From Macrostomum lignano (taxonomy: Eukaryota), in assembly GCA_002269645.1 (NCBI GenBank), contig NIVC01000094.1:558001-622000 (forward strand): a stretch of 64,000 bases of DNA, written 5' to 3'. Below the pieces are notes generated by a model. The model ran no database searches. It had not been told where the DNA came from and worked only from the letters and a program-made list of their open reading frames with translations. Both the position numbers and the translations under genes were made by a program. Shown one piece after another: positions 1 to 64,000 of this stretch; the first letter of the stretch is position 1; every line of letters begins with the position of its first letter.

Positions 1-1772
1 CAGATCTGATTCAGCACACTGCAGATCTGATTCAGCACACTGCAGATCTGATTCAGCACACTGAAGATCTGATTCAGCACTGCAGATCTGATTCAGCACA
101 CTCAGATCTGATTAAGCACTGCAGATCTGATTCAGCACACTGCAGATCTGATTCAGCACACTGCAGATCTGACTCAGCACACTACAGATCTGATTCAGCA
201 CAGTGTAGATGTGATTCAGCACACTGCAGATTTGACTCAGCACACTACAGATGATTCAGCACACTGCAGATGATTCAGCACAGTGTAGATGTGATTCAGC
301 ACTCTGCAGATCTGATTCAGCACACTACAGATGATTCAGCACACTGCAGATGATTCAGCACACTGCAGATCTGATTCAGCACACTGCAGATCTGACTCAG
401 CACACTGCAGATCTGATTCAGCACACTGCAGATCTGATTCAGCACACTACAGATCTGATTCAGCACTCTGCAGATCTGATTCAGCACACTACAGATCTGA
501 TTCAGCACACTGCAGATCTGATTCAGCACACTGCAAATCTGATTCAGCACACTGAAGATCTGATTCAGCACACTGCAGATCTGATTCAGCACACTGAAGA
601 TCTGATTCAGCACTGCAGATCTGATTCAGCACACTTCAGATCTGATTAAGCACTGCAGATCTGATTCAGCACACTGCAGATCTGATTCAGCACACTGCAG
701 ATCTGACTCAGCACACTGCAGATCTGATTCAGCACACTACAGATCTGATTCAGCACAGTGTAGATGTGATTCAGCACTCTGCAGATCTGATTCAGCACAC
801 TACAGATGATTCAGCACACTGCAGATGATTCAGCACACTGCAGATCTGATTCAGCACACTGCAGATCTGACTCAGCACACTGCAGATCTGATTCAGCACA
901 CTGCAGATCTGATTCAGCACACTACAGATCTGATTCAGCACACTGCAGATCTGATTCAGCACACTACAGATCTGATTCAGCACACTGCAGATCTGACTCA
1001 GCACACTGCAGATCTGATTCAGCACACTGCAGATGATTCAGCACACTGCAGATCTGATTCAGCACACTGCAGATCTGACTCAGCACACTGCAGATCTGAT
1101 TCAGCACACTACAGATCTGATTCAGCACACTACAGATCTGATTCAGCACACTACAGATCTGATTCAGCACACTACAGATCTGATTCAGCACACTACAGAT
1201 CTGATTCAGCACACTGCATATCTGATTCAGCACACTACAGATCTGATTCAGCACACTGCAGATCTGATTCAGCACACTACAAATCTGATTCAGCACACTA
1301 CAGATCTGACTCAGCACACTGCAGATCTGATTCAGCACACTACAGATCTGATTCAGCACACTGCAGATCTGATTCAGCACACTACAAATCTGATTCAGCA
1401 CACTACAGATCTGACTCAGCACACTGCAGATCTGATTCAGCACACTACAGATCTGATTCAGCACACTGCATATCTGATTCAGCACACTACAGATCTGATT
1501 CAGCACACTGCAGATCTGATTCAGCACACTGCAGATCTGATTCAGCACACTGCATATCTGATTCAGCACACTACAGATCTGATTCAGCACACTGCATATC
1601 TGATTCAGCACACTACAGATCTGATTCAGCACACTGCAGATCTGATTCAGCACACTACAAATCTGATTCAGCACACTACAGATCTGACTCAGCACACTGC
1701 AGATCTGACTCAGCACACTACAGATCTGATTCAGCACACTGCAGATCTGATTCAGAACTGCAGATCTGATTC
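1..1772. repeat. Minisatellite, 21-bp unit (CAGATCTGATTCAGCACACTG), runs off the left edge
   Basis: Direct reading. The 7-aa periodic ORFs in several frames (LIQHTAD, RSDSAHC, VLNQICS) are products of the repeat. Variant blocks recur at a 475-bp offset (ORFs 317/792, 331/806, 350/825). Confidence 0.97.
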
Positions 1773-2358
1773 AGCACCGTGCAAATCTTATGCAGACCTT
1801 ACCACTGAAAAGAACCGAGTCAAAGTCTCAGATTCCAAACCAGATACTTCTATGCAAAAACTCAGTCCATGCAAAGTGCCAACAAGTTGGTGAATTATAT
1901 ATTATTATTAATATTTACGCTTGCATCATCAAAAAAGAAAACTTAGCCAGTCACAAACCGACCGAAATAACAAAGAAAAACACATTTAAATTTAAAAGTA
2001 CACGAGAAAAAATACAAGGGCATTGCAGAGGCCACCCTGTAAGATGGAGGGCCTCTATGCTAAAAAATTAATTTGCACATTACGAATTCCTACAAAGCGC
2101 ATCAATCAGGACTGCTCAGCAATGTGTACAGGAGAATTGCTTTCAATCAGCTTGGGCGCAAAAAACATGATTAGAAATTTGCGCAAGTGTTAACTTGGCT
2201 ACTAGCAGAAAGTAGTGTGGTTGGAGTAGTGCGCTCGTATAGGTAGGACATGTATAACGGTAAATTAGTCATTTCTTAAATTTACGCGTATTAACGAGAA
2301 TGAGAGAGATTACTTATAAAATAGACTGCTATATTCACCTACTTTTCTTGCTTCTTGT

Positions 2359-3233
2359 TGTCACTCCTAACCCAATCTGGGAGGATTGTGTCACTCCTAA
2401 CCCAATCTGCAAGGATTGTGTCACTCCTAACCCAATCTGCAAGGATTGTGTCACTCCTAACCCAATCTGCAAGGATTGTGTCACTCCTAACCCAATCTGC
2501 AAGGATTGTGTCACTCCTAACCCAATCTGCAAGAATTGTGTCACTCCTAACCCAATCTGCAAGGATTGTGTCACTCCTAACCCAATCTGCAAGGATTGTG
2601 TCACTCCTAACCCAATCTGCAAAGATTGTGTCACTCCTAACCCAATCTACAAAGATTGTGTCACTCCTAACCCAATCTGGGAGGATTGTGTCACTCCTAA
2701 CCCAATCTGCAAAGATTGTGTCACTCCTAACCCAATCTACAAAGATTGTGCCACTCCTAACCCAATCTGGGAGGATTGTGTCATTCCTAACCTAATCTGC
2801 AAGGATTGTGTCACTCCTAACTCAATCTGCAAGGATTGTGTCACTCCTAACCCAATCTGCAAGGATTGTGTCACTCCTAACCCAATCTGCAAGGATTGTG
2901 TCACTCCTAACCCAATCTGCAAGGATTGTGTCACTCCTAACCCAATCTGCAAGGATTGTGTCACTCCTAACCCAATCTGCAAAGATTGTGTCACTCCTAA
3001 CCCAATCTGCAAGGATTGTGTCACTCCTAACCCAATCTGCAAGGATTGTGTCACTCCTAACCCAATCTGCAAAGATTGTGTCACTCCTAACCCAATCTGC
3101 AAGGATTGTGTCACTCCTAACCCAATCTGCAAAGATTGTGTCACTCCTAACCCAATCTGCAAGGATTGTGTCACTCCTAACCCAATCTGCAAAGATTGTG
3201 TCACTCCTAACCCAACCTGGGAGGATTGTGTCT
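2359..3233. repeat. Minisatellite, 30-bp unit (GTCACTCCTAACCCAATCTGCAAGGATTGT), about 29 copies
   Basis: Direct reading. The 10-aa periodic ORFs (VTPNPICKDC) are repeat artefacts. Confidence 0.97.
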
Positions 3234-3746
3234 TTTAATCCATTCTGAGAGGTTTGAGTCAGTCCTAGCCCATAGTGACAGATTGCAACAACCAAAGTAA
3301 CGCGAATCTGTCATAATATTTCATACGCATGAATGCCATTCGGTTTCGCATAGAAGTATGGCAACAAAAAATCGAAGCGAGCAAGCACGGCAGACTACTA
3401 TCAGTGCTATCACGACAACAAAAAAAGAAATTAAAGCGCACTTCTGTACAGAAACCAATCGGTGTAAGCTGCGGAGATGGAGAAGAGAATAGGAGAGATT
3501 GACACAAATATTGCGCAGATGGCTACCAAAACATATATTGCTAACAGTAGGCTGATTAGAACATATTGCAAAACATCCTTCAAACTGCCGCACAGCCGAC
3601 TTTTGGACATCAATAGAAGGCGCTACTCTCTCTCCCCTCTCTCTGAAAGACTGCGCAGCCCCGACAAGCAGTTGGTAAGCAAGCTTGAACGCCGCATTAT
3701 CAGTCTAGTCTAGGTCAAGATCGGGTTAGAATAAAGGCCAAAGCTC

Positions 3747-4766
3747 TCAGGAGTACTTCTGCACGTAGTTATAGGGGAAAACCCCCCGCCGGCCGTCCTG
3801 GGTCTGGCCGAGCCACCAGCTGTCGTCCTCCCTGCCCAGCACGGTGATGATGTCGTTCTGACGGAACCGCAGCTCGTCCGGGTCCTGCGGATTGAAGTCG
3901 AACAGGGCGATGACCTGCTGGGGAATTGGGGCGGGGCCCGGGGCCGGCGCCGGCGAGGGCCCGCTGGAGTCGGTCACCATGTCCCGGAGCAGCATGGTCT
4001 GGTTGGTTTGGCTCACCGAGTGAGTCCGATGGTGCTGAATGATTTTATTGATGCTGTCAAACTTGCTGTACCACAGGTAGTACTGGTTCCTCTCGTCTTT
4101 CAGCACCTGCGGGCAAGCGGGCCGATGGTTCAATTGCGTCAATCACAGCATATCTAGCCGAGTGCCAGCCAATCACAGCATATCTAGCCCAGTACCAGCC
4201 AATCACAGCATATCTAGCCCAGTGCTAGCCAATCACAGCATATCTAGCCCAGTGCTAGCCAATCACAGCATATCTAGCCCAGTGCTAGCCAATCACAGCA
4301 TATCTAGCCCAGTGCCAGTCAATCACAGTATCCCTAGCCCAGTGCCAGTCAATCACAGTATCCCTAGCCCAGTGCAGTTCCAGCTAATCACAGCAACGGT
4401 AGCCCAGTCTCAGCTCACCTTAAAATGCTGCACCTGACCGCCGTACTTGACGCTCAGGCTGAAGTCGGGCGCGGTTGTCTCGCTAGTGCGCACTAGGAAG
4501 GCGCCGTCGGGCTGCACGTAGCCGCCCCGGGCGTCCCTCCGCAAGAGAATCTCCTCTGCTTTGGTGCGGCTGCAGTTAGGCACGTACCAGGAGTGCTCCT
4601 GCATCCGCACGTAGTTATTTGGAATGAGGCCGGTGACGCCATTAGCCTCAGCCAGGTACCAGCCGGGGTCCTCTTCCATGCTGAGAATTTTCAGCACCTG
4701 GTTTCGGGTGAACGGCAGCTCGTCCGGGTTGCCAGGATTGAAATCGTGCAGAGCCACAGCTTCCAT
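3747..4766 (-). CDS. GRB2: GRB2/drk/Sem-5 adaptor (SH3-SH2-SH3), join(4766..4419, 4106..3747), 235 aa
   Basis: N-SH3 MEAVALHDF..DELPF..WYLAE..GLIPNNY; SH2 WY..SRTKAEEILL..GAFLVRTSE..DFSLSVK..VQHFK|VLKD..YYLW..KF; C-SH3 VIALFDFNPQDPDELRF..WWLG..GVFPYNYV. Phase-0 intron 4418..4107 with GTGAG donor and GCAG acceptor joins HFK|VLK. Confidence 0.95.
4141..4412. repeat. Intronic minisatellite of GRB2, 30-bp unit (AATCACAGCATATCTAGCCCAGTGCTAGCC), about 9 copies
   Basis: Fills almost the whole 312-bp intron. The last degenerate unit runs into the donor site. Confidence 0.93.
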
Positions 4767-4813
4767 GCCTTTGCTGCTGGCGAACAGGGCAACATAATTT
4801 GATACATTGAGAA

Positions 4814-6290
4814 GTTGGGACTGATTTGAGCACTGAGTAGCTAGTTGGGATCAATTTGAGCACTGACTAGCTACTTGGGATCAATTTAAGCAGAGTAGCT
4901 AGTTGGGATGAGTTTGAGCACTGACTAGCTACTTGGGATCAATTTGAGCAGAGTAGCTAGTTGGGATGAGTTTGAGCACTGACTAGCTACTTGGGATCAA
5001 TTTGAGCACTTGTTAGCTATTTGAGCACTGACTAGCTATTTGGGATCAATTTGAGCACTTGTTAGCTATTTGAGCACTGACAAGCTAGTTGGGATCAATT
5101 TGAGCACTTGTTAGCTATTTGAGCACTGACTAGCTATTTGGGATCAATTTGAGCACTTGTTAGCTATTTGAGCACTGAGTAGCTAGTTGGGATCAATTTG
5201 AGCACTGAAGCTAGTTGGGATCAATTTGAGCAGAGTAGCTAGTTGGGATGAGTTTGAGCACTGACTAGCTACTTGGGATCAATTTGAGCAGAGTAGCTAG
5301 TTGGGATGAGTTTGAGCACTGACTAGCTACTTGGGATCAATTTGAGCACTTGTTAGCTATTTGAGCACTGACTAGCTATTTGGGATCAATTTGAGCACTT
5401 GTTAGCTATTTGGGATCAATTTGAGCACTTGTTAGCTATTTGAGCACTGACTAGCTATTTGGGATCAATTTGAGCACTTGTTAGCTATTTGAGCACTGAC
5501 AAGCTAGTTGGGATCAATTTGAGCACTTGTTAGCTATTTGAGCACTGACTAGCTATTTGGGATCAATTTGAGCACTTGTTAGCTATTTGAGCACTGAGTA
5601 GCTAGTTGGGATCAATTTGAGCACTGAGTAGCTAGTTGGGATCAATTTGAGCACTGACTAGCCAGTTGGGATCAATTTGAGCACTGACTAGCTAGTTGGG
5701 ATCAATTTGAGCAGAGTAGCTAGTTGGAATGAGTTTGAGCACTGACTAGCTACTTGGGATCAATTTGAGCACTTGTTAGCTATTTGAGCACTGACTAGCT
5801 ATTTGGGATCAATTTGAGCACTTGTTAGCTATTTGAGCACTGACTAGCTAGTTGGGATCAATTTGAGCACTTGTTAGCTATTTGAGCACTGACTAGCTAT
5901 TTGGGATCAATTTGAACACTTGTTAGCTATTTGAGCACTGACTAGCTATTTCGGATCAATTTGAGCATTTGTTAGCTATAGCTATTTGAGCACTGACTAG
6001 CTATTTGGGATCAATTTGAGCACTTGTTAGATATTTGAGCACTGACTAGCTATTTGGGATCAATTTGAGCACTTGTTAGCTATTTGAGCACTGACTAGCT
6101 ATTTGGGATCAATTTGAGCACTTGTTAGCTATTTGAGCACTGACTAGCCAGTTGGGATCGACTTGAGCACTGGTTAGCTAGTTGGGATCGATTTAAGTAC
6201 TGAATAGCTAGTTGGGATCAATTTGAGCACTGACTAGCTACTTAGGATCAAGTTGAGCACTGACTAGCTACTTGGGATCAATTTGAGAAC
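4814..6290. repeat. Composite minisatellite (about 30-bp TTTGAGCACTGACTAGCTACTTGGGATCAA and 19-bp TTTGAGCACTTGTTAGCTA units) upstream of the GRB2 ATG, probably intronic
   Basis: Direct reading. It lies between an acceptor at 4778-4777 and a GTAAGC donor at 6521. Confidence 0.93.
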
Positions 6291-6521
6291 TAGTACTAGT
6301 ATCTTAAAAGGTGAATGCAGTAAAAAATAAGACACGAAAGCAACAGACACGTGAAATAGTAGGATGCATCGCACGGCAGACAGACAGACAATATGTGTGG
6401 TGTTATATTTAGCATGCTCATTCATCGCCAATGGGACGCTGCCGCATAAATATGCATAATTTCATGTATTATGTTCGTATAGCAAATATTCCTCACTCCA
6501 GTTAAGCAGATAAATGCTTAC

Positions 6522-6569
6522 GAAAACAAATACACGGAGCGGGCCATCGGGTGCTGCTTGGGGATTTTG
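6522..6569 (-). other. Putative upstream exon of GRB2 (48 nt) with an ATG in frame with the main exon
   Basis: Minus strand reads CTTTCTTTTTTAAAG|ACAAAATCC..ATGGCCCGCTCCGTGTATTTGTTTTC|GTAAGC. Splicing to the CAG acceptor at 4777 gives MARSVYLFSSKG-MEAVAL. Confidence 0.5.
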
Positions 6570-7885
6570 TCTTTAAAAAAGAAAGTGATAAACAACTCAA
6601 ATGACGATTCAATATAACGATATAATTATTAATAATAGCTTATTAATATTTGTCGGTTAACTTCAGCCTCCCACAGACTGCAAGACAGTAGGCTTTAACA
6701 CAGAGTCTATAAAATTGCTAATAAACAGACACAAACAGTGGCATTAGAAGGGAATGGCTAGCCCGGACACTTTAGTCGCGCATTGTACTACTCGCTAGTA
6801 GCGAAACCGCCGCTATTTTTTCTAATATTAAAAAAAACTGTTAGCAAAATTGCATTCCAATACGGCAGAGAATCTCAATATAAACCTGTAATGTCTTTAC
6901 ACACACGGGGCGCTACTGTATACAGGCAGCGGAGCTGGCGGCGCGCTTCACTCATTTACACGAAGCGCCGGCAGCAGCAAAGAAGAAAGAGAGAAACAAA
7001 GGAGCTGTTTTGGGGGGTTGGGGGGGGAGGAGACGCCAGGCGGACAGGTATAATACAAACCACATATATATAATATAAACACATCATACTAGAGCAGCAT
7101 TTATACATATAAAGCAATTCTTGTTTTGGTTTTCTGCAACAAAAAAAAATGAGAGAAAAAAGAGAAGAAGATCGAAGTAAAACTGCGGGAACAAAAGCTT
7201 AGTATTTGCTAGTTTTACTTATTTATACGAAACAACAGAAATACGGGGTGACATCAATTAATCGATGAAATCAAATCGATCAGTTGAGGATGAGTGACGC
7301 GGACTAAACATCGGTCTGGGGCGCGGGCATCGGGCCAGCTGCCCAGCTTGATAACACAGAAGGCGCGCGGGGACCAGAAGAAGACAATGAGAGAGTGGCT
7401 AAGCAAGAGTGTAGCGAATATATGTTTATTACTGTTATCACCTATAGAATTAGTAAATTATTTCACCCAAGCTCTCGGTGGCTCTGTTCAGATCTTATTC
7501 TGCACTACTAAGTATGCTTGCAGTATTCTGTCTATTGTCAAAATAAACTCAAAAAATGTTAAGCTTGAATATACTCGCACTTTACATAATATACTACTTT
7601 TAACAATAAATTGAAGTAGAAAAATCGAGTTCTTATTACGATTTGTATTATAAATTAAAAAAATTAAATTACACAAGAAAAATCTGATAAATGATTTCTC
7701 GATTTGAGGGTTCATATTGTACTATTTAGCATTACTCACGAGTACATATGCACAGATACATGGCCGCACAGGTCGTCATCTCACAATACAGGCCCCAACT
7801 CCGCTTGCTTTTCAACAGCTATTTCATTACTTTGCATGGGGAGGTGGCGGGGCCGCTGGGTGCAGGGGAGGTTGACGCGGCGCTC

Positions 7886-10800
7886 TCACGAGGTGCCGCC
7901 CGCCCCGCTGCTGCCAACAAAGCCGCTGCCGGACCCGACGCCGCCCACAACTCCGCTGCTGCCGGCTCCGCCGACGCTGGCACCGCTGGCGGCTCCGGGC
8001 ACGGCGGCGCCCAGGGTGGTGCCAACGCTGACGTGATGGTCGGGATAGTTGCAAGGCGACTGGTCAATCTGGTCGTAATAGATTGTCAGCGACTTCTGCT
8101 GGCGAGTCCAGGTCTTCGTGTCCCAGTAGTAATAGAATCCGCGCTCGCCCTGCGGCGCCGGGATCTTCTCAACATTCTGCTGGCAGCGGGTCACCCACAG
8201 CTTCTCGCTCTTGATCCAGCGCCACTCGCGCCTGTGCAGCTCCTTGGCGGCGCTGAGCTGCAGGTGGTCGCAGGTGCAGTTGTAGAACAGCCAGAACAGC
8301 GTCTCGAACTGCAGCTGGTCGAGCGGAGGCGGCGGCAATTTTTCGCGAATCTGACTGCCAACCAGGTACTCCTGTGGCACCGGATAGTCGATGTACTGCG
8401 GCTTGGCTAGGCACTGCTCAGCCCACGGAGAGCCCAGGCAGGAGTAGATCTCGCTGGGCAAATGCGGGCACAGGGTTCGGAGCATAATGCAGTGTGGTTG
8501 AGCATACTGACTAACAAGTAACTGAATGCGATTGGATTTAGAGCGAATTCGGGCATCTGGGTCACCGATTTGGGTATCCGGGTCACTGATTCGGGTATCC
8601 GGGTCACTGATTTGGGCATCTGGGTCACCGATTTGGGCATCTGGGTCACCGATTTGGGCATCTGGGTCACCGATTTGGGTATCCGGGTCACTGATTCGGG
8701 TATCCGGGTCACTGATTCGGGTATCCGGGTCACCGATTTGGGCATCTGGGTCACCGATTTGGGCATCTGGGTCACCGATTTGGGTATCCGGGTCACTGAT
8801 TCGGGTATCCGGGTCACTGATTCGGGTATCCGGGTCACCGATTTGGGCATCTGGGTCACCGATTTGGGCATCTGGGTCACCGATTTGGGTATCCGGGTCA
8901 CTGATTCGGGTATCCGGGTCACTGATTCGGGTATCCGGGTCACCGATTCGGGTATCCGGGTCACTGATTCGGGTATCCGGGTCACTGATTCGGGTATCCG
9001 GGTCACTGATTTGGGTATCTGGGTCACCGATTTGGGCATCCGGGTCACTGATTCGGGTATCCGGGTCACTGATTCGGGTATTCGGGTCACTGATTTGGGT
9101 ATCCGGGTCACTGATTCGGGTATCCGGGTCACTGATTTGGGTATCCGGGTCACCGATTTGGGTATCCGGGTCACTGATTTGGGCATCTGGGTCACCGATT
9201 TGGGTATCCAGATCACTGATTTGGGCATCTGGGTCACTGATTTGGGCATCTGGGTCACTGATTTGGGCATCTGGGTCACTTATTTGGGCATCTGGGTCAC
9301 TGATTTGGGCATCTGGGTCACTGATTTGGGCATCTGGGTCACCGATTTGGGCATCTGGGTCACCGATTTGGGCATCTGGGTCACTGATTCGGGTATCTGG
9401 GTCACCGATTTGGGCATCTGGGTCACTGATTTGGGCATCTGGGTCACTGATTTGGGCATCTGGGTCACTAATTTGGGCATCTGGGTCACTGATTTGGGCA
9501 TCTGGGTTACTGATTCCGGTATCTGGGTTACCAATTTGGGTATCTGGGTTACTGATTTGGGTATCTGGGTTACTGATTTGGGTATCTGGGTTACCGATTT
9601 GGGTATCTGGGTTACTGATTTGGGTATCTGGGTTACCGATTTGGGTATCTGGGTTGATTTGGGTATCTGATGATTTGGGTATCTGGGTTACTGATTTGGG
9701 TATCTGGGTTACCGATTTGGGTATCGGGGTCACCGATTTGGGTATCCGGGTCACCAATTTGGGTATCGGGTCACCGATTTGGGTATCCGGGTCACCAATA
9801 TGCTTTTCAAAGTTATTGATTCGGGTATCCGGGTCACTGATTCGGGTATTCGGGTCACTGATTTGGGTATCCGGGTCACTGATTCGGGTATCCGGGTCAC
9901 TGATTTGGGTATCCGGGTCACCGATTTGGGTATCCGGGTCACTGATTTGGGCATCTGGGTCACCGATTTGGGTATCCAGATCACTGATTTGGGCATCTGG
10001 GTCACCGATTTGGGCATCTGGGTCACTGATTTGGGCATCTGGGTCACCGATTTGGGTATCCAGATCACTGATTTGGGCATCTGGGTCACTGATTTGGGCA
10101 TCTGGGTCACTGATTTGGGCATCTGGGTCACTGATTTGGGCATCTGGGTCACTGATTTGGGCATCTGGGTCACTGATTTGGGCATCTGGGTCACCGATTT
10201 GGGCATCTGGGTCACCGATTTGGGCATCTGGGTCACTGATTCGGGTATCTGGGTCACCGATTTGGGCATCTGGGTCACTGATTTGGGCATCTGGGTCACT
10301 GATTTGGGCATCTGGGTCACTGATTTGGGCATCTGGGTCACTAATTTGGGCATCTGGGTCACCGATTTGGGCATCTGGGTTACTGATTCCGGTATCTGGG
10401 TCACCGATTTGGGTATCCGGGTCACCAATATGCTTTTCAAAGTTATTGATTCGGGTATCCGGGTCACTGATTCGGGTATTCGGGTCACTGATTTGGGTAT
10501 CCGGGTCACTGATTCGGGTATCCATGTCACTGATTTGGGTATCCGGGTCACCGATTTGGGTATCCGGGTCACTGATTTGGGCATCTGGGTCACCGATTTG
10601 GGTATCCAGATCACTGATTTGGGCATCTGGGTCACCGATTTGGGCATCTGGGTCACTGATTTGGGCATCTGGGTCACCGATTTGGGTATCCAGATCACTG
10701 ATTTGGGCATCTGGGTCACTGATTTGGGCATCTGGGTCACTGATTTGGGCATCTGGGTCACTGATTTGGGCATCTGGGTCACTGATTTGGGCATCTGGGT

Positions 10801-13248
10801 CACCGATTTGGGCATCTGGGTCACCGATTTGGGCATCTGGGTCACTGATTCGGGTATCTGGGTCACCGATTTGGGCATCTGGGTCACTGATTTGGGCATC
10901 TGGGTCACTGATTTGGGCATCTGGGTCACTGATTTGGGCATCTGGGTCACTAATTTGGGCATCTGGGTCACCGATTTGGGCATCTGGGTTACTGATTCCG
11001 GTATCTGGGTTACCAATTTGGGTATCTGGGTTACTGATTTGGGTATCTGGGTTACTGATTTGGGTATCTGGGTTACCGATTTGGGTATCTGGGTTACTGA
11101 TTTGGGTATCTGGGTTACCGATTTGGGTATCTGGGTTACTGATTTGGGTATCTGGGTTACTGATTTGGGTATCTGGGTTACCGATTTGGGTATCGGGGTC
11201 ACCGATTTGGGTATCCGGGTCACCAATTTGGGTATCGGGGTCACCGATTTGGGTATCCGGGTCACCAATATGCTTTTCAAAGTTATTGATTTGGGTATCG
11301 GGGTCATCGATTTAGTATCGGCAGGGTGACTGCTGAAAGCCATAACCATAGACTTACGAAGTATTATTCAGCGGCAAGCCCAAAGAGTTGAGGTCGATGC
11401 CGGGCGCTATGATAACAAAGTTGGGATTCTCGTCTCCCACTTTTATTAGCGACAACAGGCCGATCATGCCGAACTGGTCCCGAACCATGCTCGCCGGGAC
11501 GCCAGTAATGGAGCCGTTCTGGTGGTACACCACTGTGCTGCGACCCAGAGGTGTCATGGGGTCCGCTGAGCCGGGCAGACCCGCCGAAGCCGCCGCTGCA
11601 GCGGCCGTCCCGCCGTCGGCAAGGCTGCCGCCTGTCCCGGACACGCCAGCCGTCGCTAACGATGCTGAGTTCGGCGGCATGGCGACAGACGATGAGGCTG
11701 CAACGGAGCCAGGCGCGGCGGAAGTGGCCGGCTGAGTGCCCGGCAAAGCGGGGAAATCCTCCTGCTGGATGCTGAACTCCTCGGGTGCTTTGCTAGCCGC
11801 GGAAACGAAGTTAATGCGGCCGGACACTCCGGCCGAGGCTGGCCGGCCAAGCATGGGAAACTCGGACGGGTCGGGTAGCCGCTTCTGCCCGACAGGGGCC
11901 TGCAGCATCAAGCCGGGGATGCTCCGCGCTTGGCTGCCGCCGCTGCCGCTGGCCAAGCCGAGGCCGCTTCCGGGCGGGACGCCGGATGCCAGACGGCCGC
12001 TGCCGACGCCGACAATCCCGACGCCGCTGCCGCCGGCGCCTTGTAGCTTGCCCGAGGCGCTGATCTGGCGCGAATAAGTCGCCATGGACGAGGCTGGCGA
12101 GCCAACGGACGACAGCAGGCCGTCGCTGAAGTCTGCTGACGAATGGTCGAATAGCTTACTGGCGCGCTGCTGGTCCGGCTGCGAGGACGGGCCCGGCGCT
12201 CCCAGCTGCTGGGGGAACAGGCCGGAGTTCGGCTGCTTGCCCACTGCCGAGTTCAGCGGCATGGAGGATTGAAATCCTGCACCAATTATGCCGCCACCGC
12301 CACCGCTGCTCGATGACGGCACTGGGCTGGTGTTGCGCATCAGGCCGGGGAAGCCGCCGCCATCTGGCGACCAGCCGTATTGGTCCGTGTTGCTGAAGGC
12401 TCTGGGGACGGGGATGGGCGATTAGGAGATATACTACTGATACAGTAGCTTATAAATGATAATCTAGAGATACTACTATTACAGTAGCTTATAAATGATA
12501 ATCCAGAGATACTACTGATACAGTAGCTTATAGATTATAATCCAGAGATACTACTGATACAGTAGCTTATAAATGATAATCCAGAGATACTACTGATACA
12601 GTAGCTTATAAATGATAATCTAGCGATACTACTGATACAGTAGCTTATAAATGATAATCTAGACATACTACTGATACAGTAGCTTATAAATGATAATCTA
12701 GACATACTACTGATACAGTAGCTTATAAATGATAATCTAGAGATACTACTGATACAGTAGCTTATAAATGATAATCTAGAGATACTACTGATACAGTAGC
12801 TTATAAATGATAATCTAGAGATACTACTGATACAGTAGCTTATAAATGATAATCCAGAGATACTACTGATACAGTAGCTTATAAATGATAATCTAGCGAT
12901 ACTACTGATACAGTAGCTTATAAATGATAATCTAGAGATACTACTGATACAGTAGCTTATAGATTATAATCCAGAGATACTACTGATACAGTAGCTTATA
13001 AATGATAATCTAGCGATACTACTGATACAGTAGCTTATAAATGATAATCTAGACATACTACTGATACAGTAGCTTATAAATGATAATCTAAAGATACTAC
13101 TTATACAGTGGTTTAGTTATATCAGTTATACAGGTGGAAAAGTCAAGCGAACTCACGGTCCTAATCCTGCCATTGGATGGTTGAATTGTTGCGCATGGAA
13201 TAACGGCAAGGCGCTGGGTTCAATGCGAGGCTGCACTTGGAATTCAGG
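7886..13248 (-). CDS. CNOT2: CCR4-NOT subunit 2 (CNOT2/Regena), join(13248..13157, 12401..11358, 8453..7886). About 542 aa from the Met at 13173, possibly extended upstream.
   Basis: Conserved LPDPSEFPML and EFSIQQEDFPALPGTQ motifs; DQFGMIGLL..IKV..PN..IAPGIDLNSLGLPLN; NOT box SPWAE..YPVPQEYL..ETLFWLFY..LQLSAAKELHRREWRW..LWVTR..ERGFYYYWD..W..QKSLTIYYDQ. Both introns are GT-AG and phase 2 (GGACC|A GCC; ACT TC|C GAG). Confidence 0.92.
8548..11315. repeat. Intronic minisatellite of CNOT2, 21-bp unit (ATCTGGGTCACTGATTTGGGC), about 130 copies
   Basis: Occupies intron 8454..11357. It produces the 7-aa periodic ORFs (QISDPDA, IWVTDLG, TQMPKSV, WASGSLI). Confidence 0.97.
12428..13105. repeat. Intronic minisatellite of CNOT2, 39-bp unit (GATACTACTGATACAGTAGCTTATAAATGATAATCTAGA), about 17 copies
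   Basis: Direct reading, within intron 12402..13156. Confidence 0.95.
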
Positions 13249-13299
13249 CTGAAAATGCAATTAAAAAACTGTAATTAAAATAAACTATAGAAATCCTAT

Positions 13300-16200
13300 G
13301 TATACTTGTAAAAGGCGAAACTTGATGTAGGAACAAAAGATAAAATAAACAGTAGATCCAATGCTAATAGGATTCCTGGATGCTAAGGGAAATTCAGATA
13401 CATTTTATGGCTAAAAACCTTGACACCAGGGGTAATGTATTTTTAAGGGCTGCTATTTTTTAACCAATAGGCTCACATCTTTACTTTTTATTCAATGAAA
13501 TGCGCCTAGACAAATGCTAACCCCATCCCTTCAAGTTTGTGGGAATTAAGGCCCCCGAAATCCATGTTCTATAAACTTGATTCTTAATGCTCCACTTCCT
13601 TTAAAGCCAAAAAATCTGAGCACAACATGCTTGCAATTGCTCAAGCACCCCTGCCTTTCCTCAAGATGTGCCATATATTGTCCCATCTTTAACTCCCTCC
13701 CTTCATTTATGAGTTACAAGCCTACAAACCCAAGTATTTTTGACTCTTCAAACTAAAACATCTGTTCTCCAGTCCATCTAAAGCCCTCTCAAATTTAAAC
13801 AATATGCTCAATTGTTATGCCTCATTCCTCTGCCTTTCCTCAGAACACAACTGTCTCTAATTCCTTCCCGATATTAATGAGCAAAAATCCTGCACCAACA
13901 CAAAACCCATGACTAGTTCCAAATATTTTCCTTATATCAAAGCAACTATTCTATATTGAGATTATCAACTTTCTAACTCTGATTTGAACCAAATATTTGG
14001 TTGATTGGATTTGATTCTAAATATTCTGAATATTCATTGAATCTCTAGTCTAGTCATATATATAGGCCTATTTGTTATCTTTATATATATACCATATTGT
14101 CTTATTTTTTATGAAGTTAATTAATATACTAGTAGTTTGATATAATAAAATGGTATACATAAAATCTATAGATATTGCATAAAATGATGATTTGAGGTTT
14201 TGGCATATTGAGGTTATATCTTAAATAATAGTCTAGACCAATGTACATGGTTTACTAGAAAGTGTTTATGGTTAGCAATGCTAACCATTTGCTAACCATT
14301 GAGATTAAACACAGTACTCTTTTAAAAAGGTTTTTAAGTTAAATCTTTTAGATAGACCATATACAAGCTTTTTAGACTTTAGATGTTACAACTTCTTTAT
14401 AGTTTCTATAAAGAATTTTAAATAAAAAACTAAATAGTATTTATAAGATAAAAATACCAAAAAATAAACATTAAAAATCTAGTAAATATATTAACTTGCT
14501 AGCAAATCTTATTATTCAGATAATTGATTTTTTGCCATTTAACTATTTTAGTCATAGACATTTTGCTTAGACTTTGTAGTCTATATAGATCATTTTGCCC
14601 CAAAGCAAAATCAACCATAGAATAGTTTGGCCATATTAATTAAAAATTAATAGATTCAAACAAGCTAAAATAGTAACGATATACATAGTAGCAACTCTAC
14701 TGAGATTTTGAAAGTTGCACTATGGTAATTTTTGCCAAAACACTCTTAGTTTTATTAATATTTTTATTAAACTTTTTTACTTAGGCTGACCAATTTCTAT
14801 GTCCAATATATCATTTTTTAGCTTTTCTATTTCTAATCTGTTGATAAGAAAAGGTACAGGTCACATTGGCAAAAAGAAAATTTAGTAAGTCATTTTGGAA
14901 AAAGTCAGTTCAATGAAAGTCATTTCAGAGATCAGAGATTCAGAGAAAGTCAGTCATAAAAAGTTATAATAAAACATCTTTAAACAAACAAATTACAATT
15001 GTATTATGCTATTGATATCTAGGATATTTATTTAGGATAGTTTAGTATATTAAAAGTTATTTCTTAACTGAAAAAACAAAGCTAATTTACTAAAAAAGTA
15101 AAATGATATAGTCTATCAAAAATTATAAAAATATTTAATAAAAAAATTGGTTAAAAGTTGAAAAAAGTTTAATAAATGTCTTTAGAATTTTATATTTAAT
15201 TTTGTTAGAAATTATCATTTGTGTTTAATCAAAAATAAAGAAACTTTAATTTTTGTGAATATCACGATTTTAATATGGTTTTTTCATAAAGAAAATAATA
15301 TAATTTATTATAATCCCAATGAAGACCAGAAATTTATTTATAAAGTTTTTATCTATGAAATTTTGGCAATCCTTTACTTTTGCACATTTAATTATTTTTT
15401 TAAATAATGACTTTTTTAATTACTGCAAGTAAATATTTGAACTTGCGTAAAGGTAAGATGTCTACTAGTTTAAGGTGGCCAAAACCTACTATTGCTCTGC
15501 TATTTAAGTTTTGGCCATAGACAATTGCTCCTTGTTTTTTTGAAAAGGCAGTAAGACAAAAAGGATAGGTGTTGCATTCTTTGGTATATGCATGCTAGTG
15601 GAGTGGTTAACTCTATTATTGATTTTTATTACTAGCCTATGACCACCCCTCTCTATCAGTCTTTTCCCATGTATGCACTTGTGAGGATGGCTACATACTT
15701 GTAGACTGCCCAGCTAGACATACTAAATATATATGAGTCAGGAAGCCACTGGCCCGAGCACCTTTCTCTTTCTTAGTTGTTTGAAGATAGAATCTCAGAG
15801 TCTCAGAACATAATTGTTATTTTTACAACAATGGGTATTCTGAGAGATTTATTGCCTTGCTTGTTTTCTTATCAATCTTGAACAATAACTATTGTGCAAT
15901 CATGGCTGGATACCCTATAGTACCCACTAGTATAATTCCAATTGCAGATATTCAACCTGCAGCAAACCTTATATAACTTATACCTAACAATGTGTAAGCT
16001 TACTTATAGCCACCAACATGCCCACAATGCTGGACTCAGGCCTCAATCCAAAAAGGGTCCATTTTTGAGTCTAGCCATCTGCCTTTGACCCAGAAAATTA
16101 ATATTATATACTAGTAGGCAACGTAGGCCAAGCAAGAAGACACCTAGTAACAATATGAAAATATTACTATTTAGACCATTATGGATTGGCAAAACTTTAT

Positions 16201-17650
16201 TTACAATATCTATAGTTAGTATCTGCAAGATTATCTACTGCAGCTAGAGCTAGGAGGGCTTAGTGTCAATGTTAAAATCAATGAAAGCTATTTCTTTTAT
16301 TGCAAATAGGCCCTGCTATCAAGGCCAATGTTGGCTAGACCAGTAAGTTTAAAGTATAATCAAATTGCACTCTAACTGCTGCACAATGGTGGCCATACTA
16401 GATTGTAGTGCAACTAGCATCTTGCCCCGAGTGCAATAGTACATGCTGCCTGGGATTATAGATACAAGTAGCAAGCATACAATCAGCTGCCTAACTATCT
16501 AACAATTAACTACTAGCTGCATTTTATTGACCCCAACAACTTAAATATTTATATTAATACAATTAAGGACATATGAGCCTATGCTAAGACCTATTTTAAG
16601 GCTATTTATGGCATATCCAAGGCCCTGTTCAATATCCACCTAGATGAGTTTCTATAGCATTATTGCTACTTGTGCAACACCTTCAGCAACATTTTTCTGG
16701 GTGATACACTATTATAATACCTAATACAACCAAACATGATATAATAAACTTGCTAACTATTATTAAACTTTTATTGAAACTTTGTTCAAAATTTATTAAT
16801 GTTACATTTATAATATATAATTAAATCTGCAAAAGTAAAAGATTGCCAATTTTTTTATTTTCTTTCTAGTTTATTATATTTGCTTTTAAACTCTAATATA
16901 ATCCATGGTCAAGGTGCGCCATGTGCGCCGCAACAAATCCTTTATAATTTTTTAACTGTGCACCATGCGCCAAAAAATTTATGTATTACATTGACATATG
17001 GCGCACAATAAATTTTCTTCTGCGCCATTTGCACTGTGTATGCCAAAAATCCTTTGTGTGTACCACAATTTTGTATGAAATCTATCACCTTCCTGATTGT
17101 AGGATATAATTATATTGCAAATTTAGTCATTTGCAAAAACTTTTTAAAATATATTTTATTTAGATATTTGCAAGTTTTAGGACCTTTATTGAAATATTTA
17201 CAATATAAGATATAAACTAAAAATTGATATACTTTGCTTTATTCTAATAATATTCTTAATTAATAAACCTCAATAACAATATTATTATATTTAAGTTATA
17301 TAGAGCATACCTAGGCCGAAGCAAAAATCTATTCTTATTATAGCATTATATAGGCTTAGATATTTTAGAGGAAAAAATTAGGCCTACAGTCCCTACACCA
17401 AACAAAATTAGCAATATAATAGGAAAGATAATAAAATACAAAACAAATAGAATAATAGATATTAAGATGTGATATAAAATATGTGTAGCCCCTAGCTGCT
17501 AAGCTAGGCTAGGGCCAAGGCCTAGGTAGGCCTAAACTAATCTAAAATTAGGCCCTAATTATTTTTTTAACAATCAATTTGCAATATAATAAGGGCCTTA
17601 TCAAGGAAAATAGATTGATATTCAAGATATCCAAAGATCATTAGGAATGA
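13300..17650. other. AT-rich, CpG-depleted island of degenerate transposon-derived sequence upstream of, or inside a 5' intron of, CNOT2
   Basis: About 9 CpG counted by eye in 13321-16860, versus about 30 in the AT-rich 18841-19560. It contains a recognisable Merlin transposase relic. Confidence 0.75.
16019..16730 (+). pseudogene. Merlin (IS1016/ISXO2-like, DDE) transposase relic, heavily transition-mutated
   Basis: One frame 16019-16309 reads CPQCWTQASIQKGSIFESSHLPLTQKINIIY**AT*..TIMDWQNFIYNIYS*YL..LGGLSVNVKINESYF. After small indels it continues ILDCSATSILPRVQ*YMLPG..K*QAYNQLPNYLTINY*LHFIDP..INTIKDI*AYAKTYFKAIYGISKALFNIHLDEFL*. This matches family motifs SIRxGSxF, YWW, VDWxNF, GGPGxxVEIDES, VPDRSA, DEWRAY, TVNHSxxFVDP, NTIEGxW and HLDEFxWR (recalled, not searched). 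Confidence 0.88.
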
Positions 17651-20365
17651 AAAGTTTTGCATCCTCCACTGCACAGTGCACAGTCTAGATCATACATAGA
17701 CTGGTATATCTGTTGCTTGCTTGCTATAGTTGGCATTGGATTGGACACTGGCAACGATAAAAAAATTGATATAAATATGCTATGTTTCGTTTTATTATTA
17801 TGCCTGCGCTTTATTTTTTCGAATCAGGTGTTTTGGACGGATACAAAAATGTCAGATTATTCTTCAAGAAACCCACACATTTCCAATTAATGCAAAGAAT
17901 TCTTTGGGCTTGGTTTTTGGGGGATTCAGTCTTCCATGACTTGTGATTCTTTTCTTATGTTTATTATCATAAAAATTACTTCTCTAAAACTTGCTTGTTT
18001 AAAATTTCTAACATTTCTATCAGGCTCAGAAATGTTTAGGAACAGACCGTCCAAGCTGCTGGTTGAACAAATAAAGAATCGCTGAATCGCTGATTTTAGA
18101 AAAAATAATTTTTTTGGATTTTTTTAACTTTTAAACAAAACTTACGTTGTCTAGAACAAGAAATAGATTGAAATAGTTTCGTAGCAGAAGATTTAAAATT
18201 TTTGCATTTATTTACCACTATGCCAAGAAACAAATTTGTTTCTAATTGCTCCTACTCGTACGCCGATTTGATGATTAACTTTTCAACACTACATTCAGAA
18301 TATATTGTTGCAATTATTGATTATACTTAAGGAATCTTACAGCTACTGCTAACTGGGTTTTATAAACGATTGTCTCAAAATAGTGCGAGCAAATTTTGTT
18401 TAAGGGTTTAGTAACTTAATAAGTAGCAAAAATTTTTATGCTGCAAAGCCAGAGCGAGAGACATGGCACAGAGGGCGACGCGCAGATAAATAAGCGGGTG
18501 AGCAAACACCCCCCACCCCACGAAGGGGTAGAGAGGAAGGCGCACAAAGCGGCACAAGTACAGCGCGAGCTGGAGTGGATGGCTAACACCCATTTCACTT
18601 CACTCATAAAGGAGCCCTAAGAGAAATGGAAGGCATTATACCCATTACAATATTGTTACTATTTGCTGTAGTACACAATTATTACCTATCACAGTAATGC
18701 TACTTTTGTACATTTAAGTACATAAAACATGCGATTTGCCTATAGTTCTGTACTACATTTATACTCATAGTATTCCTACACAAGTATGTATGTTATGTAT
18801 GTTTATAACAAGTAGTTAAGTAAAGACCGCTTGGTTTTCCTGAAAGACATGATTTAAGACCATCGGTGACATCGGTCCTAAACTATAGCTCATGAGTATA
18901 AGGAAGTAGAGAACGAAAACGATACCCAAAATATCCTCATTGGAAACAAAGTCGACTAACTAAGGCGGGTAGTCTTAGTTAAGTACAAAATAAACGACGA
19001 TACAAAAAGTACGTTTTAGTTTCTGATACGAGCGTATTTAGATTTGCAACCATAACAGAGTTAAAATCTTTACGTTAGATGAAAACGTATATTTAAGTGC
19101 TGAAATATTTTAATTAAATTTTATACCGTTACAGGTATAGAGATTAGAGATATCCCAATAGTAGCAAACAAGAAAGGCCGTCCCAAAATTAATAAGAAAT
19201 AAAGATGCGCTCTTAGCTAGAAACAGTTAAGCATAACGTGCAACAATAAAAGCGAAGCCAAACAAAAATCGCAGCAATAAAGTTGTAACAAAACGACACA
19301 ACAGGAACATTAATTTTATAAATATAAATAGCTAAAACTTCTTTCGGTCTGATAAATATGCATCAACAACGATAACTTCTAGCATAGCGAAATGCTACTT
19401 CCACATACACTAAGTATCTAAACAGGTAACGCATAATAGAAACAATTTTGACTACCAACTAACGACCAGAAGAGAGCATCGTGCAGCTACAATCAAGCTG
19501 GGCTTAGAGGTGGAGCATACCGTATAATACTTTGCCACGCATTAACGAATAAGCAGACGACCACACGAGTTAAGACAATTTATCTGCTCGCAAGCTGACG
19601 GACAACTTTGATGTTTTTCTATTTCTTCTCTAGAACTCATATACTCAGCAACATTGAAACACGCCACACTTTTCCCCAGTGAGCAGTGTCTCGATCATCG
19701 TCTATCACCTGGCCAACCATTTTGAGATGAAAAAATGCTTGGAAAAAAAACAATGACAACCGGGCGGAAGCTTCAATCCATCCAATTTTCGCCCTCCGAT
19801 CGTCCCAAGTCCCTCCTCACTCAGCCCAACTCTGCATCGCGTGGCGCAAGTTGTGTCACTCAAAAATCAACACTGAGCTGGAATTTACTGCGCACTCTCA
19901 AAGGTGGCGACTTTTTAATGTTGTTGAGTATATAATCCAGAGCAACACTAATAGCTAAAACTAACTTTATGTTTAAGCGGCAACGGCATTAAAAAGCTAG
20001 AATGGATTCGAAGTAATGACAAGGATAATACGGCAAAGTTCAGTCCGCTGTTAAAATTGTTTAAGCAATTGCGCTGCCAGAAAACATGCAAGTGGGACAC
20101 AAAACAATAAAGTAAATTTTAACAAATTAAAAACTAAGAGAAGTACATGCGGACAGCCGATTCGCTATGAGGCCAGTTTTATAGTAAACCTTTTACATTG
20201 TACATTACAGACTCGTATTTTTCGTGTTAATTTACATTATTATTTTATGGTTTTGCACTTCGCTAACAGTCTGACCTATGAACTCGATTTTTTGGTTTGT
20301 TAAAGTCTAAACACATCCTAATTAGATTCGCGATTAAGAGTAAAAAAGTGCGCCACTTGTTGCAT

Positions 20366-20899
20366 TTACGAGCGCACCCCGGATGCAGCATTTTCTGCTA
20401 CAATTGGAGCAGCAGCAGTTGGAGCATCCACAGCAGCAGGTGGAGCGGCGGCAGCTTCTCCGCCATTGTTGACTGCCTGAGGCTGAGCTGCTGCCTTAGT
20501 GGCAGCGGCAGCGGCGGCCACCTCGGTGGAATCGGCCGGCGGCAGGTCGGACTTGGCCACCTGGACGAAGCCAACAAGAAGGTCGCCATCCGCGCCCTGA
20601 GCAGCCACGGCGGCTTTGACCTCGGCCGAGTCGGCGGGCGGAACGTCAGCGCCGTTTACCATTTCGAAATCATCGGTGGCAACATCCCTGACTGCAGCTG
20701 GCGGCTCCGCCGGCGCCTTAGCAGGCGATGTGGACCGCGGCTTCGCCGACGGAGTTTTCTGCTTTTTAGCCGGAGATGGGGCGGCAGGCGGCGGTGGCGG
20801 AGGCTGCGGCCGGGATGCCAGACGGCCGGAGCGGCGCTGCGGCTGGGCGTTGGCCGAGTCGGCAGCGGCGGCGGCGGCGGCAGAACGTTTTCGTGGCAT
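20366..20899 (-). CDS. Intronless 177-aa disordered protein: basic N-terminus with an HMGN-like PQRRSGRLASRP motif, Ala/Pro/acidic C-terminus
   Basis: GC-rich, CpG-rich ORF with the same Ala-rich style as the other genes. ATG at 20899 is preceded by TTTTATAAG|CAAC (possible acceptor). MPRKRS start; internal duplication ADVPPADSAEV/SDLPPADSTEV. Confidence 0.75.
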   Translation of the reverse strand: MPRKRSAAAAAAADSANAQPQRRSGRLASRPQPPPPPPAAPSPAKKQKTPSAKPRSTSPAKAPAEPPAAVRDVATDDFEMVNGADVPPADSAEVKAAVAAQGADGDLLVGFVQVAKSDLPPADSTEVAAAAAATKAAAQPQAVNNGGEAAAAPPAAVDAPTAAAPIVAENAASGVRS

Positions 20900-21394
20900 G
20901 TTGCTTATAAAATCAGCTGATTGCACTTTAAAGCTGAGCTCTATGGCTGAAAGTTGATGAAAACAGCGCATTACTTAAATTTGACTCAAATTCCTAATTG
21001 CTTAACAGCAAAAAGTCAAGCTACTTTGTCAGATTTTTACTGCCCGTACATAAATACTTTTTAGTCGATGAACTGGAATTTAAATGTTGGAATTGCTTTG
21101 CCATTTGTCATTCTAAGTCAAAACTCAAGATGCCAATTTTGAATGCCAGGATGCCAGACTGACATCGGTCAAAAAATATCAGCATCTCTACCTTATGCCT
21201 TAACATTGTTGAGCCTCTCTGATCCACAGAAGATGCAAGTCTACAGATTGCTCAGATTTGAAGATCCTAAGAACCTAATATACTTATATAATTACGAGGC
21301 CAACTCTTCCGTTGGAGGAGAAACGGGAAGAACTCCCATCACCGGAATCCATCAGCTGAATCCTATGACCCAAATCCCATCATTCAAGTCCTCT

Positions 21395-21595
21395 CTAAAA
21401 TCCATCAAATTCCCCTCTGTGAAACAAAACTGTATCAAAATCCTCTCCGTGAAACAGAACTCCATCAAAATTCCCTCCGTGAAACAGAACTCCATCAAAA
21501 TCCTCTCTGTGAAACAGAACTCCATCAAAATCCTCTCCATGAAACTTAAATTCATCAAAATCCTCTCTGTGAAACATATATTCATCAAAATTCAC
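21395..21595. repeat. Short minisatellite, 30-bp unit (AAAATCCTCTCTGTGAAACAGAACTCCATC), about 6 copies
   Basis: Direct reading; KILSVKQNSI periodicity. Confidence 0.85.
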
Positions 21596-24299
21596 TGTTA
21601 AACGAATATCTATCAATATTATCTCCTTCAAGCAAAAATCCATCAACTTAATCAACAGACTCTGTTAAATTGGAGTGTATTAAAAAGGCTTTCTAATTGA
21701 ATGGCTTAAATATATGCAAAGAAAAGGATTCAGTGGTTAGGGTTAGGGTTAGAGCTGCACAGTGCTTCCTGTTGAAAGGCGCCGATAATAAAAAATGGAA
21801 CCAATTGAACAAATTAATTGCAAAATCGATTTTCAGTCAGTCAGTATCAGTCTCAGTTAAAGTTAACAAAATGATTGCGCAATCTAAATCAACCCTCCAA
21901 TACACAGCGGCAGTTAGAAATTGAAGCCCCAAATTTATCTATTGCGTCTTGCAAAAATAAGTACAATCTGCAGAAAGTTAAAAGCATGAAAATCGTTTTT
22001 TGAATGCTGTGCTTTTAGTTTTCATACTTTAAGCAAACAACTTATATCAGCATTGAAAGATCTTTCCAGCAATATAAGTCTCTTCTCTCAAAGTTCAAAA
22101 CTCGAGGAACAGTTTGTTTGAAATTTCCCAGTTTAAAGCATTGAATTTGTGAGTGTACATTCACTGCCTGCTACAGTGAGAGGCTTGCAAGTTCATGTAT
22201 TGAATTTGACTGCCCGCCAGTTAGCAAGGGTCCAAGTGTACACACACAGCCACTTAGAATGCCCCCATCCCCCCACTGGAGAGAAAATGCACTGCCGAGA
22301 TAGGAAAAAGTTGTGGCGCAATCACTCAAAATTGATGCAAATTTTCAGTTCAGAGCAGAAAAAGTGGCCAAAGAAGGTTAAGAAAACAGTTTTCTGCTTT
22401 TTTAACAGACTTAATTTTGAAAATTTCAACATTAAAATAGCCTATTTTTTGCGTAGGAAAATTCTGCATTGATATATATAAGTCCCACATTTGAGTTGCC
22501 AGCTGTTTAGGAGGAGATACATGTTAAACCTGGCCAGTCGATTGATCCACTCAGCTTTAGATATAAGATTGAAATATCCAATAAAATATGAATTTAAAAA
22601 GTACAGAACTTATATTAGATAGCATCTGGCTTGGAAAACTGGGATAGCAATTTGACAACTAGGATGAAAAATTCAAGATCCAAAATTTTAAGCTGATGTG
22701 TTATAAAATACATAGACTAGATAACTACACTTTGGTGCCAAACACTGATTTTAAGCCATATGATAAATGTCTAGTTGTAAGGCTTGTTATATATTAGAAT
22801 GTTATTATTAGTGACTGCAATAAAATTTGCCTTGACACTTTTTTAATAAATATTTTTTATAATTTTGAGGTAGGCCTTGTTATTAAGAAATGTTTTCTCA
22901 GAAAGTGTTGCATTTGAAAGTATGCTAATTAGTTTAAATGCATAAAATATTAGAAATACTGTAAATATTTTAATTTTTTTAAATCACACTAAAAGGGCTT
23001 ATAAATACATGAGCAGCTAGCAGGAGACGAATCAACTTGCCTTGTGCTTGAGACTTGTTCCATTCAAAACCTTGAGCAATACTACTGAGTTAAGTTATTT
23101 AAAAGCATCAAAGCCCCAAGATTGGGAGAAGTTGATCCATTCTTAGAGAACAATATATCCCAATTCATAATCTGAAAAGTCACCTTAGAAGGCAGAAATC
23201 CTACCACAGAGTAGAGTAATCTAGACTCAGGGTCTGAGAAACCTGCCTCAGGCAAAATACCTAGCAAGTAAGCTGTGACCCTCTGATCCTAAGAATTCCT
23301 AGGACTGAATGAATAAAAATTGTTAGAGTAGTATAGAAATAGGGTCGACAGTTCCATAAGACTGCTCAGGCTAGTAGATAAGTACATGCACTACCAGTAG
23401 ATAATTACATATGCTACCAATATAAAAAGTAAACATATAGGCAATAAGTACATTCATGCAACATCTGTAAAAGTACAAATAATATAAAAATCATTATAAC
23501 AACTTGGTGGCTGCTTTTAAAAAAGAAATTTATAGGGAAAGAAGAAACAGCCTTATCACAGCTGGTATCAGAAGTAAGATCATCCCAGAGGATAGAAATT
23601 AGCCCTGGGACAAATTTGTTTTTTTTATTTATATATATTTTAAAGAAGATAGCAAATTTATTGTTTCTTGTTATTTTCAAGTAGTAGTTAATTTTAGGTG
23701 TGAATTTTTTTACAAATTTCTTTTATAATCATATGCATTTTGTTTTTTTGTGGCACAAAATTTTTTGCCCATTGGCTAGAGTATTAGCACCCACTAAAAT
23801 GCAGAATCTATAGTAGAATTAGAATAGAATAATAGTTAAAAATGCAGAATTTGAAGCAAAATGATAAATTGTAAATTTAAAAAAAATAAAGTATAGAAAA
23901 AGGCAAAATATTTGAATCGATCAAAAATAAGTAAATTTCTAAATTGATATATATATCTATGAGTAAAAAATATTTTTATTTAAAAAAATACATTTAGCCT
24001 TTACAGCAATATAACCATATAAAAATAAATTTATAGTATAATATGATTCTACATTACGGCTAGGAATACTAAACTAAACTATAAATAGCAACATATAGGC
24101 CCTATTAGGCTATTAGTAATTAGGCCTACTAAAAGTAATAAATATAGTTTCCTTCATGAATAATATAGCTGATAGGCAAGCACGTAGCCAGGATTCATGT
24201 TAGAGGGAAAAGATAGAGATATAAATCCATCTTCAATAGAAGTGATGGAAGCAAAATATAAAAGCAATAAAAAATCTCTAATGTCCCCCTCTTTGTGTC

Positions 24300-25518
24300 C
24301 ATTGCTACACAGATAGATCCCTAAAAGATGGCTTTTACCATAGTCAGGATCATGTCATTGTATATGCCAGAATAAAAAGTCCCCTAAAAAAATCTATGCC
24401 ACTTCATACTGAAATGTATACCAAGGTCCAAGGAACTTACGCCAGGTTTTCTAGGCTTTGCAACAATAAATGACCTTTTTTGCATGTTACATTTTTAACA
24501 ATAAAAATTTAACAAATGTGTGGTTTTCCTTTAAAGTAAATTGGCTTACAGATAATGCTAACAAAAATCAATTTTTTGTTTAAGTTTTTTTTTAAAAATC
24601 AACACAATTAGTTTGCATGGAATTTTAAATTTTTATAAATCACGAATAGTTATGAACTTTCATCTTTGCTTACTAGTTTTACGGTTTTTATGATTTTATA
24701 ATAAGATTCTGAGGTTACGGCGTTATGCCAACAATTGTTAATATTAACTTTAGCATAAAGGTACGCTGCTTGGCATATTTACGCCACGGCATCACGCCAA
24801 AAGGTACGCCAAATATATTTTGCCTCATTTTTTTATGCCAATTGTATGCCAAAAAAGTAAAATTTTCAATTGTACGCCGGAAATTTCCGGCGTAATGTAC
24901 ATCATCTTGACTATGAGGCCTTTATAGCTTTGGGGTCTGCATCCTCCCCAATGGCTATATGCTAGCTATGCATGCCTAGCACACTGGAAGTCTCTATTAT
25001 CTTTCAGAATGAGGTTCTCACTATTAGCTCCTACATAGCAGTGCTGATTCACTTGCAAAACAAGGAAGTGGCAACTCCCTTCATATATCCTTGCCTTTGG
25101 CTCTGATCTCTGCAGCTATAATCAATTGCAACATTGATACTTGGACCTCTGCCTTGCATAGGGACAGATGGATGAACCTTACTAACTATTGCCAATCTTG
25201 TGCAACAGTCCTTTGTCTATCTTAAAAGCTCAAAACTATTCTTCTGAACCAAAGCAGAAAGGATATCCAAGCTTTTGCTATAACCCTCATTAGCCACAGC
25301 CATAGCTACTTTGCTAGGCACTGCTTTTTCCAGGGTGACATCCAGAATGAACTGTCTCTTGTGGCTATGACAATGAAGATGTACAGCTCTTCGTCTGTGA
25401 ATGTTCATTCTTCACTAGAAAGTGGCTAAACTACCTTGGTCAAAATCTATCTAATGATGATGTTTGCAGACTCAAAAATATCCCACAACTCATCATATTC
25501 CTTTGAGCAACTAGATAA
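24300..25518 (+). mobile_element. 3' relic of a non-LTR retrotransposon (RNase H plus C-terminal CCHC-like zinc knuckle), transition-mutated and split by an insertion
   Basis: YTDRS at 24306 (YTDGS-like); DYEAFIALGS at 24909 (DSxAALxAL-like); one frame 25043-25355 reads ADSLAKQG..RWMNLTNYCQSC..LLNQSRKDIQAFAITLISHSHSYFARH (WxxxxxCRQ, LLxxSRxDIR, LTGHG); CGYDNEDVQLFVCEC at 25360. Confidence 0.72.
24437..24895. mobile_element. About 460-bp non-autonomous insertion in the LINE RNase H, with TACGCC subterminal repeats and a terminal perfect 22-bp palindrome
   Basis: Ends are TTACGCC (24437) and GGCGTAA (24895). Palindrome TACGCCGGAAA|TTTCCGGCGTA at 24873-24894. RNase H motifs lie on both sides. 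No clear TSD. Confidence 0.5.
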
Positions 25519-25929
25519 GCCTCTTTCTTCTCCAATAAAAATGCTGCCCTTCACCATTGCCAAACTGGGTCACCAAGGTTTAGTAGAAAGGGCAGCCTAT
25601 AGACTTGAATTGAAAGCTATTTCAATAAGCCATGGGGATAACTGGAAATTATTGACATAGATCCGTGTGGATAAAATTGGAATTATTGGCATGGGACCGT
25701 GGGGATAAGCACTTCCAATTAATAAATGGAAGAAAAAATGACAAGTGCAAGAATCGCGAAAAAGTTTTAGACCTAGGGCCTGGCAATCTCCTAAATTACT
25801 GCATTAAATTATTTTTCAGTTTTTTAAACTTTTCACTACACTAGGTGACTAGCAGACAAAAATAGAATATTTTTAGACTCATAGAGACGAGCAAGGCATA
25901 AATGCAGTTTCCTGCGTTAAATTATTTTA

Positions 25930-26077
25930 TCGTAAAATTACGAAATTGTTTCTCCGGAAAAACACGTCGCCACATGAATTCGCCAAGGTAGCCTCGAAGA
26001 GCCCATCACTGGTAGGTACCATACATCGTGCGGAAGTTGCGCTTCAAGTGGGCCCACAACCCTTCGATAGTGTTGGT
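25930..26077 (-). pseudogene. Second Merlin-type transposase fragment (C-terminus), CpG-rich and not hypermutated
   Basis: TNTIEGLWAHLKRNFRTMYGT..GYLGEFMWRR. It is apparently disrupted by a 4-bp TACC duplication and a 1-bp deletion rather than by transitions. Confidence 0.8.
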
Positions 26078-26518
26078 CGGTGCAGGTGGACGTTGCGTTG
26101 GAGCTGAAATAAAGGCAAATTTAAACGAAAAAATAAGTTAACGCGGGAAACTAACTGAACAAAAACGTTCGAAGAAAAACGAAGTCAAAAAAATACTTGT
26201 ACCTTATAAGAGATACCTAAAGACAATTTAAAATACATTTAGGTTAATTAAACAACTTTCTTACCAAGTTATTAATGATCTGTGTCCATTTTTGTGTTTA
26301 AATTTGTTTATGTTTGGTTTAAATAGCAACGCAATTTAATAGTTCAAGGGTTTAATAAATGAATTTATTTGTACAACTCGTATATCGTACGCATCATAGA
26401 CGGATCATCAATTAAGTAGAATTACTCGAATAAACCTAAAATCATCGTGAAATAATAACCTTTTATTATTTTTAATAATAAAATTTATTTATAAAATAAC
26501 ATTCTTCATTTTTTTATC

Positions 26519-29500
26519 ATGACATCCTACAAGGTAAAAATCAATTTTATTGTTCCTTATTGAATATTGAATAGACTCGCTGTGAATTCGGAAAACTTTT
26601 TACTTTCATACATAGGCCTACCAGTGATATATAATATAGCCACTGCCCACTGTACCTATCATGTATTTTACTGTACTGTACACTAATATAACCAGTATTT
26701 AGTACTTAGTTTTTTAGTGTAGAGAAAATATCATGTTAGATTAGTCCCTGATATTGTGTTAATAAAGGTAATAAAATAGTTTACACTTGAATGACAGTGA
26801 TTGGATGGAGTGACAGAGTGAGTAGTATTGACTAACACCATTGTATTGAAAGAATTAATAATTGATTATACATTATTCTTCTTCATTGTTGCCAAATTTA
26901 TTTGTCACTGAATTGGTCAGCACAGCATCTATTTAGAAATTACTTATACTTCATTGTGATAATTAAAAAAATTTTTTTTTCAAAATTTTTAAGACTTAAG
27001 CAGTGACAAATCTAGAGGGAGGGCAACTCCTAGGTCCCTATTGTGTTGCAGATGCCCTTCCCCTCTTTCGCAAGTTTTGCTATGGCTAAACTTATATATA
27101 AAGGAAGAATATTGCAATTTAGGCTTATTTGGGGCTTTTTTGGGCCAACCCAAGAACTTAGGCCAAAATGTCCCCTTATTTTAAAAATCCTAGATCAGCC
27201 ACTAGACTTAATATCTATATTTTTTAGGTAATCAAGATTCAAGATTAAGCCTAATTAGCATCTGATAAGGCCAATTTGCACTATTTTGTCTATCAATATT
27301 AATATTGTTACTTGTTAAATATAGAATAATGATAATCGAAAGTGGTAGATAGAGCAGCAGATAGAGAGATGATAGAGTAGTAGATAAAAGCTAGATGCTA
27401 GAGCATTTTCTGATACCATTTTTTATCCATTTTGGTCATAGGCATCATTTTTTACTATGGCATTATATTGCAGCACCAATTCAAAATTAAAAATAATATT
27501 AGGAAACAAATTAAAAGACTGCCATAACTGCATAATATTATAGTTACAAATATTCATGAAATTACAAATCTTTACTTTTTTGAGATCTCAAAGATTAAAG
27601 TGCCAAGATCTTGTTTAACCCCTAACATACCTATTTGAAATATTTAAAATTTAAAAAATGTTTACATATAACGAAATCCAAAACGTGGGATAAAACGGTA
27701 AAACAAATCTGCGGACATTCGATGGAAAGTAATGTATCTAAAAAAGGTTTTTGAAAGATAGATAGGTCTTTAGAAAATAGTTCTGGATAAAAACTATTGT
27801 TTTCATGCTTTATATTGTTGAATAAATAAGAAAAAACCACAAAAAAGCATTTTGAAAGTCCGAGTTGACCGATTTGCAATTTTTTGTTTCACTTTTTTTC
27901 ATTATTAAACAATTAATTTTAAGACTTGTAGGCCTTAGAGAAGGCTAATTTTTTTACTACTTACAAAACAGAAAGTAATCTGTGTTTTACTTTTTATTCA
28001 ATTCAAAAAGATGAAGTATTTCTAAGGATTTCAAAGTTTTTCTAAAACCATATAAACTCGCAAAAATTCATACTAATATAAAGTGCAAAGTTTGCCAGCA
28101 AACATCTTTTTCTAAAAGTAAATATATCGCTAATTCCTTGTTGCAAAATAATCTTTAAGTTGTTTTCTTTCATTTAAATATCAACTTGCATAGTATTAGT
28201 ATTTGTAATATGCCTATATTTAGACTTAAAAATTTTGGGTAAAAAATGGTACCACAAAATGTGAACCCGGCATCCAAATCAGATGCTTACTGTATGCTCA
28301 TTAAGCGACGAAGAACAATGAAATTACACTAAAACATGTATCATCGCGGCGTGTATGCAGGAAAAAAAGAATTTTCCAAATCGCTTCAGTAGAAGCTGAG
28401 TAAAATGCAATTTTCCAATCCTTATGGGAATTCCAATGTGTTACCCGGCTTCCAAATCAGATGCTTACTGTATGCTTATTAAGCGACGAAGAACAATGAA
28501 ATTACACTAAAACATGTATCATCGCGGCGTGTATGCAGGAAAAAAAGAATTTTCCGAATCGCTTCAGTAGAAGCTGAGTAAAATGCAATTTTCCTATCCT
28601 TATGGGAATTCCAATGTGTTACCCGGCTTCCAAATCAGATGCTTACTGTATGCTTATTAAGCGACGAAGAACAATGAAATTACACTAAAACATGTATCAT
28701 CGCGGCGTGTATGCAAGAAAAAAAGAATTTTCCAAATCGCTTCAGTAGAAGCTGAGTAAAATGCAATTTTCCAATCCTTATGGGAATTCCAATGTGTTAC
28801 CCGGCTTCCAAATCAGATGCTTACTGTATGCTTATTAAGCGACGAAGAACAATGAAATTACACTAAAACATGTATCATCGCGGCGTGTATGCAGGAAAAA
28901 AAGAATTTTCCAAATCGCTTCAGTAGAAGCTGAGTAAAATGCAATTTTCCAATCCTTATGGGAATTCCAATGTGTTACCCAGCTTCCAAATCAGATGCTT
29001 ACTGTATGCTTATTAAGCGACGAAGAACAATGAAATTACACTAAAACATGTATCATCGCGGCGTGTATGCAGGAAAAAAAGAATTTTCCAAATCGCTTTA
29101 GTAGAAGCTGAGTAAAATGCAATTTTCCGATCCTTACGGGAATTTGTATGTTGAAATAATAAACTTACATTGAATACAATTTATTGCAAACGAACTCTAC
29201 AAAATACACGTTGTCAAGAGTAACGAAAGTGATAAACAAATAAAACCTTAAAATAATGTTAAATATGTTGTAGAATTATAGAGTGTAACATTATAAGATA
29301 GTTAAAGTTAATAAAATACATTATTATAGCTTTTCAATCATTTTCATTAGACTCATTTTAGGTCGTAATTAAACTTACCGTTTTAACAAATCATTTTATT
29401 AAAAATAAAGCTATACGAAAATAATTTGTGCTTTAATAGACTTTTTTACTTTTTAAAAACTTGAATAAATTTATTTTATAGCTTTATTGCTTTCAAATTG

Positions 29501-30423
29501 CCAAAAAACGAATTTTCATAAAACTTGCCCCCGATTTTTGGATTTCCCCATATATGCTAGAAAATTTGAATATACAGAGCAGAAAGATCTGGTATAAACT
29601 ATTAGTATACAAATTGGCATTTAAAAGGCCTGTTATACCCTTTGGCATACTATTTGGGATAGTGCAGAACAAGCAAAGGGATAATTAGGGACTCCACTAT
29701 ATGAGCTCAAGTTGACAGGCCCTTTATTTTCAATATAATTGTTTAATACTATATTGTTAGGTTGACTGACTTGTTAGATTTGTTATGCTTCTCTAATAAT
29801 CTTTTAATTAAGGCTGCTGACTCCAAGCGAGAGGAATTTAGAAAGTACTTGGAAAAGGCTGGTGTGTTGGATGCCCTGACTAAAGGTAAGCATCTTAATA
29901 ATCTTTTTTACTAATCGAAGTCTCACTATATGCTAGAAATGCATTGCATTGCCATCTTACCAAATTCTCAAATCCAGCTACTTATCATAAATCGGTCACG
30001 ATTCCTTGCAATTCACCCACGCTCTCCAACTGCAGTGCTTGTTGGCCTGTACGAAGAGCCAGAGAAGCCCAACAATGCGCTGGAGTTTCTCAAGCAGCAC
30101 CTGGGCACTGCCGGGCCAGACGCCCCAGACGTTGAGGCTATGAAAGTTGAGATCACAGAGCTGAGGACCCGGGTTGAGCAGCTCGAGGCTGAGAATCAGG
30201 AGCTGCGCGAGAAGGTAGGCCACATGCGGCTCGCGAAGCCTCTCTAACCAGCCCTCGCTTCCTTTAAAACTTCGCGATAGCAATCCCATCTGCTCAACGT
30301 TGGTGTCTCAGATCTCTCTCTGAGGTTCCATAACTAATCGTTGAATATTAATTTGCCATTAAAACAAATTTTCAGGTGCAACAGTACGACCCGGCTGGCG
30401 GAGCTGCTGCAGCCGCTGAGTGA
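26519..30423 (+). CDS. MYCBP: c-Myc-binding protein (MYCBP/AMY-1), join(26519..26533, 29813..29885, 30036..30214, 30376..30423), 104 aa
   Basis: MTSYK|AADSKREEFRKYLEKAGVLDALTK(V)LVGLYEEPEKPNNALEFLKQHLG..LEAENQELREK|VQQYDP..E*. All introns are GT-AG with matching phases. The five-codon exon 1 is the least certain part. Confidence 0.92.
27001..27204. mobile_element. hAT-type MITE (204 bp) in MYCBP intron 1
   Basis: Left TIR CAGTGACAAATCTAG; right TIR (reverse complement) TAGTGGCTGATCTAG; 8-bp TSD GACTTAAG / GACTTAAT. Confidence 0.75.
28258..29140. repeat. 178-bp tandem repeat, 5 near-identical copies, in MYCBP intron 1
   Basis: AATGTG anchor at 28258, 28435, 28613, 28791 and 28969. Confidence 0.95.
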
Positions 30424-31084
30424 TGCCGAATGAGTGCGCGAGTGCGATTCCTGGAAACAATAACTGTTTGCTGGCCAATTAGCAAACTGGAATCAAAATC
30501 CCTCTGCTGTTTATCCAATCCCCTTTTTTATTCTTTTCGTCAATTTGATTTTTGTGTCCGCTATACTCTCTTCGTGTTCTGTCTTTTCTTTCTTTACACA
30601 AAACAAAAAGCTCTTATCGGTTTTTAATCTGTGTTTTTATTTGTAGCAGATGCTGTTACACTACTGTGAGTAGGCGCGTCGTTGTAATTTTCCGCGCGTT
30701 TTTTCACTTCGATAATTATAGTGGTGTTTTTTTATTTTTTATTAAAAATCAGTTCTTAAGCTGACCACAGTTTTATTGGGGCTGGGCCATACAGTAAGGC
30801 AATCAGCTGTTTCAGACTCGCAGTGTTTTCATATCACAACGAAATTACCTTGGTGGGACCAAGCGAATCTGTTAGGTTTGTTATTTCCAACAGTAGATAT
30901 TTTGTTTGTATCTCAAATCCCAAACCTATTAAAATACATTGTCTCTTTATTTAGACTACACAAATATATCACATGTCTCGACATGACCATGCAGCGTGTT
31001 TTTGTAGGTTTTGTTCCTAGGCGGAACCAAATTTTCTCTTACAGTTCCTTTGCATTGCTTTTTAGTGTAGATTTTTAAAGTTTT

Positions 31085-32072
31085 ATCCATCACAATCAAT
31101 GGGAAATATCCATCCCAATCAATGGGAAATACCCATCCCAATCAGTGGGAAATATCCATCACAATCAATGGAAAAAATCCATCCCAATCAATGGGAAATA
31201 CCCATCCCAATCAGTGGGAAATATCCATCCCAATCAATGGGAAATACCCATCCCAATCAGTGGGAAATATCCATCCCAATCAATGGGAAATATCCATCCC
31301 AATCAATGGGAAATATCCATCCCAATCAATGGGAAATATCCATCCCAATCAATGGGAAATACCCATCCCAATCAATGGGAAATACCCATCACAATCAATG
31401 GGAAATATCCATCCCAATCAATGGGAAATATCCATCCCAATCAATGGGAGTTTTCCATCCCAATCAATGGGAGTTTTCCATCCCAATCAATGGGAAATAC
31501 CCATCCCAATCAGATCGAAATATCCATCACAATCAATGGGAAAAATCCATCCCAATCAATGGGAAATATCCATCCCAATCAATGGGAAATATCCATCCCA
31601 ATCATTGGGAAATATCCATCCCAATCAGTGGGAAATACCCATCCCAATCAGTGGGAAATACCCATCCCAATCAGTGGGAAATACCCATCCCAATCAGTGG
31701 GAAATATCCATCCCAATCAGTGGGAAATACCCATCCCAATCAATGGGAAATACCCATCCCAATCAATGGGAAATATCCATCCCAATCAATGGGAAATATC
31801 CATCCCAATCATTGGGAAATATCCATCCCAATCAGTGGGAAATACCCATCCCAATCAGTGGGAAATACCCATCCCAATCAGTGGGAAATATCCATCCCAA
31901 TCAATGGGAAATACCCATCCCAATCATTGGGAGTTATGCATCCCAATCAGTGGGAAATACCCATCCCAATCAGTGGGAAATACCCATCCCAATCAATGGG
32001 AAATATCCATCCCAATCAATGGGAGTTATGCATCGCAATCAATGGGAGTTTTCCATCACAATCAATGGGAAT
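31085..32072. repeat. Minisatellite, 23-bp unit (ATCCATCCCAATCAATGGGAAAT), ending just upstream of PIH1D1
   Basis: Direct reading. Three overlapping ORFs with the same 23-aa period are artefacts. Confidence 0.96.
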
Positions 32073-32138
32073 TGGAGAGCATCCGATATGTATCGATAGC
32101 AAACTATTTCGGCACCCACAGAAGCACAAATAGAAAAA

Positions 32139-33552
32139 ATGTCGTCTTCTTCCTCCCTGTCAATGCCGGTCGCTGATGAGTCCGAGGATGCAGAGGAGAA
32201 GCTGCGCATTCTGCAGCAGCTGCTGGCCTCGCAAGACTCCGGCGCAGCCCCAGCCGCCGCCGCCGCCGGTGCCCCGGCCAGCCGTCAGGTGGCCTACGAG
32301 CCCGGGCTGTGCATCAAAACCCGTCAGGATTCGGGCGGCGCCAAGCTGTTCATCAACTTGTGCCGCAGCGCCGACCTGCCGGCGCCGCCCGAGGCCACGG
32401 ACGAGCAGCTGGCCAAGCTGCTGGAGGATCCGGACAGCCACGCGGCCAGATTCCGGGTGCCGCTGAGCATCGGCGAGCCGCGGGCCGAGCGAGATCACGC
32501 GGGCTCCGCGTGCACAGCGATTGACGTTGTGGCCCACCCGAGCCTGCTGGACCGGATGCGCGCCAGCGACCTGTACCGGAACTTCGCCATCAGCTTGGCT
32601 GTGGAGGGCGCCGAGGCCAAGCACGGGTTGAGTTTGAGCAGGCGGGATCTGACTGTGCTGCGGAATAAGAAATACGTTGGCAGCATTGAGCAGCAGGCGG
32701 CGCAGCACTTTGTGCGGTCCGGCGGCCCGCCAAAGCCGTTTATTCAGGTAAGACCGTTTTCTTCTGAAGATCGCCCATTGGAAATCTCCCCCTATCTAAG
32801 AATCGCCCATTGGAAATCTTCCTTATCTGACAATTGCCCATTGGAAATCTTCCCTATCTGAGAATCGGCCATTGGAAATCTCCCCTATCTGAGAATCGCC
32901 CATTGGAAATCTCCCCTATCTGACAATTGCCCATTGGAAATCTCCCCTATCTGAGAATCGCCCATTGGAAATCTTCCCTATCTGACAATTGCCCATTGGA
33001 AATCTTCCCTATCTGACAATTGCCCATTGGAAATCTCCCCTATCTGAGAATCGCCCATTGGAAATCTTCCCTATCTGAGAATCGGCCATTGGAAATCTCC
33101 CCTATCTGAGAATCGCTCATTGGAAATCTCACCTGTCTCCCGAGAGACCCAGAAAGTCCCCATCTCCCCAGCTGAGTTCAATTGGAGTCGCACGCACCGC
33201 CCAAATCCAGGAAGTGTCTGGCAGCGAGGCGACGGCCCCGCAGCCCAGCTCGTCTCTCTCCGCACCGTCGAAGACGCCGCCCCGGCCGGAGTTCCGGCTG
33301 GTGCAGGAGCCGCCGTACGGTTCGCCCAGCCATTTCGTGTGCGAGATCCGCCTGCCGCTCATCAGCTCTGCCGGCTCCTTGCAACTGCAGGTTGGCGGCG
33401 ACCGCCTGCTGCTCACCTGCCGCAGCCGGGCCTACCGGCTGGACTTCTACCTGCCTGTCTGCATCGACCAGGCCGCCTGCTGCGCCCAGTTTGATGCCGA
33501 TAGCAGACTGCTCACCGTTACTATGCCTGTTGAGGGCGGGCCTGCCGCGTAG
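32139..33552 (+). CDS. PIH1D1: PIH1 domain-containing protein 1 (R2TP subunit), join(32139..32747, 33211..33552), about 316 aa
   Basis: PGLCIKT..KLFINLC..PAPP..RVPLSIGEPRAE.D..G..CTAIDV..NKKYVGSI..PFIQ|E; C-terminal CS domain EIRLPLI..LQLQVGGDRLLL..YRLDFYLP..AQF..RLLTVTMP. Phase-0 GTAAG..CAG intron. Confidence 0.9.
32768..33135. repeat. Intronic minisatellite of PIH1D1, 31-bp unit (AATCGCCCATTGGAAATCTCCCCTATCTGAG)
   Basis: Direct reading; begins about 20 nt after the donor. Confidence 0.92.
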
Positions 33553-33599
33553 CTTGGCGTGTGTTCGTGTTGTTGCTTTGGTGTGCGCGACTGTTGGCT

Positions 33600-33895
33600 G
33601 CAGTGACATTGACTGCCAGTGTGACATTGACTGCCAGTGTGACATTGACTGTCAGTGTGACATTGACTGCCAGTGTGACATTGACTGCCAGTGTGACATT
33701 GACTGTCAGTGTGACATTAACTGTCAGTGTGACATTGACTGCCAGTGTGACATTGACTGCCAGTGTGACATTGAATGTCAGTGTGACATTGACTGCCAGT
33801 GTGACATTGAATGTCAGTGTGACATTGACTGCCAGTGTGACATTGAATGTCAGTGTGACATTGACTGCCAGTGTGATATTGGCTGACAGTGACAT
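33600..33895. repeat. 18-bp minisatellite (GTGACATTGACTGCCAGT) about 50 nt after the PIH1D1 stop
   Basis: Direct reading; CQCDID and SVTLTA periodic ORFs. Confidence 0.93.
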
Positions 33896-34390
33896 CTTAG
33901 CACATTACACAATGACACCATTTTTCATCGTGTTGAAGGTCTGGGAGGTTCGTCAGGTCGAGAAAGCCGCTAGTTGACTACGAGGGTATTAGAGCGAGAA
34001 AGTTGATTCTGTGTGCAAACTCTCCGTCCAGCATGTACTTGTATGAAACTTGTATGAATCAATGTATCTGTGCCTGCAAAGATTATTGATTTGCAGTTAA
34101 TCCTTAGCTGCTGGCAGCTGTTAATCATATGAGACGCTTTGCAATTTTTGCATAACCATTTTGTTCTTAAAAAGAAACCGATTGCGATAAGTGATTTTGA
34201 ATTTCACTTTTTGTTTTTGTACTTTTTGTCTTCTTTATTCAAAAGTTTGTAGATATTTTGTTGATTATCACATAATTGTTTTGCCTGTAACTGGTTTCTC
34301 AGACAGAAAATAATTTTTTGTCTCTGATTAGTCAGAAAGAGGTCTGTCTGTCTCTATCTGGTCCAGAAAACATAGTCCTCTGATTCGTCA

Positions 34391-35156
34391 GAGAAAATGG
34401 TTTGCCAGTCGCTGATTGGTCTAGAGAGAGAAAATGGTTTGCCAGTCGCTGATTGGTCTAGAGAGAGAAAATGGTCTGCCAGTCGCTGATTGGTCTAGAG
34501 AGAGAAAATGGTTTGCCAGTCGCTGATTGGTCTAGAGAGAGAAAATGGTCTGCCAGTCGCTGATTGGTCTAGAGAGAGAAAATGGTCTGCCAGTCGCTGA
34601 TTGGTCTAGAGAGAGAAAATGGTCTGCCAGTCGCTGATTGGTCTAGAGAGAGAAAATGGTCTGCCAGTCGCTGATTGGTCTAGAGAGTGGTTTACTAGTC
34701 GCTGATTGGTCTAGAGAGAGAAAATGGTTTGCCAGTCGCTGATTGGTCTAGAGAGAGAAAATGGTCTGCCAGTCGCTGATTGGTCTAGAGAGAGAAAATG
34801 GTCTGCCAGTCGCTGATTGGTCTAGAGAGAGAAAATGGTCTGCCAGTCGCTGATTGGTCTAGAGAGAGAAAATGGTCTGCCAGTCGCTGATTGGTCTAGA
34901 GAGTGGTTTACTAGTCGCTGATTGGTCTAGAGGGAGAAATGGTTTACCAGTCGCTGATTGGTCTAGAAAGAGAATAGTTTGCCAGTCGCTGATTGGTCTA
35001 GAGGTCTAAAGAGAGAATGGTTTCCCAGTCGCTGATTGGTAACGGTTTGCCAGTCGCTGATTGGTCTAGAGGTCTAAAGAGAGAATGGTTTCCCAGTCGC
35101 TGATTGGTAACGGTTTGCCAGTCGCTGATTGGTCTAGAGAGAGAGAATGGTTTGCC
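34391..35156. repeat. 37-bp minisatellite (GCCAGTCGCTGATTGGTCTAGAGAGAGAAAATGGTTT), about 20 copies, upstream of TARBP2
   Basis: Direct reading; every unit contains CTGATTGG (reverse CCAAT box). Confidence 0.93.
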
Positions 35157-35330
35157 TGTTGCTTCAATAAGCTTTTACTTTGTTTCCATGTTTATCTGGC
35201 TTGTCTAAGGTTGGCATTTTCTGTCTTTATTAATAACCGGAAAATATTCTGAAAACATTACGACCCCTCAAGCCAATTCCAGAGTTAAAGCATCGCTGAG
35301 CTCTCCAGGCCGACAATCCGCCCAGCTCCC

Positions 35331-38167
35331 ATGGCCGCCGCCCCGCCCGCTGGCAAGACGCCAATCAGCTTATTGCAGGAGTTCAGCGTTAAGCGCTCCA
35401 TCACCCCGGTGTACGATCTCATCGCCAACGAGGGCCCGGTGCACGAGCCGCTGTTCGTGTTCCAGTGCCGCGCTGGCGCCTTCTCCGGCATCGGCCGGGG
35501 TGTCAGCAAGAAGCGGGCCAAGCAGAATGCCGCCCACGCCACCCTGCGGAAGATGCTGAACGATGGCGCTGCCCTCACCGAGCCTGAGTGCGCCACCATC
35601 AACCAGCTGTGCCAGGCCGACTCTGTTGCACCTTCGGGCAGCTCCGCGGCTGCGGCCGCTGCTGCTGCCAGCGCTGCCGCTGCTGCCGCTGCCGCCGCCG
35701 CTGCCGCTGCTTCAGCTGACGGCGGCGACTACGAAAACTCAGCTGCTGCCGCGGCTGCCACCGACGCGGCCGCCGCCGCCGCCTACCTGGCCAATCTGGA
35801 GGAGGACGACGAGGAGGCGGCCGGGAATCCCGTCGGCGAGCTGCAGGAGCTGTGCCAGCGCCGGCTGTGGCCGCAGGCCGCCTTTCACTTCGCCTGCTCG
35901 CCGGGCCCGGCGCAGACCCGCCAGTTCGTCTGCACTGCCAGCCTGTGGCGCTGGGAGCAGCAGGCCTGCGCCAGGTCCAAGCGCCTGGCTAAACGGCGGG
36001 CTGCTCAGGTGAGGCTGCGAACTTGAGTTTTGGCTGCAGGGGAACTGCACAGATTGTTGGGGAACTGCTCAGATTGTAAGGGAGCTCCTCAGATTGTAGG
36101 GAAACTGCTCAGATTGTTGGGGAACTGCTCAGATTGTAAGGGAGCTCCTTAGATTGTAGGGAAACTGCTCAGATTGTAGGGAAACTGCTCAGATTGTTGG
36201 GGAACTGCTCAGATTGTAGGGAAACTGCTCAGATTGTTGGGGAACTGCTCAGATTGTAGGGAAACTGCTCAGATTGTAGGGAAACTGCTCAGATTGTTGG
36301 GGAACTGATCAGATTGTAGGGAAACTGATCAGATTGTAGGGAAACTGCTCAGATTGTAGGGAAACTGCTCAGATTGTAGGGAAACTGCTCAGATTGTAGG
36401 GAAACTGCTCAGATTGTTGGGGAACTGCTCAGATTGTTGGGGAACTGCTCAGATTGTTGGGGAACTGCTCAGATTGTTGGGGAACCTCTCAGATTGTAGG
36501 GAAACTGCTCAGATTGTTGGGGAACTGCTCAGATTGTAGGGAAACTGCTCAGATTGTTGGGGAACTGCTCAGATTGTTGGGGAACTCCTCAGATTGTAGG
36601 GAAACTGCTCAGATTGTTGGGGAACTGCTCAGATTGTTGGGGAACTGCTCAGATTGTTGGGGAAACTCTCAGATTGTAGGGAAACTGCTCAGATTGTTGG
36701 GGAACTGATCAGATTGTAGGGAAACTGATCAGATTGTAGGGAAACTGATCAGATTGTTGGGGAACTGCTCAGATTGTTGGGGAACTGCTAAAATTGTTGG
36801 GGAACTCCTCAGATTGTTGGGGAACTGCTCAGATTGTTGGGGAACTGCTAAAATTGTTGGGGAACTGCTAAAATTGTTGGGGAACTCCTCAGATTGTAAG
36901 GGAGCTGCTCACATTGTAGAGGAAGTACTCATTGTTAGGGAACTGCTCACATTTGTAGAGGAACTGCTCACATTGTAGAGGAACTGCTTACATTAATGTA
37001 GAACTGCTCACATTGTAGAGGAACTGCTTACATTGATGTGGAACTACTTACATTGATTTGGAACTGCTCACATTGTAGAGGAACTGCTTACATTGATGTG
37101 GAACTGCTTACATTGATTTGGAACTGCTCACATTGTAGAGGAACTGCTCACATTGTAGAGGAACTGCTCACATTGTAGAGGAACTGCTCACATTGTAGAG
37201 GAACTGCTCACATTGTAGAGGAACTGCTCACATTGTAGAGGAACTGCTCACATTGTAGAGGAACTGCTCACATTGTAGAGGAACTGCTCACATTGTAGAG
37301 GAACTGCTCACATTGTAGAGGAACTGCTCACATTTGTAGAGGAACTGCTTACATTGATGTGGAACTGCTCACATTGTAGAGGAACTGCTCACATTGTAGA
37401 GGAACTGCTCACATTGTAGAGGAACTGCTCACATTGTAGAGGAACTGCTCACATTGTAGAGGAACTGCTTACATTGATTTGGAACTGCTCACATTGTAGA
37501 GGAACTGCTCACATTGTAGAGGAACTGCTTACATTGATTTGGAACTGCTCACATTGTAGAGGAACTGCTTATCAGAGTCCAAGAATTAGTTTGAAACGTT
37601 TTATTGTCTGCGACTCTGTAACGACTCTGGGGCCATAAAGTCGTATTTGAGCTGTGTTAGAGTCGCACAGCCCATTGTGCCCGTCTCCCGCAGGCCCTCC
37701 TAGACCGAATCCGCGCTGAGAAGCTGACGATCCCGCAGGAGGAGCTGGACCTACTCGAAGAGGCCGAAATCCCCGTCGGCCGGGGCGCCGGCGAGGCCGG
37801 CCGCTCGTCCAGTCCGGCCAGGCTGTCCGCCACGGCCGGCACCGAGATCAACCGGCTGTTCGCCGGCCTTCGCGCTCGCAAAGGCGGCCCGACGCTCGGC
37901 CAGTTGGCCGAGTCGGCAGGTGGCGATGCCGACTGTCCGAAGGCGAGGCTGGAGGCGCTGGCGGCCGCGCACCGGTTCGCGCTGAACTTTCATGACTTGG
38001 CCGCGGGGCGCAGCGGCAAGGCGCCCTGCCTCCTGCGCCTGGGCACCGCGCCGCCGCTTGCAGCCGCAGGGTCCGGCGCCACGCCGGAGGAGGCGCGCGT
38101 CGAAGCCTGCCGCGCCGCTTTGGAGGCGCTGGCGGTGCTGACGGACCCGCACGGGCGGCCAGTCTAA
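35331..38167 (+). CDS. TARBP2: Dicer cofactor of the TARBP2/PRKRA/Loquacious family (3 dsRBDs), join(35331..36008, 37694..38167), 383 aa
   Basis: dsRBD1 GKTPISLLQE..TPVYDLI..EGPVHEPLF..GRGVSKKRAKQNAA; dsRBD2 NPVGELQELC..W..GPAQ..F..SKRLAKRRAAQ|ALL; dsRBD3 ..CLLRLGTAPP..AGSGATPEEA..ACRAALEAL. Phase-0 GTGAG..GCAG intron. TARBP2 versus PRKRA orthology cannot be resolved. Confidence 0.85.
36040..37570. repeat. Intronic minisatellite of TARBP2, 20-bp unit in two successive subfamilies (GGAAACTGCTCAGATTGTAG, then GAACTGCTCACATTGTAGAG)
   Basis: Direct reading; starts about 30 nt after the donor. Confidence 0.96.
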
Positions 38168-38169
38168 AC

Positions 38170-38290
38170 TGACTGTTGGAGTGAACTGCTGTGACTGCTG
38201 GGGCTGTTGGAGTGACCTGCTGGAGCTGTTGGAGTGAACTTCTGGGGCTGTTAGAGTGAACTGCTGGGGCTGTTGTCGTGAACTGCTGAG
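38170..38290. repeat. Short degenerate repeat of about 22 bp (GTTGGAGTGAACTGCTGGGGCT) immediately after the TARBP2 stop
   Basis: About 5 copies read directly. Confidence 0.7.
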
Positions 38291-40189
38291 TTTGGGAATC
38301 CTGTCCCTCTGGTCTTACTCCAGAGCAATATTAGAGTAATTGCATTTTATTAAACGTTTAAACTTAATAATTTATTGTTAGGCACTTTTTTCAATTGTCA
38401 CTCACATTGTGAATTGAAATTTTAAAATGTTGAATTGCTGCAATGTTTGTGTACAAACCTGCTACTTACAGCAGATATCATCAATGATCCAAATTGTTGC
38501 TGCATTGCAGTCTGAACTGTCATTTTTCAGTTAGTTTATATCTCATATTTTTATTAACTTGAATTAATATCATTTCGCCAGAAGACAGACTTCTTGTAAA
38601 TCAGCTGGCACACTTTAACAAGTTTGAGACTCCGTTTGGTTGTTTAATTTTCTTAGAAATGCATTCACACATAAAATGCATTTACATGTACTACTAATGG
38701 TGCTCCCAACGACTCAATTAGGACAGGGAGCTTCGGCTGAGTTTTTTAACAAGAAGAATTCTCAATCGAGTCCGTTTATTATTCGCGCAAACCCAGTCCC
38801 CAAATTGTTTTCTGAGAAACACAACTTTCCCGTCTTCTACTTGAGTCGTCTTTGGGTGGTCCTTGAATTTTTCAGAGTTTCGCGGTCCCCGCCTGCAATA
38901 AAAATTGTCTGAGAACCGGGTTCAGCCGGCTATCCTCAGGTTCGAATGCTGAAAAATGGGGAATCATATTTTTCTGAGAAGCCGCCGATGAGCAACCCGT
39001 CAAAATTGCCTTGCTGCTTTCTTTGCTTTTTTTAATTAGTGATTAGGCTTTGGCAGCGCGGAGGCCTGGCTGACGCGTCACGCAGGGTCTCGCGAACCGC
39101 GGTGGCATCAGCTGCTGTGCCATTGTCGAGTCTCAGCTCTGGTCTGTCCTCCTCTTTTTCAACTCGACATCGCGTGCTGCAAATGTTAGGAACTGTTCAC
39201 TAATTACCTGAGCAGGGCCGTGTTTTGCTGCTGTTTTTTTTAAGGGAAAACACGATTCTTCGTTGCCTTCTAATCATCCATCTGTTTCTTCTGTCGAGTC
39301 TGAGAGTGCGATATCCGATTATTCCGTGAGGCATGTAATTCAGCCTGACATACTATATTTGGAAGTTAAATGATTTTGAGACAGTTTGCCGTCAGCTTCC
39401 ATTCTTTGGGAAGTTCAAGGAAGTGCGCAGGAAGAAAATTAGTCTGGCAAACTGAGGCCAGAATTCAGGAACCGACAGCGGCTTCCCCAGCAGGTAGACA
39501 TTCGAAATATCCCGAGTATGCTGATGCCGCAGCGACAACCGGACATCCCAGAATTGATGAATGCTGCTTGGGGGATAATTATCACACACGAGCCGGCTCG
39601 CCCCACAATGAAAAACAGAAGTCCGGCAGGGAAATTTTATCATGCGAAACTAGGAGACGACAGGCCTTGCTCTAAACTTGTATTTTCGAGGGAAGTCTGC
39701 AGTGTTGTAAGCAACAGCATATACATGTAGCTCATCGATTTTGATGTCCCGTCGAAGTAAAAGTACATTTAGCTCGTAGCTACCATCACTGTTTCTGCTG
39801 GTTAGAATATTTACTCTCGTACCCCCTCCCAATATATGTGCTTGAATTTATAGCAAAACTAACTATTCTATAATTAACTATTTTGATGGACAAATGCTAG
39901 CAAACACTGTGTATAAGTTCGTATATTATTGATTGCATATTAAAACAGTGAAAAGCACAGGTCAGAAAGTAACTTACCTTGCCTGGTACGCAAATCACTA
40001 ATGCTCGCCCTTCGCTTTGAGCGACTTAAAACAGAATAATTTTTTGAATTCTGCAGCTTGAAGTAAAACCTTAACGGACGAGAAGATGCGTTGAAGAAGA
40101 TAAAAAAGATCGAGAATTTTGGGAGGCGGGAAGTGTCTACATTATACTGTATGTAAGCCTATCCCACTTAGCAGAGACGAGAATAGTGC

Positions 40190-40990
40190 ACGTCACTACA
40201 CTCTAACCCTACCCCACTCCGCGGGATACGAGAATCGCGTACACTACACTCTAACCCCACCGCACTCTGCGGGATACGAGAATCGCGTACACTACACTCT
40301 AACCCACCCCACTCCGCGAGCGCACACTGTTGAAATTTGCTTCTTTTAATTAAGTATATTTTATCCGTTTGAACAAAAAGAAATACACAGGATGAAAAAT
40401 TGAGCAGTTTGGGGGGGCACTTAAAGTATTAGCGTATTTGCGATATGAACTAACAACCATAGATATATCGGTACGATACTGTATTGGATATTTATTGAAC
40501 TTTCTATAAAGGGATACGCACAGCTAGTTGCATTAACAATATTAATCAATATTATGTATCTGACAATTACTATATAAAGTACTAAAAGTACGAGCTATAT
40601 ACTATAAACAACACACACTACACTCTAACCCCACCCCACTCCGCGGGAGACGAGAATCGCGTACACTACACTCTAACCCACCCCACTCCGCGAGCGCACA
40701 CTACACTCCCTAACCCCACCCCACTCCGCGGGAGACGAGAATCGCGTACACTACACTCTAACCCACCCCACTCCGCGAGCGCACACTACACTCCCTAACC
40801 CCACCCCACTCCGCGGGAGACGAGAATCGCGTACACTACACTCTAACCCACCCCACTCCGCGAGCGCACACTACACTCCCTAACCCCACCCCACTCCGCG
40901 GGAGACGAGAATCGCGTACACTACACTCTAACCCTACCCCACTCCGCGAGCGCAACCTACACTCTAACCCCACCCCACTCCGTGGGAGAC
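40190..40990. repeat. Bipartite repeat (CACTACACTCTAACCCCACCCCACTCCGCG..., about 88-bp period) in two blocks, 40190-40325 and 40615-40990
   Basis: Direct reading; the two blocks are separated by about 290 bp of unique AT-rich DNA. Confidence 0.85.
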
Positions 40991-41745
40991 GGAATCGCGA
41001 ATACAGCTAAAGCAAAAAACTTGACCGCTCACAGAATTTGAACCGTACAATTTAAATCAAATTATCCGGCGACTTATGGCTACCGAGAATATTCACGATG
41101 CAAATTTTATCGATCTACTTTGTCTCAATCTAGTTTTCTCAATATTTATTCGTAATAAAGTAGGTGGTTAAAGAATGGGCTGTCATCATTTCAAATTATC
41201 GAGCTACCTCGTAGCTGACTGTCCCCTCCCATTGAGTCGCATATCCACTTGAATATTTTATGAGGCCTACGAGCTAGCGAAATGCACTGCCCTGTTTTCA
41301 GCGAGAACATTTAGTGGGGTGGAGTGAAGGGAGAGAGGAAAAAGCAAGACTAATCGCTGAGTCCGTAAGCGCTTAGCGGACTGAATCTGATGAAGTTGGA
41401 CCCCGCTAAGCAGAAATCGGAGTCAAAGAGGGGAGCGAAGAATCAATACGCTTGAGGCTCTGAGTCCCTGAATTCCCTCCCCTCCGCATTCTATCAGTCA
41501 CGGAATATCCCAGATTGCACTTTTATAACTTTTGAGTGCGGCTTTCTTTAGATCTCAGGATCTGAGAATCGGTCGCATAACTGCCTTAATAAAGTTGATT
41601 GTCGATTTATTGTCCCCGGTTAATCGATTCTGCGGCTTGAACTTTAAAAGCTAAATTAATCTTCACATTTTGCAGAAAAATTATTTATCAACTTTGGGCT
41701 AGGCTGTTTTATGCCACTGTTGATAGAAAACTTGTAAAGGAGGTC

Positions 41746-42035
41746 ACCCTGAAGGATCTCTGGGGTAGCAGGGGTAGCAGCGTTCTGAAGGATCATAGAT
41801 GAGGTGTAGCCCCGCTCTGAAGGATCATAGATGAGGGGTAGCCCCGCTCTGAAGGATCATAGATGAGGTGTAGCCCCGCTCTGAAGGATCATAGATGAGG
41901 TGTAGCCCCGCTCTGAAGGATCATAGATGAGGGGTAGCCCCGCTCTGAAGGATCATAGATGAGGGGTAGCGGCCCCCTGAAGGATCATAGATGAGGAGTA
42001 GCAGCGCCCTGAAGGATAATGAGATGAGGAGAAGT
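41746..42035. repeat. 32-bp minisatellite (CTGAAGGATCATAGATGAGGTGTAGCCCCGCT)
   Basis: Direct reading, about 8 copies. Confidence 0.9.
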
Positions 42036-43304
42036 AGAGGATAAAAAGCAAATGATAGAAAGTCAACAGTCTCACAATGAAGCCCAGACCCCCGGACCCC
42101 CTCTTACAGCTGCATCCGATGGTCCGTGACTTTTGCTCAGTTTTCGGCTACCAATTAGAAACAATTTAGCTCTCAGTCGTGCCGGCATCCGACTGTTGAC
42201 TCAAATAACAAACAAAAAACAAAAATCCCACCGCTACTTGCGCGGCTCCCCTTTGATCCACAGTTCCTCTGTTTTCTGAAAAATTTATTTTCCCTATAAT
42301 TTCTCTGCCAATGCCGCTTGCAGCCTCCCAGGCTGGCTTCATCAATCAGGGATGCAAGAAAGGTAACAATTTTCTGCAGATGAATAATCGATATCTGCTT
42401 TGAGTCGGTCTCTGCTGTTTGAGATGGGGGGCATTTTCACCCAGCAAGATCTGTCTTGTTCCTGGGACTTTGGAAACATATGCCATTTTCTCTGCTTGAA
42501 GAAGCAAGATAAATTGGCACCAATTATCACCTTGCGCTGGCGGACCCACTGCTTCAAGAAGCGCAAATTCATGGTTCTCAAAATCGCAACCCATAGTTAA
42601 AACAGACCATTGAGTCTGTAAGGTCTGTGCGCTGCTGCTCAAAGTGATGCAGCTGCCTGCTGGCCTGCCTCCCACTTAGTCCTCAAGCGGATGTCATTCA
42701 GATCGGTTGGTTTGCTGAATCCCCCCTGGGGAGAGACTCCATCATGGATCTGAAGGCCTGCAGCCTCACTCAAATGCGGATTCGACAAAACGGGGGTCGA
42801 ATATTAGACAGTCTGCCGGGCCAGAGCGGGGGGCGGCAATTAATCCGATGGGGTGCATGCAAATTTGTAACCTGAGGTTGAGGCTCAGCCTGAGTAGCTG
42901 AGTGATGACGGAAACTAGGAAGAGCAGGGGTGTCAGCGGGTGCGGTTCTGCGGCTTTCTCATTAAAATGCGGAATGTCTTTGGCTTCCCAGCTTGCCATG
43001 CAGCTAAATAGTTACTGGGTCAGCGCCAGTCCTCCCTGTTCTCAGTGCGACTGGCTGCCAATCAGATTACTTTGAAAACCTGAGCAGGCTTTGGGAGGAT
43101 ATTAAGCAATCTTATCTGGACAATGTCAAGACTGAAGCATTGCTGCTCTTATCGGACACTACATCCTGCTGGGTTGCCTGCATTCTAAAGTGCGCCAAAA
43201 TACTGGACAGACTTTGAGTCTGCTCCCGGGGAATTTCGATAGATGAGTGAGCATAGCGACTGACATCTGCTTGCACTTTTTAGCCCGACTTTTAGCCCCA
43301 ACCT

Positions 43305-43897
43305 CTATGAGTTTAGTATGAACCCCCATCTCTATGATACCCCAATCTATATGAACCCCAATCCCTATGATCCCCAATCTCTATGATCCCCAATCTATAT
43401 GATCCCCAATCTCTATGAACCCAATCTATATGAACCCCAATCCCTATGATCCCCAATCTATATGAACCCAATCTCTATGATACCCCAAACTCTATGATCC
43501 CCAATCTCTATGAACCCAGTCTCTATGATACCCAGTCTCTATGATACCCCAATCTCTATGAACCCAATCTCTATGATCCTACAAACCCCAAACTACACAA
43601 ACCCCAAACTACACAAACCCCAAACTACACAAACCCCAAACTACACAAACCCCAAACTACACAAACCCCAAACTACACAAACCCCAAACTACACAAACCC
43701 CAAACTACACAAACCCCAAACTACACAAACCCCAAACTACACAAACCCCAAACTACACAAACCCCAAACTACACAAACCCCAAACTACACAAACCCCAAA
43801 CTACACAAACCCCAAACTACACAAACCCCAAACTACACAAACCCCAAACTACACAAACCCCAAACTACACAAACCCCAAACTACACAAACCCCAAAC
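43305..43897. repeat. Two abutting arrays: degenerate 15-17-bp (TCTATGATCCCCAATC) to about 43580, then a perfect 17-bp unit (ACTACACAAACCCCAAA)
   Basis: Direct reading. Confidence 0.92.
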
Positions 43898-45026
43898 AGT
43901 ACACTCAACCAGCCTGAGAAATTCCCCCAAAAAGTGCTATTGGTGTATCAATATTCCACAGAACTCCATAGTTAATCTCGGAGCAATGGAGCTCAGAGCA
44001 ATAAAAATGGTTTTCTGTTTATTTCATCTCATGCTAATGCCCAAACACTATGTGATATTCGTATGCAGAATTTCTACTCAGCTTTTTCACCTGGCCTAAA
44101 CTCGTATGTTGCTCCTGAGCATCATACAGAATGGGGAAAAAAGGTGCTCGGGCAGAAATATTTCTGCCTCAATTTATTGATGGCCTGGCCAGGCGCTTGA
44201 AGCGGGCCAGCAATGTGCGCCAGGCGGCCGCTTTCCCAGTTCCCTGCTTTCACCTCTCACGCGGCTATCCCGTTCCCAACGCATTTTTCTCCCAAACCGT
44301 CCCCCATCGCCCCCGGTGAAAAGTTCTTCCCATTCCTTCTGGGCCGAGGATCCTAAAAAAGCCATCGGGGCTATTAGTTTCCATTGGGATAAGTTTCCCA
44401 ACCCTGATCCTACAGCAGAACAGCTACCGTAGGGCAGAAGCTTACTCAGCAAACCTTACCTTTAGAACCACCTCCTTCCAGTGCAGCTGCATGACTGACT
44501 CAATTTAGGGAATCGAGTTGCCCGGGGGATTAATTCAGTTAATCCATCAGTTTCAGCTGCAGCTCGGGGGGGGGGGCGCAGCGGTGGAAGAAGACGACGG
44601 CTCGATGAAAGCGGCGCGCACCGCAGGGTCAACAAATGCGTGCGGCACGGCAGGGCGGACCCTCCAACCGCCCGCTCGGAGTGTCGCCCCGGCCCTGCAT
44701 GTTACACTGAAAAGTTAAAAGTACAATCGGTTCGTTCGGTCTCCCCCCCAGGTGAGGGCATCGCTTTCCCATCCGTCAGAGAAATGCAAGCAGCAAAGCC
44801 GTTTTTGCTTCGCATTTTCGCTGGGGACAGCAGAGTTAAGCCATAATAACTGTTCAAGTCCCGCCTCCCGCAACGCAACACACGTGAGTGCCGATCCAAA
44901 GTTGATGCAGCTCGCGGAGAGGCTGCAACTTTATTGCCAAAGTCCCATTTGTAGCCGCTCTTACCAAACATTGGAACTGAAGCTGAAGAGGGACTTAAAA
45001 AATGAAATAAGTATCTGAAATAAACA

Positions 45027-46646
45027 GAGGAGAGAAGGGGAGAAGAGAGAAGGGGAGAAGAAAGAAGGGGAGAAAAGAGAAGGGGAGAGGAGAGAAGGGG
45101 AGAGGGGAGAAGGGGAGAAGAAAGAAGGGGAGAAAAGAGAAGGGGAGAGGAGAGAAGGGGAGAAGAGAGAAGGGGAGAGGGGAGAAGGGGAAAGGAGAGA
45201 AGGGGAGAGGAGAGAAGGGGAGAGGAGAGAAGGGGAGAAGAGAGAAGGGGAGAGGGGAGAAGGGGAAAGGAGAGAAGGGGAGAAGAGAGAAGGGGAGAGG
45301 AGAGAAGGGGAGAGGGGAGAAGGGGAAAGAAGAGAAGGGGAGAGGAGAGAAGGGGAGAGGAGAGAAGGGGAGAAGAGAGAAGGGGAGAGGAGAGAAGGGG
45401 AGAGAGGAGAAGGGGAAAGAAGAGAAGGGGAGAGGAGAGAAGGGGAGAGGAGAGAAGGGGAGAAGAGAGAAGGGGAGAGGGGAGAAGGGGAAAGGAGAGA
45501 AGGGGAGAGGGGAGAAGGGGAGAGGAGAGAAGGGGAGAGGAGAGAAGGGGAGAAGAGAGAAGGGGAGAGGGGAGAAGGGGAAAGGAGAGAAGGGGAGAGG
45601 GGAGAAGGGGAGAGGAGAGAAGGGGAGAGGAGAGAAGGGGAGAAGAGAGAAGGGGAGAGGGGAGAAGGGGAGAAGAGAGAAGGGGAGAAAAGAGAAGGGG
45701 AGAGGAGAGAAGGGGAGAGGGGAGAAGGGGAGAGGAGAGAAGGGGAGAGGAGAGAAGGGGAGAGGAGAGAAGGGGAGAGGGGAGAAGGGGAGAGGGGAGA
45801 AGGGGAGAGGAGAGAAGGGGAGAAGAGAGAAGGGGAGATGAGAGAAGGGAGAGGGGAGAAGGGGAAAGGAGAGAAGGGGAGAGGAGAGAAGGGGAGAAGA
45901 GAGAAGGGGAGAGGGGAGAAGGGGAGAGGGGAGAAGGGGAGAGGAGAGAAGGGGAGAAGAGAGAAGGGGAGAGGGGAGAAGGGGAGAGGAGAGAAGGGGA
46001 GAGGAGAGAAGGGGAGAGGGAGAAGGGGAGAGGAGAGAAGGGGAGAGAGGAGAAGGGGAGAGGAGAGAAGGGGAGAGGGAGAAGGGGAGAAGAGAGAAGG
46101 GGAGAAAAGAGAAGGGGAGAGGAGAGAAGGGGAGAGGGGAGAAGGGGAGAGGAGAGAAGGGGAGAGGAGAGAAGGGGAGAGGAGAGAAGGGGAGAGGGGA
46201 GAAGGGGAGAGGGGAGAAGGGGAGAGGAGAGAAGGGGAGAAGAGAGAAGGGGAGATGAGAGAAGGGAGAGGGGAGAAGGGGAGAGGAGAGAAGGGGAGAG
46301 GAGAGAAGGGGAGAAGAGAGAAGGGGAGAGGGGAGAAGGGGAGAGGGGAGAAGGGGAGAGGAGAGAAGGGGAGAAGAGAGAAGGGGAGAGGGGAGAAGGG
46401 GAGAGGAGAGAAGGGGAGAGGAGAGAAGGGGAGAGGGGAGAAGGGGAGAGGAGAGAAGGGGAGAGAGGAGAAGGGGAGAGGAGAGAAGGGGAGAGGAGAG
46501 AAGGGGAGAAGAGAGAAGGGGAGAGGGGAGAAGGGGAGAGGAGAGAAGGGGAGAGGAGAGAAGGGGAGAGGAGAGAAGGGGAGAGGAGAGAAGGGGAGAG
46601 GGGAGAAGGGGAGAGGAGAGAAGGGGAGAGGAGAGAAGGGGAGAGA
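45027..46646. repeat. 1.6-kb almost purely purine (A/G) tract, 15-bp unit (AAGGGGAGAGGAGAG)
   Basis: Direct reading; source of the SPLLS and GEKGR ORF artefacts. Confidence 0.97.
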
Positions 46647-47477
46647 GCCCGATAAGGTCTAGCTGGTGAAAGTGAAGCAGTGCAGCAGCATCCCCAAAGG
46701 ATGCCCAGTTCTGATGGATTCACCTTCGTGAGCCCGCAAGCCGCCCTCTCTAGTTGTGTCCCCTGGAACCGGTTCGCACTGTGTCCCGGGATTTTCGCAA
46801 AAACGCCATAAACTGCGGCAGCTTTGATCTTAGATAGCGAAGCGGCATTGTATCGGATTAATTAATTAAGCGTGGTAAAAAATACCGAGCGCTGCGGTGC
46901 TCCAGTGATGGATCTGCTGGTTATATCAATACATTGTTTAACTTTTCCATTTATTTAGAATGATAGCGAGATATGCCTGGGGTGGGGGGCAGCAGTCACC
47001 CAGTTCATGCGCACACAGACAGGCAGGGGAGAGTCCTTGTCACTCAGGCTGCTCCAGGCTTAAGCCGGAGACCGCGGGGCCCTGGAATGTGAGCGACTGG
47101 ACAACAGTGCGGGCTGCTAGAGTGGGGATGGCTTAGTGCTCTCTCATGCCGCATCCTCAAAATCAGGTAGATGTACATATCGGACGGCTGTTTCACCTCG
47201 GACAGCTCAAGTAAAACTTTTCCATCTTTGAAAACTAATAAAACTTTGAAAAAATAACTTCCCAAGCTCGCTAGTCCTTGACTAGCACTGCATTGCCTCT
47301 AACGCCGACAAGTTAAGCTTATCTGACAGAGGTTAGTACGCAGCCGGATAGACTGCCACCGTGAACTACATGAAATGGCTTTGAAGTGCCAGAGTCCCCT
47401 CTACTTGAGCTGTCCGAGTGGGTGATAAACGCTTGGGGGCACCGGACCCCTGTCTGTCACTCAGCCTCCCCTGTCTG

Positions 47478-48593
47478 TCACTCAGCCTCATTCTTCAACT
47501 CCACGGGCAGCAGCGGCAGCTCTCGACTGCCCGCCATCGCCGCGTCGTTACTCCGACGCTGCTGCAGCTGCTGGAGCTGCTGCTGCTGACGAGCCCGACG
47601 TTCGCCGCTATTAACGTTGGAGCACTCCGGCGTCACCATCGTGTGGAAGCTGGTGCGGAACTTCCTGTCAATGGGCAGGTAGATGAGGAAATTCACCGCG
47701 TTGTTGGTGTAAGACAGCATCATCAGGGCGTTGTTGAGAAGGAAGCTGCTCCGGCTGGTGGAGTAGTTGATGAAGGAGTGCGAGAACAGGTAGATCGCGC
47801 TGGGCAGGCTCGTGACCAGGTGGACGGTGCCGCTGACCAGAGCCACCTTGGCCACTGCCAGCTGCTTCTGCCTGCCGTCCTGGCTGCGCTTCCTGGTCTG
47901 AGCGGCCACGGTCGCCGCCGCTTCGCTTCTGGCCTCGCCGGCCGCCCTGGACATGGCCCTGGCGTGCTTCCGCAGGCAGCAGAAGATCGCCACGTTGAAG
48001 ATGAGCAGCAGCGAGTCCGGCAGGGCGAAGTTTAGCAGGCTGTCAACGATGACGTAGTACTTGAAGAACTCGTTGTTGTACATGCAGCGCGGCTGGCCGG
48101 GCGGGGCCGTGGCGTTCCACGTGTGAGAGCGGACCAGAGGCACGTCCTTGACGCACAGCACGGCCAGCATCGCCAGCAGCACCTTCAGGACGTTGGCTTT
48201 GGTCATGAGCAGGCGCGACCGGATGGGGTAGGTCACGGCCAGGAACCGGTCCAGCACGATCAGCACCAGCACCCAGATGGCCGAGTCGACGCACAGGTAC
48301 GTCAGCGGTACGTGGGCAACGCAGACGGCAAAGCTCAGGTCCCGGATGTCCATGCTGAGGGTCTGCTGGATCCAGTAGCGAGTCACCGCCACGAGCAGCA
48401 CGGAGCTGTCGGCGATCTGCAGCACAATGAGCAGCAGGTGGGTGCTCTCCTTGAACACGTCCGAGTTCCAGAAGATCTTCAGGCTGAGCATGTTGCCCAC
48501 CGTGCCGAAGAAGACGATGACGGCTCCGTAGACGGAGACGCCGATGTTCACCGGGAAGATCTGGCTGGGCTGCTCCGGGCTACTTGAGTTCAT
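47478..48593 (-). CDS. Intronless rhodopsin-family (class A) GPCR, probably of the invertebrate neuropeptide-receptor-like group, 371 aa
   Basis: Seven hydrophobic segments. TM1 GTVGN, TM2 LQIADS, TM3 C..LDRFLAVTYP, ECL2 Cys (PRCMY), TM5 FALP..LIFN..I, TM6 TSLP, TM7 NNAVNFLIY. Confidence 0.92.
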   Translation of the reverse strand: MNSSSPEQPSQIFPVNIGVSVYGAVIVFFGTVGNMLSLKIFWNSDVFKESTHLLLIVLQIADSSVLLVAVTRYWIQQTLSMDIRDLSFAVCVAHVPLTYLCVDSAIWVLVLIVLDRFLAVTYPIRSRLLMTKANVLKVLLAMLAVLCVKDVPLVRSHTWNATAPPGQPRCMYNNEFFKYYVIVDSLLNFALPDSLLLIFNVAIFCCLRKHARAMSRAAGEARSEAAATVAAQTRKRSQDGRQKQLAVAKVALVSGTVHLVTSLPSAIYLFSHSFINYSTSRSSFLLNNALMMLSYTNNAVNFLIYLPIDRKFRTSFHTMVTPECSNVNSGERRARQQQQLQQLQQRRSNDAAMAGSRELPLLPVELKNEAE

Positions 48594-48686
48594 GATGATG
48601 TCGATTGTCTTCTTCTTTGGCGATCTGTTGTTCGGGGTGTTTCAGTCGAATGGCGTAGCTGGGTGGCTGCCCCTGGTCTTTAGTGC

Positions 48687-48728
48687 TTTATAAGCTCGAT
48701 AGGTTTTCCAGCCGGCCTCTGATTGGCT
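48687..48728 (-). promoter_or_regulatory. Candidate GPCR core promoter: TATA-like CTTATAAA and CCAAT box (CAGCCAATCAG)
   Basis: TATA-like element about 95 nt upstream of the ATG and a CCAAT box about 30 nt further up. Motif match only. Confidence 0.4.
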
Positions 48729-49299
48729 GCGAGTCTCTGCAGCCCAGTCTCCCTTTGCCGGGAGATTAAATCTTGGGACAAGACAGAGACGGCAGCTGCC
48801 GCTTCTTTTGTGGTAATTAACGGCTGAGCTCGAGAAGCTTTTGTCTCCTCTGCCGCCCCTTTGTCGACAACTCTTGTTGGTAGCTCTTAGATTGCTAATC
48901 CTCTTTGCTGTCTCCTAGTAGGCCCTCTGATAAGCGCTATTCCCGATCTGCACTCGTTCTGGGGAGTCTTAATCTCTTGCAAGCTTTAATCTCGGCATTT
49001 CACATCGGGTTTCGGTTTAAACAATGTCTGGCTTGCAGACGTAGGAAATTTTTCTTCATCGTCGCCTTAACCCCCTCCAAATCTTGGAGAAAATTCACTT
49101 AAGATGAAGATATCGAGATTGGCGCTTTGAGATTTAATCAAAGTGCCTTATTTCGGAAATTTCTTTCAAAGATAAAAAATCCTTTGACAAATCTTGCCCT
49201 TTTCTGTTGTGATAGAGCTGTGTTCTTGTTTCTTCATCTTCCATATTAATCTTTCTGTCTGTCTCCTTCCACTCTCCTCCTCCCCTCTCATCCCCATCT

Positions 49300-49767
49300 C
49301 CTCCTTCCCCTCTCCTCCTTTCCCCTCTCTTCCTTTCCCCTCTCCTCCTTTCCCCTCTCCTCCTTTCCCCTCTCCTCCTTTCCCCTCTCCTCCTTTCCCC
49401 TCTCCTCCTTTCCCCTCTCCTCCTTCCCCTCTCCTCCTTTCCCCTCTCTTCCTTTCCCCTCTCCTCCTTTCCCCTCTCCTCCTTTCCCCTCTCCTCCTTT
49501 CCCCTCTCCTCCTTCCCCCTCTCCTCCTTCCCTCTCCTCCTTCCCCCTCTCTTCCTTCCCTCTCCTCCTTCCCCCTCTCCTCCTTCCCTCTCCTCCTTCC
49601 CCCTCTCCTCCTTCCCTCTCCTCCTTCCCCCTCTCCTCCTTCCCTCTCCTCCTCCCCCTCTCCTCCTTCCCTCTCCTCCTTCCCCTCTCCTCCTTCCCTC
49701 TCCTCCTTCCCCCTCTCCTCCTTCCCTCTCCTCCTTCCCCCTCTCCTCCTTCCCTCTCCTCCTTCCC
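49300..49767. repeat. Polypyrimidine tract, about 15-bp unit (TCCCCTCTCCTCCTT)
   Basis: Direct reading. Confidence 0.95.
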
Positions 49768-50327
49768 TATCACCCACCCAATGTCTGTGGCAATACAAGG
49801 AATGCGATGACCCAAGCAAGGAAACGAAACGGCAGTCTTGAATGAAAAGATTTTTTAATTTACAAAACTTGGCTACAGTTCAATGCCTTTCTTCTCGTCT
49901 TGAACGATAAAATTTCAATAACTTTTGTAGGATAAAAATTCAAACTGCAAGTACGCAATTCGAGCGAGAAGATGGTCAATATTTTTACTTGAGCATTTCA
50001 TCAGCGTTTTAATGCTTTATAGTTTGATGTGTATTTACGTATTTATTAGAATTGTAGCGAAGCCAATATGCATGGAATAGCAATAAGCGAAATATGAAGC
50101 ATTGAAAAATGAAATACGCTAAAAAGCGTAAAAATGAATTAGCCGAAAATAATACACATAGATGCGGTTCTGGGTTATTAAGGTTAACCGTCAAGTCTCC
50201 CAGAGGGAGGCCACGGAGAGCAAAACAACAGGATTAAATCCAGTCAAATGGTATTGAGACTTTGCTTGTACAGTTAAGGCCATGTAGACCCTCTCCTGTG
50301 CAGCTGAGGCATGCCCTTCATTCCACT

Positions 50328-50777
50328 CGTCACTCTCCCCATCACTCTACTCATCACTCTCCCCATCACTCTATCGATCACTCTACCCATCACTCTACCC
50401 ATCACTCTACTCATCACTCTCCCCATCACTCTCCCCATCACTCTACTCATCCCTCTACCCATCACTCTATCGATCACTCTACCCGTCACTCTACTCATCC
50501 CTCTACCCATCACTCTATCGATCACTCTACCCATCACTCTACCCATCACTCTACTCATCACTCTCCCCATCACTCTACCCGTCACTCTACCCATCACTCT
50601 ATCGATCACTCTACCCATCACTCTACCCATCACTCTCCCCATCACTCTCCCCATCACTCTACCCGTCACTCTACTCATCACTCTACTCATCACTCTACTC
50701 ATCCCTCTACCCATCACTCTATCGATCACTCTACCCATCACTCTACCCGTCACTCTACCCGTCACTACCCATCACTC
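50328..50777. repeat. 12-bp minisatellite (CCATCACTCTAC) starting at the ETS stop codon
   Basis: The minus-strand unit GAGTGATGGGTA begins with the terminal Glu-stop codons GAG TGA. Confidence 0.93.
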
Positions 50778-53700
50778 GCCGTCCGGCACCGGGTGCGGCC
50801 GGACCCCGCATCGCTGAAAGAACTCGTCAGGCGAGCAGCGCACGATGTCAAACATGTCCGCGCGAAACGGTAGACATATCGCTTGCCGGAAGTTTTCTCA
50901 ATGATGCGCTTGTCATAATAGTACCTGAGGCCTCTGCTGAGCTTCTCGTAGTTCATCTTGGGCTTATTCTTCCGCCGGCCCTGCGGAGTAGAACGGAGAA
51001 ATTAGGTCAAAGAACAGCGGAACAATTTGTAAAATGATCTCGAACTGAGTCATTTTAATATCCAAGTAACTCCCTTCTGATCCCAAATCCCAATGATCCC
51101 AAATCCCAATGATCCCAAATCCCAATGATCCCAAATCCCAATAATCCCAAATCCCAATGATCCCAAATCCCAATGATCCCAAATCCCAATGATCCCAAAT
51201 CCCAATAATCCCAAATCCCAATGATCCCAAATCCCAATGATCCCAAATCCCAATAATCCCAAATCCCAATGATCCCCAAATCCCAGTGATCCCCAAATCC
51301 CAATGATCCCAAATCCCAATGATCCCAAATCCCAATAATCCCAAATCCCAATGATCCCCAAGTACCAATGATCCCCAAATCCCAATGATCCCCAAATCCC
51401 AGTGATCCCTAAATCCCAATGATCCCCAAATCCCAATTATCCCCAAATCCCAATGATCCCCAAATCCCAATGATCCCCAAATCCCAATGATCCCAAATCC
51501 CAATGATCCCCAAATCCCAATGATCCCCAAATCCCAATGATCCCCAAATCCCAATGATCCCAAATCCCAATAATCCCAAATCCCAATGATCCCGAATCCC
51601 AATGATCCCCAAATCCCAATGATCCCAAATCCCAATGATCCTCAAATCCAAATGATCCCCAAATCCCAATGATCCCCAAATCCCAATGATCCCAAATCCC
51701 AATGATCCCCAAGTCCCAATGATCCCCAAATCCCAATGATCCCCAAATCCCAATGATCCCAAATCCCAATGATCCCAAATCCCAATGATCCCGAATCCCA
51801 ATGATCCCCAAATCCCAATGATCCCAAATCCCAATGATCCTCAAATCCAAATGATCCCCAAATCCCAATGATCCCCAAATCCCAATGATCCCAAATCCCA
51901 ATAATCCCAAATCCCAATGATCCCGAATTCCAATGATCCCAAATCCCAATGATCCCAAATCCCAATGATCCCCAAATACCAATGATCCCCAAATACCAAT
52001 GATCCCCAAATCCCAATTATCCCCAAATCCCAGCGATCCCTAAATCCCAATGATACTAAAATCCCAGTGATCCTCAAATCCCAGTGATCCTCAAATCCCA
52101 ATGATCCCCAAATCCCAATGATCCCCAAATCCCAATGATCCCCAAATCCCAATGATCCCAAATCCCAATGATCCCCAAATACCAATGATCCCCAAATCCC
52201 AATGATCACCAAATCCCAGTGATCCCTAAATCCCAATGATACTAAAATCCCAGTGATCCTCAAATCCCAGTGATCCTCAAATCAATGATCCCCAAATCCT
52301 AATGATCCTCAAATCCAAATGATCCCCAAATGCCAATGATCCCCAAATCCCAATGATCCCCAAATCCCAATGATCCCCAAATGCCAGTGATCCCCAAATC
52401 CCAATGACCCCAAATCCCAATGATCCCCAAATACCAATGATCCCCAAATCCCAATGATCACCAAATCCCAGTGATCCCTAAATCCCAATGATCTAAAATC
52501 CCAGTGATCCTCAAATCCCAGTGATCCCAAATCAATGATCCCCAAATCCTAATGATCCCAAATACCAATGATCCCCAAATCCCAATGATCACCAAATCCC
52601 AGTGATCCCTAAATCCCAATGATACTAAAATCCCAGTGATCCTCAAATCCCAGTGATCCTCAAATTTCAATGATCCCCAAATCCTAATGATCCTCAAATC
52701 CAAATGATCCCCAAATGCCAATGATCCCCAAATCCCAATGATCCCCAAATCCCAATGATCCCCAAATGCCAGTGATCCCCAAATCCCAATTACCTAAAAT
52801 TCCAGTGATCCTCAAATCCCAATGATTCCTAAGTTCCAATAACTAAGACGTCCCAATGATCCCAATGTCCCAAAATCCCAAAGAACCTACTAAAGTCCAA
52901 TGATCCAGAGTCCCAGTGATCCCAAAAATTCCAAATTTTCCGAATGTCCCAATGCTCCCAAAGGTCCTAAAGTATATTTGTTAAAAATTAAGAAATCCAG
53001 AAACCAAAAATGGTTTGTCGGTGGTATCTATCTATGTCTGTCGGTGTGTGATCGTTTCGTTTCGATCATTTCGTAGAAATATGCAAAAACGGCCTTGTAT
53101 GTAGCTGCTTTTCTAAGGGGTTTTCTGGACCTGGACCTGTTCTTACAGAAGTGCTGCGGCCTGCTATTGTCTATCAGCAGCAACTGTTACTTCACTCCGC
53201 AATGGCTGAGTCTGAGTCGTTAGCGGGGCGAGCTCTGAGCGTTGGTGTATTAATGGATTAGCATAATCTCCGATGCAGGTGAAACTTAATGCAATTTTTC
53301 CATTAAAATAATTACAAAAGTCAGACAGGCCCTGTCTAGGCATAAATTTTTAAGAAACTTGAATCAAAATTGCAGTATTTTGAGTCCAATTTTTAATTAA
53401 ATAATGCACGGAACATCCGTCTGTCTGCCACAATAGCATTGCACTACGAGTGTTGACCTGCACTACACTAATGAAAGTAGGACTTGTGGGACATTTGTTT
53501 TAGAAAGGGGCATTGAAGAGAGCGGAGAGGGTGGGGACAGGGGGAGAGTGGCGGGTAGGGGAGAGTGGCGGGTAGGGGGAGAGTGGCGGGCAGGGGAGAG
53601 TGGCGGGTAGGGGAGAGTGGCGGGCAGGGGGAGAGTGGCGGGCAGGGGGAGAGTGGCGGGCAGGGGGAGAGTGGCGGGCAGGGGGAGAGTGGCGGGCAGG

Positions 53701-56700
53701 GGGAGAGTGGCGGGCAGGGGAGAGTGGCGGACAGGGGGAGAGTGGCGGATAGAGGCAAAGTCGAGGCCGCATCCAGCACAGCACAGGCCCAGGCCGCTCA
53801 CCCATCTCTTTGCCACCTCCTCGGGATCCTTTAGTTTGAACTCCCACTGCGCCTGGCCGGTCCAGCAGATGTAGCTCTCGGAGGCTGGGCTGCTCAGTTC
53901 GTCTAGCAAGAATCTCCACAGCTGGACCTGGCCGCCGCCTCCTCCGCCTCCAACGCCGCCGCCGCCACTGCTGCTGCTGACGGCTGCATCGAAGTCTGCA
54001 GCCGACGTCGATGCTGTGTCGGTAGAAGCTCGCCGAGCTGCAGCCGCGGCCAGTTTGGACGATTCGCCCGGCGGCAGCAGCCGGACGGTCCGCCCTGAAG
54101 CGCCTCGGTGACTGCCTGCCGCGATGGGAGGGCGATGGGAGGCTGGAGTCGGTGCGAAACCCAGAGAGTAACTCCTCCATCACTCCCTTGTCGACCATTC
54201 TCGTCAATCTTTTATCCTCTCCTGTCACATCTCCGAGTCACTCCTCCATCGTAAATTGCAGTACTTAACGAGAAATGACCCGCTCAGGCATGCGAGCTCG
54301 TATTTATAATATTTATAATACGAGCTTTATGTCAGGCTGCATGAAACCACCACAAATACTAGAATAACTAGATGGGCCACTCAGCACATTTGCGTGTAAA
54401 CTACTTTCAGTTCAGTACAGTAAGTTTAACAGAAGCATTTTAATGTGTTTTTAAAGCCAAGGCTCCTTTATTGGCTCTCACCCTCTCTCCCCAGTTTAAA
54501 CCCTCCAACCGCGCTTTTCCACACTACACCCCCTCCCCCCAGTTTAAAACCTCCAACCACCGCGCTTTTCCACACTACACCCCCTCCCCTCAGTTTAAAC
54601 CCTCCAACCGCACTTTTCCACACTACACCCCCTCCCCCCAGTTTAAACCCTCCAACCGCGCTTTTCCACACTACACCCCCTCCCCCCAGTTTAAACCCTC
54701 CAACCGCACTTTTCCACACTACACCCCCTCCCCCCAGTTTAAACCCTCCAACCGCACTTTTCCACACTACACCCCCTCCCCCAGTTTAAACCCTCCAACC
54801 GCGCTTTTCCGCACTACACCCCCTCCCCCCAGTTTAAACCCTCCAACCGCGCTTTTCCGCACTACACCCCCTCCCCCCAGTTTAAACCCTCCAACCGCGC
54901 TTTTCCGCACTACACCCCCTCCCCCCAGTTTAAACCCTCCAACCGCGCTTTTCCGCACTACACCCCCTCCCCCCAGTTTAAACCCTCCAACCGCGCTTTT
55001 CCACACTACACTCCCGCCCCGCCCCAATTTTTATTGCCTTTCTCTGAATTCCAGCCTAAAGCCGCCATGTACATTTCAGTGGACTGGCTAATGTACATTA
55101 TTGCTGAACCAATTAGCAAGTTATTTACGCCTGCAAAAGTGCAAGCTTGGGCTTCTAAACCTATCAATGTCATTTTAGATGCCTTTATAAAATAGCTTAT
55201 GTATTCTTCTTTGCTACTGAACTGAAAGTAGAAAGCTGTTTTACTAAGCATATATGCCTGAGTGGCCCATCTAGTTATTTTAGTTCCTGGACCGACGTGA
55301 ATGCAACTGCAATACCTGGTAATATCTTACTTAAAGTAACAATAGCAGAATATTAGTTTGCATAAAATTATTTACAAGGAACGTTTACTTGATGCTCTAC
55401 TGATAGTAGAAATATAAGAAACATACGTTAAAAAACTAACGACACACAACTTACACTTTGCAGTCTTCTGCTGCCGCAGCGGCTGCTGTTGGCATTGCTC
55501 GGCCGGCTCGGTTTTGAAGTCGTCTTTTGCTGCTACTGGAAAATGCTGCTGAATCGATGACGCGCCGGCTGTTGCCATGGCAGCACCGGGGAAGTTGTTG
55601 GTTAGAAACATCTGATGCTGTTGCTGGTAAACTGACTGACTGATTGCGGTTTGATAATCAGCTGACTCGGCTGCGCAGATGTATGCCGGTTCCTGAACTG
55701 CTAGCTGGTAGGCTGCGGGCTGGTGCTGCTGATAGTAGTGCTGGTACTGCAGCTGGTGCTGCTGATCGGCTGATAAGAACGCCTGGTCTGCACCGCGGAT
55801 CTCAATTGGGTCATCATAGCTCTGCTGTAGATGCTGCTGCTGCACCTGATATACTGGCGGCAGCTGGCACTGCTGATAATAGACAGCAGCTCCTGTGCGA
55901 TTTGGGTGGCGCCAAAGCAGTTCAGTGATGTTTTATTGAGATTTTTGTCTATGTTTAATCCAGGACACCTGGCTCACTGTCCGGCTGTGCAAGACTAACC
56001 ATTTGACTGAGTCCTCTATTGAGGTAGAGGGACAAAATCCGCTTCCCATGTCTCATCTCCCCCATTTCTCCTATGTCTCTCCAATCTCCCTCATCTCTCT
56101 TTCCCATCTCTCCCATCTCTCTCATCTCTCCCATTTCCCTATGTCTCTCCAATCTCCCTCATCTCTCTTTCCCATCTCTCCCATCTCTCTCATCTCTCCC
56201 ATCTCTCCCCAACCTCACCCATCGCTCCCATCTCTTTCCCATCTCTTTCCCATCTCTTTCCCATCTCTCCCATCTCTTTCCCATCTCTTTCCCATCTCTC
56301 CCATCTCTCCCACCTCTCCGATCTGTCCCATCTCTCTCCCATCTCTCCCATCTCTCCAATCTCTTTCCTATTTCTTTCCCATCTCTCCCATCTCTCCGAT
56401 CTGTCCCATCTCTCTCCCATCTCTCCCACCTCTCCGATCTGTCCCATCTCTTCTCTCATTTCTCCCATCTCTCCGATCTCTCCCACCTCTCCGATCTGTC
56501 CCATCTCTTCTCTCATTTCTCCCATCTCTCCGATCTCTCCCACCTCTCCGATCTGTCCCATCTCTCTCCCATCTCTCCCATCTCTCCAATCTCTTTCCTA
56601 TCTCTTTCCCATCTCTCCCATCTCTCCCACCTCTCCGATCTGTCCCATCTCTTCTCTCATTTCTCCCATCTCTCCGATCTCTCCCACCTCTCCGATCTGT

Positions 56701-57515
56701 CCCATCTCTCTCCCATCTCTCCCATCTCTCCGATCTCTCCCACCTCTCCGATCTGTCCCATCTCTTCTCTCATTTCTCCCATCTCTCCGATCTCTCCCAC
56801 CTCTCCGATCTGTCCCATCTCTCTCCCATCTCTCCCATCTCTCCAATCTCTTTCCTATCTCTTTCCCATCTCTCCCATCTCTCCCACCTCTCCGATCTGT
56901 CCCATCTCTTCTCTCATTTCTCCCATCTCTCCGATCTCTCCCACCTCTCCGATCTGTCCCATCTCTCTCTCTTCTCTCCCATCTCTCCAATCTCTGTCCC
57001 ATCTCTTTCCCATCTCTCCCATCTCTCCCATCTCTCCGATCTGTCCCATCTCTTCTCTCATTTCTCCCACCTCTCCGATCTGTCCCATCTCTTCTCTCAT
57101 TTCTCCCATCTCTCCGATCTCTCCCATCTCTCTCCCATCTCTCCCATCTCTCTCCCAGCTCTTTCCCATCTCTTTCCCATCTCTCCCATCTCTCTCCCAG
57201 CTCTTTCCCATCTCTTTCCCATCTCTCCCATCTCTCTTATCTCCCTCACTCACCCTGAGCTGCCCCAGTCAGAGCAGCACCATCTGGCCAGCCGCTGTAG
57301 CAACCGGTCCCTGCGGCGGCGGCCATCCTGTTGGCAGACTCGACAGCTTCCGGGCCGCCGCCGCAACTCGGCGCTGCAACGTCAGAAAACAGCAGGTGCT
57401 GCGGCTGAACGAGGGGTCCAGGCTGGTGCTGCAGTTGATAATGACCCACTTCCACCTGCTGTTGTTGCTGCAGCAGCTGCTGCTGCTGCTGCGCCTCACT
57501 CTGCGCTGACGGCAT
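50772..57515 (-). CDS. ETS transcription factor, ETS1/2 (pointed) class, join(57515..57254, 55892..55455, 54115..53802, 50980..50772), about 407 aa, with an apparent 1-nt frameshift near 50860. No PNT domain seen.
   Basis: [33 protein letters not shown]|[39 protein letters not shown]. Gln-rich N-terminal exons join in phase 1, 1, 0 via GT-AG sites. The ETS domain is certain; the upstream exon model is less so. Confidence 0.88.
51078..52930. repeat. Intronic minisatellite of the ETS gene, 16/17-bp unit (GATCCC(C)AAATCCCAAT)
   Basis: Direct reading; GGG-rich on the minus (sense) strand. Confidence 0.96.
53538..53748. repeat. 18-bp G-rich minisatellite (GGGGGAGAGTGGCGGGCA) about 50 nt inside the last ETS intron
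   Basis: Direct reading. Confidence 0.92.
54478..55012. repeat. 48-bp minisatellite (CAGTTTAAACCCTCCAACCGCGCTTTTCCACACTACACCCCCTCCCCC) in ETS intron 2
   Basis: Direct reading, about 11 copies. Confidence 0.94.
56045..57245. repeat. Pyrimidine-rich degenerate repeat (CCCATCTCT core) in ETS intron 1
   Basis: Direct reading. Confidence 0.94.
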
Positions 57516-57552
57516 CGAATCAGTTCGAGTTGTGAAATTTTCAATCGCTCGC

Positions 57553-57690
57553 TTTTCCTGTTTTGCCGGAAGAGAGCCGAGACCTCCGCCGTGCACGCAG
57601 CCTTATGCAGCCCCGTCCGTGTTAGTTGGCCTTTTTTGCATTGGCAATCATGGCCTGCCTCCCTGCCCTTCCAGCTCGCTTCTCATTGGC
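57553..57690 (-). promoter_or_regulatory. Candidate ETS-gene promoter/5' region: ETS sites (CCGGAAG 57566-57572; CAGGAAA) and two CCAAT boxes (57640, 57685)
   Basis: Motif matches in a CpG-rich unique stretch between the ATG and the upstream array. Confidence 0.4.
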
Positions 57691-57754
57691 TGCGCGAACG
57701 CAACGGCTGCGACCGAGGTCGGCTAATGGCGCTCTCTGGTGATGATAATGATGA

Positions 57755-58470
57755 GCGATTCTCTGAGATAACGAGAGATTCTCCGAGATAATGAGCGATT
57801 CTCTGAGATATTGGAGCGATTCTCTGAGATAATGAGCCATTTTCTGACATATTGACCATTTTTCTGAGTTATTGAGTGTTTCTCTGAGATAATGAGAGAT
57901 TCTCTGAGATAATGAGCGATTCTCTGAGATAATGAGCGATTCTCTGAGATAATGAGCGATTCTCTGAGATAATGAGCGATTCTCTGAGATAATGAGCCAT
58001 TTTCTGAGATAATGAGCGATTCTCTGAGATAATGAGCGATTCTCTGAGATAATGAGCGATTCTCTGAGATAATGAGCGATGCTGAGAGATAATGAGCGAT
58101 GCTGAGAGATAATGAGCGATTCTCTGAGATAATGAGCGATTCTCTGAGATAATGAGCGATTCTCTGAGATAATGAGCCATTTTCTGAGATAATGAGCGAT
58201 TCTCTGAGATAATGAGCGATTCTCTGAGATAATGAGCCATTTTCTGAGATAATGAGCGATTCTCTGAGATAATGAGCGATTCTCTGAGATAATGAGCGAT
58301 GCTGAGAGATAATGAGCGATGCTGAGAGATAATGAGCGATGCTGAGAGATAATGAGCGATGCTGAGAGATAATGAGCGATGCTGAGAGATAATGAGCGAT
58401 TCTCTGAGATAATGAGCGATTCTCCGAGATAATGAGCGATTCTCTGAGATAATGAGCGATTCTCTGAGTA
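57755..58470. repeat. 20-bp minisatellite (GAGATAATGAGCGATTCTCT) directly upstream of the ETS gene
   Basis: Direct reading, about 35 copies, each with AGATAA. Confidence 0.96.
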
Positions 58471-59024
58471 ATAATGATTGATTTTTCAGAACAGGGTTGG
58501 TATTTAAAAGTAAAACATATCGGAGCTGATTAGGTTGAGTTTAACCCCCGTCAGTCGCCTTCAATTACTGCAGTTACCAGCAGTAACTGAAGAGTCCAAC
58601 TAACAGGCATGCATATTCAAATAATTATTAATAATTCAAATTCCAGTGGTTAGGCAGGCAACAGTTACGACAAGAATTGAACATGTAATTTTGGCTGCAG
58701 TGTCTGCACAGGTGACAGTGCGAACCGGCAGGGGTTTGCAATGCATAATATTTGCATATGAAATTAGTCCTGCGAAATTTCCCTCTATGGCTTGAACTGT
58801 ATCGGGGGCCGCTGGCGGCTTGGATTCTCAGCGTTCGAAGTGTCATCTTTCCTTCGATGACCATCTCCCCTCCCAATCTCGTATCGAGTAACGGGCAAAA
58901 GTTTTATAGAAATTCCTGGCATTGTGTAGAAATTCATTTTGACTCCAAACATTCGCGTTGAGTGAACTGCAATTTGTACATGCTGATGTTGGAATAGAAT
59001 TTCGTAGTTTGAAACAGCCTAAGT

Positions 59025-62000
59025 ACTGAGTGCCATTACAAATTCCCGAGTGCCATGATAAACTACTGAGTGCCATTACAAACTCCCGAGTGCCATGATA
59101 AACTACTGAGTGCCATTACAAACTCCGAGTGCCATGATAAACTACTGAGTGCCATGATAAACTACTGAGTGCCATTATAAACTACTGAGTGCCATTACAA
59201 ACTACTGAGTGCCATTACAAACTACTGAGTGCCATAATAAACTACTGAGTGCCATTACAAACTACTGAGTGCCATTATAAACTACTGAGTGCCAGTAAAA
59301 ACTCACGAGTGCCATGATAAACTACTGAGTGCCATGATAAACTACTGAGTGCCATTATAAACTACTGAGTGCCATTACAAACTACTGAGTGCCATTACAA
59401 ACTACTGAGTGCCATAATAAACTACTGAGTGCCATTACAAACTACTGAGTGCCATTATAAACTACTGAGTGCCAGTAAAAACTCACGAGTGCCATGATAA
59501 ACTACTGAGTGCCATGATAAACTACTGAGTGCCATTTTAAACTTCTGAGTGCCATTATAAACTACTGAGTGCCATTTTAAACTACTGAGTGCCATTTTAA
59601 ACTACTGAGTGCCATTTTAAACTACTGAGTGTCATTTTAAACTACTGAGTGTCATTTTAAACTACTGAGTGCCATTTTAAACTACTGAGTGTCATTTTAA
59701 ACTACTGAGTGCCACTTTAAACTACTGAGTGTCATTTTAACCTACTGAGTGCCATTTTAACCTACTGAGTGTCATTTTAACCTACTGAGTGCCATTTTAA
59801 CCTACTGAGTGCCATTTTAAACTTCTGAGTGCCATTATAAACTACTGAGTGCCATTTTAACCTACTGAGTGCCAGTTTACCCACTGAGTGCCAGTTTAAA
59901 CTACTGAGTGTCATTTTAAACTACTGAGTGCCATTTTAAAATACTGAGTGCCATTTTAACCTACTGAGTGCCAGTTTACCCACTGAGTGCCAGTTTAAAC
60001 TACTGAGTGTCATTTTAAACTACTGAGTGCCATTTTAAAATACTGAGTGCCATTTTAACCTACTGAGTGCCAGTTTACCCACTGAGTGCCAGTTTAAACT
60101 ACTGAGTGTCATTTTAAACTACTGAGTGCCATTTTAAACTACTGAGTGCCATTTTAAAATACTGAGTGCCATTTTAACCTACTGAGTGCCAGTTTACCCA
60201 CTAAGTGCCAGTTTAAACTACTGAGTGTCATTTTAAACTACTGAGTGCCATTTTAACCTACTGAGTGCCAGTTTACCCACTGAGTGCCAGTTTAAACTAC
60301 TGAGTGTCATTTTAAACTACTGAGTGCCATTTTAAACTACTGAGTGTCATTTTAAACTACTGAGTGCCATTTTAAAATACTGAGTGCCATTTTAACCTAC
60401 TGAGTGCCAGTTTACCCACTGAGTGCCAGTTTAAACCTACTGAGTGCCATTTTAACCTACTGAGTGCCATTTTAAACTACTGAGTGTCATTTTAAACTAC
60501 TGAGTGTCATTTTAAACTACTGAGTGTCATTTTAAACTACTGAGTGCCATTTTAAACTACTGAGTGTCATTTTAAACTACTGAGTGCCACTTTAAACTAC
60601 TGAGTGTCATTTTAACCTACTGAGTGCCATTTTAACCTACTGAGTGCCATTTTAACCTACTGAGTGCCATTTTAACCTACTGAGTGCCATTTTAAACTTC
60701 TGAGTGCCATTATAAACTACTGAGTGCCATTTTAACCTACTGAGTGCCAGTTTACCCACTGAGTGCCAGTTTAAACTACTGAGTGTCGTTTTAAAATACT
60801 GAGTGCCATTTTAAAATACTGAGTGCCATTTTAACCTACTGAGTGCCAGTTTACCCACTGAGTGCCAGTTTAAACTACTGAGTGTCATTTTAAACTACTG
60901 AGTGCCATTTTAACCTACTGAGTGCCAGTTTACCCACTGAGTGCCAGTTTAAACTACTGAGTGTCATTTTAAACTACTGAGTGCCATTTTAAAATACTGA
61001 GTGCCATTTTAACCTACTGAGTGCCAGTTTACCCACTGAGTGCCAGTTTAAACTACTGAGTGTCATTTTAAACTACTGAGTGCCATTTTAAACTACTGAG
61101 TGCCATTTTAAAATACTGAGTGCCATTTTAACCTACTGAGTGCCAGTTTACCCACTAAGTGCCAGTTTAAACTACTGAGTGTCATTTTAAACTACTGAGT
61201 GCCATTTTAACCTACTGAGTGCCAGTTTACCCACTGAGTGCCAGTTTAAACTACTGAGTGTCATTTTAAACTACTGAGTGCCATTTTAAACTACTGAGTG
61301 TCATTTTAAACTACTGAGTGCCATTTTAAAATACTGAGTGCCATTTTAACCTACTGAGTGCCAGTTTACCCACTGAGTGCCAGTTTAAACCTACTGAGTG
61401 CCATTTTAACCTACTGAGTGCCATTTTAAACTACTGAGTGTCATTTTAAACTACTGAGTGTCATTTTAAACTACTGAGTGTCATTTTAAACTACTGAGTG
61501 CCATTTTAAACTACTGAGTGTCATTTTAAACTACTGAGTGCCACTTTAAACTACTGAGTGTCATTTTAACCTACTGAGTGCCATTTTAACCTACTGAGTG
61601 CCATTTTAACCTACTGAGTGCCATTTTAACCTACTGAGTGCCATTTTAAACTTCTGAGTGCCATTATAAACTACTGAGTGCCATTTTAACCTACTGAGTG
61701 CCAGTTTACCCACTGAGTGCCAGTTTAAACTACTGAGTGTCGTTTTAAAATACTGAGTGCCATTTTAAAATACTGAGTGCCATTTTAACCTACTGAGTGC
61801 CAGTTTACCCACTGAGTGCCAGTTTAAACTACTGAGTGTCATTTTAAACTACTGAGTGCCATTTTAAACTACTGAGTGCCATTTTAAAATACTGAGTGCC
61901 ATTTTAACCTACTGAGTGCCAGTTTACCCACTGAGTGCCAGTTTAAACTACTGAGTGTCATTTTAAACTACTGAGTGCCATTTTAACCTACTGAGTGCCA

Positions 62001-62695
62001 GTTTACCCACTGAGTGCCAGTTTAAACTACTGAGTGTCATTTTAAACTACTGAGTGCCATTTTAAACTACTGAGTGTCATTTTAAACTACTGAGTGCCAT
62101 TTTAAAATACTGAGTGCCATTTTAACCTACTGAGTGCCAGTTTACCCACTGAGTGCCAGTTTAAACCTACTGAGTGCCATTTTAACCTACTGAGTGCCAT
62201 TTTAAACTTCTGAGTGCCATTATAAACTACTGAGTGCCATTTTAACCTACTGAGTGCCAGTTTACCCACTGAGTGCCAGTTTAAACTACTGAGTGTCATT
62301 TTAAACTACTGAGTGCCATTTTAACCTACTGAGTGCCAGTTTACCCACTGAGTTCCAGTTTAAACTACTGAGTGTCATTTTAAACTACTGAGTGCCATTT
62401 TAAACTACTGAGTGTCATTTTAAACTACTGAGTGCCATTTTAAAATACTGAGTGCCATTTTAACCTACTGAGTGCCAGTTTACCCACTGAGTGCCAGTTT
62501 AAACCTACTGAGTGCCATTTTAACCTACTGAGTGCCAGTTTACCCACTGAGTGCCAGTTTAAACTACTGAGTGTCATTTTAAACTACTGAGTGCCATTTT
62601 AAACTAGTGAGTGCCATTTTAAAATACTGAGTGCCATTTTAACCTACTGAGTGCCAGTTTACCCACTGAGTGCCATTTTAAACTACTGAGCACCA
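59025..62695. repeat. 3.7-kb minisatellite, 19/20-bp unit (ACTACTGAGTGCCATTTTAA) with higher-order duplications
   Basis: Direct reading; rare variants recur at a 954-bp offset. Confidence 0.97.
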
Positions 62696-63224
62696 TTTTG
62701 AAAAAAATATTTTACTTTAAAAAATCACAAATTTTGAAAATCTTTTGAAGGCCTTGAACGCCTTGAAAGCCTATAATCTATTTGGTGCATACCAATAGAA
62801 ACTTCAGAACCCAAATTTGCTGGACAGCCGAAGTTGTTAATAAAAACCCCGCCCGCGCCACCCCCATGGCCTGTGCGATGAGTCAGGGCCCAGGGCCTGC
62901 TGCAAGAGCCGAGGAGACAGCAGGTTGAGAGAGACTTTGTAAGCATTCGGCTCCATCGGATTTCACATCCGTTGTTTATCCCAGAGACTTCAGCTTCTCT
63001 GCGATAAGCGTGTGGGGTGCCAGTGTTGCAGCAGAGATATTGCTTGGAAACTTTGCTTGGCCAGTGACTAGCACAGAGATTTCTTATCTTCCATCGCTGA
63101 TGGGGCCTTATAGTTTATACGGCGGCCAGGGCAGGTGAACACTTTTGGATGGGTGAAGATTGAATTGGCCACGTGCCTTCGGCCCGGGGTCGCTGCCCTC
63201 TATCGGTCTTTCTTTCTTTCTCAA

Positions 63225-63690
63225 TCTCTCTCCACGGCTCCCTCTCTCCTCTCCTTCTATCTCTCCCTCTCTCTCTGCTTATCTCCCTCCTCTTACCCCT
63301 CTCTCTCCCTCCCCTTACCCCTCTCTCTCCCTCCCCTTACCCCTCTCTCTCCCTCCCCTTACCCATCCCCCTCTCTCCCTCTCCAATTCCCCTCTCTCCC
63401 TCTCCAATTTCCCTCTCTCCCTCTCCCATCCCCCTAGCCCTCTCCAATTCCCCTCTCTCCCTCTCCAATTTCCCTCTCTCCCTCTCCAATTCCCCTCTCT
63501 CCCTCTCCAATTCCCCTCTCTCCCTCTCCAATTCCCCTCTCTCCCTCTCCAATTCCCCTCTCTCCCTCTCCAATCCCCCCTCTCCCCCCCATTCCCCTCT
63601 CTCCCTCTCCAATTCCCCTCTCTCCCTCTCCAATTTCCCTCTCTCCCTCTCCAATTCCCCTCTCTCCCTCTCCAATTCCCCTCTCTCAAT
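63225..63690. repeat. Pyrimidine-rich repeat, 21-bp unit (CTCCCTCTCCAATTCCCCTCT)
   Basis: Direct reading. Confidence 0.93.
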
Positions 63691-64000
63691 TGAATTGGCC
63701 ACTAAGTATGCAGAGAATTGCATAAAATCTGTGCGTCCAACCATATTGGCTTGGCTCATTAAAATGCCTTTATGCTACTCCGTACGAGCACTGCAGTTCG
63801 TCGGACTTCCGTTGTGTAATTTGACTGATTTGACTCCGGCCGAATTCGAAAGCTTGACTTTTAAATTCTGGCTCTTTGTACCAAGGCCTTGGCAACAGCC
63901 AGAGCAAGTCAAAGAAAGGCTTCACGCCTGGACACCAAGCTCGCATAGATCGGGTCAGCGTGTGCGCGTGTGAACGCGGTTCCGGGTAGGAAACCTGACC

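What the first reader, a model, noticed from the sequence alone, without database searches (positions are those of the whole stretch)
16019..16730. RIP-like C->T / G->A hypermutation of a Merlin transposase in an animal genome
Seen: about 97 codons stay in one frame with no indel, yet are full of stops and motif substitutions. Against recalled Merlin/ISXO2 motifs, nearly every change is explicable as a transition. Examples: YWW = TAC TAG TAG; GGPGVxVEIDES = GGA GGG CTT AGT GTC AAT GTT AAA ATC AAT GAA AGC (P->L, G->S, E->K, catalytic D->N); VPDRSA = ATA CTA GAT TGT AGT GCA; EWRAY = AAG TAG CAA GCA TAC; NH = AAC TAC; NTIEGTW = AAT ACA ATT AAG GAC ATA TGA; FLW = TTT CTA TAG. Both C->T and G->A occur, so both strands were hit. 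Many hits are in CpA/TpG context (TGG->TAG, CAT->TAT, T-GAA->T-AAA), not just CpG. Established: transition-only, CpA-biased mutation of repeats is the hallmark of fungal RIP, whereas animal methylation decay is mostly CpG-limited. Inference: a transposon-targeted methylation/deamination system that permanently inactivates TEs. I am not aware of one described in animals. The ancestral sequence is reconstructed from memory.
Basis: partly seen in the sequence, partly recalled or inferred. Interest (0 to 1): 0.92.

Follow-up and report, generated by a model that had tools for sequence, protein, structure and literature searches.

The report
Deamination-hypermutated dead Merlin transposon copy
A dead Merlin DNA transposon in an unidentified animal genome was disabled almost entirely by C-to-T changes in the sequence contexts that DNA methyltransferases prefer, which resembles fungal RIP, but one copy cannot show a repeat-targeted defence.

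Summary
Window 15365-16847 is a 1483-bp Merlin/IS1595-type transposon with 31-bp inverted ends (5'-GG...CC-3'). Real transposases match its raw DNA (tblastn E = 6e-29). It has 16 in-frame stops (12 TAG), two frameshifts and mutated catalytic residues. In the well-aligned parts, 20 of 24 changed conserved codons need only C>T/G>A; intact relatives give 5 of 24. The fitted C>T rate is about 0.4 per C/G site, and every other class is 0.05 or less. Minisatellite variants in the same window show Ts/Tv of about 0.9.

Hits depend on context. By 3' base: CpG 9/12, CpA 14/33, CpT 3/11, CpC 1/24. A 5' G protects (1/17). Both strands are hit, interleaved. Ordinary decay is therefore rejected, and the changes are not limited to CpG.

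The context order matches DNMT3-type enzymes (CpG>>CpA>CpT>CpC). The standard RIP index is negative (1.4-1.5), and CpG, not CpA, is the top target. The left flank is also CpG-poor. No second copy was available, so dependence on repeats is untested. Most likely this is methylation-linked cytosine deamination of a silenced transposon. True RIP, a free deaminase and base-calling errors at methylated cytosines remain open. The host is an animal, possibly a spiralian; the species is unknown.

The parts
15365..16847 (+). Whole decayed Merlin (IS1595-superfamily) DNA transposon copy, 1483 bp
   Evidence: The termini are 5'-GG ... CC-3' and bound a 31-bp inverted repeat. The transposase remnant lies inside. 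GC is 0.34 and CpG o/e is 0.09, with only 4 CpGs.
15365..15395 (+). Left terminal inverted repeat GGCAATCCTTTACTTTTGCACATTTAATTAT
   Evidence: It matches the reverse complement of 16817-16847 at 29 of 31 positions, with 1 transition and 1 transversion. Five of its 9 C/G sites are in the protected contexts (5' G or 3' C), so its good preservation fits the same process (inference).
16817..16847 (-). Right terminal inverted repeat
   Evidence: The flanks GAAATTTT and AATTTTTT match at 5 of 8 positions, so an 8-bp target-site duplication cannot be confirmed.
16019..16306 (+). Transposase remnant, segment A: 96 codons in one frame, from the C..C motif to VEIDES..RK
   Evidence: tblastn against P0002 and P0004 and alignment to 50 relatives. 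The stops are TAG at 16112, 16115, 16124, 16145, 16172 and 16217, and TAA at 16148.
16280..16282 (+). First catalytic aspartate of the DDE triad, now AAT (Asn). Inferred GAT>AAT, a G>A in a CpG context
   Evidence: The column is 100% D in relatives. The catalytic Glu of NTIEG is now AAG (Lys) at 16565-16567.
16308..16460 (+). Transposase remnant, segment B, shifted to frame +1 (..W...VPDRSA..LPG). Its alignment is uncertain
   Evidence: There are frame changes at about 16306/16308 and 16460/16463. Most of the inferred non-transition changes fall here.
16463..16732 (+). Transposase remnant, segment C, back in the first frame (EWRAY, VNH, HTNTIEG.W, EFMW)
   Evidence: H>Y occurs three times, and W>stop at 16469, 16574 and 16655.
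12500..18000 (.). CpG-poor, AT-rich domain (GC 0.20-0.39, CpG o/e 0-0.55) that contains the element and its flanks
   Evidence: CpG returns to o/e of about 1 at 18.0 kb. A cluster of six CpGs lies at 16917-17023, just right of the element.
25934..26149 (-). Comparison piece: a second, short Merlin-derived fragment from a different lineage. It is GC- and CpG-rich, and its conserved W, H and E codons are intact apart from one in-frame TGA
   Evidence: tblastn against P0004 gives E = 2e-11, and P0108 gives 64% identity over 39 aa. The local CpG o/e is 1.59.

Best explanation
This is a dead copy of a Merlin cut-and-paste transposon. It was inactivated mainly by cytosine deamination, not by ordinary random decay. 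About one third of its G:C pairs became A:T on both strands, while other substitution types stayed near zero.

The hits follow the sequence preference of DNMT3-type cytosine methyltransferases. CpG is hit most, then CpA, then CpT. CpC is almost never hit, and a G before the C protects it.

The most likely mechanism is as follows. The silenced element was densely methylated de novo in the germ line at CpG and also at CpA/CpT. The methylated (or enzyme-bound) cytosines were then deaminated to thymine. This produced W>stop, H>Y, D>N and E>K changes that destroyed the catalytic triad.

Shown: the identity of the element, the spectrum, the contexts and the involvement of both strands. Inferred: that methylation was the intermediate, that it acted in the germ line, and that it was directed at the transposon rather than at the surrounding region.
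For: Identity.

Spectrum:
- 20 of 24 changed conserved codons in the well-aligned segments need only C>T/G>A.
- Intact relatives run through the same pipeline give 5 of 24.
- ML rates are C>T 0.37-0.42 against <=0.05 for all other classes.
- In-window baseline from 18 minisatellite arrays: C>T 57, C>A 33, C>G 23, T>C 36, T>A 25, T>G 20, with no context preference.

Context, normalised by sites at risk:
- 3' base: G 9/12, A 14/33, T 3/11, C 1/24.
- 5' base: A 10/17, T 8/17, C 8/29, G 1/17.
- As rates, CpA:CpT:CpC is about 1:0.6:0.08. DNMT3A in vitro gives 1:0.43:0.08, with CpG far higher (PMC9530848).

Whole-ORF composition agrees: C/(C+T) before A is 0.37 against 0.56-0.67 in intact Merlin ORFs. 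Before G it is 0.04 against 0.27-0.52. Before C it is unchanged at 0.54.

CpG o/e is 0.08-0.09, with TpG/CpA at 1.2. The G>A and C>T events are interleaved, which suggests a process acting on both strands of duplex DNA.
Against: - There is only one copy and about 27 inferred events, so the context fractions have wide errors.
- If CpA methylation were only about 5% of CpG methylation, as for mammalian DNMT3A, spontaneous deamination could not raise CpA mutation more than 10-fold over background. This reading needs either unusually dense non-CpG methylation or enzyme-assisted deamination, and neither is documented in animals.
- No methylation data and no DNMT gene are available for this genome, and the species is unknown.
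- Across 1-kb bins of the window, the CpA-versus-CpC signal does not track CpG depletion (Spearman 0.12-0.18). Other CpG-poor patches therefore do not visibly share the non-CpG component.
- The ancestor is inferred from a family consensus at about 50% protein identity, not from sister copies.
Confidence: 0.5

Rival explanations
1. A true RIP-like defence. A homology-sensing process detects duplicated DNA and has a DNMT-family enzyme (like fungal RID/DIM-2) deaminate cytosines in both copies. The element was hit because it was repeated.
For: The load is almost purely C>T/G>A, with about a third of C/G sites hit and very little other divergence. That looks like a burst, as in RIP. CpA>CpT>>CpC is also the Neurospora order (PMC3318451). 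Both strands are hit. A 170-220-bp Merlin fragment nearby is untouched, which would fit a minimum-length rule of about 400 bp.
Against: Dependence on repeats is untested, since no second copy is available. CpG is the top target, unlike in Neurospora. The RIP index (CpA+TpG)/(ApC+GpT) is 1.40-1.49, so not RIP-positive, and TpA/ApT of 1.1 does not differ from the flanks. The flanking non-Merlin DNA is also CpG-poor. RIP is known only from fungi (PMC9246332).
Confidence: 0.17
2. Editing by a free cytidine deaminase (AID/APOBEC-like or another deaminase family) acting on exposed single-stranded or double-stranded transposon DNA.
For: The hypermutation is pure C>T. TGG>TAG stop codons are a classic APOBEC3G-type outcome. 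AID/APOBEC-like deaminases exist in some invertebrates (PMC5956068). A 5' G is disfavoured, as for many APOBECs.
Against: There is no strand coordination: G>A and C>T alternate along the element. The strongest determinant is the 3' base (G>A>T>>C), whereas APOBEC specificity lies mainly in the 5' base. All CpGs are destroyed, which points to methylation. A survey found no editing clusters in 19 invertebrate genomes or in DNA transposons (PMC4866542).
Confidence: 0.12
3. Assembly artefact: systematic base-calling errors at methylated cytosines in a long-read assembly read as C>T/G>A, so the 'mutations' are really 5mC positions.
For: It would explain a pure transition pattern with essentially no other divergence, a methyltransferase-like context and two small indels.
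Against: Long ORFs elsewhere in the window are intact: the GPCR (371 aa), the dsRBD protein and the CNOT2 box. Base-level quality is therefore good. The element's overall GC has dropped to that of its surroundings. The CpG-poor state extends over 5.5 kb, as expected of real long-term decay. I have no information on the sequencing platform.
Confidence: 0.08
4. Ordinary neutral decay of an old pseudogene in an AT-rich, CpG-methylated region. The apparent transition excess comes from the reader explaining differences from remembered motifs.
For: The flanks are even more AT-rich (GC 0.20-0.30) and CpG-poor. With the middle segment included, the fitted equilibrium GC (0.27) equals the flank GC. Mismatches across the aligned terminal repeats and adjacent bases are 1 transition and 5 transversions.
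Against: The objective test against 50 real relatives still gives a C>T-only pattern in the well-aligned segments. The same pipeline gives no such bias for intact relatives. Unambiguous non-CpG sites are hit: H CAY>TAY in 3 of 4, and W TGG>TAG in 3 of 7, while CpC/GpG sites are hit in 1 of 24. The in-window baseline Ts/Tv is 0.92.
Confidence: 0.05

Closest known systems
Merlin superfamily of eukaryotic DNA transposons (related to bacterial IS1016/IS1595; Pfam DDE_Tnp_IS1595, PF12762)
   Same: The transposase remnant aligns along its whole catalytic region with animal ISXO2-like/Merlin proteins. The element has 31-bp terminal inverted repeats that start 5'-GG, and its size is about 1.5 kb.
   Different: The copy is dead: it has 16 stops and 2 frameshifts, the catalytic D is now N and the catalytic E is now K. 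The target-site duplication cannot be recognised. The nearest proteins found share only 30-34% identity with the raw translation, and no DNA-level relative was found.
Repeat-induced point mutation (RIP) of Neurospora crassa and other Ascomycota; RIP-like TpCpG hypermutation of Pucciniomycotina
   Same: The changes are almost exclusively C>T/G>A, on both strands, and affect a large share of cytosines in a transposon. Among non-CpG sites the order is CpA>CpT>>CpC. The result is stop codons and permanent inactivation.
   Different: CpG is the most heavily hit context. Bulk CpA/TpG are not depleted, so the RIP index is negative. Dependence on duplication is untested. The host is an animal, and no RID/DIM-2-type gene has been examined.
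Methylation-driven CpG decay of transposons in animals with 5mC (5mC deamination, CpG>TpG/CpA)
   Same: CpG o/e is 0.08-0.09 with an excess of TpG/CpA. The element lies in a CpG-poor patch of a genome whose CpG content is mosaic.
   Different: More than half of the inferred events are at non-CpG cytosines (CpA 14, CpT 3, CpC 1, against CpG 9). Other substitution classes are nearly absent. Slow CpG decay alone does not produce this.
Non-CpG (CpA) methylation by DNMT3A/DNMT3B in vertebrates
   Same: The rank order is the same, CpG>>CpA>CpT>CpC, and so are the relative CpA:CpT:CpC rates (PMC9530848).
   Different: In vertebrates the level is a few percent of CpG methylation and is not known to leave a strong mutational footprint. 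No CAC or CAG preference is seen here: the base after CpA varies.
APOBEC3 hypermutation of retroelements in vertebrates
   Same: G>A changes that turn TGG into TAG, as dense hypermutation of a mobile element.
   Different: Here the pattern is not strand-biased, the element is a DNA transposon with no reverse transcription, the host is probably an invertebrate, and the 3' base dominates the context.

Membership tests
Merlin superfamily (DNA transposon) | Transposase with a DDE_Tnp_IS1595 domain | tested here: met
   The raw DNA matches PF12762-annotated proteins by tblastn at E = 6e-29. Direct Pfam and NCBIfam scans of the decayed translation found nothing.
Merlin superfamily (DNA transposon) | Terminal inverted repeats of 24-462 bp that begin 5'-GG (PMC8101967) | tested here: met
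   The 31-bp repeats at 15365-15395 and 16817-16847 match at 29 of 31 positions and end GG...CC.
Merlin superfamily (DNA transposon) | 8- or 9-bp target-site duplication | tested here: inconclusive
   The flanks GAAATTTT and AATTTTTT match at 5 of 8 positions in low-complexity A/T sequence.
Merlin superfamily (DNA transposon) | Intact DDE catalytic triad (an active element) | tested here: not met
   D of EIDES is now AAT (N) at 16280. E of NTIEG is now AAG (K) at 16565. The second D lies at the frameshift junction near 16460. This is a dead member.
Repeat-induced point mutation (RIP) | Mutations almost exclusively C>T/G>A | tested here: met
   20 of 24 changed conserved codons in the well-aligned segments. 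ML C>T rate of 0.37-0.42 against <=0.05 for the other classes. Intact relatives as control give 5 of 24.
Repeat-induced point mutation (RIP) | Preferred dinucleotide target (CpA in Neurospora) | tested here: inconclusive
   CpA 14/33 is far above CpC 1/24 (P = 0.002), but CpG 9/12 is higher still.
Repeat-induced point mutation (RIP) | Composition indices: TpA/ApT >= 0.89 and (CpA+TpG)/(ApC+GpT) <= 1.03 | tested here: not met
   TpA/ApT is 1.10-1.12, but the flanks are about 1.0. The second index is 1.40-1.49. CpG decay feeds CpA/TpG, so this index is confounded here.
Repeat-induced point mutation (RIP) | Acts only on duplicated sequence (>~400 bp, >80% identity) | not testable with these tools
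   No other copy exists in the window. The metagenome search with the terminal repeat gave only a chance match inside a bacterial gene.
Repeat-induced point mutation (RIP) | RID/DIM-2-type DNMT-family machinery | not testable with these tools
   The host species is unidentified, and no such gene lies in the 64-kb window.
CpG-methylation decay | Strong CpG depletion with TpG/CpA excess | tested here: met
   CpG o/e is 0.08-0.09 and the CA/TG odds ratio is 1.19-1.20.
CpG-methylation decay | Excess mutation limited to CpG | tested here: not met
   18 of 27 context-assigned events are non-CpG. They include unambiguous CAY>TAY and TGG>TAG changes.
AID/APOBEC editing | Strand-coordinated clusters (G>A on one strand) | tested here: not met
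   There are 18 G>A and 9 C>T, interleaved along 16050-16659.

The most novel reading that the evidence does not exclude
An animal, possibly a free-living flatworm-like spiralian, has a germ-line process that recognises transposon copies. It converts their cytosines to thymines wholesale in CpG, CpA and CpT contexts through a DNMT-family or deaminase enzyme. This would be a functional analogue of fungal RIP that permanently kills mobile elements.
Probability: 0.25. Interest if true: 0.9.

Novelty: new variant of a known kind. Interest (0 to 1): 0.68.

Why it matters
RIP-type mutational genome defence is regarded as fungal (PMC9246332). A survey of 19 invertebrate genomes and of DNA transposons found no deaminase-type hypermutation (PMC4866542). 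In animals, the methylation-driven decay of transposons described so far is a CpG phenomenon.

This copy shows a DNA transposon in an animal that lost about a third of its G:C pairs by transitions alone. The methyltransferase-like context reaches well into CpA/CpT. If this is general in the genome, there are two possibilities. One is an unusually dense non-CpG methylation of transposons in an invertebrate germ line. The other is enzyme-driven deamination used as a defence. Either would change how transposon control and the origin of AT-rich, CpG-free genome patches are understood in that lineage.

The question is directly testable with the whole genome and a methylome. If instead the changes are base-calling errors at 5mC, the locus is still a useful flag for an assembly problem and for heavy CpH methylation.

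Tried and rejected
- Searches with the raw translation, with stops as X or recoded to W/Q, found nothing in Pfam or NCBIfam. With stops as X, the word-indexed protein search also found nothing. Homology became testable only after I fetched real relatives with a partly de-mutated query. That query was used only to fetch sequences. All tests used the raw DNA.
- A remembered Merlin-like sequence used as a tblastn query missed the element but found the second fragment at about 26 kb.
- DNA of the closest relatives (L001, L002) has no nucleotide similarity to the element, so no DNA-level ancestor is available.
- The self-comparison of the window found only tandem arrays and no second copy.
- An exact search of metagenome contigs with the terminal repeat hit a bacterial trpE/pabB-like gene by chance.
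- Species identification failed. Two exact look-ups of window proteins found nothing. Rfam found nothing. One protein search was wasted on too strict a threshold. The profile-free search of the GPCR gave only relatives at about 30% identity, from Macrostomum and Tubulanus.
- Standard RIP indices do not flag the element.
- A window-wide test for coupling of CpG loss and CpA loss was negative, so I do not claim that other CpG-poor patches are hypermutated.
- Comparing the two terminal-repeat arms is too small a sample to say anything about the spectrum.
- A genetic-code variant (TAG read as Trp) was rejected. The same copy has D>N and E>K at catalytic residues and H>Y at invariant histidines.
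- The N-terminal ~80 residues of the transposase could not be found upstream.
- Six-frame translations of the flanking CpG-poor patches were prepared but not scanned. The Merlin remnant itself is invisible to Pfam, so the scan would have had little power.


Full report
**What is there.** The region reads in one frame as a protein-like sequence full of stops. There are 16 stops in 237 codons: 12 TAG, 3 TAA and 1 TGA. On its own, the translation is not recognisable to Pfam, NCBIfam or the word-indexed protein search. Recoding the stops as W/Q did not make it recognisable to Pfam or NCBIfam.

I therefore wrote a partly de-mutated query, used only to fetch sequences. It returned 1101 real proteins carrying PF12762 (DDE_Tnp_IS1595). 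These come from sponges, molluscs, echinoderms, cnidarians, rotifers and arthropods. Searched against the untouched window DNA, they give tblastn E = 5.6e-29 for P0002 (34% identity, 16016-16696) and 6.3e-28 for P0004. The remnant is therefore a real Merlin/ISXO2-like transposase.

**Anatomy.**
- A 31-bp inverted repeat matches at 29 of 31 positions and begins 5'-GG and ends CC-3'. This is as defined for Merlin (PMC8101967). It bounds a 1483-bp element at 15365-16847.
- An 8-bp target-site duplication cannot be confirmed.
- The coding remnant has 96 codons in one frame (16019-16306). A +1-frame stretch follows (16308-16460), and then 90 codons return to the first frame (16463-16732). There are therefore two frameshifts.
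- The catalytic Asp of EIDES is now Asn and the catalytic Glu of NTIEG is now Lys.
- The N-terminal ~80 residues were not found.

**Is the change spectrum unusual?** I aligned the frame-corrected translation to 50 relatives. Where at least 70% of relatives agree, I took the family residue as ancestral.
- In the two well-aligned segments, 24 such columns have changed, and 20 of them need only C>T or G>A.
- The same procedure applied to two intact relatives, each left out of the consensus, gives 5 of 24. The method itself does not create the bias.
- A strand-symmetric maximum-likelihood fit over conserved codons, without the frameshifted middle, gives C>T at 0.37-0.42 per C/G site. The other classes are C>A <=0.01, C>G 0, T>C 0.05-0.14 (depending on the codon prior), T>A about 0.03 and T>G 0.
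- With the poorly aligned middle included, C>T/(C>A+C>G) is still 5.3, with a bootstrap range of 2.2-33.
- For an in-window baseline, I counted distinct variants among units of 18 minisatellite arrays: C>T 57, C>A 33, C>G 23, T>C 36, T>A 25 and T>G 20. That is a Ts/Tv of 0.92 with no context preference.

Ordinary decay would have brought some 50 non-C>T changes along with the roughly 22 C>T changes seen. At most about 5 are present. That number is no more than expected from normal divergence within the family.

**Context.** I counted only C/G sites where a transition would change the amino acid, and normalised by sites at risk.
- By 3' base: CpG 9/12, CpA 14/33, CpT 3/11 and CpC 1/24 (CpA against CpC, P = 0.002).
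- By 5' base: A 10/17, T 8/17, C 8/29 and G 1/17 (P = 0.008).
- Sites whose context is fixed within the codon agree. His CAY>TAY occurs in 3 of 4, Trp TGG>TAG in 3 of 7 and Cys TGY>TAY in 1 of 3. Pro CCN first base is hit in 0 of 5, and Gly GGN second base in 0 of 5 outside the middle segment.
- Whole-ORF composition agrees independently. The share of C among pyrimidines before A is 0.37, against 0.56-0.67 in intact Merlin ORFs. Before G it is 0.04, against 0.27-0.52. Before C it is unchanged at 0.54. After G it has risen to 0.58, against 0.44.
- The base after CpA varies, so there is no CAG or CAC rule.
- On the coding strand there are 18 G>A and 9 C>T, interleaved.

**What speaks against calling it RIP.**
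- The standard index (CpA+TpG)/(ApC+GpT) is 1.40-1.49, where RIP requires <=1.03. TpA/ApT (1.10-1.12) is no higher than in the flanks. The first index is confounded, because lost CpGs become CpA/TpG.
- CpG is the main target.
- The CpG-poor state is not confined to the element. The 1.5 kb to its left has 3 CpGs where about 23 are expected. The whole stretch 12.5-18.0 kb is CpG-poor, and CpG returns to expectation at 18.0 kb.
- Across 1-kb bins, the CpA-versus-CpC signal does not follow CpG depletion. I cannot say that other CpG-poor patches share the non-CpG component.
- No second copy of the family is in the window, and none could be fetched. The 'repeat-induced' part is untested.
- A short Merlin-derived fragment of another lineage at 25934-26149 (minus strand) is CpG-rich and keeps its conserved W, H and E codons. 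The process is therefore not universal. This could reflect age, length or local state.

**Mechanism.** The rank order CpG>>CpA>CpT>CpC is that of DNMT3A and DNMT3B. Converted to rates, the ratio CpA:CpT:CpC here is about 1:0.6:0.08, close to the 1:0.43:0.08 measured for DNMT3A (4.9%, 2.1% and 0.4% of the CpG rate; PMC9530848). CpG hits are saturated, because one hit destroys the site. A far higher true CpG rate is therefore compatible with the data.

This points to a methyltransferase-type enzyme as the agent that chose the sites. The step from methylation to mutation is inferred. If CpA methylation were only a few percent of CpG methylation, spontaneous deamination would not raise CpA mutation more than 10-fold above background. 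The data therefore need either dense non-CpG methylation or enzyme-assisted deamination, as proposed for RIP.

A free deaminase is less likely. The events are not strand-coordinated, and the 3' base dominates. I could not exclude base-calling errors at methylated cytosines in a long-read assembly. Intact long ORFs elsewhere in the window argue for good base quality.

**Host.** The window encodes an intronless rhodopsin-type GPCR, a CNOT2-type NOT box (E = 1e-25 to human CNOT2) and a dsRBD protein. The best GPCR relatives, at about 30% identity, are from the flatworm Macrostomum lignano and the nemertean Tubulanus. The host is thus an animal, perhaps a spiralian, but the species is unknown. According to a review, Macrostomum keeps DNMT1 and DNMT3, whereas Schmidtea has lost them, and no methylome of a free-living flatworm was available (PMC9246332).

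**Comparison with the literature.** Full-text searches found no report of RIP-like hypermutation in animals. A survey of 19 invertebrate genomes and of DNA transposons found no deaminase-type clusters (PMC4866542).

**Verdict.** It survives an objective test, a method control and an in-window baseline. This copy did suffer context-specific cytosine-deamination hypermutation beyond CpG, but a dedicated repeat-targeted system is not shown. I rate it a new variant of a known kind: methylation-linked C>T decay extended into CpA/CpT, RIP-like in outcome. Interest is 0.68. The most novel reading is a RIP analogue in an animal, with a probability of about 0.25.

Noticed in passing
window 1-64000 (e.g. 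1-1795, 8547-11265, 36038-37569, 45026-46645, 51078-52826, 59024-62699): About 27 different minisatellite arrays (periods 9-178 bp) cover about 40% of the window. Many have strong purine/pyrimidine strand asymmetry, which gives the region a subtelomere-like look.
   Followed up: partly
window 7886-10525 (-): An 879-aa open frame. A 21-bp tandem repeat (ISDPDAQ units) runs in frame into a CNOT2-type NOT box, E = 1e-25 to human CNOT2. Probably only the NOT box is a real exon.
   Followed up: partly
window 47478-48593 (-): An intronless rhodopsin-family GPCR of 371 aa at 57% GC. Its closest relatives share only about 30% identity (Macrostomum lignano, Tubulanus polymorphus FMRFamide-receptor-like).
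   Followed up: yes
window 25934-26149 (-): A second Merlin-derived fragment from a different lineage. It is GC- and CpG-rich, is preceded by a splice-acceptor-like ttatttcag, and has one in-frame TGA. It is not hypermutated.
   Followed up: partly
window 35331-36026 (+): A 231-aa ORF with two double-stranded-RNA-binding motifs (dsrm, E = 6e-20).
   Followed up: no
window 29930-30247 (+): An ORF whose sequence (..LYEEPEKPNNALEFLKQHLG..) resembles a MYCBP/AMY-1 exon. This rests on recall only and was not tested.
   Followed up: no
window 20366-20971 (-): A GC-rich (0.63) ORF starting MPRKRS...PQRRSGRLASRP. It looks HMGN-like by eye but has no Pfam match.
   Followed up: no
window 16917-17023: A cluster of TGCGCCA / TGGCGCA motifs carrying six CpGs lies about 70 bp to the right of the transposon end, inside otherwise CpG-poor DNA.
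   Followed up: no
window 12500-30000: GpC is over-represented (odds ratio 1.4-2.0) in all AT-rich DNA, whatever the CpG level. CpG itself is patchy: near-zero patches abut patches at expectation with sharp edges.
   Followed up: partly
L003 3548-3589 and L004 1664-1705: The 22-nt terminal-repeat pattern matched two near-identical AT-rich metagenome contigs. The match lies inside an anthranilate/aminodeoxychorismate-synthase-like gene and is a chance hit, not a transposon.
   Followed up: yes
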